Assembly: GCA_963836185.1 (NCBI GenBank)
Contig: CAWIIQ010000001.1
Coordinates: 2,144,001 to 2,208,000 of the forward strand
Reading direction: 5' to 3'
Origin: Candidatus Krumholzibacteriia bacterium
Lineage (GTDB): Bacteria > Krumholzibacteriota > Krumholzibacteriia > Krumholzibacteriales > Krumholzibacteriaceae
Length of the DNA: 64,000 nt
The position numbers were made by a program, and so were the translations under genes. Shown in pieces: positions 1-64,000 of the stretch (position 1 is the stretch's first letter; each line of letters opens with the position of its first letter). The notes beneath the pieces were generated by a model. It had not been told where the DNA came from, ran no database searches, and was given only the letters and a program-made list of their open reading frames with translations.

Positions 1-122
1 CTTGCATTATCGACGACGATGACTTCGTATTCACCGCCAGGCGGATGCTCCTCGAGGGAACGCAGGCATTTCTCCACGGGGGAAAGGCTGTTGTGAGTTA
101 CAATGACTATAGATAGATCCAT
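1..122 (-). CDS. Glycosyltransferase family 2, N-terminus (runs off window edge)
   Basis: Manual translation MDLSIVIVTHNSLSPVEKCLRSLEEHPPGGEYEVIVVDNA is a classic GT2 N-terminus. Confidence 0.85.
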   Translation of the reverse strand, partial: MDLSIVIVTHNSLSPVEKCLRSLEEHPPGGEYEVIVVDNA

Positions 123-140
123 AAAGCTTCGATCGAGGGG

Positions 141-857
141 TTATTTCCATCGCCTGGGATTCATGAACCTGAGCCTCCAGACCATGAACATCGCTTCCCA
201 GACGATCTTGCGTGACATCTTCGAGATGCCGACCCGCCTGTCGGTAAAGATTATCGGTATCTCGACTATCCTGAATCCCTTTTTCCAGCAGAAGAAGTTC
301 ATCTCGATCTGGAACGAATATCCGTCGCTTCTTATCGTATCGAGAGGGAGCTGCTCAAGAGTCTCGCGCCTGAAACACTTGAAGCCTCCCGTAGAGTCTT
401 TCAATGGAAGGCCTGTGATGATACGTGTGTAGACATTCGCACCGTAGCTGAGGATCAGCCTGCTCAGGGGCCAGTTGATGACGGTGATCCCGTGGAGATA
501 TCTCGAACCGATCACCAGGTCCCGTCCCTCCGCTGCCTCGAGGAATTCCGGTATCGCGCCGGGGTCATGAGAGAAATCGGCGTCCATCTCAAATACGAAC
601 TGCGTATCTGTGTTGGCCAGCGCCCACTTGAATCCAGCAATGTATGCCGATCCAAGCCCGAGCTTTGCCTCCCTGTGGATGGCGTGTATACGCGGCTCCG
701 AGGCCGCCCGCCTGTCAACGATATCCCCCGTACCGTCGGGAGAATTGTCATCAACGATGAGGATCTCATATTCCTCGCCCAGCGCGAGGACCGCATCTAT
801 GATCTCCCCGATATTTTCCTTCTCGTTGTATGTCGGTACGACTATCAGCGCTTTCAA
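141..857 (-). CDS. Polyprenol monophosphomannose synthase (Ppm1/DPM1-like GT2)
   Basis: VPTYNEKENI, VDDNSPDGTG, KLGLGSAY, EMDADFSHDP, GSRY, DSTGGFKCFRR, GYSFQIE motifs. Confidence 0.9.
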   Translation of the reverse strand: MKALIVVPTYNEKENIGEIIDAVLALGEEYEILIVDDNSPDGTGDIVDRRAASEPRIHAIHREAKLGLGSAYIAGFKWALANTDTQFVFEMDADFSHDPGAIPEFLEAAEGRDLVIGSRYLHGITVINWPLSRLILSYGANVYTRIITGLPLKDSTGGFKCFRRETLEQLPLDTIRSDGYSFQIEMNFFCWKKGFRIVEIPIIFTDRRVGISKMSRKIVWEAMFMVWRLRFMNPRRWK

Positions 858-861
858 TTCT

Positions 862-3331
862 CTATACCTTTCTTCCCGCGAAGACTGCCGGGATCACCGC
901 TATCGCGACGGCAAATACGAACGATACGACCGACAGGATCAAGGATCTTTTTATGACCGGGGACCTGTACTCGAATACTATCTCGTGATCCCCCGCCTCC
1001 AGCGGCAGGGCTCGCAGACAGTAGTTCGCTGTCAGGATCTCCCTCTCTTCCTCCACCGACCGTGGCTGTCCAGTCGGGATAGTCTATCTCGCTGAGCACC
1101 ATTATGCACGGTTTCTCGATATGTGCCCTTACAGTCATAGAATTCAGTCCGTAAGAGACGATCTCCGCCCCGCTTCCCTCGGCCGACTCTACGGCGACCT
1201 GAGGTTCCTTTTCCAGCAGGGTCACGGAGGCGGGATCGAAATCCTGGCTGCTTATCGCCGCCAGGGCATCTCCATGATCTACAACACGGAAGCTGCCCGT
1301 CATGTATACCCTCGGCAGGACATACGGATTCTCATAGATATAGCTCTGCTCCCTCTCGAATACGAGGCGGAATGGTGAATCTTCGCGGAATACGGGGAAC
1401 AGGGAATGGAAATATTTCGCGTTGAGCATGTTGAGGACCGGCAGGGGCATGCCGCCTCTGTTGAAGACGCCGAACATGGCGTCCATCACGTCCTGGTAGT
1501 TTTTCATCTTGGCGGCATGATAACCGCCCATCGAGAAGATACCGGACATCATGTAGCTGTTGTCGCTGAAGGGGAAGACGTTGTGGCTCCAGTTTCCAGG
1601 CCTGGAGGCGGGAACGGGGAATACCCTGAAATATCCTTCCCTTCCTGAAAGGTACCTTGCCGTTTCGGTCGGGGTCGCCAGCCCCTCTTTCATCGAGTGT
1701 GGATTGATCAGCCTGTAGTTCGACGATCTCCAGGTTTTCTCCGGCCTGACGATAGAATGGTCGATCGTCATCAGGTCGGCGACAGCGATCAGGGCGATCG
1801 CCGCGATCACCATTCCGGGCCTGATCCGCCGGCTCGCGGCAAGGAAGACCGCCCCCACCGTGAGCAGGAGAAAGAACCATGTCCGGACAAGGTCACTCGA
1901 AAATCTGCCGGCGGCAAAAGCCGTCCATTGACCCTTGACTCTCGCCGCTACGGCCGGATCCGCCTCGATGGCCGAGCGTATTGAGCCTCCGGCGACCAGT
2001 ACCAGAACCAGAACGGCCGCGCATACTATCACTGCCCATTTCAGCCTGCCTGCCTCAAGTATTGCGGGAAGAGAGCCCTCTTCAGATCTGCGCATGAGTT
2101 CTTCGATCCCGAGAGCGGCGAGGATGACAAGTACAAGCTGCTGGACGATCAGGATCATCACGGGTACGCGGAACTTGTCGAACCACGGCAGGAACCTGAA
2201 CAACGGATCGTAAAGAATGGTGAAATGCTTTCCAAAACTTATCAGTGTGGCAAGAACGGCAGCGGTAAGGAGGAACCACTTAACCCTTCCCTTTACAAAG
2301 ACGGCTCCGATGAACGCGAACAGCGCCGTCACCTGCCCGAGATAGTTGGGATAATCGGTGAAGGGCATGGAGCCCCAGTAGGTCGCCTTACCAAATCCGG
2401 AGGACCACGGCAGGAAGAAGGTCATCATCTCCTTCGGGGAGAGGGACCATCCTGTCGCGAAGTCGTAGTCGAGTCCGCCGCCGCTTCCGCCTCGTATCGA
2501 CCACTCGGCATAGTCGCGCACCGGAAAGACGAGCACGGCGGCTATTCCCACGGCCAGGGCCAGCGATGCGGCGAGCAGCCCGGTCCCGGCGAGCGCTGCC
2601 CTGCCCTTGCCCTCCCTGAAGAGTCCTGCTGCCTCGAATATGAACATCAGCCCGATAAGCAGGAAGGTGTAGTACGAGATCTGCAGATGGCCCCTCAGCA
2701 TCTGCATCCCGAGAACGATGGCAAGGAGCGCGGCGGAGCTGATCCTGTTCTTTCCATCGAGTGTGCCCCGCGTAAACAGCAGGGCCAGAGGCATCCACGC
2801 GATCGCTATCGCCTTCGAACCGTGGCCGTTAGCGCCGGCAGCCAGGTAGTTAGGCATGAGCATGAAGATCACTCCGGCGAGCAGCGAGATTGATGGACGT
2901 ATCCCGAACGACCTGGCCAGCATATACATGCCGGCGCCGGCAAGGAGATAGTGAAGAAGAAGCCACGTCATGGCGGGAAATCCGGCATATTTGTAGAGCA
3001 TGCTCGTTATGAACGATACGGGATATGCGTACGGGGTATAGGCCAGGCTGGAAAAGCTCGGCATCCCGCAGAAGAGATAGGGATTCCAGAGCGGGTATGT
3101 CCCGGATTCGAGGCTCGTCCTGCCGACCGTCCTGAAGCTCATCGGAGCCTTCGTATCGGGAGCGATGAAGACGTTGTCGAGAAAGATCAGTTCGGGCACA
3201 AGGATAGCCAGCACGGCCACAAGGATCACGGCTGCCGCGATACCCCTTTTCCACCCCTTCATGGAATCGAAGCTGCCGACGGGATCGAACGCTTCACGGA
3301 CCGGCCCGGCCGGCTTGCTCTTTCCTGCCAA
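862..3331 (-). CDS. YfhO-family GT-C membrane glycosyltransferase, frameshifted near 1055
   Basis: YPLWNPYLFCGMP, many TM helices, PRVY, YPDWTATV; the family-typical C-terminus (ILTANYCLRALPLEAGDHEIVFEY+TM) is in the alternative frame 862..1056. Confidence 0.85.
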
Positions 3332-3372
3332 TAAACTCTCCTCTATCGATACAGGGGCATGCTACCTTACTG

Positions 3373-3401
3373 ATTGTATCACTTTCACATCGGACGGTAA
3401 A
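3373..3401 (-). promoter_or_regulatory. Putative sigma70 promoter for the yfhO-like gene
   Basis: TTTACC-N17-TACAAT with extended -10 TGn in the intergenic gap. Confidence 0.5.
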
Positions 3402-3404
3402 TGA

Positions 3405-4286
3405 TCAAAATCTCATACCTCTTACAGCCCCCCTCACCGCCGCGGAGAGCAGTTTCCACCTCCCCGTCAGGAAAAGCCCCAGCATCAACCCGATAAACCC
3501 AGCCGCATGGACCGGAAAGAGAAGCGCCCGCCACCAGAAAGGCCTGTGCCTGCTGAAAAGCTTCGATGTGCTCGCTATCCTGTTCTCGAGCTTGAAGGGC
3601 GTCATCCCGCCTCCACTGCTCGAACTGACCTTGTGCCAGACTTTTGCCGCTGGGACATATCGCATCGACCAGCCCTCCCGGGCCGCCCGCAGGCAGAGAT
3701 CGACGTCCTCACAGTATATCCTGTACGACGGGTCGAGGGTCCCTGCCTGTTCAAAGACCTCCCGCCTCGCCATCAGGGCGCATCCGGTGACCCATCCGGT
3801 CGTACCCGGCTTATCGGCACAGCGGCCGTCCATCCTGCGGAGACCGTAGTGAAATGGTACCCCGGTGAGCCTGTTGAATCCGCCCCCCCCGTACCAGATC
3901 CTTTCAGGGTCGTCGTAGTAGAATATCTTCGGTCCCGCTATCCCCACAGCGGGGTCGTCGAACGCGGCCAGCATCTCAGCGGCGAAGGAAGGGTCTACTT
4001 CAGTATCGTTGTTGAGCAGAAGTATGAACTCCGCTCCCTTTTTCAGGACCTCCTCTATACCCACGTTGTTCCCTGCCGCGAAAAGGAGGTTCTCTCCGTT
4101 CTCGATCAGTTCCACACCGGGGAAATCTTTCCTTACTATCTCCTGTGAGGAATCTGTCGAGCCGTTGTCTACGACTGTTATCTCGAGCGGAGGATCAGTG
4201 ACGCGCATCAGGGAATCGAGGCAGGGGCCCAGGACTTCCCTCCCGTTCCAGTTGAGGATTATGACGAAGACTCTGCGCCTGTCCAT
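3405..4286 (-). CDS. Glycosyltransferase family 2 (WbbL/rhamnosyltransferase-like)
   Basis: IILNWNG, VVDNGSTD, LLNNDT, TGCALM, YCEDVDLC; SD GGAG before ATG 4286. Confidence 0.85.
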   Translation of the reverse strand: MDRRRVFVIILNWNGREVLGPCLDSLMRVTDPPLEITVVDNGSTDSSQEIVRKDFPGVELIENGENLLFAAGNNVGIEEVLKKGAEFILLLNNDTEVDPSFAAEMLAAFDDPAVGIAGPKIFYYDDPERIWYGGGGFNRLTGVPFHYGLRRMDGRCADKPGTTGWVTGCALMARREVFEQAGTLDPSYRIYCEDVDLCLRAAREGWSMRYVPAAKVWHKVSSSSGGGMTPFKLENRIASTSKLFSRHRPFWWRALLFPVHAAGFIGLMLGLFLTGRWKLLSAAVRGAVRGMRF

Positions 4287-4287
4287 C

Positions 4288-5457
4288 TCAATCACTCCCG
4301 GAAATGTCATAGTAAAGTTCCTCGATGGTTCCGGCCAGCGAAGACCAGGAAAAACGTTTCTTTTCCTCTGCGAAAGCAGGGGCCATCCTGTCCCCCCAGC
4401 CTTCCTCGAAGAACCTGGCTACCGCTTCCGCCATCGCGGCGGGATCGGCGGGCGGCACTATAAACCCGGTCTTGCCTTCCGAGACGACTTCGGGAAGGCC
4501 TCCTACACGGGTCGCTATCATCGGACGGTCGAACGCTACGGCGACCTGGGCTATAGCGCTCTGCGTAGCCGATATGTAGGGAAGCATAACCAGGTCGGCG
4601 GCGTTGAAGTAGGCCGCGACCTCCTCATTCGCAACATACCTGTCTACGAATCCGATGCTGCCGGAGACGCCGAGTCTTTCCACCTGTTCGTGGTAAGGCG
4701 CGCTGTCCTCGTAGAACTCGCCGACGACGAGCAGCCTCGCTCCCGTTCTTTCGACGATCGCGGGCATCGCCTCGATCAGGTGGCTGAGCCCCTTGTACGG
4801 GCGGATCAGACCGAAGAAGAGGAGGAGCGGGCCATCTCCCTCTCCTATCGCCGAGCGGGCTTCGGTCCTTGTCATGTCGCCGCTCCTGAAAAAATCGAAT
4901 ACCGGAAGTGGATGCGATGTCACCTTCGCCTTCTTCCTGATCCTGAGCAGATTGCGCCTGTCTTCCTGTGATTGGACGACGTATGCGTGCGGCGGCAGAA
5001 AGGCCATCGAGGTGAGAGCCCTGTCTATCGGTGAAGTCTCGTGCGGAACCACATTATGGCAGATGAACACTATCTTCGTGGAGCTCAGCATCCTCAGTAT
5101 CGAACATATCTTTACCAGTGCCGGCGCGAAGTATGGATGCCACCACTGCACGATCGTCAGGTCCGGTTTCCACCGGGCGATCCGGAAACCGGTCCTTATC
5201 CACGTAAACGGATTGATCGAGTCTATCGATCTGTCCGACTCGACCTGGTGCGTCGAACCGCTCTCGTCATACTGTGTCTTTCCGGGGAAAAGGAAATCGG
5301 GATAGAGCCTGGAGTAATTTATGACGCTTACATCGTGACTGAGCGCCAGCTCCCGGGCAAGACTTGTATTGTAATGGGATATCCCTCCCCGGAAGGGCCA
5401 TGCCGGCCCGACGAGGCAGATCCTGAGTCTCCGGACTGATTCTTCGCTACTGATCAT
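4288..5457 (-). CDS. Glycosyltransferase family 4
   Basis: GPAWPFRGGISHY, FFGLIRPYKG, PYISATQS, TRVGGLPE. Confidence 0.9.
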   Translation of the reverse strand: MISSEESVRRLRICLVGPAWPFRGGISHYNTSLARELALSHDVSVINYSRLYPDFLFPGKTQYDESGSTHQVESDRSIDSINPFTWIRTGFRIARWKPDLTIVQWWHPYFAPALVKICSILRMLSSTKIVFICHNVVPHETSPIDRALTSMAFLPPHAYVVQSQEDRRNLLRIRKKAKVTSHPLPVFDFFRSGDMTRTEARSAIGEGDGPLLLFFGLIRPYKGLSHLIEAMPAIVERTGARLLVVGEFYEDSAPYHEQVERLGVSGSIGFVDRYVANEEVAAYFNAADLVMLPYISATQSAIAQVAVAFDRPMIATRVGGLPEVVSEGKTGFIVPPADPAAMAEAVARFFEEGWGDRMAPAFAEEKKRFSWSSLAGTIEELYYDISGSD

Positions 5458-6391
5458 CTATCTGGTACTCGCGAAAAGAAAAGGTCCTCTCCAGAGTGGA
5501 TGAGTAGAGCTCGGCCAGCAGCCCGATAGACCCGATCTGTATCGAGATCACGATCATGATCAGGCCGAGGACCATCAACGGCCTTACATGAAGGCCCATC
5601 CCCATGATCCATTGCACCAGGAAATAAAGGCTGATCAGGCCGCCGGCGGTGAAGAAGGCAAACGCGATCCTGCCGAACAGATGGAGCGGCGTCGTGGACC
5701 TGCGTGTGATGAACATCACCGTCATCAGGTCGAACATACCGTTGAGAAGCCTCTTTGCCCCGTACTTGCTCCTGCCGTACTGGCGTTCGAAATGAGAGAC
5801 CTTCATCTCCCCGATCCTGAAACCTTCCCATCCGGCCAGCACCGGTATGAACCTGTGGAGCTCGCCGTATATATGGATCCTTTTGACTACATCCCTGCGA
5901 TATACCTTGAGGCCGCAGTTGAAATCGTGGAGCTTTATCCCGCTCGCGACAGACGTGGTGAAGTTGAAAAGTTTCGAGGGCCAGGTCTTTGTGATCGGGT
6001 CCTTCCTGTCCCGTTTCCAGCCAGAGATCAAGTCGTACCCCTCGTCGAGCTTAGCGATCATCGCCGGGATCTCGTCGGGATTGTCCTGGAGATCCGCATC
6101 GATGGTAACGACGATCTCTCCCTTCGACGCCTTGAATCCCTCATCGAGCGCGGGTGATTTGCCGTAATTCCTCGAGAAGCTTATGATCTTGACCCGCCTG
6201 TCGCCGCTTCTGAGCTTCCTTATGATATCGAGCGATGAATCGGTGGAGCCGTCATCTACGAAAAGAAGCTCGTGAGCGGAAGCCGTCCTCTCCAGCATCG
6301 AGGTAAGCCGGGTGTAAAGCTCTTCGAGGCTCCTCTCCTCGTTGTAGGTTGGGATTATTACTGTCACACTGTATTTTTTAGCGCTTTCCAA
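5447..6391 (-). CDS. GT2 polyprenyl-phosphate glycosyltransferase (ArnC/GtrB-like) with two C-terminal TM helices
   Basis: IPTYNEE, VDDGSTD, SRNYGKS, DADLQDNP, HDFNCGLK, GELHRFIP. Confidence 0.88.
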   Translation of the reverse strand: MESAKKYSVTVIIPTYNEERSLEELYTRLTSMLERTASAHELLFVDDGSTDSSLDIIRKLRSGDRRVKIISFSRNYGKSPALDEGFKASKGEIVVTIDADLQDNPDEIPAMIAKLDEGYDLISGWKRDRKDPITKTWPSKLFNFTTSVASGIKLHDFNCGLKVYRRDVVKRIHIYGELHRFIPVLAGWEGFRIGEMKVSHFERQYGRSKYGAKRLLNGMFDLMTVMFITRRSTTPLHLFGRIAFAFFTAGGLISLYFLVQWIMGMGLHVRPLMVLGLIMIVISIQIGSIGLLAELYSSTLERTFSFREYQIDDQ

Positions 6392-6413
6392 GATCTACCT
6401 CCGGAATTCCGCT

Positions 6414-7355
6414 TCAGGAATGGTTCCTGTACCATTCGATCTCGCGCACGAGTCCCTCCTCCAGGCCGATCGTCGGCGCGAATCCGAGCTCCGCCGCCGC
6501 TTTCGAGGTATCGGCCCAGGTATCGGCGACATCTCCTCTTGCCTTTTCCATGAAACGGACCGGCGGATCGCCGCCCGTCTCCCGGCTGATTATCTCGATC
6601 ACATCGAGGACCGAGCTCCTGCTTCCCCCGCCGATATTGAATATCTTTTCTTCTCCCCCGTAACTGGAGGCGCGCATATTCGCCTCGACCGCGTCGAGCA
6701 CGAATGTGAAATCCCTCGTCTGTTTTCCATCGCCGTACACTTCTATCTCGCCATCGCCGAGGGCTGCGGTTATGAACCTGCTGAACGCCATGTCGGGCCT
6801 CTGCCTCGGCCCGTATACGGTAAAATACCTCAGCGCCACATATCGCACCCCGAAGTTTACACGGTAGAGCTCACACAGATGCTCGGCCGACAGCTTGGTC
6901 GCGCCGTAAGGCGAGACGGGGCTCGTGACATGATCTTCCCGCATCGGGAGGTCCCTGGTGTCCCCGTATACCGAACTGGAGCTCGAGTATATGATGGGGA
7001 TCCCCGTACCTTTCATCGACTCGAGGAGTCTCTGCGTCGCGAGTATGTTCGAATCGATGTAGTGCGAGAACTCCTCGCCCCAGCTCCTTCTCACGCCGGC
7101 CTGTGCGGCCAGGTGAAAGACGCACGAAGCGCCGTCGAGATGAGAAGCGAGGCTGCAGCTGTTGAGGTCCTCCTCGACAAGAGTGAATTCTTTCGATCCG
7201 GACAGGCCGGAGATGTTTTCCCTCTTTCTGCGGGGATCGTAGTAATCCGTAAAACTGTCGATACCGGTGACCGACCATCCATCGGAGACAAGTCTCTCGC
7301 AGAGATGCGATCCTATGAATCCCGCCGCTCCCGTTACCAGGGCCTTTTGACTCAA
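6414..7355 (-). CDS. NAD-dependent nucleotide-sugar epimerase/dehydratase (UDP-glucuronate/UDP-glucose 4-epimerase-like)
   Basis: TGAAGFIGSH, HLAAQAGVR, SSSSVYG, YGATK, RYFTVYGPRQRPDMA. Confidence 0.9.
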   Translation of the reverse strand: MSQKALVTGAAGFIGSHLCERLVSDGWSVTGIDSFTDYYDPRRKRENISGLSGSKEFTLVEEDLNSCSLASHLDGASCVFHLAAQAGVRRSWGEEFSHYIDSNILATQRLLESMKGTGIPIIYSSSSSVYGDTRDLPMREDHVTSPVSPYGATKLSAEHLCELYRVNFGVRYVALRYFTVYGPRQRPDMAFSRFITAALGDGEIEVYGDGKQTRDFTFVLDAVEANMRASSYGGEEKIFNIGGGSRSSVLDVIEIISRETGGDPPVRFMEKARGDVADTWADTSKAAAELGFAPTIGLEEGLVREIEWYRNHS

Positions 7356-9856
7356 TTTGCCTCCCCCGACGAATCCGGTGCCGTCGATCCGCCATTCCCG
7401 AATTCCGTATCAAGTACATGGTCGATGTTGTCGTACAACTGCCTGAATTCCTTGTCGCCCGGATGACCGTCGAGCCAGCTGCGGACGAATTTCTTCGCCA
7501 GTTCTCTCCTGCCGAAGGTCGCCGCTATCCTGAAACCGTGCCCGAACAGGTCCCTGTGATCAGGAGCGGCTGCGATTGCCCTTTCGAGGACCTCGAGTGC
7601 TCTCTCCGAGTCTCCTCTATCCTCATAGATACTCGCCAGGCCCATCCAGAAATCGCCGTTCGAGGGTTCCCGCTCGACCTCCCTCATATAGTGTCCGACA
7701 GCCTTGTCGATCTGTCCGGCACGGCTGTAGTAGAGGCCGAGGTATTTTCTCGGAAAATCGAAATCGGGATTGAGGCTGTACGACAGCTCGGCCCATCTCA
7801 CCGCCTCGACATAATCTTTCCTCATCGAGGCCTTCTGTGCGAGCTGGAAAGCGGCGACCGCGAAATTGATGAACATCCCGCGGGTATCGGCCGCCCTGTA
7901 GATCGAATCGTCGACATGCCACTCGCTGTCGAGCACCCCGCGAAACTCGTAGATATCCTCAAAATTCCGTTTCATCTGGAACTCGTTCATCTGGTACTTC
8001 TTTTTTATCGATACAAACTTGCGGACCATCCCCTGCATCTCGAGGTACTCGCTGTACGGTTCCCATATTTCAGGCGGGACCGTCACGGCTACATATATCG
8101 GCCGCTTCCAGCTGTTCTCCTGAATGATGTGCTGCATGACCAGGTCCCGTCTCCAGGCTACTTTTCCATTCTTGAGTACGACGGAGCGCAGCCTCTCTAT
8201 CTCTATATCGCTGTAAGATATCGGCACGGGAGGCTTGCGGTCGCGAAGCTGCCTGATATACCAGCTCGTATTGAGCAGCGACAGGTTGGCGATATTGACG
8301 TCGGGCCTGAACCCCTCGACCATCTGGATATACCACAGCGGGTATGTGTCGTTGTCCCCGTTGGTGAATATGACAGCGTCCGGTTCGAGCCCGGCCAGGA
8401 TATTGTAGGCGTAATCCCTCGGAACATAGTCCTGTGAACGGTCGTGGCTGAACCACTGGTACCTCGCCGGCAGGATCGAGACGATCACCAGAACGGCCGC
8501 CACCGCGGCTGCCCACTTGAGCGCGTCCTTCGACTTCGCCCTGACCTCTTCTATCACGAGCATGACCAGCGATGTCGCCCCTATCCCGATGAATATCGAG
8601 AAGTAGTAGAATGCGGCGCCGTAAAAATAGTCACGCTCGCGGACCTCGCTGTCGCTGAAGTTGAGGAATATGATCAGCCCGGCGGAGTTGAGCAGCAGAA
8701 CGGTGAAGTTCAGGACCCACGTCTTCTTCTCTCTCAGAAAGTTCGCCACGATACCCCATATCCCCAGCGTCAGGGGAACGATCACGCTCGCCACTCCGAC
8801 GTTGAAGAAACCGAGGCGCACATCGCCGAAGAGCCTGAACTGATCTGTAAAGTAGTTCCAGAAGTGCTGTATCTGGAAGAGCGGGGATGCCTTTCTCGCG
8901 AATATGTTGATCGGCGGGTACTGCTCCCTGCGAAGGTGAGCGTACATCGCGTCCCAGTTCTGAGGGTCGACCATGTCGATCGCGGGGTCGTGAAAAGACC
9001 GTATGAACATGAAGAGATGAACGGAGATGCCGAGGATAAAGAGAAGCGCCGCGTACAGCGCGAACCTGCCCTTCGACATCGTCGTCCACACCAGAAGCAC
9101 CCCGAATATCGCGAACCCCACCAGGGTCAGGGTCGTATTACGGTGAAGCGTCATGTCTGCGAGGATCACCGCCATCCCGAACGTGATGACAAGAAGCTCG
9201 AAATTGCTGAACGACTTCCTGTTTACCATCAGGATCATCAGGAAGATCCCGCCGTAGACCAGTATCGTCCCCAGATGAAAACCTATCCCCAGAGAAAGCA
9301 GGTAGATGATCAGAAGGATCAGCCCGCTTGAAGTCCCATCCTCGGTAGTTCCGCTGCCGTCATCGGGATGCTTACTCAGCCACCTGAGTGCGAGAAGGGT
9401 GCAGAGCCCCATGACAAACGCACTGAGAGCATAGACCTCCGCCTCGATCGCATCCGTCCAGTAAGTGTCGCTGAATGTCAGGAAAAAAGCGCCGACGATG
9501 CCGCCGGCGTGGGTGGCGATCTTCGCCGCCGCAGTCTTCGCCGCACCGAACATCTGTCGGGCGACCCCGACGATGATCAGGTAGACCATCGTGACCCCGA
9601 GCGCCGCCGTAAATGCCGAGAGAAGATTGACCCTCTGCGCCACGGACAGGGCCACGGGCAGCATCGCGAAGACCCGCCCCACGAGGACGTACATCGGCGT
9701 GCCCGGGGAATGGGGTATCCCGAGGATATATGAGACGGCGATGAACTCGCCGGCGTCCCAGAAAGAGACGGTGGCCGCCATCGTCATGATGTAGACGACA
9801 AGGCTCGTTAGGAATATCACTGCCGCCAGAAGGCGGTGTACGGCGTTATCTGACAT
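7352..9856 (-). CDS. DUF2723/TMEM260-like GT-C protein with C-terminal TPRs, paralog A
   Basis: SFWDAGEF, PHSPGTPMY, EAEVYAL, REQYP, VRERDYF, FTNGDNDTYPLWY, NLSLLNTSWY; multiple TM helices; TPR-like helical C-terminus. Confidence 0.88.
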   Translation of the reverse strand: MSDNAVHRLLAAVIFLTSLVVYIMTMAATVSFWDAGEFIAVSYILGIPHSPGTPMYVLVGRVFAMLPVALSVAQRVNLLSAFTAALGVTMVYLIIVGVARQMFGAAKTAAAKIATHAGGIVGAFFLTFSDTYWTDAIEAEVYALSAFVMGLCTLLALRWLSKHPDDGSGTTEDGTSSGLILLIIYLLSLGIGFHLGTILVYGGIFLMILMVNRKSFSNFELLVITFGMAVILADMTLHRNTTLTLVGFAIFGVLLVWTTMSKGRFALYAALLFILGISVHLFMFIRSFHDPAIDMVDPQNWDAMYAHLRREQYPPINIFARKASPLFQIQHFWNYFTDQFRLFGDVRLGFFNVGVASVIVPLTLGIWGIVANFLREKKTWVLNFTVLLLNSAGLIIFLNFSDSEVRERDYFYGAAFYYFSIFIGIGATSLVMLVIEEVRAKSKDALKWAAAVAAVLVIVSILPARYQWFSHDRSQDYVPRDYAYNILAGLEPDAVIFTNGDNDTYPLWYIQMVEGFRPDVNIANLSLLNTSWYIRQLRDRKPPVPISYSDIEIERLRSVVLKNGKVAWRRDLVMQHIIQENSWKRPIYVAVTVPPEIWEPYSEYLEMQGMVRKFVSIKKKYQMNEFQMKRNFEDIYEFRGVLDSEWHVDDSIYRAADTRGMFINFAVAAFQLAQKASMRKDYVEAVRWAELSYSLNPDFDFPRKYLGLYYSRAGQIDKAVGHYMREVEREPSNGDFWMGLASIYEDRGDSERALEVLERAIAAAPDHRDLFGHGFRIAATFGRRELAKKFVRSWLDGHPGDKEFRQLYDNIDHVLDTEFGNGGSTAPDSSGEAN
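8208..9826. repeat. Direct repeat copy 1 (coding region of paralog A)
   Basis: 8283-9318 identical to 10863-11898; 8208-8252 identical to 10788-10832; 9375-9826 near-identical to 11967-12418 (few mismatches). Confidence 0.95.
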
Positions 9857-9906
9857 CGCATGATCCAGTCGCAACAGGCTTATACTCTCTCTAACCTGAT
9901 AAATCT

Positions 9907-9935
9907 ATTATAATTCCACGGAGTTTGGAAGTCAT
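9907..9935 (-). promoter_or_regulatory. Putative sigma70 promoter for DUF2723 paralog A
   Basis: ATGACT-N17-TATAAT in the AT-rich spacer between the paralogs. Confidence 0.55.
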
Positions 9936-12448
9936 TTCTGCCCGGCAGGACCGGTAGTATCAGGCGGTTCTCCAATACCGAACTCTTTGTAAAGGACCTG
10001 ATCGAAATTATTGAGCAACTGGCGGAATTCCTTGTCTCCCGGATGTTTCGCGAGCCAGGATTCGACAAATGACTTCGCATCCTCGCTCCTGCCCATACTG
10101 GCCGATATATAGAAGCCGGTGGCGTAGATCTCCCTGTGGTCCGTAACGGCCTGGGTGCCCCTGCGAAGGACCTCCAGCGACTTTTCAGGATCATCGTTTT
10201 CCTCGTAGATCTTTGCCAGCGCCATCCATAGCTCTCCCCTGTGCGGCTCGGCACTGAGCAGCCGCTCGTAATGCTCGATACCCCGTTCGACCTGGCCCGT
10301 CCTGGCGTAATAAAGGCCGAGCACCCTGTTGGGGTATTCAAAATCCGGCTTGAGCCGGGATGTGAGCTCGGTCCATCTCAGGGCCTCTTCATAGTCCTTT
10401 CGCTGCGCGCTGAGCCGCGACATCTCCATCGATGCGACAGCGAAGTTCTGGAACATGCCCTGCGTATACTGTGACTTGTAGGTCCTGTCATCCCTCGTGC
10501 CGTCCGGATTCAGAATACCCCTGAACTCGAAGATCTCTTCGAAGTTGCGGCGAAGCATGAACTCGTTGGTCTGATATTTCCTTTTATTCGTGACGAGTTT
10601 GCGGACCATCCCCTGCATCTCGAGATATTCGGCGTAAGGCTGCCACGCATCACGAGGAACGGTGACGGCGAAGTAGACGGGCCGCTTCCAGCCCGCTTCC
10701 TGAATGATATGCTGGATCATCAGATCCTTCTTCCAGGCGACGCCGCCTCCCTTCAACGCCATTGGACGAAGCCTTCTTATCTCATCGTCGCTGTAAGATA
10801 TCGGCACGGGAGGCTTGCGGTCGCGAAGCTGCATCACGTACCAGTCAGTGTTAAGCAGCTGAAGGTTGGCGATATTGACGTCGGGCCTGAACCCCTCGAC
10901 CATCTGGATATACCACAGCGGGTATGTGTCGTTGTCCCCGTTGGTGAATATGACAGCGTCCGGTTCGAGCCCGGCCAGGATATTGTAGGCGTAATCCCTC
11001 GGAACATAGTCCTGTGAACGGTCGTGGCTGAACCACTGGTACCTCGCCGGCAGGATCGAGACGATCACCAGAACGGCCGCCACCGCGGCTGCCCACTTGA
11101 GCGCGTCCTTCGACTTCGCCCTGACCTCTTCTATCACGAGCATGACCAGCGATGTCGCCCCTATCCCGATGAATATCGAGAAGTAGTAGAATGCGGCGCC
11201 GTAAAAATAGTCACGCTCGCGGACCTCGCTGTCGCTGAAGTTGAGGAATATGATCAGCCCGGCGGAGTTGAGCAGCAGAACGGTGAAGTTCAGGACCCAC
11301 GTCTTCTTCTCTCTCAGAAAGTTCGCCACGATACCCCATATCCCCAGCGTCAGGGGAACGATCACGCTCGCCACTCCGACGTTGAAGAAACCGAGGCGCA
11401 CATCGCCGAAGAGCCTGAACTGATCTGTAAAGTAGTTCCAGAAGTGCTGTATCTGGAAGAGCGGGGATGCCTTTCTCGCGAATATGTTGATCGGCGGGTA
11501 CTGCTCCCTGCGAAGGTGAGCGTACATCGCGTCCCAGTTCTGAGGGTCGACCATGTCGATCGCGGGGTCGTGAAAAGACCGTATGAACATGAAGAGATGA
11601 ACGGAGATGCCGAGGATAAAGAGAAGCGCCGCGTACAGCGCGAACCTGCCCTTCGACATCGTCGTCCACACCAGAAGCACCCCGAATATCGCGAACCCCA
11701 CCAGGGTCAGGGTCGTATTACGGTGAAGCGTCATGTCTGCGAGGATCACCGCCATCCCGAACGTGATGACAAGAAGCTCGAAATTGCTGAACGACTTCCT
11801 GTTTACCATCAGGATCATCAGGAAGATCCCGCCGTAGACCAGTATCGTCCCCAGATGAAAACCTATCCCCAGAGAAAGCAGGTAGATGATCAGAAGGACG
11901 AAGCCGCGCGAACGTTCCGGCTGAGCGGCATCGATGCCTCCGACAGAACTCTCATCGGAATGTGACCTCAGCCATCTGAGTGCGAGAAGGGTGCAGAGCC
12001 CCATGACAAACGCACTGAGAGCATAGACCTCCGCCTCGATCGCATCCGTCCAGTAAGTGTCGCTGAATGTCAGGAAAAAAGCGCCGACGATGCCGCCGGC
12101 GTGGGTGGCGATCTTCGCCGCCGCAGTCTTCGCCGCACCGAACATCAGGCGGGCGACTTCGACGATGATCAGGTAGACCATCGTGACTCCGAGCGCCGCC
12201 GTAAATGCCGAGAGAAGATTGACCCTCTGCGCCACGGACAGGGCCACGGGCAGCATCGCGAAGACCCGCCCCACGAGGACGTACATCGGCGTGCCCGGGG
12301 AATGGGGTATCCCGAGGATATATGAGACGGCGATGAACTCGCCGGCGTCCCAGAAAGAGACGGTGGCCGCCATCGTCATGATGTAGACGACAAGGCTCGT
12401 TAGGAATATCACTGCCGCTGAAAGATTCTTGATCGCCCTGTCGGACAT
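9932..12448 (-). CDS. DUF2723/TMEM260-like GT-C protein with C-terminal TPRs, paralog B
   Basis: Same motifs as paralog A; N-terminal ~530 aa almost identical, TPR region divergent. Confidence 0.88.
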   Translation of the reverse strand: MSDRAIKNLSAAVIFLTSLVVYIMTMAATVSFWDAGEFIAVSYILGIPHSPGTPMYVLVGRVFAMLPVALSVAQRVNLLSAFTAALGVTMVYLIIVEVARLMFGAAKTAAAKIATHAGGIVGAFFLTFSDTYWTDAIEAEVYALSAFVMGLCTLLALRWLRSHSDESSVGGIDAAQPERSRGFVLLIIYLLSLGIGFHLGTILVYGGIFLMILMVNRKSFSNFELLVITFGMAVILADMTLHRNTTLTLVGFAIFGVLLVWTTMSKGRFALYAALLFILGISVHLFMFIRSFHDPAIDMVDPQNWDAMYAHLRREQYPPINIFARKASPLFQIQHFWNYFTDQFRLFGDVRLGFFNVGVASVIVPLTLGIWGIVANFLREKKTWVLNFTVLLLNSAGLIIFLNFSDSEVRERDYFYGAAFYYFSIFIGIGATSLVMLVIEEVRAKSKDALKWAAAVAAVLVIVSILPARYQWFSHDRSQDYVPRDYAYNILAGLEPDAVIFTNGDNDTYPLWYIQMVEGFRPDVNIANLQLLNTDWYVMQLRDRKPPVPISYSDDEIRRLRPMALKGGGVAWKKDLMIQHIIQEAGWKRPVYFAVTVPRDAWQPYAEYLEMQGMVRKLVTNKRKYQTNEFMLRRNFEEIFEFRGILNPDGTRDDRTYKSQYTQGMFQNFAVASMEMSRLSAQRKDYEEALRWTELTSRLKPDFEYPNRVLGLYYARTGQVERGIEHYERLLSAEPHRGELWMALAKIYEENDDPEKSLEVLRRGTQAVTDHREIYATGFYISASMGRSEDAKSFVESWLAKHPGDKEFRQLLNNFDQVLYKEFGIGEPPDTTGPAGQK
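10788..12418. repeat. Direct repeat copy 2 (coding region of paralog B)
   Basis: Matches copy 1 at offset 2580, changing to 2592 after a 12-nt longer divergent loop. Confidence 0.95.
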
Positions 12449-12487
12449 TCTCTCTACCTTTCTATTCTATTCGTCACGTATTCGTAT

Positions 12488-13480
12488 TTATACTCCGGAA
12501 TCGGTATCTTTATCCATCGAAATCGCCCCTGTGATCTGGCGCCTCAGGAAAATGACTCCGCCGATCAGGCTGACCCCCACCATGACGACGTAAGTGATGA
12601 ACTCCATCAGGAAAGCTTCTTCCTCGCTGAATCCTATCCTCGTAAAGAGCAGAACGCCCGCGCCCTCTCTCAGGCCGAGGCCGTTGATCGAGATCGGGAG
12701 CATCATTATCAGGCCCAGAAGGGGAATGAAAACGAAGAAATGCAGCATCTCACGAGTCCCGGGATGTATCCCGAGCGCCATCGCTACAGCGATATGGGTC
12801 GTTATCCTCAATACCTGTATTGTCAACGTGAGGGCTATCACCCTCCCGAGAAGTGCAGGAAAGGAACGAAACGAGCCGAGATGGCTGAGGACCAATTCCA
12901 GCCTCTCCCCTATCCCCCACAGCCTGATGCGCGAAAGCATCCTTCTCACCGGAGTCGAGATCCTCCTGCTCAATGCCAGCGCCAGGACCGGAGCGACACA
13001 ACCGGCGAAGATGAGCGCGTAGATGCCGATATCCATCGAGCCGCCTGACAGGAGAAGGTAGAGTGAGGCGGCCAGCGCGAGGATGCAGAGGCCGGTTATC
13101 CCGATGACCCGGTCGAGGAGTGTTATCGCGAAGACCTTGTGAGGATCGTATCCGGTGCGGACCACGTCATAGATCTTGTATGCGTCGCCGCCGACATTGG
13201 TCGGCAGAAGGTTATTGAAAAAGAGCCCCGTGAAATAGAGGCTGAAACTTCTCGAGACAGGCATCCGCACACCGCCGACGGACAGGAGAAGGTGCCACTG
13301 CAGCGCGCCCAGCAGATTGCTTGTGAGGAATATCGCCACAGCGGCGGCTATCCACACGGTCTCGATGTTCCCGAGCTGTTCGAGCAGCCTGCCCGGAGAT
13401 ATCCGGTAGAGCAGGATCGCGATCAACCCGACACTGACCGAGATCTTCAGCAGCTGCAGCCCGGCGCGCTTCTTATCCAC
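12488..13480 (-). CDS. Lysylphosphatidylglycerol synthase TM-region (UPF0104) flippase-like membrane protein
   Basis: LKISVSVGLI, FFNNLLPTNVGGD, LLDRVIG, LPISINGLGLREG; GTG start at 13480. Confidence 0.85.
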   Translation of the reverse strand: MDKKRAGLQLLKISVSVGLIAILLYRISPGRLLEQLGNIETVWIAAAVAIFLTSNLLGALQWHLLLSVGGVRMPVSRSFSLYFTGLFFNNLLPTNVGGDAYKIYDVVRTGYDPHKVFAITLLDRVIGITGLCILALAASLYLLLSGGSMDIGIYALIFAGCVAPVLALALSRRISTPVRRMLSRIRLWGIGERLELVLSHLGSFRSFPALLGRVIALTLTIQVLRITTHIAVAMALGIHPGTREMLHFFVFIPLLGLIMMLPISINGLGLREGAGVLLFTRIGFSEEEAFLMEFITYVVMVGVSLIGGVIFLRRQITGAISMDKDTDSGV

Positions 13481-14600
13481 CCGAGCTCCCCTCTTCCCCC
13501 CCGATGACGGAAAGCAGGAACTGCTCCGTCTCGCGGGCACATCTCTCCCAGGTAAGCTCGCCCGTCCTCTCGATCGCCGCCGCGCTCATTCTGCTCCAGA
13601 GGTCATTGTCGAGAAGCAGCCTGACGGCATTTTCGCCGAAGGCAACGGCATCGCCGTAAGGAACGAGAAAACCGGTGACCCCGTCGACGACAGAATCCTT
13701 CAGACCGGGCCGATCGCTCGCGACTACGGGGACGCCGCATGCGTTCGCCTCGACCACTGTCAGGCCCCAGCCCTCCTTGGGACTGGGATTGAAGAGCAGG
13801 TGGGACCTGCCCAGCATCTCGACCAGCTCGGTTCCGCTCAGGTAGCCCGTGAATTCGATCGCATCTCCCAGGCCGAGCCCGGCGGCGTACTTTTCAAGCT
13901 CCGGGCGGTACGGCCCGTCGCCCACTATGACAAGTCTTGCGTCGGGAACGCTCTTAAGGACCGTCTCCATCGCCTTCATGGCTACCTCGACGCTCTTGTA
14001 TTTTCTGAGCCGGCCGAGGTGGACGATCGTAGGACGCTCGTATCTCTCGAGACCGAGATCGCGGTACCTGTCATGGTCGAGCCCGCAAAGTATGACCCCT
14101 ATACGGCCGGCGGGGATCCCCCGGGCGACGAGGTCGTCACGGGTGCTCGGGCTTATGACCATGAACCTGTTCTTCTTGAAGACGTGCGGTATCAGTTTCT
14201 CCGCCGTCACGACGTAGCTCCCAGTCACCCAGTCGGCCTCGCGGAATACCGTGGTGCCGAACAGATGCGGGATCACAGGGACGACGGGAACCTTCGTATA
14301 GAGAGGCATGAAGAATGGAAGCTTGTTTATGTCCTCGATCACTACATCGTAACTTTCCTTCTTCATATGCCGCTTCGCGAAAAGAGGGAGCGTGAAGTTC
14401 GCGTCGAACCAGTGTCCATGGCGCAGGATCCTGACTCCGTCTATCTCATCGGTCGCGGCGCCTCCTGGAAATCCCGAAGACAGCTGGGTAGTCTCGTGTC
14501 CCCAGCGGGCAAGATGGGTGAGTATCTCGTGAAGATGGACCTCGGCCCCTCCTGCCTCAGGATGGTGCATATCTCTCCAGTTAAGAGCGAGGATCTTCAT
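13473..14600 (-). CDS. Glycosyltransferase family 4
   Basis: NWRDMHHPEAGGAEVH, LGRLRKYK, PSPKEGWGLTVVEANACG. Confidence 0.9.
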   Translation of the reverse strand: MKILALNWRDMHHPEAGGAEVHLHEILTHLARWGHETTQLSSGFPGGAATDEIDGVRILRHGHWFDANFTLPLFAKRHMKKESYDVVIEDINKLPFFMPLYTKVPVVPVIPHLFGTTVFREADWVTGSYVVTAEKLIPHVFKKNRFMVISPSTRDDLVARGIPAGRIGVILCGLDHDRYRDLGLERYERPTIVHLGRLRKYKSVEVAMKAMETVLKSVPDARLVIVGDGPYRPELEKYAAGLGLGDAIEFTGYLSGTELVEMLGRSHLLFNPSPKEGWGLTVVEANACGVPVVASDRPGLKDSVVDGVTGFLVPYGDAVAFGENAVRLLLDNDLWSRMSAAAIERTGELTWERCARETEQFLLSVIGGEEGSSGG

Positions 14601-14610
14601 CGGCCTTTCC

Positions 14611-15369
14611 TCAGTCCTTTCTCGCTATCGTTCCTATGACGACTGTCGTATAGAGCACCGGCCTCGCCGAGAGGAGCGCGGAGCGCAGACCGGCAAAAAT
14701 CTTTCTTGTCGATGTGAAGACTCGCGGGTACATCGGGAGCTTCGCGCCTGTTCCTTTCCTCAATATCCTGTACCAGATCGGCGGATTGAGCCATTCGCCG
14801 TATGTCCCGACAACCGTGAAAGAATGCCCACGGAGCATCTTCTCGAGTTCGCGAGGGGAGAATTCCGTCTCCCAGCCGGCGAACCACTTTCCCGCCGCTA
14901 TCATCGCGTGCTTAAGCGCAGTGTAGTAATGCCACCGCTGCGGGACATCTACGAGTATATGCCCGCCCTTTTTAAGGACTCTGTGATGCTCCGCCAGCAT
15001 ATCACCGGGATTGCGAAAATGCTCCAGGAGCCCCTGGTGGAAGACGAGGTCGAATGTGCCGTCAGCGAAAGGAAGCGAGAAGGCATCGCCGCAGCACAGG
15101 TCGACAGCGGCACCCTCGGGAATCTGGCTCCTGACCATCCCGAGACTCGGCATGCTGTAGTCCAGCGATACGACCGACGCTCCCTGCGAGGCCATGAAGA
15201 TCCCGTCCCTGCCCGTGCCGGCGCCGACCTCGAGGACCCTGAGCCCCTCGAGGGGCCTGACCTCGATGTAGTGCCTGCTCACGCGGCCCTCGTTATCATA
15301 GATCTCAAGCGCGTCGCCCGACACATTCCAGAAATCGTCCCAGTGTTTTCTCTCGGATACCTTCATCAT
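14611..15369 (-). CDS. Class I SAM-dependent methyltransferase
   Basis: VLEVGAGTG, GDAFSLPFADGTFDLVF, LLEH, RVLKKGG. Confidence 0.88.
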   Translation of the reverse strand: MMKVSERKHWDDFWNVSGDALEIYDNEGRVSRHYIEVRPLEGLRVLEVGAGTGRDGIFMASQGASVVSLDYSMPSLGMVRSQIPEGAAVDLCCGDAFSLPFADGTFDLVFHQGLLEHFRNPGDMLAEHHRVLKKGGHILVDVPQRWHYYTALKHAMIAAGKWFAGWETEFSPRELEKMLRGHSFTVVGTYGEWLNPPIWYRILRKGTGAKLPMYPRVFTSTRKIFAGLRSALLSARPVLYTTVVIGTIARKD

Positions 15370-15373
15370 ATTA

Positions 15374-16105
15374 TCAGCGGCCTCTGAACAGGCGCTCTGC
15401 GAACCTCACAGGCAGCCCGGCATCTCTGATATCCTTCGCTTCGGCCTCGATATCGTACTCGCGCCGGTGAAGGGTGACGGTCTTATCATCCAGGTCGAAT
15501 ATCAGGAAGGACGCGCGTTTATCGCCGTCCCTCGGCTGCCCGACACTGCCAGGATTAATGATATAGCGGCCTGAAGGGTCCAGGGCGAAGGTTTCGCCCG
15601 GCTTGAGACTCTTCGGGCCGCCAATATAAGTATACACCAAAGGGACATGCGTGTGCCCTACAAAACAGACCGAAAAATCAAACTTCTGGAACGCTTTCTC
15701 GGCGATCAGAAGGTCGGTCATATAGGTAAATTCCTCTGGATAATGGGGAGATCCGTGGGCGGCGAGGTACTCGTCGCACTCGACGGTCAGCTCGAACCTT
15801 TCTGAGAAGGACTCGTTATACTTCCCCGCCAGCCTGTTGACCGTCCACTCCAGGGCCGTGAAGGCGTCCGTGTTGAAGGTCTTCCTCTCGCTCAGGTCTC
15901 GGACAGCCTTGTCATGGTTCCCCATGACCAGGCGCCCTCCTGGAACAGCGAGCAGCCTGTCGAGGCACTCGCCCGGGTGGGCGCCGTACCCGACGGCGTC
16001 CCCGAGAAAGAGGAACCTGCACGGGCAATGCTCCGTGTAAGCTGCCAGAACGGCGTCGAGAGCCCTCAGGTTACCGTGTACGTCGGAGCAGACGAAGAGC
16101 TTCAC
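15374..16105 (-). CDS. Metallophosphoesterase (calcineurin-like)
   Basis: SDVHGN, LGDAVGYG, GNHD, HGSP, GHTH, NPGSVGQPRDGD; GTG start overlapping nusB stop. Confidence 0.88.
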   Translation of the reverse strand: MKLFVCSDVHGNLRALDAVLAAYTEHCPCRFLFLGDAVGYGAHPGECLDRLLAVPGGRLVMGNHDKAVRDLSERKTFNTDAFTALEWTVNRLAGKYNESFSERFELTVECDEYLAAHGSPHYPEEFTYMTDLLIAEKAFQKFDFSVCFVGHTHVPLVYTYIGGPKSLKPGETFALDPSGRYIINPGSVGQPRDGDKRASFLIFDLDDKTVTLHRREYDIEAEAKDIRDAGLPVRFAERLFRGR

Positions 16106-16512
16106 CCGCCGCGCACCTCCTTGGACAGCTTGTCGAGGATCCCGTTTACGAACGACCCGGCCTTTTCCGAGCTGAACTTGTGAGCTATCTCTATCGCCTC
16201 GTCGATTATCACCCCCGTGGGTACTTCGGGGCACTCGAGCAGCTCGTAGAGGGCTATCTCCATGATGATCCTGTCGACGACCGCCACCCGCTTCAGCTCC
16301 CAGTTCTCGAGGTTGGAAGAGATCATGCCGTCGAGCCGTTCGCGAGAATCCGAGACCCCGCTCACGAGCCTGCCGGCATACTCGGACGCTTCCTCTGACG
16401 GCCCCCTGCGCCTGACCGAATCGGCCAGGGCGTCCTCCCATTCCGCCTCGCCGATCTCGGCGGCGTACAGGGTCTGGAGGGCCATCTCTCTTGCCTTTCT
16501 GCGTCTGCTCAT
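16102..16512 (-). CDS. nusB: Transcription antitermination factor NusB
   Basis: RRKAREMALQ, DRIIM, IDEAIEIAHKFS, FVNGILD; follows ribH. Confidence 0.95.
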   Translation of the reverse strand: MSRRRKAREMALQTLYAAEIGEAEWEDALADSVRRRGPSEEASEYAGRLVSGVSDSRERLDGMISSNLENWELKRVAVVDRIIMEIALYELLECPEVPTGVIIDEAIEIAHKFSSEKAGSFVNGILDKLSKEVRGG

Positions 16513-16979
16513 CAGCCTCCGATCTCTTTCCAGAGACTGACCATCTCGATGGCGGACATTGCCGCCTGCCAGCCCTTGTTTCCGGCCTTGCTTCCGGCGC
16601 GCTCAAGCGCCTGTTCCTGTGTATCGGACGTAATTATACCGAAGGCGACAGGCTTGCCGGTACCGACCCCGATCGCCGATATGTCCTTGACCACCTGGCT
16701 GGCCAGAATATCGAAGTGAGGCGTGTCGCCCCTGATCAGTGCCCCTACGCAGACGACAGCGTCGACACCCGTCGCGGCTGCCTTGCTGACCGCCTGCGGG
16801 ATCTCGAAAGAACCCGGCACCCGATACAGCGTGATATCTCCGTCTGACACGCCGTGGCGCACGAGACAGTCGAGAGCGCCCCCGATCAGAGATTCGGTCA
16901 CCAGCTCATTGAACCTGCCCGCCACAACGGCGAACTTCATGCCTGTACCTATGAGTTTCCCTGCCTTCTCAACAGCCAT
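16512..16979 (-). CDS. ribH: 6,7-dimethyl-8-ribityllumazine synthase
   Basis: [35 protein letters not shown]. Confidence 0.95.
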
Positions 16980-18255
16980 CCTTCTCTCCTTTCGCTTTCG
17001 ATCCGCAATTACAGCCGCAGCAGCCTTCATCCTTCCGGACCTCTTCGCGCAGCTCGCCGAAGAGATGTCCGAGCTTGTCCCTCTTTGTCGACATATACCT
17101 TACGTTCTTCAGGTTGGGCGTGATCTCGATCGGCATCCTCTCGACGACCTCGAGTCCGTATGCCTTCAGACCGATGATCTTTCTCGGGTTGTTGGTCAGT
17201 AGCCTGATCTTGTGCAGGCCGATATCGACGAGTATCTGGGCCCCTATCCCGTAGTCGCGCAGGTCGGCGGGGAACCCGAGTTCCTCGTTCGCCTCTACCG
17301 TATCCCTTCCCTTGTCCTGAAGCTCGTATGCCCTGACCTTGTTTACGAGCCCGATCCCGCGTCCCTCCTGCTGGATGTAGAGGAAGACTCCGGAACCCTC
17401 CTCGCATATCTGTTCGAGCGCGCTGGAGAGCTGATCGCCGCAGTCGCAGCGCTGTGATCCGAAGACGTCGCCTGTAAGGCACTGGGAATGGACGCGCACC
17501 AGGGCGCTTTCATCCTTCCACGGCTCACCCTTGATCAGCGCGACGCTCTCCGAGCCGTCGACCGTTCCCTCGTAGGCGATCAGGCGGAAATTGCCGTATT
17601 TCGTAGGAAGTTCGGCCTCAGCTTCGCGCCTGACGAGCTTTTCCTTCCTGCGCCTGTACTCGATCAGGTCGAATACCGTGATCATCTTCAGGCCCCACTG
17701 CTTCGCGAAGGTCGTGAGCTCCGGCCCCCTGGCCATCGTGCCGTCCTCGGCGAGGATCTCGCAGAGCAGGCCTGCCGGTTCGAGCCCGGCCATCCTTGAA
17801 AGGTCTACCGCCGCCTCGGTATGCCCCGCTCTGCGAAGGACCCCTCCGCGCGCGGCGCGTAGCGGAAAGATATGGCCCGGGCGGGCGAGGTCATCCGGCT
17901 CCGTCCGTTCATCAATGAGCACACGGACAGTCGTCGCCCTGTCGAAGGCCGATATCCCCGTCGTCGTGCCGTGCACGGCATCGACGGAGATGGTAAACGG
18001 CGTACTCATCTTTGCCGTGTTCTCCTGCACCATCATCCCGAGCTGAAGCCGATCGAGCCTTTCCCCCGTCAGGGCTACGCATATCAGGCCCCTTGCGTGC
18101 CTGGCGATGAAATTGACCGCCTCGGCATCGACCTTTTCCGCCGCCATGATTATGTCGCCCTCGTTCTCGCGTGTCTCGTCATCGACCACGACGATCATCT
18201 TTCCCGCCTTGATATCCGCGAGGGCCTCTTCTACAGTACTGAAATCCTTGACCAC
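16969..18255 (-). CDS. ribBA: Bifunctional DHBP synthase / GTP cyclohydrolase II
   Basis: [54 protein letters not shown]; true start GTG 18255. Confidence 0.95.
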
Positions 18256-18281
18256 TTCACACCTCTCATGATGCCCCTCAG

Positions 18282-18869
18282 TCAGGCCTTTCCCGGCCCG
18301 GTGAACCTCTCCACGTATTTGGCCAGAATATCCACTTCTATGTTGACCCTGCTGCCCGGGCTGACCTTCCCGAGGGTAGTCGCTTCCCATGTCTGCGGTA
18401 TGATGAATACCTTGAACTTTCCGCCCGACGGGCCGGGCCCGATCGTCAGGCTTACGCCGTCGACCGCTACTGATCCCTTCGAGACGATGTACCTGCCGAG
18501 TTCCCTGCCGACATCGATCTCGATGCCGAGCGGGTCGCGGATCACGCGGGTAACCCTTCCGACGCCGTCGACATGGCCGTTGACGATATGTCCGCCCAGT
18601 CTTCCGCCAGCCTCGAGAGCCCGTTCGAGATTGACCGGCGAGCCAGCCCTGAGCTGCCCGAGTGTCGTGACGCGCAGCGTCTCGGTAAGGACGTCGCACG
18701 AGAAATCGCCGGACTTCAGCTGCGCCACTGTCTGACACGCGCCGTTTACCGATACGCTGTCACCGACAGACAGCCCCTCCAGGGGTGAAGCGATCGTGAG
18801 ACGGCCGCCTCGCGAGGACCTGCGCATCGACAACACCCTGCCGGTCGTCTCAATCAGCCCGGTGAACAT
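18282..18869 (-). CDS. ribE: Riboflavin synthase (alpha chain)
   Basis: [43 protein letters not shown]. Confidence 0.95.
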
Positions 18870-19983
18870 CGGCGCCCTCCTTCGTGACCGCGTCAAGATA
18901 TCCGGAGACATGCTTCCTGTCGTATACCGTCATGATATCCCCGCCTATGACCTCGATATATGAAAGGTTCAGATCTCGCTGCGCCGGCGAAACGTCATCC
19001 TCGTACCATCCCATCTCTCCCGCTCCCGCTATCAGAGGCGAGTGAAAGAGGACGAGTCTGTCGGGGATGCCTGCCTTCATCATCGACGTCGCGATACGCG
19101 CTCCCCCTTCGACGATCACCGATGTGATCCCCCTCCCGGTGAGATCGCGCCGCCACGCCTCAAGATCGAGGCCGCCCTCGCCGAAAGGCAGCCTGGCGAC
19201 TTCCGCTCCCGCCGCCTCCAGTTCGCCGATCCTGTCGGCGCCGGCCTCTTCGGAGCAGTAGATTATCACTCTCTCGCCTCTTTCGAGCCAGGGATGCCCC
19301 GAAGGAAAGGTCAGGCCGGAATCAAAGACCATCCTTACAGGCGGATCGAGCGGCCGCTCGTATAGCCGCCTGTCGAGAGAGGGATCGTCCGCTCTCAGCG
19401 TACCCGATCCGACAGCTATCGCCTCGAGCTTCGCCCTGAGGCCGTGAACGCATTCGAGCGATCCTGAACATGTTATGTATTTCTCGTCACCGAGGGTGAT
19501 CTTTCCATCGAGCGTGACTGCGAGCTTGAGCAGCACGAAAGGTGAGCCGGAGATAGAGCGATGGATGTACGGAAGATTGAGCTCGAGGGTCTCTCTCGCC
19601 ATGACGCCGGTCTCCACCTCGATGCCGTTTTCCCTCATCTGCCGCGCTCCCCCGCCCCGTACCCGCTCGTCCGGGTCGAATATACCGAAGACGACGCGCG
19701 ATATCCCCGCTTCGATGATAGCGTCGGTACAGGGAGGCGTCCTGCCGTGATGACAGCACGGTTCGAGATTGAGATAGAGGTCGGCGCCCCTGGCCTTCTC
19801 CCCGGCTGCGGCGATCGCTTCTATCTCCGCGTGCGGCTTTCCCGCTCCTGCGTGGAAGCCCTCTCCAACTGTCTCGCCGCTGGAGACGATGACAGCTCCG
19901 ACGAGAGGATTCGGAAAGGTCAGGCCTGTGCCGCGGGCGGCCAGTTCGAGGGCCCTTTCCATATACTTACGGTCGTCGTTCAT
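18850..19983 (-). CDS. ribD: Riboflavin biosynthesis deaminase/reductase
   Basis: PNPLVGAV, PHAE, LEPCCHHGRTPPC, VEGGA. Confidence 0.95.
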   Translation of the reverse strand: MNDDRKYMERALELAARGTGLTFPNPLVGAVIVSSGETVGEGFHAGAGKPHAEIEAIAAAGEKARGADLYLNLEPCCHHGRTPPCTDAIIEAGISRVVFGIFDPDERVRGGGARQMRENGIEVETGVMARETLELNLPYIHRSISGSPFVLLKLAVTLDGKITLGDEKYITCSGSLECVHGLRAKLEAIAVGSGTLRADDPSLDRRLYERPLDPPVRMVFDSGLTFPSGHPWLERGERVIIYCSEEAGADRIGELEAAGAEVARLPFGEGGLDLEAWRRDLTGRGITSVIVEGGARIATSMMKAGIPDRLVLFHSPLIAGAGEMGWYEDDVSPAQRDLNLSYIEVIGGDIMTVYDRKHVSGYLDAVTKEGADVHRAD

Positions 19984-20081
19984 AGCGCGGACGCGCCTTC
20001 CTGCCTGCTGTACTATCGGGTAATAAGGGGAGAGGACGGACACGCACGGCGCGCACCCGCAGGGGGATCGTATCTCGAACC

Positions 20082-20200
20082 ACCTTCTCCCATCCAGACT
20101 GTAACTGTCGGCTCCGGAATTTCACCGGATCGGTGAGCCTTTCGGCCCATTCGCGGGCTTTGACCGCCGGTGGGGAATCTCACCCCGCCCCGAAGGTTGT
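20082..20200 (-). ncRNA. FMN riboswitch (RFN element)
   Basis: CTTCGGGGCGGGGTGAGATTCCCCACCGGCGGT...AGCCCGCGA...GATCCGGTGAAATTCCGGAGCCGACAGT...AGTCTGGATGGGAGAAG upstream of ribD. Confidence 0.97.
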
Positions 20201-20204
20201 AATT

Positions 20205-21125
20205 TCATATAAATCTACACGAGTCGCAGCTCTGTGTCAAGCCTCTGACGGGCCGCATCAGGGCCGAGATGAACTCGGAATGATCGAACGGTTCGAGGTC
20301 GTCGGCGCTCTCGCCGACCCCGACGAAGAGCACGGGGACGCCGAGCTTCTGCTGTATGGGGATAACGGCACCGCCCTTGGCCGTGCTGTCGAGCTTGGTG
20401 AGGACTATGCCTGTCACGGGCAGCCCGTTAGTGAAGGCCTCTGCCTGCCGAAGCGAGTTCTGCCCCGAGTTGGCGTCGATGACGAGCCATGCCTCGAGAG
20501 CTATTCCATCCATCCTGTCCCGCAGGACCCTGAAAATCTTGCCAAGTTCCTCCATCAGGTTGACCTTTGTGTGCAGCCGCCCTGCGGTATCGACGATGAC
20601 GATGTCTATTCCCTTCGCTTTGGCAGACTGCACGGCGTCGAAAGCGACCGCCGCAGGATCGGAGCCCATATTCTGCCTGACGACCGGCGTTCCTGTCCTC
20701 TTGCCCCACAGTTCGAGCTGGTCTATCGCCGCCGCGCGGAAGGTGTCGCACGCGGCGAGCATCACGCTCTTTCCCTCTTCCTTGAACCTCGCTGCCAGCT
20801 TGCCGATCGTCGAGGTCTTGCCGACGCCGTTAACGCCGACGATCACAATCACCCTCGGGCTCCCCTCGGGAAGGGGAGGCGCTGGGATCTCGTCGATTAT
20901 CGAGAGGAGCTCATCGGCCACCGCCTGCATGTGGTCACCCGCTCCGCGCAAGCGGATGCTCTCGACGATCCGCTCGGTCGCCTCCACGCCGAGATCGGCG
21001 GAATAGAGGATCGACTCCGCCTCCTCGATAGCTTCGTCGTCCAGCTCGCCGGATGACAGGGCTTCACGCAGAGGGCGCAGAAAACGCTCCCTGGTCTTCC
21101 TCAATCCCTGGAAGATGCGTTTCAT
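20205..21125 (-). CDS. ftsY: SRP receptor FtsY
   Basis: GVNGVGKTSTIGK, DTFRAAA, DTAGR, TKLDSTAKGG. Confidence 0.96.
   Translation of the reverse strand: MKRIFQGLRKTRERFLRPLREALSSGELDDEAIEEAESILYSADLGVEATERIVESIRLRGAGDHMQAVADELLSIIDEIPAPPLPEGSPRVIVIVGVNGVGKTSTIGKLAARFKEEGKSVMLAACDTFRAAAIDQLELWGKRTGTPVVRQNMGSDPAAVAFDAVQSAKAKGIDIVIVDTAGRLHTKVNLMEELGKIFRVLRDRMDGIALEAWLVIDANSGQNSLRQAEAFTNGLPVTGIVLTKLDSTAKGGAVIPIQQKLGVPVLFVGVGESADDLEPFDHSEFISALMRPVRGLTQSCDSCRFI
20212..20240 (-). promoter_or_regulatory. sigma70 promoter of the rib operon, inside the ftsY 3' end
   Basis: TTGACA-N17-TAGATT immediately upstream of the riboswitch. Confidence 0.75.
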
Positions 21126-21140
21126 CGACCGTTGATTCTC

Positions 21141-24100
21141 CTAGTTGGACGATACCGGAGCCGCCTCGGGCTCCTTCTTCTTCGGGGCCGGCTGCCGCCT
21201 GGCGAGCAGGTCCTCGATCTCGGTGAGGTCGACCGAGACCAGCCTGGAAACACCCTTCTCCTCCATCGTCACCCCGAAGAGCTGGTCCGCGGCCGCCATC
21301 GTCCGCTTGTTGTGAGTGATGATGATGAACTGCGTCTCCACGGAGAACTTCTTCAGCATCTTTACGAACCTCTGGATGTTCGCGTCGTCGAGAGGCGCGT
21401 CGACTTCGTCGAAGATGCAGAAGGGGCTCGGCTTTGCCTTGTAGAGAGCGAACAGGAGGGCGAGCGCGGTAAGGGCACGTTCACCGCCCGAGAGGAGCGA
21501 GATGTCCTGTATACGCTTGCCCTTGGGCCTGGCCCTGATGATGATATCCGCCTCGAGAGGATCGCTTCCCTCTCCGAGATGAAGATCGGCCTCGCCGCCC
21601 TCGAAGAGCACTGTGAATATCTCTGAGAAATGACCCTTCACCGCGGTGAAGGTATCGAGGAACATCTTTCTCGCGCGCCTGTTTATCTTTTTTATCGCTT
21701 CGTCCAGTTCCTCCCTCGCCTTGACAAGGTCATCCTTCTGGGTAGTGAGGAACTCGAAGCGCTGGTTCTTTTCTTCATACTCCTCGACGGCGGCCAGGTT
21801 GACCGGCCCGAGGCTCTCGAGTTTGCGTTTCTCCCCGTCGAGCATCTCCTTCGTTATCATCTTCTCTTCCTCGGTCAGAGGGATCTCGACTCCCTCGAGG
21901 TAGCCGCCGAGTTCCTCCTCGTACAGCTCCCTCCCGCGATCGACGAGGTCGTTCATACGGGTCTCGACCGATGACAGGCTTACACGCAGGTCGTTTATCT
22001 TCTCGAAGATCGATTCGCGCTCAGCCTTGCGTTCCTTCAGGGCTCCCTCGATACCGGATATAAGCTCTCGTTTCTCCTCGAGCAGGTCGTGCATCCTGCC
22101 GAGTTCCTCCTCACAGGCGGTCTCCTCATCGAGGAAAGTCTTTACCCCCGCCCGTTCTTCCCCTATCGAGCGCTCGAGCCTCGCCGTCTCTTCCTTCGCC
22201 GAGCTGATCTCGACACTTCTCTGCTCGATGATCGCCCGGAACTGTTTCTCCATCTCGCCATGGCCCCGAAGCTCCTCGTTCTGCCTGTCGAGAGTTCCCT
22301 GCAGAGAGGCGTGCCTGACCTTGCGGGAAGTGAGCTCCGCATCGAGTTCCTCCCTGTTCTTCCTGTAATCCGAAAGCTCGGATTCGAGCCTCTCGGAATC
22401 AGAAATATCGCCTGAGCTCTGCTGCATGGCGAGAGCGAGCTTCGCTTCTTCGAGCTTTGACAGCATCTCTACACGGCCGTTCTCGAGCTCGTCTAGAGAC
22501 TTCATCATCATCGAGGTCTTCTCTTTGCCCATGATGAATTCGCGCTCGACCTCCTGGAATGCTTCGCGCCTCAGTCCGAGTTCCTCTCGGCCCCGGGTGG
22601 ACAGTCTCGCGATCTCCTCGATCCTCTCCCTCAACGACTCCTTCTCGCCGCGCAGGGATCCGCCTTTCTTCTCGAGGCCGTCGATCTCCTTCTCGAACTC
22701 GTTTATCTCACCGGCAAGTCTTTCGATCTCGCCGGTCCTGCCCAGTATCGAAACTTCTTCTCCGGGCGAACCTGAGAAATAGATCCCCCTGCCTCTCGAA
22801 AAGTAGATCCCGGAAAGCGTCACCGCTCCCGCCGCGTTTCCATCACCGGACGCGATGAAAGCGAGGGCGTTCTCTATCGTATCGAAGAGGAATATCCCGT
22901 CGAGCAGCTGGTCGATCGCTCTCTTCGCACCTGATGGAGTATCGACAAAGGAAGCGAGAGCGCCCAGCATCCCGGCCGCTTCAGGCCCGTCCGCTCCTGG
23001 CGCTTTCCAGCCCGGATCGTCGGCGAGCAGCCTGGCCCCTCCGAATTTTCCCTCGGAGAGTTCCCTGGCGAGATCGACCGCTCCGCCGAGACTGTCGATC
23101 ACGACTCCGTCCATCAATCCGCCCATAACGGCTTCGAGCGCCGCGCGGTATTCCTTCTTCGTCTTTATCATATCGGCAAGGGGGCCCCTGACCCTGGAGT
23201 CGCCCTTCTTGAGAACGTGCCTGGCCCCGCCCGGGAATCCTTCAAGATCTTCTTTCATCCTTATGAAGAGCTCATGCCTGCTCCTCATCGCGGCGATCGA
23301 TTCTTTCTTTTCCGCGGCTGCCGCCGCATTCGAGGCGATCTGGGTTTCGACCGTTTCGAGTCTCGCGGTCCGTTCTATGTTTTCGCTTTCGAGAGACGAG
23401 AGCACCCGTTGAGCGTCACTGAGAGCTCCCTGCCTGGCGTCGCGCTCGCCTGCAAGCTCGGCCGTCTCCGATTCGAGGGAGACGATCTGCTCGCGCATGT
23501 TCCCCGCCCTCTCATTGAGATCGGCAAGTATCTTCTCGAAGTGCTCAACCGAACTCTTGACCCGCGCCTGGTCCTGGATGAAATCGAGCTGAGTCTGCTT
23601 CAGGTCGATGAGCTCCACCTGTATCCGTTCCATCTTTATGGAGATCTCCTCGAACAGGCCGCCCAGCTTCTTGATCTCCGCCTCTTCCGAAGCCATCGAT
23701 TCACTCGTCACGGCGACCTCGGTCGCCACTCCCTCCATCCGCTCCGCGATCCTTCCGAGACGCGTCTTAGCCTCCTCGATCTCGCGGCCCGCACGGTCGA
23801 TCAGGCGTTCCGCTTCGCCCTTTCGCTCGCTGAACTGGATCGTCTTTTCCTCGGCGCCCTGGATCTTTCTCCTGACCTCGTACCGCCTGTTCTGCAGATC
23901 GGTGTTCTTCTTCTCCAGATCGATGAGCAGCAGCTTCTCTTTCTCGACCTTCTTCTCGCTTTCCTCGAGCGACACATCATCACGGTCGGTGAGCTCCCGG
24001 CTGCCGGAGAGTTCCTTCTCCGCCTCTCTCTTCTCGGCCAGAAGCCCGGAGAGGCTTCTTCGAAGATGAACGATGCCGTACTCACGGATCCTTTCGCTTA

Positions 24101-24752
24101 TCGTGCGGTAGCGCCTGGCCTTTCCAACCTGGTATTTCAGGGCCCGGACGTTCTTGCCCAGTTCCTCGAGTATGTCATCGAGCCTGAGAAGGTCGTTCTC
24201 AGTCAGCTTGAGTTTCCTCTTCGCCTCTTCGCGCCGCATCCTGTATTTGACGATACCGGCCGCTTCCTCGAACATCTCTCTTCGTTCGCCGTGCGCATCG
24301 TTGAGAACATATTCGACCATCTCCTGCTCGATGACCGAGTATGAATGGCTGCCCGTTCCCGTATCGGCGAAGAGTTCCCTGATGTCCTTGAGCCTGCAGG
24401 GTGATTTGTTGATGAAGTACTCGCTGATACCCGACCGGTAGACCTTTCGCGTTATCGTGATCTCAGCATAATCCAGCGGGAAGGCGCCTCTCTCGTTGCT
24501 CACGGTCATATTTACGAGGGCGAAGCCGGTCGGTTTGTGGACCTCGGTGCCGTTGAAGATGACATTCTCCATCTTCGTACTTCGAAGCTGCCTCGCGCTC
24601 TGCTCACCGAGCACCCACCTGACGGCGTCGACTATATTGGTCTTCCCGCATCCGTTCGGACCGAGGATGCATGTGATGCCGTTCCTGAGATTCAGTGTGG
24701 CGGGATTCATGAATGATTTGAATCCGACTAGTTCCAGTCTGGATAGACTCAC
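21141..24752 (-). CDS. smc: Chromosome segregation protein SMC
   Basis: GFKSF, GPNGCGKTN, coiled coils with hinge, LSGGE, FDEVDAPLD; 1203 aa. Confidence 0.97.
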   Translation of the reverse strand: MSLSRLELVGFKSFMNPATLNLRNGITCILGPNGCGKTNIVDAVRWVLGEQSARQLRSTKMENVIFNGTEVHKPTGFALVNMTVSNERGAFPLDYAEITITRKVYRSGISEYFINKSPCRLKDIRELFADTGTGSHSYSVIEQEMVEYVLNDAHGERREMFEEAAGIVKYRMRREEAKRKLKLTENDLLRLDDILEELGKNVRALKYQVGKARRYRTISERIREYGIVHLRRSLSGLLAEKREAEKELSGSRELTDRDDVSLEESEKKVEKEKLLLIDLEKKNTDLQNRRYEVRRKIQGAEEKTIQFSERKGEAERLIDRAGREIEEAKTRLGRIAERMEGVATEVAVTSESMASEEAEIKKLGGLFEEISIKMERIQVELIDLKQTQLDFIQDQARVKSSVEHFEKILADLNERAGNMREQIVSLESETAELAGERDARQGALSDAQRVLSSLESENIERTARLETVETQIASNAAAAAEKKESIAAMRSRHELFIRMKEDLEGFPGGARHVLKKGDSRVRGPLADMIKTKKEYRAALEAVMGGLMDGVVIDSLGGAVDLARELSEGKFGGARLLADDPGWKAPGADGPEAAGMLGALASFVDTPSGAKRAIDQLLDGIFLFDTIENALAFIASGDGNAAGAVTLSGIYFSRGRGIYFSGSPGEEVSILGRTGEIERLAGEINEFEKEIDGLEKKGGSLRGEKESLRERIEEIARLSTRGREELGLRREAFQEVEREFIMGKEKTSMMMKSLDELENGRVEMLSKLEEAKLALAMQQSSGDISDSERLESELSDYRKNREELDAELTSRKVRHASLQGTLDRQNEELRGHGEMEKQFRAIIEQRSVEISSAKEETARLERSIGEERAGVKTFLDEETACEEELGRMHDLLEEKRELISGIEGALKERKAERESIFEKINDLRVSLSSVETRMNDLVDRGRELYEEELGGYLEGVEIPLTEEEKMITKEMLDGEKRKLESLGPVNLAAVEEYEEKNQRFEFLTTQKDDLVKAREELDEAIKKINRRARKMFLDTFTAVKGHFSEIFTVLFEGGEADLHLGEGSDPLEADIIIRARPKGKRIQDISLLSGGERALTALALLFALYKAKPSPFCIFDEVDAPLDDANIQRFVKMLKKFSVETQFIIITHNKRTMAAADQLFGVTMEEKGVSRLVSVDLTEIEDLLARRQPAPKKKEPEAAPVSSN

Positions 24753-24805
24753 CTTGCAGCACCTCCACGCTCATTGGCGTAAATCAGTTGTTATTATCCC
24801 TTGAT

Positions 24806-26290
24806 CTAATCCTTTAACGTCACGACTTTCGCGTAACCGATCTGACGAAGATCGAGAAGATCCAGCCTCGTCGCCACGGCCTCCTCCTTCGTCCGGAACT
24901 CTCCGACGTAGACCCTGTACCATTTCTGCCCGTTGACCTCAGTCTCAAGAACGATCGAGTCGTATCCGTTCTTCTCGAGATAGTCCGTCTCCGTACCGGC
25001 CCTGCTCATCTCCCTGAAAGAAGCTACATGGACCGAATAGTGCGAACCTTCCGGCGCGGGCGTGACGGTACCGGGTTTTGAGACTGGCTGAGTCACGGCG
25101 GGTTCTGTATCACCTCCGCCGGTCACGGCTTCGTCCGTCTTCTCTTCAACCGGTTTCTCGACCGTTTCCCCGGCAGGCCCGGGTTCCGTGACAGTCTCGA
25201 CACTGTCTTCTTCCGCGCCGGTGACGGCAGCGCCATCATCCTGCCCGCGGTCCTTTTTCTCCTGGACATCACGCTGCTTCTGCACGAGCTCCGCGGTCCT
25301 GCTTTCACCTTCCTTGTTGCTTATCGACTTGTGGATCTTGAACCACCAGACAAGGAATATTACGACGACGACAACAACGACCGAAGTGACGACTCTCGGA
25401 AGGCTCATCCCGCCGCCTCTATGTTTTCCGTCGCTGTCGAGGTCGGCTGTCTTTTCTATCGCGCCCGCTTCATACCGCTCCTCGCCTTTTTCCTCATCTC
25501 CGGCCCCTTCTTCCCCGGACCCGTCATCGATGCGGACAGGCGGCATGAACGACCCTTCCCCCGGGGAACCCGAGGCATCCTCTCCGAAACAGACAAGATC
25601 GGCAGGAGGAAGATCTGCGCCCAGGTCTCCGAGGTTCTTCTGAAGCTGGCCCTCGGGCATCTCCTCTAGCCTGCACGAAAGGAAAATAGCGTCTGCGAGC
25701 GACGCGAGCGGATTGACCGCCCCGTCATCGGTATAGAGAGTCGAGCAATATATGATAACGTCATGGCTGCGGCTGAGAAAATCTCTCACTTTTGTGAATT
25801 CCTTCTTCGCGAAGGGGATCGTGCGTGAGACGGGGAATGAACCGGGGCCTACCACGGTCACGCCGTCGATACCAGTCGGCCGGGCGATCGTTTTAAGCGA
25901 ACTTCCGTAGAGCAGCAGGTCCAGGAACCCCTGATCCTCCGTGTTCTCCACAAGGCCGCTGAGCCCCGGCGAGAGAAAATCGAAGTCGACGATCAGGACA
26001 TCCCTGCCGTGCTTCGCGAGGATATGAGCGATCTGCAGAACGGCGAAGTCCCTCGCCAGCCTGTTCTCCCCGACAGACATCGCCAGGATGGAACGGTTTC
26101 CTTCCTCCGTGAATCTTCCCTCGATCCTCGCACCGAGTTCTATGAACCGGTCCAGTTCACGAGCCGATGAAAAATCTCCCGATGACATGAACGCCCTGAT
26201 GCTCTCCTCGCCAAGCAGGATCGAGAACCCGCCTTCGACGTGATCGCCCTTTCGTCCTTCGTCGGGCATTCCGCGTTCTTCATCGCCCAT
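24806..26290 (-). CDS. Bitopic membrane protein: degenerate MinD/ParA/BY-kinase-like cytoplasmic domain, TM helix, acidic linker, C-terminal SPOR domain
   Basis: GRDVLIVDFD, GFLDLL; TM VVVVVVVIFLVWWF; SPOR YSVHVASF...WYRVYVGEF...EEA. Confidence 0.75.
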   Translation of the reverse strand: MGDEERGMPDEGRKGDHVEGGFSILLGEESIRAFMSSGDFSSARELDRFIELGARIEGRFTEEGNRSILAMSVGENRLARDFAVLQIAHILAKHGRDVLIVDFDFLSPGLSGLVENTEDQGFLDLLLYGSSLKTIARPTGIDGVTVVGPGSFPVSRTIPFAKKEFTKVRDFLSRSHDVIIYCSTLYTDDGAVNPLASLADAIFLSCRLEEMPEGQLQKNLGDLGADLPPADLVCFGEDASGSPGEGSFMPPVRIDDGSGEEGAGDEEKGEERYEAGAIEKTADLDSDGKHRGGGMSLPRVVTSVVVVVVVIFLVWWFKIHKSISNKEGESRTAELVQKQRDVQEKKDRGQDDGAAVTGAEEDSVETVTEPGPAGETVEKPVEEKTDEAVTGGGDTEPAVTQPVSKPGTVTPAPEGSHYSVHVASFREMSRAGTETDYLEKNGYDSIVLETEVNGQKWYRVYVGEFRTKEEAVATRLDLLDLRQIGYAKVVTLKD

Positions 26291-26295
26291 GTGGA

Positions 26296-27714
26296 TCACT
26301 CCTTCTCTTTCACATCATTCATCGCCGAAGCGAGACTTTCGATAAGCATATCTTCCTGATCGGAGGGTACCGTTCTGAGGTCCACGAATACGGAGTCACC
26401 CCGTACCCTCGCCAGCACCGGCGGATCGAGCCTTCTCAATCCGCGCTCGAGCCGCTGCGGCCCGCCGGTTGTGAGATTAATCCGCAAAAGCACCGTCCGC
26501 AAGGGATTAATAGGAAAGCTTCCCCCGCCGATCGATGATTCCCCTTCTAATACCTCGATCCCGAACCCTTCAGGCGTCATCTTTTCGAGTTTCTCCGCCG
26601 CCCGGCGCGTACGTCCCTCAAGCCCGCTCAGGTCCTCGAGTATCATCCCGAGGGCCGGGATCCGTTCTATCTCTCCGTTCCAGTAGTGGACGAGCACCTG
26701 CTCGAGCCCCGCAAGCGTCATCTTGTCGATGCGAAGCGCCCTCGACAGATGGTTACCGCGCATCCTGCCGATCATGCCCGCCTCCCCGAGGAGTATCCCC
26801 GCCTGCGGGCCGCCGAGTACCTTGTCGCCGCTGAACGAAACGATATCGACTCCCGTGTCGAGCAGGGGAAGGAGGCTCTCCTCTCCTTCGAATCCCTCAT
26901 TCTCGACGGGATAGAGGATACCGCTCCCCTGATCGTACATCACGGGGATATTTCTTTTCCGCCCCAGCTCCGCCAGGGCGGCGACCGGTACCTCGTCTGT
27001 ATATCCGACTACCTTGTAATTGCTCGTATGCACCTTGAGGAGAAGAGTGGCTCCCTCGTCTATCGCCCTCTCGTAATCCCCGAGGTTGGTCCTGTTCGTC
27101 GTCCCCACCTCGATGACCCTCCCCGCGGCCCGGGTAAGGATCTCGGGAAGCCTGAAGCTCCCTCCTATCTCGACGAGTTCTCCTCGCGAGACGGCGACCG
27201 CACCTTCACGGGCGAATGTATCGACGGCAAGAAGGACGGCGGCCGCGTTATTGTTCACGACCAGGGCCCCTTCGCACCCCGCGATCGCGCGGAGCAGGGC
27301 GGTGACCCTTCTCGAACGGCTCGCTCTCGAACCTGTCGCGACATCCATCTCCAGGTCTGTGTACCCGGAAGCGGCAGTCAGTACCGCCGATGCCGTCGCC
27401 GAATCGAGCACTGCCCTGCCGAGGTTGGTATGGAGGATGACTCCCGTCGCGTTGATCACGCGGCGCTGCCTGTCAGCGACCAGGGATCCGATCTCCTTCG
27501 CGGCCGCGGCGACGATACTCTCAAGGATAAGGCCGGCATCCTCGACAGCCTCTGCCCGGCCGCTGACGATCCCCTGCCTGTACGATTCTATCCTGTCCCT
27601 TACGATACGGGTTATGCCGCGGCGCGAGACAAAGTTGACCCGCGCGGCGATCCTCTCGTCTTCGAGAACCCGTTCGACCGAGGGTAAATTCCTCAGAGAG
27701 GCATTCCTGTCCAT
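26296..27714 (-). CDS. selA: L-seryl-tRNA(Sec) selenium transferase
   Basis: INATGVILHTNLGRA, VNNNAAAV, SRGELVEIGGSFR, EVGTTNRT, FSGDKVLGGPQAG, RALRIDK. Confidence 0.95.
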   Translation of the reverse strand: MDRNASLRNLPSVERVLEDERIAARVNFVSRRGITRIVRDRIESYRQGIVSGRAEAVEDAGLILESIVAAAAKEIGSLVADRQRRVINATGVILHTNLGRAVLDSATASAVLTAASGYTDLEMDVATGSRASRSRRVTALLRAIAGCEGALVVNNNAAAVLLAVDTFAREGAVAVSRGELVEIGGSFRLPEILTRAAGRVIEVGTTNRTNLGDYERAIDEGATLLLKVHTSNYKVVGYTDEVPVAALAELGRKRNIPVMYDQGSGILYPVENEGFEGEESLLPLLDTGVDIVSFSGDKVLGGPQAGILLGEAGMIGRMRGNHLSRALRIDKMTLAGLEQVLVHYWNGEIERIPALGMILEDLSGLEGRTRRAAEKLEKMTPEGFGIEVLEGESSIGGGSFPINPLRTVLLRINLTTGGPQRLERGLRRLDPPVLARVRGDSVFVDLRTVPSDQEDMLIESLASAMNDVKEKE

Positions 27715-27749
27715 TCCACCCCTGCCCGTTCTCCTGTTAATCCTGCCAT

Positions 27750-27778
27750 TTTCTACCATATGTTGTGGTGCCCGTCAA
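27750..27778 (-). promoter_or_regulatory. sigma70 promoter for selA-SPOR-smc-ftsY
   Basis: TTGACG-N17-TAGAAA with extended -10 TGn. Confidence 0.65.
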
Positions 27779-27799
27779 CTGTTTTAACAATATATTGTA
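27754..27799. promoter_or_regulatory. Tandem NrdR-like boxes
   Basis: TACCATATGTTGTG (27754) and AACAATATATTGTA (27786; perfect palindrome ACAATATATTGT), 32 bp apart. Confidence 0.65.
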
Positions 27800-27954
27800 A
27801 GCGGGTTTGTCGGTTTTCTTTACATCTCTTTGCAGGGGAGGTACGGGCCGTCTGGAGGACCTTCCCTGGGCGCGGCGAAATTTGCCGCTTGATGAATGAG
27901 GGGACTATCTGATACACAGCAGATGTAACGAGTTACGGACCCGGGGAGGAACTG

Positions 27955-30048
27955 ATGAAACGCACGGTCATTACCATATCGATCTCGCTGCTGCTGGCGG
28001 CCGCCCTTCTTGCGGGGTGCGGAGGGCGCAGGACTGCATACGATTCACTCTACGCCGAACTCTCCGAGGACCTTTCCGGTTCCGATCCTTCCGTCCTTGC
28101 CGGGCGCAGGATCGTCATCGACCCGGGGCATGGCGGTGAATACAACGGCGCCATCGGAGCCGACAGCCTGAGTGAGGCCGAAGTCAATCTCGGCGTCGCA
28201 CTATACCTCTGGGGCCTGCTCGAGGAAGCGGGGGCCGAGGTCCACATGACGAGGTCGTCGGACAGGGACTTCCTTCCCGAGGGCTCTTCGGAACCCGGAG
28301 CCGACCTTGCCGCCCTGCTCAGGGACGACCTTGAGGCCCGGATCGAGAAGGCGAACGAATTCGAGCCGGAGGTATTCATCTCGATCCACCACAATTCGAA
28401 CATCGCTCTCGACCGTGAACGGAACGGTATCGAGATATACTACAGAGGCACCGATCACGGAGCCTCCCTCGAACTCGCCACCGATCTTCATACTCACCTG
28501 GCGAGAAACCTCGGCATATCTGTCACGACTATCAAAACGGGGAACTACTACGTCCTTCGAAACTCGAAGGCCGGCGCCGCAGCGCTGGGCGAGGCGAGCT
28601 ATCTTTCCAATCCGGGCGTGGAGGAAAAACTCAAGCTGTCGGCCAAGCAGAAGCTCGAGGCCGAGGCATATTTCCTCGGCCTGGTCGAATACTTCTCCAG
28701 GGGCGTCCCGGTGATAGAGATGACCGGGGCGGACACGGATACATTTACAGCGCCGGCGAGGCTCGAGTTCTTCGTCGAACCCGGCGCGGGAGTCCCTCTC
28801 GATCCGGCATCGTTCGAAGCGAGGATAAACGGGAAAAGGAGGGCCTGCTTCCAGCCTGAAGATGGCGGGAACCCCTTCTGCCGGATGCCGGCCTCGATGC
28901 CGAACGGGATATTCTCAGTCACCTTCTCGGCAGGAAGCGTCAAAGGGGCGACGGCGACATACGGGCCGAAGAAGATGCTGCTCGACCGTCCCTTGAGATT
29001 CTTCCTTCCGATGGCCCCGACAACGAGTTCTGACGGGTCGAAACGCCTCGAAGTGCTGGTACTCGATGCTGGGGGACGGCCGGTCTCCGACGGAAAGGCG
29101 ATATCCCTGGTCGGAGAGGATGGAAAGAACAGGAGCACCTCGTTTACGAAGAAGGGAATCGCCCACTTCATCAGCGGTACGGCAACCGGATCCTTTTTCG
29201 TTTCCTCTGGTACTTCCATCGACACACTGAGATTCGATGAAGGAGGAGCGGGATCGGTCCTTTATACAGTCGCGGTGAACGACCTTACCGACAGCCCGAT
29301 CCCTGGCGCGATCCTTCGTTTCGCCGATGGAAGTACGGCAGAGAGCAACAGGAAAGGACAGATCATCTCGGCGCCGGCGGAAACAGCCGGAGCCATCCTC
29401 TATGCGCCTGGATATGAACCGGCGCCAATCGGATCGATGGACTCGGAAGCCTACATGGATCGCGTCCTCTTCACGAGGATGACCCCTCTCTACGGAGGAG
29501 CCCTGCTCGGAAAGAAGGTCGTCATCGATCCCGCCGGAGGAGGCACGGACGACGCGGGCAGGGGCGCGGGAGCACTGCGCGGCGCCACTGTCAACCTGCG
29601 CCTCGCGAGAGGACTCGAAAAGCTGCTCACTGCAGCAGGGGCATCAGTCCTCTTAACGAGGGCGGGCGAGGAGCAGCTCTCAGATCAGAACAGGATATTC
29701 AGGGCAAACAGGGTCGGGGCACACATGGCGATCGGGCTTAGATTCGGAGGTGCTGAAGTTACGGACGCGGGATGCTCCGTCTACCACTATCCGGGCAGCG
29801 TCAAGGGAACAGCGTTCGCAGACAGCCTTGTCTCAAGCCTCTCCGGCATGCCTCCATGCGAATCGTTCGTCAAGGCCGGATCATCCGATCTCTTCCTCCA
29901 GCAGACGAACTGTCCGGCGGTATTGTTATCTGGCGGCTCGCTCTCCGATGCCGGGACCGAGAATATCCTCGGCTCACCAAAGTGGATCCGGCTTGAGTCG
30001 GAAGCGATCCTGAGAGCCCTTGCCGGATACTTCGGCGGCGGAGACTGA
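27955..30048 (+). CDS. N-acetylmuramoyl-L-alanine amidase lipoprotein (active Amidase_3 domain plus degenerate second copy)
   Basis: Lipobox LAGC; IDPGHGG, EAEVN, SIHHNS, LGEASYLSN; second domain IDPAGGG...LLTR...R. Confidence 0.88.
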   Translation: MKRTVITISISLLLAAALLAGCGGRRTAYDSLYAELSEDLSGSDPSVLAGRRIVIDPGHGGEYNGAIGADSLSEAEVNLGVALYLWGLLEEAGAEVHMTRSSDRDFLPEGSSEPGADLAALLRDDLEARIEKANEFEPEVFISIHHNSNIALDRERNGIEIYYRGTDHGASLELATDLHTHLARNLGISVTTIKTGNYYVLRNSKAGAAALGEASYLSNPGVEEKLKLSAKQKLEAEAYFLGLVEYFSRGVPVIEMTGADTDTFTAPARLEFFVEPGAGVPLDPASFEARINGKRRACFQPEDGGNPFCRMPASMPNGIFSVTFSAGSVKGATATYGPKKMLLDRPLRFFLPMAPTTSSDGSKRLEVLVLDAGGRPVSDGKAISLVGEDGKNRSTSFTKKGIAHFISGTATGSFFVSSGTSIDTLRFDEGGAGSVLYTVAVNDLTDSPIPGAILRFADGSTAESNRKGQIISAPAETAGAILYAPGYEPAPIGSMDSEAYMDRVLFTRMTPLYGGALLGKKVVIDPAGGGTDDAGRGAGALRGATVNLRLARGLEKLLTAAGASVLLTRAGEEQLSDQNRIFRANRVGAHMAIGLRFGGAEVTDAGCSVYHYPGSVKGTAFADSLVSSLSGMPPCESFVKAGSSDLFLQQTNCPAVLLSGGSLSDAGTENILGSPKWIRLESEAILRALAGYFGGGD

Positions 30049-30121
30049 CCGCTCAGCCCTGCGCGCGTTTTACCCATCCTTGACCTTTTCGTCTTTCATC
30101 GCGATATTTACAGAGAACAAC

Positions 30122-30787
30122 ATGGTAGAGAAGATAAAACAATATGACCGCAAGTGGAGAAAGAGGCTGATCTACCTCCTTCCAGTCTCCATCCTTCTGC
30201 TCATCATCATAGTGCTGAGCGTTGAAAAGACCGGTATAGCAGACAGGATATTCAACGTCGGATATGAAGGCCCGATGGAGATCCTTCCCCAGATCACGAT
30301 CCTCGAAGACGCCGGTATAGAGGCGGAGATCTTCGAAAAGGAGAGGCACGACATGGTCGCTCGCGAGGTAGAGGTCTACAGCGAGGAGATCGAGGACGAG
30401 AACGAGGAAGCGGAGACATCGCTCTCCCCTAAGGAGGATCCCGAGGAACCGATATACGACGACTTTGAAGGATACGACCCGATCCGCACATACGAATCTC
30501 ACGCCTCCGTTCCCTACAGGGAAGACTACGTCATCAAGAAGATGATCGAGCCCGTCTATCCGTCGCAGGCGATGCTCCTCGGCCACGAAGGGTATGTGCT
30601 CGTAGAGGTCTACGTCAACGACGAGGGTTTCGTTCAGGAAGCCTGGGTAAGGAAGATCAAGGGGGACGAGAGTTTCGAGGAGGCCACCCTCGATGCGGTC
30701 AGGCAGTTCGAGTTCAGGCCCGTCATGGAAAGGGGAAAGCCTATATCGTTCTGGCTGAGTTTTCTGGTGAGATTCGAACTGAACTGA
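30122..30787 (+). CDS. TonB-family energy transducer
   Basis: N-terminal TM, acidic linker, TonB_C PVYPSQA...EGYVLVEVYV...FEEATLDAVRQFEFRP. Confidence 0.85.
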   Translation: MVEKIKQYDRKWRKRLIYLLPVSILLLIIIVLSVEKTGIADRIFNVGYEGPMEILPQITILEDAGIEAEIFEKERHDMVAREVEVYSEEIEDENEEAETSLSPKEDPEEPIYDDFEGYDPIRTYESHASVPYREDYVIKKMIEPVYPSQAMLLGHEGYVLVEVYVNDEGFVQEAWVRKIKGDESFEEATLDAVRQFEFRPVMERGKPISFWLSFLVRFELN

Positions 30788-30792
30788 CCCGG

Positions 30793-32526
30793 TCAGCGGA
30801 CCGGTGCCGAAATGGTCACAAATTCCTCTACCTTTTCCCCCCTCACGATATTGAACCTGATCCCGTCACCGGACATCAATTCTATGAAGTTGTGCTGCTT
30901 CTCCATGAGCATCCTCTCCATCTCATCGCGCAGCGATTCTTCGGATGCGGAGGATGCAGCCATCGCCTCAAGCACCTTCCTCACCCCGTCGTATCCTCCC
31001 GTGACGAACCTGTTGATATCGCCCCCCTCGTACCCTGTCAGCACCGCCGCGGCCAGGTATCTCTCCTCGCTCGAACCAGATATGTCTTCGGCGGGGAAGA
31101 CAGCTCCCTCCAGGTCGCGGCCCGTCATCCTCAGGAGCTTGCTCGAGTTCCACGACGATGTGCCGAGCAACTGAACACCGAACTCATAGAATGAAAGCTG
31201 CGGAAGGATCAGAACGAGATCCTCGGAATCCGGCGGGAGGAAGAGCGCTTCAGGAACGGCATCCCTTATCCTCTCGATATCGTATCTGAAATCGGTGCTG
31301 CCCGGCTCATAGAAGTCCGCGATGCAGAGCGTCCCTCCGAGCCCCTCGACCTCGAGCCTCAGAAGCTCGGCGAGAGAATGCCATCTCGGTGAATCCTCGG
31401 CCATGAAGGCGATCCTGCGTATGCCCATCTCGAGGATGGCCACTCTCGCTACGGCAGCTATCTCCGTCTCGTAATCCTGCGAATGCTGGAATATATACGG
31501 GCCTATCCCCGTTATCCCCTCCTCCGACGCCACGGGAGAGTAGAGGACCGTTCCGGCATACTCCGCAGCCTGCGCCGCGGCTATCGTCGTAGAACTGAGA
31601 ACGCCCCCTACGATAGCGTCTACATTCTCCTCCTCTATCAGGACGACAGCGGCACTTCTCGCATCGAGCGCGTTAGACCGCGTATCTCCTACGACCAGTT
31701 CCACTCCGGTCACGCCGTACTCTCTCGCCTCGCGTATCGCTATGGTCGCGCCGCGCAGAAATTCCCTGCCCAGAGGTGCGAACCTGCCGCTCAGGGGGCA
31801 GAGCAGTCCTATCGAACCGGCAGCCTCGCCAGCGCCCGGATCTCTCGGCCTTACTGCTCCCGGTGCGACCGTCCTTCCCGGGATAGGCGCGATCGTCGTC
31901 TCCATCGTGTCGAGCTCCGCGATGTGCGACCTGATCTCCCTCACAGAAGCTGTATCTCCGGCCGCCTCGGCTATCAGGAGCGAACCTTCGTATACAAGCT
32001 CGATGCCAGGAGCTGCCGGGTACGTCTCCTCCAGGCCTGCCAGCTGGCTTCCTGACAGAAGTGGTACTATCTGCGACAAGCCCGCCCTGGCCTCCCCGCT
32101 TACCGAGGGATCGAGGGCCATTGCGGTCATGAAACGTGCTGCTGCGTCCTCGAATCTACCCTTGTCCCTGTCTATCCCGGCCAGAAGGATGTTCACCTCA
32201 GCGGCAGTCCCGGCGCCGGTCTCGGGAGAGGCCAGCGGCGAAAGGATCTCATATGCCTCTTCGGAGAATCCGAGCTCGATGCAGGATCTTCCTGTCTCCA
32301 GGCTTACCTCTCCGGCGGCATCCGAATCGGGATATGTATCGAGAAATTGCTTTCCGGACTTGCGAACGGCACGATCATTACCGCTCGAGACATATGAACG
32401 CAGCTCTTCGAGTTGCTCATCCTGTATCTGCTGAGGGGATACTTCTGTCTCGACAGACGCCTTCTTCGTCGCGCACGAAGTCAGCAACAGCAGGATGAGT
32501 CCAGGTATGAAGATCTTTTTCATCAT
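30793..32526 (-). CDS. LpoA/LppC-like lipoprotein (TPR plus periplasmic-binding-protein fold), putative PBP activator
   Basis: Lipobox LTSC; IGLLCPLSGRFAPLG, EALFLP, LILPQL, QLLGTSSWN. Confidence 0.75.
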   Translation of the reverse strand: MMKKIFIPGLILLLLTSCATKKASVETEVSPQQIQDEQLEELRSYVSSGNDRAVRKSGKQFLDTYPDSDAAGEVSLETGRSCIELGFSEEAYEILSPLASPETGAGTAAEVNILLAGIDRDKGRFEDAAARFMTAMALDPSVSGEARAGLSQIVPLLSGSQLAGLEETYPAAPGIELVYEGSLLIAEAAGDTASVREIRSHIAELDTMETTIAPIPGRTVAPGAVRPRDPGAGEAAGSIGLLCPLSGRFAPLGREFLRGATIAIREAREYGVTGVELVVGDTRSNALDARSAAVVLIEEENVDAIVGGVLSSTTIAAAQAAEYAGTVLYSPVASEEGITGIGPYIFQHSQDYETEIAAVARVAILEMGIRRIAFMAEDSPRWHSLAELLRLEVEGLGGTLCIADFYEPGSTDFRYDIERIRDAVPEALFLPPDSEDLVLILPQLSFYEFGVQLLGTSSWNSSKLLRMTGRDLEGAVFPAEDISGSSEERYLAAAVLTGYEGGDINRFVTGGYDGVRKVLEAMAASSASEESLRDEMERMLMEKQHNFIELMSGDGIRFNIVRGEKVEEFVTISAPVR

Positions 32527-33062
32527 CGCTTCTTAGGCGGCAGCCCGGCCGTCCCTTTACCGAGATAGGACAGTGCGAGCTCGTAATATTCCATTGACTG
32601 CCCGATCAGTCTCTCGATGACCGCATCGTCGACCTGCCTGCGTACCTTTCCCGGCACACCGGCAACGAGCGATCCCGGCGGTATCCCGGTCCCTTCGAGC
32701 ACTACCGCGCCAGCCGCGATTATACTTCCTTTTCCTATCCTGGCGCCATCAAGAATTACGGCTCCCATTCCGATCAGTGCCCCGTCCTCCACCGTACAGG
32801 AATGGAGGATCGCCCCGTGCCCTACGGTCACGTTGTCACCGACAACGAGTCCGGGGCCGCCTGTCGTACAATGACATACGCAGACGTCCTGTACGTTCGA
32901 ATATCTGCCGATGGTAATCGGTCCGCAGTCGCCCCTTACCGACGCTCCGTGCCATACACTCGATCCGTCCCCTATGGTGACGTCGCCGATGACGCTGGCG
33001 CTCGGCGCGATGAATACATCCTTCCCAACTACCGGTATCATCCCCTGTAATTCCTCTATCAT
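32523..33062 (-). CDS. Gamma carbonic anhydrase family protein
   Basis: APSASVIGDV, VRGD, SNVQD, VTVGHGAILHSC hexapeptide repeats. Confidence 0.92.
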   Translation of the reverse strand: MIEELQGMIPVVGKDVFIAPSASVIGDVTIGDGSSVWHGASVRGDCGPITIGRYSNVQDVCVCHCTTGGPGLVVGDNVTVGHGAILHSCTVEDGALIGMGAVILDGARIGKGSIIAAGAVVLEGTGIPPGSLVAGVPGKVRRQVDDAVIERLIGQSMEYYELALSYLGKGTAGLPPKKR

Positions 33063-33087
33063 ACCCGTCCCTGCCCTGTCAGGAATC

Positions 33088-33552
33088 CTACAGCTCCCCG
33101 GGATCGATCTCCTCCAGACCGTTCCCGCCGGCTCCATCCTCGACCCTTCCTATCTGGAGGTTTCGCTTGTACTTCTCGAAAAGTTCTTCCTCTACCTGTA
33201 TGGTCGATCCTGCCCGAAGCGCCAGAGCGACGGCGTCGCTCGGACGGGCGTCGAGGTAGAAGAGCTCCTCGCCCCGTCCCAAGACGATCCTTGCGAAATA
33301 TGTGTCCTCGTGGATACCGGTGATCTCTATCCACTTGACCTCGCCGCCAAGTTCCTCTACGACGAGTTTCAGGAGATCGTGCGTCATCGGCCGCTCGAAT
33401 GTCTTCCCCGCCAGAACGGTGTAGATAGCGGTGGCCTCCGCCGCACCGATCCAGATCGGCAGGACCTCCTCACCCTCTTCCGATCTGATGAGGACGACTG
33501 GAAACTCCCTCTCGCGGTCGAGGGCGATTCCGCTCACATATACCTCTTTCAT
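33088..33552 (-). CDS. Bifunctional nuclease family protein (DUF151)
   Basis: LPIWIGAAEA, RPMTHDL, DARPSDAVALALR. Confidence 0.92.
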   Translation of the reverse strand: MKEVYVSGIALDREREFPVVLIRSEEGEEVLPIWIGAAEATAIYTVLAGKTFERPMTHDLLKLVVEELGGEVKWIEITGIHEDTYFARIVLGRGEELFYLDARPSDAVALALRAGSTIQVEEELFEKYKRNLQIGRVEDGAGGNGLEEIDPGEL

Positions 33553-33562
33553 GTTCACCCTG

Positions 33563-34774
33563 TCAGTCCTTGCCGCTCTTGTCTTCCTCAATATGGTCCT
33601 TCATCTGATCGACCGACTCGAACCTGGGATGAGGTTTGTCGAGGTTCTCTATCATCCACTTCGCCGACTCCGCCACTTCCGTATCCGGGTATTCTCTGAT
33701 GAGCTCTTCGAAGGCCCTTCTCGCCGATACGAGATCCATCAGTTCCTCGGCATAGACGAAACCGATCATGAACAGGGCCTGAGGGGCAAACTTGTGATCG
33801 GGATACCTGTTGACCAGATTTCTGTAGTACTGGATCCTCGTATAGTTAGCATCCTCTTCCTGGGCGATCTCCCAGAGTTCCTCGGGCGATCTCGTCGTCT
33901 CAATGATCCTCTCGCGAACGAAGTTTTCCGGTTTGTACTCCTGCCTCAGACTTTCGATCTCAGCCTTCAGGCCGACCTTGGCCTTTTCGCCGCGGAGACG
34001 ATCGGATATATCATTCCTGACCTCGGAGAGCGGTTTGAGGTTCTCGGGCTTCTTGTCCGATATCTTGACGATCGAATATCCCTTCTTGGTAACGACGACA
34101 TCGCTTATCTGGCCGATATTGAGATGTTTTATCTGGTCGGAGAACTCCTCCGAGTCCCCGTAGAATTTTACATATCCGCCGGGATTGAAGTACCCGAGTT
34201 CACCATTTGCCTGAGCGGTCGTCCGGTCCTCGCTCTCGTACTTGGCTATCTTGTTGAACTTCTCACCGTCATCAAGCCTCTTCTTCCATTCCGCGACCTT
34301 CGCACTGTCTGTGGAGAAGGCGTGCTGAGCCTTGATGATAGCCTTGTTCGTAAACTCTTCCCAGTGGTCTTCATAGTACTTCTGTATCTCCTCGTCGGTC
34401 ACATCTACTTTCTGCCTGATCGTCTTGTCGTAGTATGAGGTGATCAGGATGTTCTTTTCAGCCTGCCGTATCTGCTTTTTTACATCCTCATCGTACATGA
34501 GATCGGACTTTCCCGCCGCCAGGTACAGAAGCTCCTCGTCAATCAGGGCATCGACGAGTTTGGCGCGGCCGCTCTTGCCCTTGTACTGCGCTTTAAGCTG
34601 CGGAGGCATAGACTCGAGCCTGTCGTCGATATCCTTTGCCGTGATCTTGTTGCTGCCTACCCGGGCATCCAGGCCCTGGTTCACCTCTATCTTGTTGCTT
34701 TGTTCAGAGCATGAGGCCGCGATCAGGGAGATCGATACCACCAGCGCCATGAAAACTGCCATCCTCTTCGACAT
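33563..34774 (-). CDS. PpiC-type peptidyl-prolyl isomerase lipoprotein with C-terminal TPR
   Basis: Lipobox AASC; FNKIAKYESED, GELGY, ISDVVVTKKGYSIVK; TPR YPDHKFAPQALFMIG. Confidence 0.85.
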   Translation of the reverse strand: MSKRMAVFMALVVSISLIAASCSEQSNKIEVNQGLDARVGSNKITAKDIDDRLESMPPQLKAQYKGKSGRAKLVDALIDEELLYLAAGKSDLMYDEDVKKQIRQAEKNILITSYYDKTIRQKVDVTDEEIQKYYEDHWEEFTNKAIIKAQHAFSTDSAKVAEWKKRLDDGEKFNKIAKYESEDRTTAQANGELGYFNPGGYVKFYGDSEEFSDQIKHLNIGQISDVVVTKKGYSIVKISDKKPENLKPLSEVRNDISDRLRGEKAKVGLKAEIESLRQEYKPENFVRERIIETTRSPEELWEIAQEEDANYTRIQYYRNLVNRYPDHKFAPQALFMIGFVYAEELMDLVSARRAFEELIREYPDTEVAESAKWMIENLDKPHPRFESVDQMKDHIEEDKSGKD

Positions 34775-34799
34775 CGGGTCCTCCTTTTGTCAGTCGATC

Positions 34800-35870
34800 T
34801 TACAGGTGTTCCTTACTGTTATTTCTCTCGAGTCTTTCGAGTATCTCACGGACTCTCTGGCTGTCGCCCTTTCTGCAGACAAGGACTCGTCCGCCGCTGA
34901 CAGCCACGATGACGTCATCGACGCCTATCGTCGCGGTAAATCCGCCGGGATTATAGATGATATTACCTTTTGAATCGATCAGCTCCATCTCGCCGGCCCT
35001 CGCGTTGCCTGCCGCGTCCAGGGGCAGAATGTCACCGAGGGCGTCCCATGAGCCGACGTCGCTCCAGCCAAAAGAGACGGGCAGGACCACGACATTTCCG
35101 GCCTTTTCCAGTATCCCGAAATCGACCGAGATCGACGGCATCGAGCCGTAGTGCTCTCCCGCTTCTTCGTCGAGACGGCCCTGCGCCGCGGCGGTCTCCA
35201 GGCCGAGAAGGGGACCTTTCCCCTCGGGCAGGAACGAGTTCCACGCCTCGATGAATACAGAGGGTCTCCAGACAAAGATGCCGCTGTTCCAGAAGTAATT
35301 TCCGCTGTCGAGATATCGACGCGCTGTCTCACGGTCAGGTTTTTCATGGAACTTCTCGACCCTCAGGGGAACGGGAGTCTCTCCCGCAGGCATATCCGTT
35401 GATGTCTCTATATAACCATAGCCGGTCTCCGGCCCGGACGGTTCTATGCCGAATGTCACGAGTACATCCCCGCCGGACGCGGCATCGGCCGCTGTCCGCA
35501 CGGCTTCCAGGAAACCGGCCTCATCCCGGATAAGATGATCCGAGGGACAGCAGAGGATAGGATCATCGGAGCCTCTCGCTCTTATCATGATCGCGGCCGC
35601 CGCAAGAGATGGAGCTGTATTGCGCGATACTGGCTCAGCGAAGAGGTTCTCAACGGGAAGTCCGGGAAGGTCCTGCCTGACCGATTCCGCCTGGTCGGCG
35701 GCAGTCAGTACGAGTATCCGTTCAGCGGGGAGAAAAGAGCGCATCCGCTCCCATGTGAGGGAAAGCATGCTCCCTTCTCCTGTAATATCGAGGAACTGCT
35801 TCGGGGTCCCGGCAGTGCTTGCCGGCCAGAACCTTGTTCCTTTTCCTCCTGCGAGGATCGCAGCGTACAC
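34800..35870 (-). CDS. manC: Mannose-1-phosphate guanylyltransferase
   Basis: ILAGGKGTRFWP, PKQFL, EPVSRNTA, PSDH, TGYGYI, FHEKPD, WNSGIF, WSDVGSW. Confidence 0.93.
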   Translation of the reverse strand: MYAAILAGGKGTRFWPASTAGTPKQFLDITGEGSMLSLTWERMRSFLPAERILVLTAADQAESVRQDLPGLPVENLFAEPVSRNTAPSLAAAAIMIRARGSDDPILCCPSDHLIRDEAGFLEAVRTAADAASGGDVLVTFGIEPSGPETGYGYIETSTDMPAGETPVPLRVEKFHEKPDRETARRYLDSGNYFWNSGIFVWRPSVFIEAWNSFLPEGKGPLLGLETAAAQGRLDEEAGEHYGSMPSISVDFGILEKAGNVVVLPVSFGWSDVGSWDALGDILPLDAAGNARAGEMELIDSKGNIIYNPGGFTATIGVDDVIVAVSGGRVLVCRKGDSQRVREILERLERNNSKEHL

Positions 35871-35906
35871 GGGCCACCCCCTGGTCTACGCCCGCCTGCG
35901 GGCGGA

Positions 35907-37280
35907 TTAATCAGAGTACAGTCCGGAGACGTCAATATGACCGGTCAGCGCGTCAGCGAACGCCTTGCGTATCTCTTCGAGAGATTCCCTGTCGTCCGCC
36001 TCGAACCTGAGAACAAGCACGGGCTGAGTATTTGACGCCCTGATCAATCCCCAGCCCTTATCGAAATCTACGCGGGCGCCGTCGACATCATTTACCTTGT
36101 TGGTCTTTCTGAAATGGTCGGCCACCTGTTCCACTACACCGAATTTCTTCTCGTCAGCGCATTCGACCCTGATCTCGGGAGTGCTCTCGTATTTCGGATA
36201 GTCGGCGAGCATCTCGCTGAGACTCAATTCACTCTTCGAGACGATCTCCAGGATCCTGCACGCGGCGTATATCGCGTCATCGAATCCGAAGTACCTGTCG
36301 GCGAAGAACTGGTGCCCGCTCATCTCGCCCGCCAGCGGAGCGTTCTCGTCGCGCATCTTCTTCTTAATAAGTGAATGCCCGGTCCTCCACATTATCGGCC
36401 TGCCGCCGCGTTTCTCTATCTCCTCGGGGAGGGCTTTTGAGCACTTCACCTCGAATATGACAGCCGCGCCGGGATTCGTCGCCAGCACGTCCCTCGCGTA
36501 AAGAGCGAGAAGGGTGTCGCCCCAGATTATCTCACCCTTTTCATCGATGACTCCTATCCTGTCCGAATCACCGTCAAATCCTATCCCGAGTTCCAGCCCG
36601 CCATCGATGACCGCCTGTCTCAGGTCGACGAGATTCTTCGCGACGGTGGGATCGGGATGATGATTGGGAAAGTTCCCGTCAGGCTCCATGTAGAGAAGTA
36701 CCGGATCGCATCCGAGCTTCATGAAGAGTTCCGGAGCGGCCAGGCCGGCCGTCGCGTTCCCGCCATCGGCGGCAAAGCGTACCGGCCTCTCGAGATGTAT
36801 GTTGTCAGCGAGATAATCGATGTACTCGGCGGTCGCACCCCGGGAGGTCATCGATCCCTTATTTTCCGCCGGCGCTGCGCTTCCCAGAAGGGTATGGAGC
36901 TCGGTTATATCTTCACCGTATATCGTACCTTCGCCGCGCAGGATCTTGAACCCGTTGTATTCGGCGGGATTGTGACTGGCCGTGATCATTACCCCGCCCT
37001 TTATATCCCACTTCTTTGCCGCGAAGTAGAATATCGGAGTCGGGACAACGCCTATATCGACGACATCGATACCGCCCGCCATCAGGCCGGCGGTAAGAGC
37101 CTCGAAATAGAGATCACCGCTCAACCTGACGTCCCTGCCTACAACGGCGGTTGTGATCCCTTCACGCGATAAAGTGGAAGCGATCGCCAGGCCGAGGCCG
37201 CTTACCCCGTCGGGGGTCAGATCCACGTCTACTAGCCCGCGGATATCATATTCCCTGAATATCTTTCCAGGCAGTTCGAT
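35907..37280 (-). CDS. manB: Phosphomannomutase/phosphoglucomutase (AlgC-type); start codon uncertain
   Basis: IFREYDIRG, ITASHNP, FDGDSDR, GEMSGH, RASNTQP. Confidence 0.92.
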   Translation of the reverse strand: MELPGKIFREYDIRGLVDVDLTPDGVSGLGLAIASTLSREGITTAVVGRDVRLSGDLYFEALTAGLMAGGIDVVDIGVVPTPIFYFAAKKWDIKGGVMITASHNPAEYNGFKILRGEGTIYGEDITELHTLLGSAAPAENKGSMTSRGATAEYIDYLADNIHLERPVRFAADGGNATAGLAAPELFMKLGCDPVLLYMEPDGNFPNHHPDPTVAKNLVDLRQAVIDGGLELGIGFDGDSDRIGVIDEKGEIIWGDTLLALYARDVLATNPGAAVIFEVKCSKALPEEIEKRGGRPIMWRTGHSLIKKKMRDENAPLAGEMSGHQFFADRYFGFDDAIYAACRILEIVSKSELSLSEMLADYPKYESTPEIRVECADEKKFGVVEQVADHFRKTNKVNDVDGARVDFDKGWGLIRASNTQPVLVLRFEADDRESLEEIRKAFADALTGHIDVSGLYSD

Positions 37281-37338
37281 GACCGGCCTCCCTTCGATCC
37301 TGTCAACTCGCCCCGAATCGCGGTCAGGCGACAGAGGG

Positions 37339-37782
37339 CTATTCCTTGACGACCCAGACCTTTGCCTGGATCTCGATATCCTTGTGAAGCTGTACCGGCA
37401 CAGTATATACACCGAGAAGCTTGATGTGTTCCTCGAGCTTCACCATGTTATGATCGACAGCGTATCCGAGCTCGGTGATGGCGCGCGCGATATCGTACTC
37501 GCCCACCGAACCGTACAGCTTGTCCTCTTCGCCGGCCTGAACCACGATCGTGACCGAGAGATCTTTCATCTTCGCGGCCGTTTCGAGGATGGTCCGTTTT
37601 TCCTTGTCGTCCCTGATGTCACGAAGCTTGTTCTCTTCGTTCATCACCTTTTTCATCGCCTTGGTGGCGGGAAGGGCCATCTTGCGCGGCAGCAGGTAGT
37701 TTCTCGCGTAACCGTCCTTTACCTTGACGATCTCGCCGCGGCTGCCGAGGCCCTCTACGGACGTGGTAAGAATGATATCCAT
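37339..37782 (-). CDS. rplI: 50S ribosomal protein L9
   Basis: VKDGYARNYLLP, KLYGSV. Confidence 0.97.
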   Translation of the reverse strand: MDIILTTSVEGLGSRGEIVKVKDGYARNYLLPRKMALPATKAMKKVMNEENKLRDIRDDKEKRTILETAAKMKDLSVTIVVQAGEEDKLYGSVGEYDIARAITELGYAVDHNMVKLEEHIKLLGVYTVPVQLHKDIEIQAKVWVVKE

Positions 37783-37794
37783 ATTCCTGTCTCC

Positions 37795-38055
37795 CTACCT
37801 GTAATAGATCTTCACGAAAGGCAGAATGGCGATCGCCCTGGCGCGCTTGATGGCATGAGCGAGCGCCCTCTGGTGCCTGGCGCACGTCCCCGTGATCCTG
37901 CGCGGAGTGATCTTGCCCCTGTCCGTGACGAATCTTCTGAGAAGGGCCTCATCCTTGTAGTTGATCGACAACTTGTCCGCACAGAACCTGCACGGTTTGT
38001 TGGTGGTCCTCTTCTCCTTCTTCTTCTTTCCTTTATTGGATGGCGTCTTCGACAT
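37795..38055 (-). CDS. rpsR: 30S ribosomal protein S18 (Zn-binding C+ type)
   Basis: [27 protein letters not shown]. Confidence 0.97.
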
Positions 38056-38393
38056 TATCCTGTCTCCTCAGTTTCTCCGGCGGACTCGGCCGGCTGTTCG
38101 GTAACGGGATCCTCATCGATGACGATAAGATGCCTGAGCACCATGTCGTCGAACCTGTAGACACGGTTAAGCTCGTTCAGGATCTCGTTGTCACCGTCGA
38201 AACACATGAGGATGTAAGTGCCCTCGAAGCGCTTGGCGATCGGATAGGCCAGCTTGCGCTTGCCCCAGAGATCTACCTTGCGGACCGTTCCTCCCCTGGA
38301 GGTGACGATCTCATTGAACTTCTCCGTCTTTTCCTTAACGGCAAGTTCTTCAAGGGTTGGATCGAGGATATAAACGCACTCATAAGCACGCAT
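38055..38393 (-). CDS. rpsF: 30S ribosomal protein S6
   Basis: [20 protein letters not shown]. Confidence 0.97.
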
Positions 38394-38460
38394 TGGGTTG
38401 CTCCTCCCTTCGGACTCATTCGACCTTCCCCGTCCCGGGCGGGACTGGAAGGTAGGGATT
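38394..38460 (-). promoter_or_regulatory. S6:S18 ribosomal protein leader
   Basis: CCCT..ACCTTCC-stem-GGAAGGT..CCG-AAGGGAGG: anti-SD pairing with an unpaired CCG before the SD of rpsF. Confidence 0.65.
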
Positions 38461-38495
38461 TATGTACCGCTCCCCGCAAAGGGGTGCGGATGCGA

Positions 38496-38524
38496 AATAT
38501 AGCAGAACCGCCCGGCCGAGTCAA
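38496..38524 (-). promoter_or_regulatory. sigma70 promoter of the rpsF operon
   Basis: TTGACT-N17-TATATT with extended -10 TGn. Confidence 0.7.
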
Positions 38525-38554
38525 CCCCGCCTTTGAGGGCCATATCCGGGATCT

Positions 38555-39151
38555 TTACTCCTCTTCTGCCTCACCCTTGCCGCCGCCGGGCGCTTTCCTG
38601 TTATAACGGCCCTGCGCAGCGGCCAAGCCGCGTATAAGCATCAGTTCCACGGCATCGGCCGCGTCGGAAGCCATTGCGCTCACTGCCTCGGCCTCGCTTT
38701 CCTCGAACCTCCCCAGGACAAAGTCGCTCCAGAGAGCTCCCGTGGGCGCCGGGCCGGCTCCAAGCCTCAGCCGGGCGAAACCCGGGGTGCCGAGAGTATC
38801 GGTGATCGATTCGAGCCCTCGATGCCCCCCGCTCCCCCCGCCCGCTCTTATCCTTATCAGCCCGACGGGCAGATGTATATCGTCACATACCACTAGAACG
38901 GAATCGGGGGAGGCGCCGGTGATCCTCAGCGCGTCCCCCGAAAGATTCATGAATGTAAGAGGTTTGAGCAGTGTGATGTGCCGGCCGGCGAACCGCCATC
39001 TCGTCTCCAGCGCCAGCCCCCCGCGTTCGTTCCAGCCGAGCCTGTGCCTCCTGGCCAGTTCATCCAGGGCGCCATAGCCCAGATTATGCCTCGTGCCGGC
39101 GTATTCCTGTCCCGGATTGCCTAGTCCAAGAACTAGAGTGATCTCCGGCAT
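38555..39151 (-). CDS. pth: Peptidyl-tRNA hydrolase
   Basis: GLGNPG, TRHNLG, KPLTFMNLSG, GGSGGHRG. Confidence 0.95.
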   Translation of the reverse strand: MPEITLVLGLGNPGQEYAGTRHNLGYGALDELARRHRLGWNERGGLALETRWRFAGRHITLLKPLTFMNLSGDALRITGASPDSVLVVCDDIHLPVGLIRIRAGGGSGGHRGLESITDTLGTPGFARLRLGAGPAPTGALWSDFVLGRFEESEAEAVSAMASDAADAVELMLIRGLAAAQGRYNRKAPGGGKGEAEEE

Positions 39152-39157
39152 CCGCTA

Positions 39158-39844
39158 TCAGGCTTCCTCTCCGCCCTCTGCGGCGCCCTCGCCTTCGGCT
39201 CCTTCGCCCTCCTCGACGCCCTCGGCTCCTTCTGCTGCGGCGGCAGCCTCGATTTCCTCGGCGGTGACCTCCAGCTTCTTCGGCGGAGATACGTGAGCGA
39301 GGTTGATATGTCCCTCATCAAGGAAATCAATGGCGGGGTACAAGACCGCGAGGTCCGATACGTGGATCGTATCGTTTATCATCAGGTGCGATACGTCGAT
39401 CTCGAGATGCTCGGGAACGCTCGAGGCGGTCGTAGCGACCATGACCTCCCGGACACCCTGGTCGAGGATTCCGCCGAATTCCTTGACTCCCCTGGCAACA
39501 CCGGTCAGAAGCACGGGGATACCGACCTTGATGGCCTCGTCCATCGATATCCTCTGGAAATCGACATGCAGGATATCTCCGGAAACGGGGTGGTGCTGTA
39601 CGTCGCGGACGAGCGTCGTATGTTCTTCCATATCCACTCCATCGACTTCGAGCTCGATGATGAGATGCTCGCTTGTCGCGCTGTGCAGGATGGTCCAGAA
39701 ATCGTGCTCGGGAATCGCCAGGTGAACGGGATCCTTTTTGTGCCCGTAGAGAACTCCGGGAATCTCGCCTGCCTTGCGCAGGCCGTGAACGTTCTTCTTA
39801 CTGGCTTCTTTCCGTATGCGTGCTTTCAACTTGATCGATTCCAT
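39158..39844 (-). CDS. rplY: 50S ribosomal protein L25/CTC
   Basis: IPGVLYG, DVQHHPV, HVDF, GVKEFGG; acidic tail. Confidence 0.95.
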   Translation of the reverse strand: MESIKLKARIRKEASKKNVHGLRKAGEIPGVLYGHKKDPVHLAIPEHDFWTILHSATSEHLIIELEVDGVDMEEHTTLVRDVQHHPVSGDILHVDFQRISMDEAIKVGIPVLLTGVARGVKEFGGILDQGVREVMVATTASSVPEHLEIDVSHLMINDTIHVSDLAVLYPAIDFLDEGHINLAHVSPPKKLEVTAEEIEAAAAAEGAEGVEEGEGAEGEGAAEGGEEA

Positions 39845-39857
39845 CTTTTCCTCCGTA

Positions 39858-40790
39858 TTACACGAACAACATGCTGATTGATTCTTCCGTATGGATCCTC
39901 TTGATGGCCTCTCCGAGAAGGGGCGCCACATCGAGGATCTTGACCTTGCTGCACTCCCCGTTGTCTTTGAACGGTATCGAGTTTGTGACCACCGTCTCCT
40001 CGATACACGATTTCTCCAGCCTCTCGAGAGCCTTTCCGGAGAATACGGGATGCGTGGCCATCGCCATTATCCTGCCAGCCCCGGCATCCTTGAGGACCCG
40101 GGCGGCCTGCGTTATGGTGCCGGCCGTACTGATGATATCATCGAGGATGATGATATCGCTGCCAGCCACCTCGCCGATCACATTCATCACTTCAGACTCG
40201 TCGGCCCCGGTCCTGCGTTTGTCGACTATCGCGAGGTTCGCGTCGAGTCTCTTGGCGAAGGCCCTGCCCATCTTGATCCCGCCGACATCCGGGGATACGA
40301 CGGTCAGGTCATGGAAATTTTTCTCCCTAATATATTCAAGCATGACCGGCGCCGCAAAAAGATTATCGACCTGGATGTCAAAAAATCCCTGTATCTGGGC
40401 GGCGTGCAGTTCGAGGGCCAGGACTCTGTGAGCTCCGGCCGTCTCGATCAGGTTGGCGACGAGCTTGGCCGTTATCGGGACCCGGGGCTGGTCCTTCCTG
40501 TCCTGTCTCGCGTACCCGTAATACGGCATGACCGCAGTTATACGGTTCGCCGAAGCGCGGTAACAGGCGTCTATGAGGATAAGCAGTTCCAGAAGGTTGT
40601 CGCCGGGCGGGAGAGTGGGCTGGATGATGAATACATCCTTGCCCCTGATATTCTCATGGATATTGATCCGGATCTCCCCATCGGAAAACCTGCCTACCTC
40701 GACATCACAGAGTTCCCTGCCTAGATACGAGGCGATCTTCCCGGAAAGCTCCTTGTTGGCGTTCCCGCTCATCAATGTAACAAGATCCAT
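39858..40790 (-). CDS. prs: Ribose-phosphate pyrophosphokinase
   Basis: RFSDGE, PYYGYARQDRK, LHAAQIQGFF, VSPDVGG, DDIISTAGT. Confidence 0.97.
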   Translation of the reverse strand: MDLVTLMSGNANKELSGKIASYLGRELCDVEVGRFSDGEIRINIHENIRGKDVFIIQPTLPPGDNLLELLILIDACYRASANRITAVMPYYGYARQDRKDQPRVPITAKLVANLIETAGAHRVLALELHAAQIQGFFDIQVDNLFAAPVMLEYIREKNFHDLTVVSPDVGGIKMGRAFAKRLDANLAIVDKRRTGADESEVMNVIGEVAGSDIIILDDIISTAGTITQAARVLKDAGAGRIMAMATHPVFSGKALERLEKSCIEETVVTNSIPFKDNGECSKVKILDVAPLLGEAIKRIHTEESISMLFV

Positions 40791-40855
40791 CTTTGCTGTT
40801 CCTCCGAATCCTCCGAAAAAAAAGTGACCTGTCCGGCCACCGGTCCATCCTTGAA

Positions 40856-40929
40856 TGGTTGGGGCGGGAGGATTCGAACCTCCGATCCAGGAACCAAAAT
40901 CCTGTGTCTTGCCACTTGACGACGCCCCA
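40856..40929 (-). tRNA. tRNA-Gln(TTG)
   Basis: TGGGGCG acceptor stem, CAGGA-TTTTGGT-TCCTG anticodon arm, GGTTCGAATCC, CCA end. Confidence 0.97.
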
Positions 40930-40947
40930 AGCAGTTCTGTTGTATTT

Positions 40948-41241
40948 TTACTGCTCAGCTACTTCGATCCCAGCCTCTGTCTCGGTGTTCTCGAGCTCCT
41001 CCTTGTAGGCCTCCAGTATCAATCCCTCCATCCAGTCCCTGGTCTCGTTATTGATAGGATGAGCGACATCCTGATACGTGCCATCAGGCCTCTTGCGGCT
41101 GGGCATAGCGACGAAAACGCCCTTGGCGCCCTCGATGATCTTCAGTCCCCTGATAACGAAACAGTCATCTAGGGTGATACTCGCAAAAGCCTTCAGCTTG
41201 TTGTCGTCCCGAAGTGAAATCCTGATCTCAGATATCTTCAT
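40948..41241 (-). CDS. spoVG: Septation regulator SpoVG
   Basis: KLKAFASITLDDCFVI, GVFVAMPSRK, YQDVAHPI. Confidence 0.95.
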   Translation of the reverse strand: MKISEIRISLRDDNKLKAFASITLDDCFVIRGLKIIEGAKGVFVAMPSRKRPDGTYQDVAHPINNETRDWMEGLILEAYKEELENTETEAGIEVAEQ

Positions 41242-41263
41242 GTGGCCCCCCCTGAATTCTTGC

Positions 41264-42148
41264 TTACTCCCTTTCTGGGAGTTCCATTGTCCGTCTGGCG
41301 GGATGTACGATCCAGGCTGAATGGCCTTCGTCGGACATCAGGGCCCTCACCCTTGACGCCGTTGTATCGTCTTCGTAAAGCGCGAAACACGCCGACCCGC
41401 TTCCGCTCATCGAACTGAGCCGCGCGCCCTCACGCTCCAGGAGAACCAGGATCTGCTCTATTACCGGATACTCTTCAGCAACGACTTCCTGAAAGCTGTT
41501 GCACGTTTCAAGAGCGACATCCGGAAATTCCTTCAATCCCCCCAGCAGACAATTCAGTTTATGACCGCCCCCAGACCTTGTCAATATTAAATTGGGATTT
41601 TGATAAGCCCACCTCGTGGAAACATTTATATCCGGTTTGACAATCAGTATCGTACCGTTTCTCAATCCCTCGATCTTCTCGAGGATCTCACCCCTGCCCC
41701 TCCCCGTCGCCGGTGAACCGAACAGAAAAAACGGGACGTCGGAACCTATCTCGAGCCCCATCTCCATCAGGCGCGAGCGTTCCACTCCCAGGCCGAGCAG
41801 CTCGTTTATACCGGCGAGGACCCCTGCGGCATCCGAACTGCCGCCACCGAGTCCCGCCCCGGCAGGTATCCTTTTTTTCACGTCTATAGAAACGCCGTGC
41901 GATCCGGCAGCTTCGCTGAGCAGAAGCGAGGCCGCCTTCCAGCAGAGATTCGAGTCGTCCCACGCTATATCCCGGTCATCGCCCGTAAGCGAGATGCCGC
42001 CCGGCGTGCGCCCGATGAATATGGTGTCGTGGAGGGTCACAGGCTGAAAAACGGTCTCGATATCATGAAATCCGTCATCCCGCCTGCGGATGACGTCGAG
42101 GTAGAGGTTTATCTTTGCGAAGCATCTGACCGTGATCTGGTCGGTCAC
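41264..42148 (-). CDS. ispE: 4-diphosphocytidyl-2-C-methyl-D-erythritol kinase
   Basis: AKINLYL, KRIPAGAGLGGGSSDAA, GSDVPFF, MSGSGS; GTG start at 42148. Confidence 0.95.
   Translation of the reverse strand: MTDQITVRCFAKINLYLDVIRRRDDGFHDIETVFQPVTLHDTIFIGRTPGGISLTGDDRDIAWDDSNLCWKAASLLLSEAAGSHGVSIDVKKRIPAGAGLGGGSSDAAGVLAGINELLGLGVERSRLMEMGLEIGSDVPFFLFGSPATGRGRGEILEKIEGLRNGTILIVKPDINVSTRWAYQNPNLILTRSGGGHKLNCLLGGLKEFPDVALETCNSFQEVVAEEYPVIEQILVLLEREGARLSSMSGSGSACFALYEDDTTASRVRALMSDEGHSAWIVHPARRTMELPERE
41556..41584 (-). promoter_or_regulatory. Internal sigma70 promoter within ispE for spoVG-tRNA-Gln-prs
   Basis: TTGACA-N17-TAAACT preceded by an AT-rich UP-like tract in an otherwise GC-rich CDS. 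Confidence 0.7.
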
Positions 42149-43218
42149 CTGTAGCTCTCCCAGAGATCGCCCCACTTGGTCTTTCTGAATTTCCTTATCT
42201 TCGAGCGCCCTACAGTCGGATACCAGAAGAAATCGTGGTAGATATTGCTCGCCATCGGCGCCCAGCCGACCAGGGGCGAATGCAGAGCCGGCTTCTCGAG
42301 GAACTGGAGGGGTCCTTTCCTCAACATCTGGTCGCCCCAGATGACGAAACTCTTTTTCACGGAGAACTCGAAGTTCAGTTCTTCGATATCCTCTCCGACT
42401 ATTTCGAGATTCTCGATCCTCGCCTCGCCCAACCCCCTCTCTGTCGACCACCTCAGGTAATCGATCGACATCGGGTCAAATCCCATAATCTTCGCTGCGA
42501 CCGCGTCTATCGCCACCGAATCGGCACTCGCAAGGATCAGGTCACCCTCGTAAGGATCCATCGTCCTCGGGCCGGCGCCGTTGCCGCAGACCGTGCCGTC
42601 CATGACGGCGAATATATTAGGATGAAGTTCACGCTGCATCAGCAGCAGGTCGACGAGGACCTCGTGCATATATTTATGGGCATAGTGCCTGACCTCCTTG
42701 AGCAATCCGCCGAAGGAGTTCTTGATAGCTCCCGTCGTCGTCGAATGGCCATGCGTCTTGACGGTCGGAAGGTGCATCACATCCCTGCCGATATACATCT
42801 TGGGAATCTCGATCCCCTCCGGGAATATCTCGCCGAGCTTGAGCAGCTTGGAGCGAAACTCGTAGACTGTCCATTCGACCTCGGTCAAAGGGGTGAACGG
42901 CAGCCCATACCTGTCGAGGACGGGCATCCAGAGGTTGTTTACCGCGCCCTTTCGAGGATCGGTGACGACGGTCCTGTTTTCTACCGGGATAAGCGAGTCC
43001 TTCGTGTAACCCCTGCCGAGAAGGTCCCTGACAACGCCTTCGAGCTGCCATGGCTGACTCGAGCAGGAGGGGAAGTATTTTGTCCACGAGAGGTTGAGTT
43101 TCAGCAGCAGGTCCCGTTCGGCGGTCAGGATATCTCCGGCGCCGGCCATCTCCATCAGTCTGTGGTAATCCTCTACTACTGTTTCAGGAACCGTCCTTAG
43201 AACCGCTACTTTGCTCAT
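42145..43218 (-). CDS. DUF362 domain-containing protein
   Basis: LLKLNL, LPTVKTH...TGAIKNSFG, DGTVCGNGAGP, DSVAIDA. Confidence 0.82.
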   Translation of the reverse strand: MSKVAVLRTVPETVVEDYHRLMEMAGAGDILTAERDLLLKLNLSWTKYFPSCSSQPWQLEGVVRDLLGRGYTKDSLIPVENRTVVTDPRKGAVNNLWMPVLDRYGLPFTPLTEVEWTVYEFRSKLLKLGEIFPEGIEIPKMYIGRDVMHLPTVKTHGHSTTTGAIKNSFGGLLKEVRHYAHKYMHEVLVDLLLMQRELHPNIFAVMDGTVCGNGAGPRTMDPYEGDLILASADSVAIDAVAAKIMGFDPMSIDYLRWSTERGLGEARIENLEIVGEDIEELNFEFSVKKSFVIWGDQMLRKGPLQFLEKPALHSPLVGWAPMASNIYHDFFWYPTVGRSKIRKFRKTKWGDLWESYR

Positions 43219-43266
43219 AATATCATCTTCTCTCCATATTAACTGCCCAGGCGACAGAGGGCCCGA

Positions 43267-44154
43267 TCATCTGACGATTATATATATAACTACCGCGAAC
43301 CAGAGAAAGAGATCGATGATGATCGCTTTTTCAGTGAGCAGGACACCCGACGGATCGCCGCCCTCGTGCCTGCTGTATACGAGATAGAGATACCTCATGA
43401 TCCCGAAGACGACGAAAGGTATCGTGTAGACCAGGTCCCTCGTGCCGAACTTCAGCACTGTCGAGGGCCAGACCGTGTAGATCGAATACGAGATGATCGA
43501 TGCGGTCGCGGAAAGGCTGACGAGCTGGTCGAGCAGCGTCACGGAGTAGTCCCTCAGTGACGTACGGTGATCACCCGCCGATACGAGATGCGTGATCTCG
43601 TTGCGCCTCTTGCAGATCGCCAGAAAGAGGGAGAGAAACAGTGTGCAGATCCAGAGCCAGGGCGAGAACTCGAGGTCAGGAATAACCGGGTGAAGCACCG
43701 CTACTCCCGATGCCGCCCTGATCAGAAAACTGAACGAGATCGCGATAACATCGAGTATGACGACATTGCGGAATATCAGTGAATAGGCGAGGTTGACTGT
43801 TACAAACGCCACGGACAGATAAAAGAACTCGCGTCCCAGGGTCCACGCGACGGGGAGCAGTACCGCAGTCACGAGTATCGCAATACTGGCCGCGAGACGC
43901 GGACTTATCTTCCCCGCAGCTATCGGCCGGGCCGTCTTCTTCGGATGCTCCTTGTCCCTGTCTCTGTCGAAGACGTCATTGAGAATATAGATCGCACCGG
44001 ACAGGCCGCAGAATACGAGAAATCCGTAGAGACTCAGACGGACGAGCTCAGGATCGGTAAATCTCTTGGAGAATACGATGCCGGCGAAAAGAACCAGGTT
44101 CTTGGTCCACTGCTTGGGGCGCATCGAGATTATCAGGTACCAGATCTTGTTCAT
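43267..44154 (-). CDS. Decaprenyl-phosphate phosphoribosyltransferase (UbiA family, Rv3806c-like)
   Basis: RPKQWTKN, YILNDVFDRDRDKEHPKKTARPIAAG, LFLAICKRR, YTIPFVVFGIMRY. Confidence 0.9.
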   Translation of the reverse strand: MNKIWYLIISMRPKQWTKNLVLFAGIVFSKRFTDPELVRLSLYGFLVFCGLSGAIYILNDVFDRDRDKEHPKKTARPIAAGKISPRLAASIAILVTAVLLPVAWTLGREFFYLSVAFVTVNLAYSLIFRNVVILDVIAISFSFLIRAASGVAVLHPVIPDLEFSPWLWICTLFLSLFLAICKRRNEITHLVSAGDHRTSLRDYSVTLLDQLVSLSATASIISYSIYTVWPSTVLKFGTRDLVYTIPFVVFGIMRYLYLVYSRHEGGDPSGVLLTEKAIIIDLFLWFAVVIYIIVR

Positions 44155-44174
44155 GTCGGCAAATATACACATCC

Positions 44175-45392
44175 TTACGGCTGCCGGTCAAGAGGCGCGG
44201 TCGACACCCCTGCTCCATTCCCTCTGTACACGGCCGCGCAGAGGCCGACAATGATCAGCATCATCGTCAGTACCTCGGCGTCGCCGAAGTTCCAGTCGAA
44301 CAGCCCGTTGATGATGAAACCTGTCAAGGCTCCGAGGGACCCGGCTGCCAGTGCTCTTTCAGGCGGCGGCAGGTCGAGGCGCAGGTTCCTCCCCACGATA
44401 ATAAACATCGCGGCGAGGAGCCAGACGAAAGCGGCGAGCCCGACCGATCCCAGGGTGACCGCCACCTGGAGGAAGATGTTGTGCATGTGGCCATGCACAT
44501 GGACTGCCTCCGGAGGCATGTTCTCCCTGTATATGTCCCCGAGGTCCACCGGCCCGGTGCCGATCACGGGGTGCTGCCTGAATATGGAGGCCCCGCCCCT
44601 GATCATGTTGATTCTCTGGACATTCGTCCTGTATTGCGGATCCCAGATCGTCCTGATCCTTTCACGGTAGGGCTCCGGCGCGAACAGCACCAGGGCGACG
44701 GCGGCAGCGGCATAGAAAGGGATCCAGCGCCTGCGCACGACCGCAAGTATCGCCATGCCGGAAACGAACATTGCGAGCCATGAGGATCTTGTCTGGGTGA
44801 GCAGAAGTGCCGCGGAGGCCGCGGCAGCCGCGGCGATCGAGAATATCCTCAGTTTTCGAGGTATCCGCGGGGCGACTGACACTCCCGCGTAGAGAGAGAG
44901 CAGCAGCATCATGATCCCGCCGAATGTCATCTCGTTGGAGAATGCTCCCGGTGTCCTGCCCATGCTTCCCCTGCCCATCCCAAGGAAATACAGCATGATA
45001 CCGTAGATGGCCGAACCCGTCCCCGAGACGAGCAGGACGAGGTATATCTTCTCGCGGACCGTCCGATCGACGGCCAGTGAAGCCGCGAGCCAGACCGTTA
45101 CGAACAGCGTGTAGTTCTTCATGTTGCCGATAGCACCGGCCGGATCGCCTGAGAGCAGGGATGATAATATAGAGACAAGTGTGAATGCCGCCAGAGGCAG
45201 AGCGAGCGGCAGCCATCCCGGCCTCATCGAGCGGTCGAGCAGACATAGAACTGTCCAGAGAAGGACCGTGATCACGAGGGATGTCTGGTTGGCGGCAATC
45301 GAGAAGGTCGACGTGAAGATGAAGATCCCGAAGAAGAGAAGGGTCACCTGTCTCAGGCGGACGACGGCCGTGCGGCCGTCAGCCCTTCTCAT
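44175..45392 (-). CDS. O-antigen ligase (Wzy_C) family membrane protein
   Basis: LTQTRSSW, HPVIGTG, HMHNIFLQ; multiple TM helices. Confidence 0.88.
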   Translation of the reverse strand: MRRADGRTAVVRLRQVTLLFFGIFIFTSTFSIAANQTSLVITVLLWTVLCLLDRSMRPGWLPLALPLAAFTLVSILSSLLSGDPAGAIGNMKNYTLFVTVWLAASLAVDRTVREKIYLVLLVSGTGSAIYGIMLYFLGMGRGSMGRTPGAFSNEMTFGGIMMLLLSLYAGVSVAPRIPRKLRIFSIAAAAAASAALLLTQTRSSWLAMFVSGMAILAVVRRRWIPFYAAAAVALVLFAPEPYRERIRTIWDPQYRTNVQRINMIRGGASIFRQHPVIGTGPVDLGDIYRENMPPEAVHVHGHMHNIFLQVAVTLGSVGLAAFVWLLAAMFIIVGRNLRLDLPPPERALAAGSLGALTGFIINGLFDWNFGDAEVLTMMLIIVGLCAAVYRGNGAGVSTAPLDRQP

Positions 45393-47876
45393 GTTCCTCC
45401 ACCCCGATACTGTTCGCAAAGTCGAGGAGGATACCTGATACCTTCCCGGATCCGCCTTCGGCCATCGCTCTCGAAATCTCCATGAGAACGCTGGATACAT
45501 CCTCCGGAACAGGAACAGGATCAGCCGGATTGAAACGCACCTTTCCATCGCCGGCCGGCGCCCCCGCTTCCCATACAGTCCCCTCCGCCCCGGAGAGCCG
45601 CCCCGCCGCGTCGGCCAGGCTCGCTGTACCGGCCATACCGTCTGTGCGGATGATCACGAGATCCTCAACCGAGTCCCTGAACAGGTTGCGCAAGAGAGTC
45701 TCACCGAGTAGAGAGGCGCGCCTGATATCATCGCTGCTGTGCGTTCCTCCACGGCTGATCACGACAAGTCTCGAGCCCGCAAGTACAGCAGCCGCCCCCA
45801 GCCTCTCGAGCGGCATGACGACCTTGCGGATGCAGGCGTCGAGCGGATTCGAGAGCTCGCGCGCGGGCATGTCGAAATCTGCGACCATCACGTCGGGGGA
45901 TATCTCCTCGACGAGCCTGATCGTAGCCGGCCGGTCCTCCAGCAGGCCAAGATATACCCCGGCGGGAGACTCGAGGCAGGCGGAGCTCTCCCTTACGACG
46001 AACAGGTCGTCCGTGATCACCGACAGGCTCGCAGCCGTGCCGAATCTCGCGGGAGCCCCTCGTACGATCGGCCCGTTGCCGGCTGCCGCCACCTTCATCC
46101 CGGCAAACGGCCCTTTTCCCGCGGATACGGTGCCGGCCGATTCCGATGGATCGCCGAGGATCCTGACAGGAACGCCGTAGCGCTCGAGCTGGTCGAATCT
46201 TTCCGGCGGGATCCGGCCCGCGTAGGTAGCCGAGATGACCACTTCATCGACTCCGTGATGGGCGGCGATACTCTCGATCTCACCCATGCTGCCGAGGACG
46301 GGTATACCATGTATCCTTCTTCCATGCATCGAGCGCCTGTCGTCGAGCCAGCCGACAGGGTGCAGCCCCTTCGTCTGCTTAACCCGGTGAAGGACCGCCT
46401 CGGCGACATGTCCCGTTTCACCGATGACGACTCTGCGCCCCTCGACCTCCTCGTGAGCGGGGAGCTCGTGGAACCAGCGTGTCACGACCCTCGCCCCCGC
46501 CATGAATACTGTCAGTATGAAGAGGTCGATAAGAAAGACCGAGCGCGGGAAGGACTGAAATCTGAACAGGAATGTGAAAAGGACCACCATGATCGCCGAA
46601 CCGACTGCGACCGCCTTGAATATCCTTACGATATCGTCAAATGTAGTATAACGCCAGACTGCCTTGTACAGGCCGTAGTAATAGAAGACAGCCGTCCTTA
46701 TCACGACCGCTATCGGAAGGCTCACCATCATCGTGCGGGTCTCCGCCTCGGGGAAAGTGAAGTTGAGGCGGATCATATAGCTGAGGATGTAGCTTCCTCC
46801 GATCAGAGCGAGATCGGTCAGGGCGGCTGCGAAGATCCTCCTCGCGCTGCCCGCCTCACCCCCCTTTTCGAGTTTCCTGATCTTGAAGACTGCCCAGAGA
46901 AAGAATCCCGTCCAGATGACCGCCAGGCCCGAGATGAATTCGCTCTCGCCGCTCACAAGGAGAAACGCGCTCCCCCCCAGCAGGGCCGCGATGAAGTATT
47001 CGAGCAGCGTGACCTGCTTGTGTGAAAGGCCGAGATCGGTCAGCCTCTGGTAATAATGCGTCCTGTGTGCTGTAAATATCCTCTTTCTCTGTATCGTCCT
47101 TCTCGCCAGAGTCAGGGCAGCGTCGATGAGCACCCCCCCCATCAGGAGGATCGTTATGAAAGCGGGAACGCCGTGCCGGGCCCCGGCGACTGAGAGAACG
47201 GCGAACATGAATCCGATAAACGTCGATCCGCAATCACCCATGAATATCCTGGCAGGCGGAAAATTATAGCGGAGAAAACCGAAGAGCACGCCGGCAATGG
47301 CGGCATAGACTATCCCCAGGGCCGGATCTCCGACCGCGAACCCGAGCAGTACGAGAAAGACGGCAGCGATCATACCGACGCCGGCCGCCAGCCCGTCGAG
47401 CCCATCGACGAAATTGTAGAAGTTGACGATAGCGGTGATCCAGACGATCGTCACCGGAATCGCCGCCGGTCCGAGTGAAACGGTCCCTACCAGGGGGATC
47501 ATGACTTCATCAAGCACGACGCCGGAGGCTATGACAGCACCCGCCGCAACGAGCTGCGCTGCCAGTTTCAGCCTCGCGTCGAGGCCGCGAAGATCATCCA
47601 GGAGCCCGATCGCAGCTATCATCGCCGCCGCCCCGAGGATCCCGGCCTTCAGTCGACGCCTGGAAGGGGATCGAATCCGGCTATCCTTGCCGTAAGTATC
47701 GTCAGGTAGAAGTCGAGGACGATGGCGACCCCGCCGAGACGCGGTTTGGGCACCTCGTGGGAGCCGCGGTCGGTCGGCATATCGAGCAGGGACCGGCGAA
47801 GCGAATAGCGGAGTATCGCTCCTGTCATCAGGAACGAGATGAGTAATGCTTCCAAAAAGAACAGAAGTTCACGCAT
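45379..47876 (-). CDS. WecA/MraY-family polyprenyl-P HexNAc-1-P transferase fused to PglF/CapD-like domains; frameshift near 47650
   Basis: RGSHEVPKPRLGG, GLLDD, NFVDGLDGLA, IFMGDCGS; then LYKAVWRY, FPRSVFLID, GWLDD...GIPVLG. Confidence 0.8.
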
Positions 47877-47917
47877 GCCGAGCTTCCCGGGCGAAATGCC
47901 GCTTTCCGCAAAGCCTG

Positions 47918-47946
47918 ATAATACTTTATGAGAGGGGGGCGGACAA
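47918..47946 (-). promoter_or_regulatory. Putative sigma70 promoter of the WecA-fusion gene
   Basis: TTGTCC-N17-TATTAT; a divergent TTGCCG-N17-TAATAT lies at 47997-48025 on +. Confidence 0.5.
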
Positions 47947-48073
47947 GCGATTTCGGGCGTTCTCGCGCATCCCGGGCACGGACTCAATTAATAACCTTGC
48001 CGGTGTGCCGGATGCCTATTAATATGCTCCGGGATCAGGATATCTGACACCCTTTCCCCGGATCTGCAGCTTT

Positions 48074-49250
48074 ATGAAGGACAGGATATCAGTCGCGCAT
48101 CTGATAACGGGCACCTCTACCGGAGGCGCCGAGACGATGCTCCATAAGCTCGTCTCGAGGATCGACAGGGAAAGCTTCGACGTCAGCGTGATCTCGCTGA
48201 CGACGGCCGGAGAGATAGGCAGGAGGATGATCGAGGAGGGTGTCCCTTTCCATTCGATCGAAGCATCGAGAAGCGGGCTCGACCCCGCGGCGCTCGCCAG
48301 GCTGATCCGGCTCCTGCGCCGGGCCCGTCCAGATATACTTCAGACGTGGATGTATCACGCCGACCTGGCCGGCGGACTGGCCGCCAGGTTCGCGCGCTCG
48401 ATCCCCGTCGCCTGGAACATCCGCCACAGCGACCTCGATCCCGGCCACATGAAAAAACGTACGATACAGATCGCGAAATTGTGCTCCCGCCTGTCCCGGC
48501 GCCTCCCCGACAGGATCGTCTGCTGCTCGCGAGCCTCATGGAGACACATGCGGCGATTGGATACGACAGGGAGAGGATGGTAGTCATACCGAACGGATTC
48601 GACACATCTCTCTTCGTTCCCGACAGCGGAGCGCGGAGCTCGGTCCGCGAAGAGCTCGGCCTCGACAGGGACACGCCCCTGGTCGGCCTCGTCGCCAGGT
48701 ACCATCCACAGAAGGACCACGCGACATTCATCCAGGCGGCCGGCATCCTGCGCTCCGAGATGCCCTGAGTGCGCTTCGTCCTCTGCGGAGAGGGAGTGTA
48801 CGGCAGAGAACGGCGACCTTGCCGGTATGATCGAAGGGGCCGGGCTGCGATGAATGCGGCCTTTCTCCTCGGACGCCGTTCCGACATCCCGCGGATACAG
48901 GCGTCACTCGATATCGCTTCGTCCTCCGCTTCGAGCGGTGAGGGGTTCCCCAATATCATCGGAGAGGCGATGTCGTGCGGGGTCCCCTGCGTCGTGACCT
49001 CTGTCGGCGATTCGGCCGAGATCGTGGGAGATTGCGGCATCGTGGTCGAGCCCGGGGACCCGGAAGGCACTAGCCGCGGGATGGAAGAAGATACTCACTA
49101 TGAGAAGCGGGGACCGGAGCGCGCTCGCTCGGCAGGTGCCGCGAGAGGATCGAAAAAAAGTTCGAGATAGGCGCCGTGACCGCCCGGTACGAAGTGATGT
49201 ATCTCGGGATGTGCGGGAAACGCGGAAGATCCGGCAGCGGCGCGTGAGGA
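48074..49250 (+). CDS. Glycosyltransferase family 4, broken by several indels and an in-frame TGA (probable assembly errors)
   Basis: TGGAETML, QTWMYHAD, VIPNGFD, ARYHPQKDH, GEGFPNIIGEAMSCG spread over different frames. Confidence 0.75.
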
Positions 49251-49259
49251 TCCAGTCAA

Positions 49260-50403
49260 TTACGCCCGGTAAGTGAGATCGAGCCTTTCGACCTGAAGCC
49301 GTGTCACGCGGTGTTCGTCGAAGTGATCGAGGACCCTCTGCCTGCCGGCCCTTCCCATCCCTGCTGACATATCGGCGTCCGAGAGGATCTTCAGCATCGC
49401 CTCTCCCAGGGCATAGTGATCACGGGGCGGCACGAGAAGCCCGGTCTCGCCGTCGACGACCTCCTCCCTGCACCCCCTGATATCGGTCGCGGCCACAGGC
49501 AGGCCGCTGGCCATCGCCTCGAGCAGCGAACGAGGCATCCCCTCGCGATAGCTCGGCATCGCGAATAGATCGAGCAGCGAGAGGATCGCAGGGACGTCCT
49601 CCCTGTATCCTGTCATAACAAGCCGTCCAGACAGCCCCTCGCTCTGCACCAGGCCCTCGATCTCCGCGAGGCAGCCGTCGCGGTCGCTCTCGAGAGGGGC
49701 TCCGATCATGATGAACATCGAACCGGGAAGCTCGCGCGAGACTATCCCCGCCGCTTTTACGAACTCGACCGCTCCCTTCTCCCTGACGATCCGCCCGGTG
49801 AACCCCGCGACAGGGGCGCTGTCGATACCTAGCTCTTCCCTCAGAACAGCTGCCGCCGAGGCGTTCGCCTCACGTCCGAAGAGGGAAGGATCGACACCGT
49901 TTCCGATATGTACGAGCTTTTCCACCGGCGCGATCCGGGACTCGACCGCTTCCTCGAGGTCTTCGCCGCTCTGTACGAAGACAGGTCGCATATCGATGCC
50001 CCGAATCGTTCGATCGAGCGCATCACACGGCGCTGCGTTCCGCGCATGTCCTCGTGGAAATAAAACCCGTGGGCGGTATACACGACCCATTTCACACGGG
50101 CCATCCTGGCCGCCACCCGCCGAGCAGCCCCGCGACGGGAGTATGGGTATGTACTATATCGAATCTTTCCCGGAGCATCAGACGGTACAGACGGACAAGC
50201 GAGATTGTATGGGAGAAGATATTGTACGACCTCGAGACAGGGATCCTGAATACGCTGAAGCCCTCCTGCTCCAGGCGATCGAGCCCCCTGCCCGGTGAGC
50301 AGCAGAACGACACCTCATAACCCGAATCACGAAGAGCGAGGCCGAGAGGCCTGAGAAGATGGTATGCAGTAAAATCGACAGCGCAGAGCTGCAGGATCTT
50401 CAT
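49260..50403 (-). CDS. Glycosyltransferase family 4 (WbnK/CapM-like), two frameshifts
   Basis: HTHTPVAG / YTAHGFYF / GRIVREKG, PSYREGMPRSLLEAMA in three frames. Confidence 0.8.
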
Positions 50404-50434
50404 TCCGCCCCTCCGCCATGGGACCGGCCGGCTC

Positions 50435-51038
50435 TCACGCCTGGCCGGGAGAAGAAAGAATCTCCTCGACCAGCCCGCAGAGGATATGCCCGAGGGCCAT
50501 ATGGATCTCCTGTATGCGGGCGAAATCGTCATCCGGCACGATGATAGCGAGATCGGCCTGTCCGGCCATAGCTCCGCCGCCTGCACCGGTAAACGCGAGC
50601 GTCTTCATGCCGAGACTCGCCGCCATCGACAGCGCCTCGACGCAGTTGGCCGAGTTGCCGCTCGTCGACAGCGCCAGCAGCACGATCGCCTTCGCTGCCG
50701 AGCGCCTCTATCTGTTTGGAAAAGACATCGTCGTAACCGAAATCATTCGCGATCGCCGTGACGACCGAGCTGTTCGTTGTCAGAGCGAATGCCTTGTATC
50801 CACTGAGTTTCTTTCTGCGGAACCTTCCGACGAGCTCGCCGGCGATATGCTGCGCGTCCGCCGCGCTTCCGCCATTGCCGCATGTGAGGACGACCTTGCC
50901 CGATCTCGATCGCGCGAGACATAAGTCCGCCATCTCGACAAGAATCACGGCCTGCTCGCGAGGAAACGATTCGAGAGCACGCCTGAGGGCATCGATCTCG
51001 CCGAGTACCTGTTCGATATATCCGTCACTCTTTTCCAT
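50435..51038 (-). CDS. gmhA: Phosphoheptose isomerase (SIS domain), frameshift near 50685
   Basis: [21 protein letters not shown], then LSTSGNS, RIQEIH in a second frame. Confidence 0.88.
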
Positions 51039-51060
51039 ATTCTCACCCTTATCGCAGAGG

Positions 51061-52545
51061 CTATGACCGTGACAGCGCCACGATCGAGATAACGAGCGTT
51101 CCGACCCCGATGAGCCCTGTAAAGATGTCTGCGAATATCCTCGTCTTGCTCCGCTTGATGATGATGACGTCTCCGCTGTTCGGCCGGTAGGTGCTGTCAG
51201 TACCGATCGAAGTCCCATCTTTCGAAATGACTATGACCCTGTCGATACTGCCCTCGTGCGTGGGGCCTCCCACCGCGCCGACATACTGCGCGACTGTCCA
51301 GTTACTGACGAACATCACTTTCCCCGGCAGCTGGACCTGGCCGCCGACAGCCACGGTCTGTTCGACAGTCGGAATGTGCAGGATGTCTCCATCTATCAGG
51401 GGGATATCCTCTGCTGTGCTCGGCGGCACGAATGACTTGAGGTCGACCGGTATCAGCTCACCCGTCGTCCTCTCGAGCGTCGCGGCGGTAAGGTCGGCAT
51501 TCGGATTATAGATCGCCACGCGGCCGAGGAGGCTCCGGAGCCCCTCCCCCTCGGTGATATAATAATCGCCCGTCTGCTGAGTCGCTCCGAAGACAAAGAC
51601 CCTGCTCGTACCGGTCATCCCGTCTATCACATTCACCTCGTCGCGGTCATCGAGGATCATGTCGAATTCGGAGGACGGGACCTGCATCGTCGTTACCGAA
51701 CCGTCTTCGTGGATCCTCGTGAGCAGGACCCTGTCCCTCAGCGCCTCCGCCCTGAATCCCCCGGCGAGGTCGATCAGGTCGCCGACCGTCTCACCCGGCA
51801 GGATCTCGTAGTTAAGCTGTTTATGTACCGCACCTCTGATCGAGGCGTGCCGCCTGGCGACCGGGACGTGTATCCGGTTACCGTTTGAGAGGAATGGATT
51901 GGTTGAGAAATCACCTTTCAGGACATACCGCAGGATATCCACTTCGAGAGTGTCGGCATCCCTGTACAGAAGGACCCGCCTGTTCGACCCCTCTGATATT
52001 ATGCTGCCCGCGAGCTCGACCGCGTCCGATACACGCTGCACCGCCGAGACATTGACGGCCCCCGGAGTCGAGACCTCGCCGGTCACGAAGACCCTGAACA
52101 CACGCGGTTCCTGCAGGTAACAGAAGATCCGCACGTTCTTGAAGAACCTGTTGACCTCCTCGTCAAGCCTCTTCCTGAACTCGTTGAGGGTCAGACCGTC
52201 CGCCTTTATCGCGCCGACACTTGGAACGAAAACGTCGCCTTCCGGCAGGACCACCATGGCGAAGGTCCTCGACTCTGTCCCGATGACGTTGACAAGAAGC
52301 CTGTCGTACGGTCCGAGGACATACTGGTCGGGGTCGATCGCTTTTTCGAGTTTCGGGATGTCATAACTCGATCTCTGCCGTTCGACGACCTGGCCGTAAC
52401 CTGATTCCTTCTTTTCCAGCTCTACCTGGCTCGTCGGGTCCTGCAGCTGTGTGTCGATGCTCTGTGCCGGAGCGCCTACGGTCGAAAGTGCCACCGCGGC
52501 GCAGACGGCGGCGATCATAACGAGTATACGTTTCATTTTCCTCAC
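51061..52545 (-). CDS. Polysaccharide export protein with multiple SLBB domains (Wza/KpsD-like)
   Basis: Signal peptide, [32 protein letters not shown]-terminal helix. Confidence 0.85.
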
Positions 52546-55223
52546 CGTCCGTTGATCAATCTCTCAACTAATCCGGGGATAGCCTCGAAGACCCGCTGCT
52601 CACTGTCGAGTTCCTTCGTGCCCAGCTGGGCGAGATGTTTCTTCCCGCCCCCTCCTCCTCCGGCCAGGGGACCGAGTTCCTTGACGATATCGACAGCTGT
52701 GACTCCCTTTCCGACAAGATCGTCGGTAACGGTGATCACGAAATGCATCTTTCCCTTGTCCGGCATCGAGAGGACCGCGACACCAGAGGGCACCTTCTCC
52801 CTGAACGAGTCGGCAAGGCCCCTCAAGGCTCCAGCGTCTCTCGCGCCCGGCCTGCCCGTCGCGATCATGAATCCCGAGATCTCATTCGCCTCTCTTATGA
52901 TATTATCGAGCTGGCTGCCGCCGCCCTTCTCGAGTATCTTTATCTCCTTCTTCATCTCTTCCACTGTCTCGAGCATCGCCCCGATCCTAGCCTTCATCTC
53001 TGCCGGGGTCGTCCTGAGAAGGGACGCCGCTTCTTCCTCACGGTCGAACGAGTCGTGGACATGGCGCAGGGCTCCCTGTCCGGTCACGGCCTCGATCCTG
53101 CGCACCCCGGCCGCGACACTGCTCTCCGACACTATCAGGAAAAGTCCTGCCTGGCCAGTCGATGAGAGATGAGTGCCGCCGCACAGTTCGGTAGACACGT
53201 CTCCCATATGGACCACGCGGACCTTCGTCCCGTACTTCTCGTCAAAAAGGGCGATGGCTCCGGAATCGATCGCTCCCTGGTAGTCCATCAGCTCTGTTCT
53301 CACCTCGAGAGCGTCCCGGATCCACCGGTTGACGAGTTCCTCTATCCTTCTCTTTTCCTCACCGGTGACCGCCTGGAAATGATTGAAATCGAATCTCAGC
53401 CTGTCCGGCCCGACGAGCGAGCCGGCCTGCGCGACGTGCCCGCCGACGATCTCCCGCAGCGCGGCATGAAGCAGGTGAGTCGCGGTATGGTTTGCCGCCG
53501 TCGCCAGCCTCGCCTCGTTATTGATATGAAGTGTTATCTTTGGATCCTTCTCTACCAGTTCCCCGATACCGGAAATATCATCGGCAGCCTCGGCAAGGTG
53601 GATTATCTCTCCGCCTCTCTTGAATACGTCGCGGATCTCCAGCCTGCCGCCGGTCATCTCGATCCAGCCGCTGTCGGCCATCTGCCCGCCCGATGTGGCG
53701 TAGAACGGAGTCCTGTCGAGGACGAGTTCGACCGCGGGAGTATTCGCCCGGGACCATGTGACATCTTTCCTCTCCGCTTTATCGAGCACCCTGTACCTGC
53801 GCACCTCGGCCTCGCCGCCGACGCTCTCGTACCCGGTGAAGATCGAACTCTCCCCCTCGGACAGTTCTGTCATCTCGACAAGCGCCTGCTCGCCCGCGTC
53901 GAAGGCGCTGCTCCTCTGAGCGCGTTTCCGCTGCTCCTCCATGGCGGCAGCGAAACCTTCCTCATCGACTTCGAGCCCTTCTTCCGCAGCGAGGGCGATC
54001 GTCAGTTCAAGAGGGAACCCGTACGTATCATAAAGTAAAAATGCCTGTTCGCCTGCGATCGCCTTGCCCTTGTCGTTCCTTATATCATCGACGATGACGG
54101 CGAACCTCGACTTGCCGTCCTCCAGGGTCCTGTAGAAGCTCTCCTCCTCCGCCCTGATTATCATCGCGGTGTCAGGCGCCCTCTCGACAAGCTCGGGATA
54201 GTCCTCTCCCATCACCCTGACTACCTCGTCGACCATGCCGTAGAGGACCGGCCCGTCGATCCCGAATGTATGAAGCCGCGTCAGCGCACGCCTCAGTATC
54301 CTTCTGAGTATATATCCCCTGCCTTCGTTCGACGGGTATATCCCCTCTGAGATCGTGAATGTCAGCGCCCTTGCATGATCGGCGATCATGTTGATACCGA
54401 GTTTCGCCTCGCCGGCCGTATCGGTGCCTTCGGGAAGAAGCGCGATAACGGCATCGACGAGGGGCTGGAATATATCTGTGTGAAAATTGTCCTCGGCCCC
54501 CTGCATGATCATCGCGATCCGCTCGAGGCCGGCGCCCGTATCGATACCAGGTTTCTCAAGGGGCCTGTACGTCCCGTCCTCCTCTAGGAAGAACTGCGGG
54601 AATACGAGGTTCCAGAACTCGAGATAGCGGTCGCAGTCGCATCCCGGGGCGCACTCCGCGCTTCCGCATCCCCTGGCCTCGCCCGCGTCGTAATAGATCT
54701 CCGAACAGGGGCCGCAGACACCGGTACTGCCGACGGGGCCCCAGAAATTGTCCTTGCGGCCGAGCCTGACGATCCTGTCGGCAGGCACTCCTATCTTCTC
54801 GTTCCATATCCCGTAAGCCTCGTCGTCATCCTCGAAGATGCTGACGTAGAGACGGTTCTCGGGGAGCTGGAGCACATCGATGACAAACTCCCAGGCCCAT
54901 TCGATCGCCTCGACCTTGAAATAGTCGCCGAAACTGAAATTACCGAGCATCTCGAAGAAGGTATGGTGGCGAAGCGTCCTGCCTACGCTCTCGAGGTCTC
55001 CGGCCCTGAGGCATTTCTGGACGCTGACCGCCCTAGTATAGGGAAGGTTGTCGGGCGAGAGGTAGAAATCCTTGAACTGCACCATCCCGGCGGAGGTAAA
55101 GAGGAGCGTCGCGTCGCCCTTCGGCACCAGCGGCGCGCTAGGCACCTCAGTGTGCTTCCTCTCGAGGAAGAAATCGAGGTAGGCTTTCCTTATATCGTGA
55201 GCTGTCCTGATATTACTGTTCAT
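52542..55223 (-). CDS. alaS: Alanine--tRNA ligase
   Basis: LLFTSAGMVQFK, HHTFFEMLGNFSFGDYFK, DTGAGLER, HTATHLLH, ELCGGTH. Confidence 0.98.
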   Translation of the reverse strand: MNSNIRTAHDIRKAYLDFFLERKHTEVPSAPLVPKGDATLLFTSAGMVQFKDFYLSPDNLPYTRAVSVQKCLRAGDLESVGRTLRHHTFFEMLGNFSFGDYFKVEAIEWAWEFVIDVLQLPENRLYVSIFEDDDEAYGIWNEKIGVPADRIVRLGRKDNFWGPVGSTGVCGPCSEIYYDAGEARGCGSAECAPGCDCDRYLEFWNLVFPQFFLEEDGTYRPLEKPGIDTGAGLERIAMIMQGAEDNFHTDIFQPLVDAVIALLPEGTDTAGEAKLGINMIADHARALTFTISEGIYPSNEGRGYILRRILRRALTRLHTFGIDGPVLYGMVDEVVRVMGEDYPELVERAPDTAMIIRAEEESFYRTLEDGKSRFAVIVDDIRNDKGKAIAGEQAFLLYDTYGFPLELTIALAAEEGLEVDEEGFAAAMEEQRKRAQRSSAFDAGEQALVEMTELSEGESSIFTGYESVGGEAEVRRYRVLDKAERKDVTWSRANTPAVELVLDRTPFYATSGGQMADSGWIEMTGGRLEIRDVFKRGGEIIHLAEAADDISGIGELVEKDPKITLHINNEARLATAANHTATHLLHAALREIVGGHVAQAGSLVGPDRLRFDFNHFQAVTGEEKRRIEELVNRWIRDALEVRTELMDYQGAIDSGAIALFDEKYGTKVRVVHMGDVSTELCGGTHLSSTGQAGLFLIVSESSVAAGVRRIEAVTGQGALRHVHDSFDREEEAASLLRTTPAEMKARIGAMLETVEEMKKEIKILEKGGGSQLDNIIREANEISGFMIATGRPGARDAGALRGLADSFREKVPSGVAVLSMPDKGKMHFVITVTDDLVGKGVTAVDIVKELGPLAGGGGGGKKHLAQLGTKELDSEQRVFEAIPGLVERLINGR

Positions 55224-55893
55224 CTGCCTCTCCGGTGATCTCTCCTCTCAATATCCCCGCGCATATGCTTCCGACGACACCGGACGCGAAGCCTCTACGG
55301 GAGAGATAGCCTCCTATCCTTCGCGCCGCCTTTTCCCTGCCGGACCTGGATTCAGCCGCTGCGGCGCGCGCAAGCCTGTCCAGGGCCATCTTCGAGGCCA
55401 GCCTCTCCTCCTCGCCGGGAGGAAAAGCGTCTGAGAGCAGTTCGTCTATGACCTCGGCCTCGACCCCGGCCCCCGACAGCTTCCTTCTCAGAAGAGCCGG
55501 CCCGGCGGGGTTGTGCCTCAGCCTGTATCCTATGAGCTCCGAAGCGAACCGCCTGTCGTTCAACAGGTTCTTCCTCTTGAGCGTCTCGACAATATAATCC
55601 ATCGAGGCCGGATTATCTATACCTTCCGCCTCGAGTTCCTCGCGCACCTCATGCTCGGTCCGTTCGCGTCTTGACAGGAAACTGAGGGCGCGGGCCATTC
55701 CCGCCTGCCGGGCTACCGGCCCCTCAAGCTCCTCGATGTCGCCGGGGTCGAGCACGGCGCCTTCCTCGAGGAAACGCTCCGTCGCGGGGGTCTTCAGGAC
55801 GAGATAAATCTTTCCCGACGAGGTCGTTACCCTGCGGAGCGACCCGGTGCTTCTCGATACCGATACTATCTCAGTGCTGCTGCTCAAGGTCAT
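55213..55893 (-). CDS. recX: Regulatory protein RecX
   Basis: LSRRERTEHE, LNDRRFA, YLSRRGF; directly after recA. Confidence 0.88.
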   Translation of the reverse strand: MTLSSSTEIVSVSRSTGSLRRVTTSSGKIYLVLKTPATERFLEEGAVLDPGDIEELEGPVARQAGMARALSFLSRRERTEHEVREELEAEGIDNPASMDYIVETLKRKNLLNDRRFASELIGYRLRHNPAGPALLRRKLSGAGVEAEVIDELLSDAFPPGEEERLASKMALDRLARAAAAESRSGREKAARRIGGYLSRRGFASGVVGSICAGILRGEITGEADEQ

Positions 55894-55902
55894 GGTCCGG
55901 GC

Positions 55903-57018
55903 CTACACCTGTTTCAGATCGGCCTCGCCGCCGTCACCAGCAGGAGCCGCCGTCTCTTTCGCCACGGTAGAAGCAGGTGCGGCAGCGGGGACCGGCGAAG
56001 CGTCAAGCCCGTAGTGCTCGCGCACACTGGTCTCTATCTCGGCTCGTATATCGGTGTTCTCCTTGAGGAAAATCCGGGTATTGTCCTTGCCCTGGCCGAG
56101 TCTTGTCTCTCCCCAGGAATACCAGCTGCCCATCTTCGTCAGTATGCCGGAGACTACGCCCAGCTCGATCAGGTCGCCCTCGAGGCTGATACCCTCGCCG
56201 TAGAGTATCTCGAATTCGGCCTGGCGGAATGGCGCGGCGACCTTGTTCTTGACGACCTTGACCCTCGTCATGTTCCCGATGATGCTCTCGCGGTCCTTTA
56301 TCTGTCCGATGCGGCGGATGTCCATCCTCATCGTCGCGTAGAACTTCAATGCGTTTCCACCCGAAGTAGTCTCGGGATTACCGAACATCACGCCGATCTT
56401 CATCCGGATCTGGTTGGTGAATATCATACATGTGCGCGATTTTGAGACCGCGCCCGCTATCTTTCTGAGGGCCTGCGACATCAGCCTCGCCTGGAGGCCG
56501 ACATGCGAGTCACCCATATTGCCCTCGATCTCGGCCGAAGGCACGAGTGCCGCGACCGAGTCGATCACTACAACGTCGATCGCGTCGCTGCGGATGAGGA
56601 CCTCGGCGATCTCGAGCGCCTGCTCGCCCGTATCAGGCTGGGATATGAGAAGGTTGTCGATATCGACCCCTATCTTCCTCGCGTAACCGACGTCGAGAGC
56701 ATGCTCGGCATCGATGAAAGCAGCCACGCCTCCGAGCTTCTGCGCGTTCGCGACTATCGAGCAGGCAAGGGTCGTCTTGCCCGATCCCTCGGGCCCGTAG
56801 ATCTCCATCACCCTGCCCCGCGGCACTCCCCCGATCCCCGCCGCGATATCGAGCGCGAGGCTGCCGGTAGGAATAGCCTCTATCTCCTGGTGCGCGCCTT
56901 CCTCGCCCAGGCGCATGATCGCTCCTTTTCCGAACTGTTTCTCTATCTGGTCGACAGCAAGCTCGATCGCCTTGCCCTTGTCGCCCTGTTTCAAAGCCGG
57001 TTTTGTGCTTTTTACCAT
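55903..57018 (-). CDS. recA: Recombinase RecA
   Basis: [45 protein letters not shown]. Confidence 0.98.
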
Positions 57019-57151
57019 CTTTGACACCTTCTGGGTCCTTGTCTTTTTACCGAATCTGTCCGCGTTCACTTTCTTCCTCCCACTTCTTCCCCCGATCTAT
57101 CATGCGGCTGATTTATCCCGGGCCGCCACGGCGGCGGCCCGTCAGACTGCT

Positions 57152-57180
57152 TTTATATCACCAACCTGTCGATTGTTCAA
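57152..57180 (-). promoter_or_regulatory. sigma70 promoter of recA
   Basis: TTGAAC-N17-TATAAA with TGn; GC hairpin (57119-57141) in the 5' UTR. Confidence 0.65.
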
Positions 57181-57231
57181 TGAATTTCACGATTTTGAGG
57201 GAAGGTGTTTTCCCGTGTCTTTCGCCCGATA

Positions 57232-57792
57232 TCAGCGTCCGAGCTCGAATTCTCCGGCTTCTTCGTATAATGCGCCTGAAGGGGTCAAACGGCTGCTCAT
57301 CAGCGTAAAATGGCCGGCATCGAGAAAGGCGGCTGCATCCAGGGGCGGGAAGGACCGCAGGGCACAGAGGGCCTCATCTCCGGGAGGGCGTTTTACCCGG
57401 GCGAGAGTCAGGTGGGCCCTGAATCTCTTTTTATCCCTCTCGAACCCGATCTTTTCACATTCATCCTCTATCCGCCCGGCAAGATCCCTGAGCTTCTCGA
57501 ATCCACTGTCGATACCATAGTAGATCACCCGAGGATCATCAAGATCGGGGAACCCGCCGATACTCCCCATCGTCAGGCGGAACGGCTCCGTCCCCGATGC
57601 CGCGCTCCTCGCCGCTTCATGGATCGACGGAAGCATACTGCCGTCGACCTCTCCGAGGAATTTCAGTGTGAAGTGATAGTTCTCCGGCCGGATCCATCTC
57701 CACGGAGCGCGGCGGATGCTGGAATCCTCTATGATACGCGAGATCCGCCCCGCTATCGATTCTCCCGCATGAAGGGCGAAGAAGAGCCTCAC
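57232..57792 (-). CDS. thpR: RNA 2',3'-cyclic phosphodiesterase
   Basis: RLFFAL, HFTLKFLG, HLTLAR (two HxT motifs), SRLTPSGALY. Confidence 0.92.
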   Translation of the reverse strand: MRLFFALHAGESIAGRISRIIEDSSIRRAPWRWIRPENYHFTLKFLGEVDGSMLPSIHEAARSAASGTEPFRLTMGSIGGFPDLDDPRVIYYGIDSGFEKLRDLAGRIEDECEKIGFERDKKRFRAHLTLARVKRPPGDEALCALRSFPPLDAAAFLDAGHFTLMSSRLTPSGALYEEAGEFELGR

Positions 57793-59007
57793 GGGTACCG
57801 GCCCTCCTGTCCGAGCAACCTCCGCCTCAGCATATCGAGGCAGGTGCAGGCGGTCCTGAGCCTGATCACTTCCCGCCACCCGGCCATCTTTCTCTTCCGG
57901 CACTCAGTCATGCCGGCAAAGGCCAGTCCCATCCAGCACAATCCCACAGGCTTGCCTTCGACAGCTCCGCCGGGGCCGGCTATCCCTGTCGTCGAGAGTC
58001 CGATATCCGCTCCCGAGATCCTCGCGGCACCCTCGGCCATCTGCCCGCAGACCTCCTCGCTTACCGCCCCTTCAGTGGCTATGGCAGTCTGCCCGACGCC
58101 GAGGATCCTCGTCTTCGATTCGTTGCTGTAGGTTATATATCCTTCGAGGAATGTCTCGCTCGCACCCGGCACCGAGACGATCAGCGAGGCAAGCATGCCC
58201 CCCGTCAGGGATTCGGCTGTTGCAAGGGTCAGCTTCCTCTCACGAAGCATGCCGACGACTACATCTTCGAGCCTGTCCCTCCCCTCACCGAACAGATCGT
58301 CCCCGAGGCTCTCCGAGGCCCGCGCGGCGATCTCCTCATCGATACCGGGAGGAAGATATACACTGATCCCGGAGGGGGACGAGATTATCGAGAGATGCTC
58401 GAGGAGGTCTTCCCCGAGCACTGGCGCCAGCCTCTCCTCCACGGCTGTCTCCATCAGGCCGAAGACCCGCAGTACTTTTCTCCGGTCTTCCGAGCCGGAT
58501 ACCAGGCGTGGAAGGACGAGGCGTTCGAACATATCTTCCATCTCGCCCGGAACGCCGGGGAGAAGGAAGATGCCGCACTCCTCCCGCCTCGATCGCGAGA
58601 CCGGGCGCCGCTCCCACCAGGTTCTCGAGAAGTTCCGCGCCCGCCGGGACCCGCGCCAGATCCCTGTAACCTTCAGGCATCGTGAATCCCAGCTCGGTGA
58701 AACGCCGCTCGATCCCGGCTATGATCCCGTCACGGATCTCTACTTCCCCCCCGAACGCGTCGATGGCCGCCTGCCGCGTCACATCGTCCACGGTCGGGCC
58801 GAGCCCGCCCGTGACCACGACGGCGTCGCTCCTCTCCGCCGCAGCGGCGAGCTCATCGCGGATAAGATCTGTCCTGTCGGGAAGAGCCGTCGTCCTCCAC
58901 GGAGAGATCCCGGCCGATGTAAGGGATATGGAAAGCCATACTGTGTTGTTTTTAACTGTCTCGCCGCGGAGGACCTCGTCCCCGACCGTGATTATCTCGA
59001 CCCTCAT
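57789..59007 (-). CDS. cinA: CinA competence/damage-inducible protein (NMN deamidase PncC domain), frameshift near 58590
   Basis: VGDEVLRG, TGGLGPTVDDVT / LPGVPGEM, AESLTGG, TYSNESK, TGIAGPGG. Confidence 0.9.
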
Positions 59008-59459
59008 AGCAGTTCCGTGAAATGTCTCAGCAGTACCATCACCGCCAGAGCGTAGAGCCCCGCGAGTATATCATCGACCACTACGCCCACTCCTCCCGGA
59101 AGTCTCTGGGACCTGCCGGCGGGAAATGGTTTCGCGATATCGAATATCCTGAACAGTACGTATCCGACAAGCCCGGCCCTGAGGGTGACTGGCGACAGGA
59201 GCAGGGTGATCTGCATACCGACGACCTCGTCGATCACGATACAGGAAGCGTCCTCGCCATAATATTTCTCCATGATGTGTGAGATGATGATCGCAACGGG
59301 GATCAATCCGGCGATGACGGCCCAATGAGTCATCCAGTGCCCGCCAGGTACAAAGAGCCAAACGAGCAGCCAGACCATACTGGCAAACGACGCGGGTGCG
59401 AACGGGAAGAACCCCGTATAAAAAAAAGAGCCGAAGATCGTGACGAAGAACCGTTTCAT
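59004..59459 (-). CDS. pgpA: Phosphatidylglycerophosphatase A
   Basis: IVIDEVVG, FRIFDIAKPFP, GVVVDDILAG. Confidence 0.92.
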   Translation of the reverse strand: MKRFFVTIFGSFFYTGFFPFAPASFASMVWLLVWLFVPGGHWMTHWAVIAGLIPVAIIISHIMEKYYGEDASCIVIDEVVGMQITLLLSPVTLRAGLVGYVLFRIFDIAKPFPAGRSQRLPGGVGVVVDDILAGLYALAVMVLLRHFTELL

Positions 59460-59486
59460 CTGCATCCTTTGACAGGTACAGATGTC

Positions 59487-59515
59487 AGGATATAGACAAG
59501 GGCGGGAATCGGCAA
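59487..59515 (-). promoter_or_regulatory. Putative sigma70 promoter of pgpA-cinA-thpR
   Basis: TTGCCG-N17-TATCCT. Confidence 0.5.
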
Positions 59516-59548
59516 TCAAATAATCACCGAAAGGCGGGCAGGATCTGC

Positions 59549-60127
59549 CTACGAGAGATTACGAAGGACTCCCTTTGCCACCGCTTTCAGCGTGTCAAAC
59601 ACGCCTACACCCTTGACCGCGACGGCCTCGAAAGCGGGGTAGTGCTTGGGATTGAGCTCCTCTTCGAGATCTGGCACCTCGATCAGATCGGGCAGGTCCC
59701 TCTTGTTGTACTGGATCGCATAGGGAAGTTCGTCGATCTTGAGATTGTACTCGGCGAGGTTCTCGTGAAGGTTGTAAAGGCTCTCGATGTTCGCGTCATA
59801 CCTGTTTGTCTGGGAGTCGGCGACAAAGACGACACCGTCTGTCCCGCGAAGGATAAGTTTCCGTGACGCGTCGTAATAGACCTGTCCCGGCACCGTGTAG
59901 AGGTGGAACCTGGTCTTGAATCCCTTGACCGTTCCAAGTTCCAGAGGCAGGAAATCGAAGAAGAGCGTCCTGTCCATCTCGGTGGCGAGCGTGATCAGCT
60001 TGCCCTTGGTATCGGGAGACACCTTGTCATAGATGTACTGGATGTTCGTCGTCTTCCCGCACAGCCCCGGTCCGTAGTAGACGATCTTTACGTTGATCTC
60101 ACGCGAGGAGTAATTTATCAGCGACAA
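59549..60127 (-). CDS. mglA: MglA small Ras-like GTPase
   Basis: KIVYYGPGLCGKTTN, DRTLFFDF, YTVPGQ, NKRD. Confidence 0.96.
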   Translation of the reverse strand: MSLINYSSREINVKIVYYGPGLCGKTTNIQYIYDKVSPDTKGKLITLATEMDRTLFFDFLPLELGTVKGFKTRFHLYTVPGQVYYDASRKLILRGTDGVVFVADSQTNRYDANIESLYNLHENLAEYNLKIDELPYAIQYNKRDLPDLIEVPDLEEELNPKHYPAFEAVAVKGVGVFDTLKAVAKGVLRNLS

Positions 60128-60144
60128 CTCAGGCCCCTCCCCGT

Positions 60145-60645
60145 TCAGTCTGAGAACAGACTGTCTATCTCCATCTCGGCCTCGGCGGTAAATTCTTCAC
60201 CGAGCTCCTCGTGGTATTCCTCGTTTTCATACTCGAGCTTGTCATACAGGCCCCTGATGACAGCGGCGAGTCCCTCGACCGCTTTTTTCGTCCTGAGCCT
60301 GACAAGGCCGAGCGTGGTCTTCTTGTCGAACAGCACTACCAGGATGATATCCTTCTCTACCCTTGCCAGGTACATACTCTCGTTGCTCCCCTGATGATAC
60401 AGGGTCGAGAAATCCTTTTCCCCGATCAGCTTGGCCAGCTGTGCGTTAGCCTCGAAATCGGCTGCGCAGAGAGAAGCGAAGCTGTACATATCGAACCGCG
60501 GTTCTTCTCCCACGCTCGAGATCAGCTGACCAGTCTTGTCGAGAAGGATCACGCTGGTAGCGTTCGAGTTCTTCAGTAATTCCTGGAGCGTCGTACTGAT
60601 CGCCCAGTAATCCTCTTCGAATACTTTCCAGTTCGTTCTGACCAT
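60145..60645 (-). CDS. mglB: MglB roadblock/LC7 GTPase-activating protein
   Basis: LLDKTGQLI, LAKLIGEKDF, TTLGLVRLR, C-terminal IDSLFSD. Confidence 0.93.
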   Translation of the reverse strand: MVRTNWKVFEEDYWAISTTLQELLKNSNATSVILLDKTGQLISSVGEEPRFDMYSFASLCAADFEANAQLAKLIGEKDFSTLYHQGSNESMYLARVEKDIILVVLFDKKTTLGLVRLRTKKAVEGLAAVIRGLYDKLEYENEEYHEELGEEFTAEAEMEIDSLFSD

Positions 60646-60672
60646 TCTGCTTTCTCTCTCCCTTGCCCGGGA

Positions 60673-61275
60673 TCAATCGACCAACTCTCGCCCATCGAGG
60701 GCCTTGCTTATCGTACCTCTGTCGACGAACTCGAGGGAACTGCCGAGGGGTAGTCCCCTTGCCGGCCTCGTCACCTTCACATCGCATTCCCTGAACATCC
60801 GCGCGATGTAGAGTGTCGTCGTATCTCCCTCGACGCTCGGGTTTGTCGCTATGATGAGTTCAGTTATCTCTTCCTTTTCCACCCGCTCCTTCAGCACCGC
60901 CAGGTTCAACTGCTCTGGTCCCACTCCATCAAGTGGTGAAAGAACTCCGTGTAGAACATGGTAGCGGCCCCTGAAATGGCCCGATCTTTCAAGAACGTAA
61001 AGGTCAGCGGGCCGTTCAACGACGCATAACACTCCTTCGGTTCTTCCCGGGTCGCCGCAGATCGAGCAGATATCACCTTCTGCGAGACTCCCGCATCTGT
61101 TGCAATATCCGATTTCTTCTTTGACTCGCCTGAGCGCTTCGGCAAAACTCCTGACCTCCCCCTCGTTCATGTCGAGGATGGCAAATGCCAGTCTTCGCGC
61201 CGTTTTCTCCCCTACTCCAGGCAGTTTCCTGAAATGTTCTATCACTTCCTGAAGCAGCGGAAGACCCTGATCCAT
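60673..61275 (-). CDS. recR: Recombination mediator RecR
   Basis: LPGVGEKTARR, C4 zinc finger, YHVLHGVLSPLDG, TNPSVEG. Confidence 0.96.
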   Translation of the reverse strand: MDQGLPLLQEVIEHFRKLPGVGEKTARRLAFAILDMNEGEVRSFAEALRRVKEEIGYCNRCGSLAEGDICSICGDPGRTEGVLCVVERPADLYVLERSGHFRGRYHVLHGVLSPLDGVGPEQLNLAVLKERVEKEEITELIIATNPSVEGDTTTLYIARMFRECDVKVTRPARGLPLGSSLEFVDRGTISKALDGRELVD

Positions 61276-61293
61276 TGCTTTCTCCCTGTGTTT

Positions 61294-61309
61294 AGCAAGA
61301 ATCTTGCCT
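61294..61309 (-). promoter_or_regulatory. Possible sigma54 (-24/-12) promoter or palindromic operator upstream of recR-mglBA
   Basis: AGGCAAGATTCTTGCT = GG-N10-GC; contains the inverted repeat GCAAGA-T-TCTTGC. Confidence 0.4.
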
Positions 61310-61381
61310 TGTTTCATGTTCTGAGGCACGATGGGAAAAGATAAGCCGCGAAAAAGAATGGTGTTCCCTGCGGCGGAAGGT

Positions 61382-61693
61382 CTAGAACATCCCTGGCAGG
61401 CCCATTCCGCCGGTTATCGAGCTCATCCCGTCCTTCAGCATCTCTTCAATACGGCTGGCCGCCTCTGTAACCGCCGCGGCTACGAGATCTTCGAGCATCT
61501 CCACATCCTGCGGATCCACGACTTCCGGATCGATCGTCACGGAGACTACCTCGTGTCTGCCGTTCATGACCACCTTGACCATACCGCCCCCGGCTGAGGC
61601 CTCAACGCTCTTTTCAGCCAGTTCTGCCTGCATCTGGGCCATTTTCGCCTGCATCTGCTGCGCCTGTTTGAGAAGCTTGCCCATGTCCTTCAT
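61382..61693 (-). CDS. ybaB: YbaB/EbfC nucleoid-associated protein
   Basis: KQAQQMQ, AGGGMVKV, DVEMLEDLV. Confidence 0.95.
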   Translation of the reverse strand: MKDMGKLLKQAQQMQAKMAQMQAELAEKSVEASAGGGMVKVVMNGRHEVVSVTIDPEVVDPQDVEMLEDLVAAAVTEAASRIEEMLKDGMSSITGGMGLPGMF

Positions 61694-61742
61694 TATGTTC
61701 TCCCCGTCTTTCTTGTTTATTGTTTTCTCCGGGACCGCCGAA

Positions 61743-63609
61743 TCAGTCCAGGAGCTCCGCGTCCAGGCTCTTCATGATCCGGTCCAGTGCCGGGCTTTCG
61801 GTTTTTGCGGCTCCGGCTTTCTTTTTAGCGGCGCGGGGGCCCTTTTTCCCGGGCTTCGCTCCGGCAACCTGCCTGTCTGCCGGCTCAGGACCCTCTTCTG
61901 CCCCTTCCGGCTCTTTGCCGCCCGGACGCGGTTTTGTCCGCGCGTCTATCTCCATCTTTGCCTGGTTGTCGGGACTGCCCACTTTGATATCGACCGTTTC
62001 ACATGTCTCCACGGTAAATTTTCTTCCATAGAACTTTTCGAGATGATCCTCTATCAGCCGCCTGTTCTTCGCGTCTCTTATCATCGCCATGGCGAACCTG
62101 TTCTGCGGCGAAAAGGAGAGGATCAGGTTCCCATCCTCGATACCGGCGACCTCCGCCGACATCAGCCATATACCGACGGTGAGCTTCGCTTCCCTGACCT
62201 GCGCGAGAAACCGCTCCCACTCATCCCTGCCACCGAGAGCTTCAAGAAGGGGATTCTCCCTGACCGGTATCTCGGGGGTCCCGGATGGCCCTGCCGCCGG
62301 TTCTTCCGCCGGGGATGCCCCGGCCGCGGGCGAGTCGGACGGCGCGGCAGCGTCGACCATTGCCGACGACATCGCCGGCCCGGATCCTTCCGCTGCTCCC
62401 GGCCTTTCAGCCTGTCCCCGCCTGGCGGCTCCGCTGCCGTTCGCCGCGCTCCCTGATACCGCGGATGCGCCACCCTCTCCGGACTCGAGCCTGCTGATAA
62501 GTTCGCCTATCTCCACCGCCGATTCCCAGGATGCGGCTTCCGCCACGGCTGCTTCAATATGATATCGCGGATTGCTCGTACCCTTTAGCTCACGGTGCGC
62601 CCTCGACATCGAGCGGAAAATAAACAGCAGGTCCTCTATCTCGAACTTCTCCGCGATCGCGGACAGTTCCTCTATCTCGCCCGAAGTGAGGTCGAGCCAG
62701 TCGGTCCGGCCTGCCGATACCGAGATGACCAGCAGATTCCGTATCCCTTCGATGAAGCCGATGAAGAACTCTTCGAGATCCATGCCGGAAGCGGTCACCC
62801 GGTCCACTACCGAAAGCGCCTCGTTCCTGTCACGGCGGCTCACCGCGTCGAGCAGTCCGGAGACGATCTGTGAATCGACCAGTCCCAGGACCTTCCGGAC
62901 GGTATCGAGGTCGATCTTTTCTTCGGCGGCCGAAATACACTGGTCCAGCAGTGATTCCGCGTCGCGCATCGAACCGTCGGCCCTTCTGCATATCAATGTC
63001 AGCGCTTCAGCGATCGTACTTTATCTTCTCGGAATCGCATATCCTTTTGAGCTGCCCGGAGAGTTCGGACAGTTCGAGCCTCTTGAAATTGAATCTCTGG
63101 CAGCGCGACAGGATCGTAGCGGGGACCTTGTGCGGCTCTGTCGTCGCGAATATCAGGTAGACATGTCCCGGGGGTTCCTCGAGAGTCTTGAGCAGGGCAT
63201 TGAAAGCCTGCTGAGTGAGCATGTGGACCTCGTCGATGATATAGATCTTCGAGCTGGACTGCGAGGGGGCGTACCCGATCTTCTCCCTCAGGTCCCTTAT
63301 CTCATCGATCCCCCTGTTGGATGCACCGTCGATCTCTATCATGTCGAGATGGTTGCCGCTGTTTACGGAGACGCATGAGGAGCACTTGTTGCATGGCTCG
63401 CCGTTGTCGGGTTCCTCGCAGTTGATGATCTTCGCGAGCAGCCGAGCCGTCGTGGTCTTGCCGCAACCGCGCGGTCCAGAAAAGAGATAGGCATGCGCCA
63501 GCCTGCCCTTCTCGTAGGCCTTCTGGAGTGTGGACGTGACATGGTCCTGGCCGACTACCTCGGCGAAGGTCCCGGGTCTCCATTTTCTGGCAAGCACGAG
63601 ATAAGACAT
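61743..63609 (-). CDS. dnaX: DNA polymerase III subunit gamma/tau, frameshift near 63013
   Basis: LARKWRP, GPRGCGKTT, IDEVHML, LSRCQ / ADGSMRDAESLLDQ in the next frame. Confidence 0.93.
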
Positions 63610-63639
63610 GAGCGCAGTCCCCCGGTAAGAAGTTCAGGA

Positions 63640-63908
63640 GACCGTGCACCCGGAATCGAAAGGCACCCCCGGCTCTTGCGTCAGGGTTAGCTCCTGTCAG
63701 GATACCCGCGGCACATAAGAATGACTGCGTACCGCTGCTACCTTCCGGTCCTGACGGGGTTGGCAGGTTCTCATTGCGCGGGTCCTGGCACTCAACACCA
63801 CTTCCCGCCGCCGATCGCTCGGAGACAACGCTCCCTCAACCGGGAATTCGGCCCCGCTATAGCGGATTGCGGGTGCAGGGCACCGCTAATTCCCCGCCTA
63901 GCACGATC
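63640..63908 (-). ncRNA. ffs: Signal recognition particle RNA, large (Alu-containing) bacterial type
   Basis: 5' GATCGTGCTAGGCGGGG..AGCGGTGCCCTG..CCGCAATCCGCTATAGCGGG Alu domain; helix 8 TCAGGACCGGAAGGTAGCAG; 3' GGGTGCACGGTC pairs with the 5' end. Confidence 0.93.
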
Positions 63909-63919
63909 TCTGATAGAAA

Positions 63920-63995
63920 TGGTGGAGATGATCGGATTCGAACCGACGACCCCCTCGTTGCGAACGAGGTGCTCTCCCAGCTGAGCTACATCCCC
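63920..63995 (-). tRNA. tRNA-Ala(CGC)
   Basis: GGGGATG acceptor with G3:U70, CCTCG-TTCGCAA-CGAGG, GGTTCGAATCC, CCA. Confidence 0.97.
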
Positions 63996-64000
63996 ACCCT

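Follow-up and report, generated by a model that had tools for sequence, protein, structure and literature searches.

A tandem pair of TMEM260-like GT-C glycosyltransferases in a Krumholzibacteriota genome with two old C-terminal parts and, probably, a repeatedly gene-converted core and different acceptors

Two adjacent genes of a Candidatus Krumholzibacteriia bacterium, located in a 64,000-nucleotide stretch of contig CAWIIQ010000001.1 (the window), raise the question of how neighbouring paralogs can be identical at every site over much of their catalytic core while their C-terminal parts are only about half identical, and what the two products do. The answer that we consider probable is a tandem pair of TMEM260-type GT-C enzymes with a repeatedly gene-converted core, two old types of C-terminal part (C-part) and different acceptors. 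The features of the locus are collected in Table 1. The open frame of gene A extends to a TTG at 9874, which had been taken as its start, but this was replaced by the ATG at 9856 as the most likely start, since in the alignment the orthologs begin MSDNAV.

Table 1. Features of the tandem pair and its conserved neighbours, in window coordinates; functions are predicted.
Feature	Position	Strand	Basis
Gene B, upstream copy, 838 aa, TMEM260-like GT-C glycosyltransferase, Q530 type	9932..12448	-	ORF
Gene A, downstream copy, 834 aa, TMEM260-like GT-C glycosyltransferase, S530 type	7352..9856	-	ORF, start from orthologs
Identical tract, copy A, 1036 nt, codons ~186-529	8283..9318	-	Sequence comparison; dS 0, 342 codons
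Identical tract, copy B, 1036 nt	10863..11898	-	Sequence comparison
Near-identical 5' tract, copy A, codons ~11-160, D34 and H49 within	9375..9826	-	6/452 mismatches, dS 0.027
Near-identical 5' tract, copy B	11967..12418	-	Sequence comparison
Loop between TM helices 4 and 5, copy A, 56 nt	9319..9374	-	Comparison and model
Loop, copy B, 68 nt	11899..11966	-	Comparison and model
Codon 530, copy A, Ser; type-specific residues resume here, at the identical tract's 3' end	8279..8281	-	Alignment
Codon 530, copy B, Gln	10859..10861	-	Alignment
45-nt identical block, copy A, just past the boundary (partner 10788-10832)	8208..8252	-	Sequence comparison
Diverged C-part, copy A: remaining Rossmann-like palm and TPR fingers	7352..8207	-	Alignment, tree, dS
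Diverged C-part, copy B	9932..10787	-	Alignment, tree, dS
Flippase-like membrane protein, LPG_synthase_TM / TIGR00374, directly upstream	12488..13540	-	Profile match, conserved neighbour
NAD-dependent sugar epimerase/dehydratase, directly downstream	6414..7355	-	Profile match, conserved neighbour
GT2 resembling polyprenyl-phosphate sugar synthases (ArnC, PgfS)	5447..6391	-	Profile match, conserved neighbour

The earlier note had described the pair as a mosaic, and direct comparison reproduced its blocks. The long tract is exact and maximal, with a mismatch immediately flanking each end, the short block is likewise exact, and the "handful of substitutions" reported for the 5' tract amounts to the six mismatches of Table 1. 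Both peptides quoted for the wholly different loop that interrupts the blocks were recovered, and the C-terminal ~280 residues, judged by eye to be roughly half identical, share 153 of 277 residues (55%) over residues 560-838. The divergence had been assigned to a TPR half; this holds for the TPR domain (~661-825) but is too narrow, as the rest of the Rossmann-like domain (~aa 530-660) is diverged as well. Sliding identity along the genes showed that the first ~10 codons are type-specific, that nucleotide identity is 96-100% from there to codon 529, the loop excepted, and that it drops to 52-71% beyond; over residues 1-530 the copies share 503 of 523 amino acids. When the variable sites were shuffled 1000 times, the longest identical run was on average 37 nt and at most 78 nt, against the observed 1036, and in seven unconverted paralog pairs of related genomes the longest runs are 14-23 nt. 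The 1036-nt tract covers TM helices 5-11 together with strands 1 and 2 of the Rossmann-like domain, D505 included. The loop of copy A is unlike that of copy B and has low confidence in the AF2 model; by helix counting, the loop would be cytoplasmic.

Both products match PF11028 (DUF2723, TMEM260-like) with 146.4 bits (A) and 146.5 bits (B) against a cut-off of 24.2, TPR families were also matched, and these are the only PF11028 genes in the genome. Using the AF2 model of gene B (pLDDT 84.9, pTM 0.82), Foldseek returned ArnT as the top match (5ezm/5f15, E 4.5e-6), followed by PglB, STT3, AglB and Pmt4, all with a probability of 1.00, and a sequence search matched the human TMEM260 chain 9rql_A with an E of 1.8e-20. 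The model contains strands at 499-502, 525-528, 591-594, 609-611 and 615-618 with flanking helices, and then paired helices at 662-823; on this model both genes are predicted to encode GT-C glycosyltransferases that combine a membrane core with a Rossmann-like palm and TPR fingers. In a pairwise HMMER sequence alignment, on which all residue mapping to human TMEM260 is based, D34, H49 and D505 align with human D52, H67 and D441 and are invariant in 35 relatives; the roles of these human residues are described in sections 5 and 7 of a preprint (10.64898/2026.03.17.711096). Human R264/Y267 and R355 fall outside the alignment with 9rql_A, and an invariant R314-x-x-Y317 may be the counterpart of R264/Y267. 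The invariant columns of the family concentrate in the core, and the donor/catalytic residues D34, H49 and D505 all lie within the homogenised part. In the human enzyme the Rossmann-like and TPR domains form the acceptor-peptide groove (10.64898/2026.03.17.711096), most of which maps to the diverged part of this pair.

Synonymous divergence was compared within and between genomes. In the pair under study (genome G000) paralog dS is 0.027 over codons 12-157, 0 over codons 187-528 and 2.25 over codons 560-835. The values for the same three parts in the related genome G001 are 0.21, 0.21 and 1.66; in G004 dS is 0.26 in the middle part and 1.45 in the C-part, and in G006 it is 0 over 46 codons and 1.07 in the C-part. 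Orthologs of sister species are separated by a dS of 0.64-0.98 in every part (0.64-0.92 in the core), and the core is therefore closer within a genome (0-0.027 in G000, 0.21 in G001, 0.26 in G004) than between species, as in concerted evolution. Seen as a whole, a core at 0-0.03 against ~0.8 for orthologs and a C-part above 2 form a profile that fits conversion.

Trees of the two parts, computed as "quick" LG+G4 trees, tell conflicting histories. In the C-part tree (44 rows) the genes form an upstream-type clade (95/99) and a downstream-type clade (99) that run through the genus, whereas in the core tree (42 rows) they group by genome, with values of 100 for the G000 pair and 97 for the G004 pair. 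For the C-part, AU tests rejected the G000 pair as a clade (p 1.8e-99) and likewise the G001 pair (7.6e-5); for the core they rejected the type clades (p 1.5e-68 and 4.9e-82), the core groups having been chosen from the C-part tree after its inspection. The conflict between the parts (AU p ≤ 7.6e-5), the dS values and the mosaics of sister species agree with the earlier proposal of an old duplication whose GT-C module is homogenised by recombination, and gene conversion behind the identical core is strongly supported by these sequence comparisons. As to its direction, the sequence shared by both G000 copies over codons 201-240 is 85-87% identical to upstream-type orthologs and 77-80% to three downstream-type genes, but 90% to a fourth downstream-type gene (G005), and the other windows are ambiguous.

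The conversion boundary falls at codon 530, and the residue encoded there aligns without gaps with E466 of human TMEM260, which touches the residue preceding the glycosite and is thus an acceptor-peptide contact (10.64898/2026.03.17.711096). Residue 530 is Ser in the downstream copy and Gln, Met or Thr in the upstream copy in 15 of 15 genomes with two copies; where a single copy was found it is Ser in all rows except G008, whose second copy is truncated by a contig end. Judged from this alignment, residue 530 is likely a specificity contact. Further along, 26 of 297 C-part columns hold fixed type-specific differences, and dN/dS between orthologs (0.126/0.915 and 0.161/0.978, i.e. ~0.14-0.16) shows that purifying selection acts on each type of C-part. 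These data weigh against the alternative that conversion is real but the targets are the same, the C-parts having drifted as constraint relaxed, or the copies being redundant, regulated differently or working as a pair, as does the finding that the matching human domains form the acceptor groove. We regard this alternative as unlikely, although the different-acceptor reading draws on sequence and on the human enzyme, a yeast Pmt1-Pmt2 heterodimer (named in a reference title in PMC10214176) offers a precedent for a working pair, and the upstream copy of G005 contains an in-frame TAG, a possible sign that this genome can do without it. Two enzymes with one donor and different targets are, by analogy with the human enzyme, a plausible outcome.

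The genome is a six-contig MAG and the exact identity over 1036 nt is that of an assembly consensus, which could in principle arise if multi-mapping reads had made differing cores identical or if one copy were an assembly duplication. The sequencing runs used were X1 (0.49 of words) and the relatives X2-X4, as contigs of 3-5x depth. Contigs of X1 bridge the loop of A and the B-A spacer, with gaps at the loop of B and at both 3' boundaries, and they match A-specific and B-specific segments with 0-1 mismatches. They also hold one variant inside the "identical" block, 11264 G>A, and so the perfect identity could be slightly overstated by consensus polishing. By depth bins the identical block is more fully covered than the unique C-parts, which fits two copies, weakly. 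No joint that removes 2580 nt was seen in the 3-5x contigs, where gaps at such depth prove nothing. Each copy has its own flanks, first codons, loop and C-part, and polishing may erase a few SNPs but not the dS of ~0.8 expected without conversion. Moreover, like mosaics are present in independent sister assemblies. Three or four sister species carry their own, different tracts; in G001, G004 and G006 the limits differ from those in G000, and the longest identical runs are 391 nt in G001 and 231 nt in G004. The G001 pair lies on a single contig, with a second run of 228 nt. Two G006 contigs start with a common 140-141 nt that terminates at codon 529/530, and position 530 is kept there as a 4-nt island with identical sequence on either side. 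Short-read assemblies of the genus break within these two genes because of the converted identical tract. An artefact is thus very unlikely.

The same patchwork of identical and diverged stretches would also be left by a recent chimera, formed by partial duplication or a domain swap, in which a young core duplicate was fused to a C-terminal module of foreign or older origin. Both C-part types, the tandem order and the type-specific first 10 codons are already present in sister species at a dS of ~0.8, and the two-gene arrangement is for this reason older than the species splits, whereas the core identity is younger than these splits and its limits vary by species; together with the unequal age of the two tracts (0/1036 and 6/452 mismatches), this makes a recent chimera highly improbable. 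Ser versus non-Ser at residue 530, taken with gene order, suggests a single old gene pair; in the C-part trees the two copies of genus g1 are sisters, as are those of g2, which could be either repeated duplication or older whole-gene homogenisation. Purifying selection alone, without recombination, has practically no chance as an explanation, for although no other part of the family is as conserved as the core, a dS of 0 within the genome against ~0.8 between orthologs at the same codons refutes it, and unconverted pairs of other genera are just 57-80% identical in the core.

For gene conversion, the mechanism that we propose is an intrachromosomal RecA-type process between direct repeats 2580 nt apart, the tracts of which would end at heterology, i.e. 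at the cytoplasmic loop (12-nt length difference) and where the C-parts diverge, from codon 530 onwards. This genome would have undergone no fewer than two events, unlike in age, with the 5' tract as the older one. Both enzymes would use one polyprenyl-phosphate sugar, which the ArnC-like GT2 would synthesise and the flippase-like protein would flip, and their periplasmic Rossmann-like and TPR parts would pick different acceptors, with residue 530 as a specificity contact. A more far-reaching reading, "constant core, variable reader", in which conversion keeps one donor/catalytic module and selection keeps two acceptor readers, down to residue 530, is tentative, and we see it as a real possibility rather than an expectation. 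If true, one lipid-linked sugar would feed two channels dedicated to the glycosylation of proteins (or of the envelope), and the conserved cluster would offer the TMEM260 pathway its first tractable model in bacteria.

The neighbouring genes bear on the donor. The GT2 matches ArnC (NF007986) over its full length with 4.4e-55 and 186.9 bits, under the equivalog cut-off of 529, and PgfS with 151.3 bits, under the cut-off of 500; it is likely the maker of the lipid-linked donor, judging from these profiles. The protein directly upstream of the pair matches the TIGR00374 "flippase-like domain" with 59.8 bits against a cut-off of 43.2, and to our knowledge flipping of a lipid-linked sugar is not established for this family. 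Among 68 loci with a match to the GT-C, 23 also contain the GT2, 30 have the flippase-like gene immediately upstream of the GT-C gene, and flippase-like protein, GT-C, epimerase and ArnC-like GT2 co-occur in 20, from several phyla. The cluster, which further contains two GT4s, a methyltransferase and a YfhO-like protein, is conserved in Krumholzibacteriota, Latescibacterota, Eisenbacteria and Gemmatimonadota. A scan of positions 4000-17000 for promoter-like sites gave a count not above that of shuffles, with one such site in the B-A spacer, and terminator-like matches within the pair are all inside coding sequence. IPT/TIG domains were considered as acceptors and dropped, as neither the human-type sequon nor relaxed forms occur in the six TIG/IPT loci checked (seven family matches in the genome).

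In periplasmic glycosylation, three-component systems combine a polyprenyl-phosphate sugar GT2, a flippase and a GT-C (ArnC/ArnT, GtrB/GtrA/Gtr-type, CsbB/GtcA/YfhO). The present locus resembles them in that an ArnC/PgfS-like GT2, a flippase-like protein and GT-Cs adjoin and are co-conserved, and in the structural match to ArnT. It differs in that its flippase-like protein falls into the LPG_synthase_TM/TIGR00374 type instead of GtrA or ArnEF, that its GT-C is a TMEM260-family enzyme carrying the Rossmann-like and TPR domains that hold the peptide in the human enzyme, and that the additional genes named above are part of the cluster.

Human TMEM260, a protein O-mannosyltransferase acting on IPT domains, is a disease gene, and the description of its acceptor groove is very recent. 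The bacterial pair shares with it (PDB 9RQL/9RQM/9RQN) the PF11028 family, the conserved catalytic Asp, His and palm Asp, and the three-part layout of GT-C membrane core, Rossmann-like domain and TPR domain; the GT-C fold implies lipid-linked donor chemistry. Unlike the human enzyme, the bacterial proteins reside in the inner membrane and are ~130 residues longer, neither the epimerase nor the ArnC-like GT2 encoded next to them singles out mannose, no human-type IPT sequon was found in the loci checked, and the gene is a converted tandem pair. Bacterial TMEM260 relatives are widespread, yet a characterised one was not found in the literature searched, and PMC10214176 mentions only "distant homologs in bacteria"; here the gene sits in a multi-phylum conserved cluster alongside a flippase-like protein and a probable donor synthase.

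As a process, the partial gene conversion described here is a clean, textbook-quality example of a known one and not a new one. Partial concerted evolution is reported for mammalian TLR1/TLR6 (PMC2077338), the duplicated mtrA of methanogens (PMC4632066) and RF1/RF2 (PMC4530459), where, as here, conversion keeps one part alike while the rest diverges, and paralogs are closer within a genome than orthologs are between species. The pair stands apart from these cases in that the converted part is the entire GT-C membrane/catalytic module, that the converted tract stops just where the acceptor-binding module begins, and that sister species of an uncultured phylum have each undergone conversion independently. 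The locus draws a natural line through the protein between a portion required to remain constant and one required to remain distinct, and singles out residue 530 as a likely specificity determinant.

Genes A and B, the downstream and upstream copies of a TMEM260-like glycosyltransferase, are open frames arranged head to tail on the same strand, and gene A most likely begins at the ATG that matches the starts of its orthologs. The identities between the copies described in the earlier note proved exact: positions 8283-9318 equal 10863-11898 over 1036 nt and are flanked at once by mismatches, 8208-8252 equal 10788-10832, and 9375-9826 differ from 11967-12418 at only 6 of 452 sites. The intervening loops (9319-9374 and 11899-11966) are dissimilar and 12 nt apart in length, and the C-terminal regions, judged there to be about half identical, share 153 of 277 residues (residues 560-838), with DNA identity falling to 52-71% past codon 530. 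The identical run is far beyond chance: when the variable sites were shuffled 1000 times, the longest run averaged 37 nt and never exceeded 78 nt, and it was only 14-23 nt in seven unconverted paralog pairs from related genomes.

Genes of the minus-strand cluster, numbered down that strand
Cluster gene	Product	Position	Strand	Remarks
1	Methyltransferase		-	
2	GT4		-	
3	Flippase-like protein		-	TIGR00374, 59.8 bits (cut-off 43.2)
4	Gene B	9932-12448	-	Open frame, 838 aa
5	Gene A	7352-9874	-	Open frame; ATG 9856 favoured, start as in orthologs
6	NAD-dependent sugar epimerase/dehydratase		-	
7	GT2		-	Best models ArnC and PgfS; full-length matches, scores below equivalog cut-offs
8	GT4		-	
9	GT2		-	
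10	Polytopic membrane protein	854-3331	-	825 aa

The closest relatives are, by record title, Candidatus Krumholzibacteriota MAGs. A homolog was found in 40 of 41 related genomes, counting the genome under study (G000), and two copies lie on one contig, either complete or with one copy cut by a contig end, in G001, G005, G006, G007, G008, G016, G017, G020, G022 and G024; all eight genomes of the sister family f3 gave one match only. Domain-wise phylogenies (quick LG+G4), one of the checks that had been proposed, gave conflicting groupings. In the tree of the C-part, the diverged portion beyond the membrane and catalytic core (residues 560-838, 44 rows), the genus divides into upstream-type and downstream-type clades with one gene per species in each, whereas in the core tree (residues 20-528 minus the loop, 42 rows) the two genes of G000 pair at 100* and those of G004 at 97*. 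Approximately unbiased (AU) tests on the C-part rejected the G000 pair as a clade (p 1.8e-99) and likewise the G001 pair (7.6e-5); on the core, the type clades, with groups taken from the C-part tree, were rejected at 1.5e-68 and 4.9e-82.

Synonymous divergence (Nei-Gojobori) gave the same picture independently of protein constraint, in agreement with the proposal that the GT-C module is homogenised beside a diverging C-terminal module. Orthologs from different species differ by a dS of 0.64-0.98 in all three parts, and the C-parts within genomes by 1.1-2.3, whereas core dS within genomes is 0 and 0.027 in G000, 0.21 in G001 and 0.26 in G004. Core dS is low within genomes and high between species, and the core has therefore been homogenised after speciation, in each species separately. 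The limits of the converted tracts differ among species: the copies match without a mismatch over 391 and 228 nt in G001, and over 231 and 164 nt in G004. In G000 itself, the 0/1036 against 6/452 mismatches argue for at least two conversion events of unlike age, the probability that all six differences would fall in the shorter tract, if placed at random over 1488 nt, being ~(452/1488)^6, or ~0.0008. In G006, two contigs share their first 140-141 nt, followed by four adjacent mismatched bases (codons 529-530) and then 90 identical nt; a de Bruijn assembler leaves a shared contig start of such length where a repeat has been collapsed, and further short-read assemblies of the genus break within these genes.

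At deeper levels of the C-part tree (G007, G022, G016, G017, G020 and G024), copies within a lineage of the other genera g1 and g2 tend to be nearest relatives. Gene order and the residue at position 530 (serine or non-serine) are nonetheless common across the family, against this pairing, which reflects either recurrent duplication with convergence at 530 or an earlier whole-gene homogenisation that spared it.

The sole sequencing run found to carry the sequence, X1 (contigs at 3-5x), confirms A-specific and B-specific segments. Its low-depth contigs carry A for G at 11264 (equivalent to 8684), within the block identical between the copies; this may reflect strain variation, a difference between the copies that the assembly conceals, or an error. 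Consensus polishing could therefore mask a few true differences; it could not mask the ~0.8 synonymous divergence expected without conversion.

Both proteins match PF11028 (TMEM260-like, formerly DUF2723), as had been claimed, scoring ~146 bits where the cut-off is 24.2, with TPR matches near residues 680-810, and they are the sole genes of this type in the 3.5-Mb, six-contig G000 genome. TMEM260 is an already known family; in the literature searched, the one paper naming 'DUF2723' covers the bacterial side only as 'distant homologs in bacteria' (PMC10214176). An AlphaFold2 model of gene B, built with 35 relatives as input (pLDDT 84.9, pTM 0.82), comprises membrane helices as far as residue ~475, then an alpha/beta domain (~482-660) and paired helices (662-823), and its Foldseek neighbours are the GT-C enzymes ArnT, PglB/STT3/AglB and Pmt4. 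Human TMEM260 (9rql_A, E 1.8e-20) is the only solved structure matched by sequence for residues 1-660. There, eleven membrane helices are described as holding lipid-linked mannose, with D52 and H67 placed at the sugar, D441 beside the acceptor threonine, and a Rossmann-like 'palm' and TPR 'fingers' as building a groove for an extended acceptor peptide (10.64898/2026.03.17.711096). The three human residues align here with D34, H49 and D505, which are invariant across the 35-sequence alignment. The earlier note placed the divergence in the 'TPR halves'; the divergence is real, but by the domain layout of the human structure the region comprises most of the palm together with the fingers and corresponds to the human acceptor groove.

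The variable loop (residues 162-176) is modelled with low confidence between membrane helices 4 and 5 and, counting helices from a cytoplasmic N-terminus, would face the cytoplasm. In most relatives the loop (B residues 160-186, window 11899-11966) has ~40 residues and is rich in charge; in upstream-type genes of the G000 genus it is ~20 residues shorter, and loops are short too in the downstream genes of G000 and G005, where they begin alike with 'HPDDGS'.

Each C-part type is under constraint among orthologs (dN/dS ~0.14-0.16). Of the 297 C-part columns, 112 are invariant across both types; another 26 are fixed within each type but differ between the two, 19 in the TPR and 7 in the palm remainder. 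Residue 530 comes first among these 26, and the 1036-nt tract stops exactly there. All 15 genomes with both copies covering the site have Ser in one copy and Gln, Met or Thr in the other (Gln in the genus of G000 and in G008, Met in eight rows, Thr in G007 and G022), the upstream copy of tandem pairs being the non-Ser one. Genomes in which a single copy was found have Ser, except G008, whose second copy is lost to a contig end. By sequence alignment, residue 530 falls opposite human Glu466, the region from the RPD motif to the WY motif aligning without gaps, and Glu466 is described as contacting the residue immediately preceding the glycosite (10.64898/2026.03.17.711096). Being type-specific and aligned to a human acceptor contact, residue 530 is thus, on comparative evidence, a candidate specificity contact. 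In the sister species G005, an in-frame TAG near codon 686 interrupts the upstream-type copy (L006:1-1047) ahead of the TPR domain; this copy could be a pseudogene or encode a truncated form, or the TAG could be a sequencing error.

The ArnC and PgfS models matched by the GT2 of the cluster are polyprenyl-phosphate sugar synthases. Reference genomes yielded 79 loci, and in 68 of them the GT-C match spans half of the query or more; the flippase-like protein, epimerase and ArnC-like GT2 are all present in 20 of these, from records of Krumholzibacteriota, Latescibacterota, Eisenbacteria and Gemmatimonadota. A partial set occurs in 15, many truncated at contig ends, and none of the set in 33, mostly Balneolaceae, Rhodothermales and other distant homologs. 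A kept order (window 141-18738, loci L053-L126) of ribBA, metallophosphoesterase, methyltransferase, GT4, flippase-like protein, one or two copies of the TMEM260-like GT-C, epimerase, ArnC-like GT2 and GT4 was seen in records titled Krumholzibacteriota, Latescibacterota/Latescibacteria, Eisenbacteria and Gemmatimonadota/Gemmatimonadales.

A likely working is that the GT2 would load a sugar onto polyprenyl phosphate and the lipid-linked sugar would arrive at the periplasmic face of the membrane, where A and B would both accept it in identical donor pockets and, through unlike palm/finger grooves, would present unlike acceptors. The IPT-sequon idea for these acceptors found no support, the human-type sequon being absent from the six TIG/IPT-domain loci of the G000 genome that were checked. 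The 825-aa protein, which accompanies the cluster across several phyla, had no hit in Pfam or NCBIfam with the threshold relaxed to E 1; ESM Atlas groups it with YfhO-family clusters (score 0.98, 30/30 hits), and the protein may act on the same lipid-linked sugar as a third enzyme of GT-C type.

Useful by-products of the A/B pair are a dissection of the domains made by nature and a residue that is a candidate for setting specificity. For tandem paralogs, partial concerted evolution is itself well known, with TLR1/TLR6 (PMC2077338), mtrA (PMC4632066) and RF1/RF2 (PMC4530459) described as examples.
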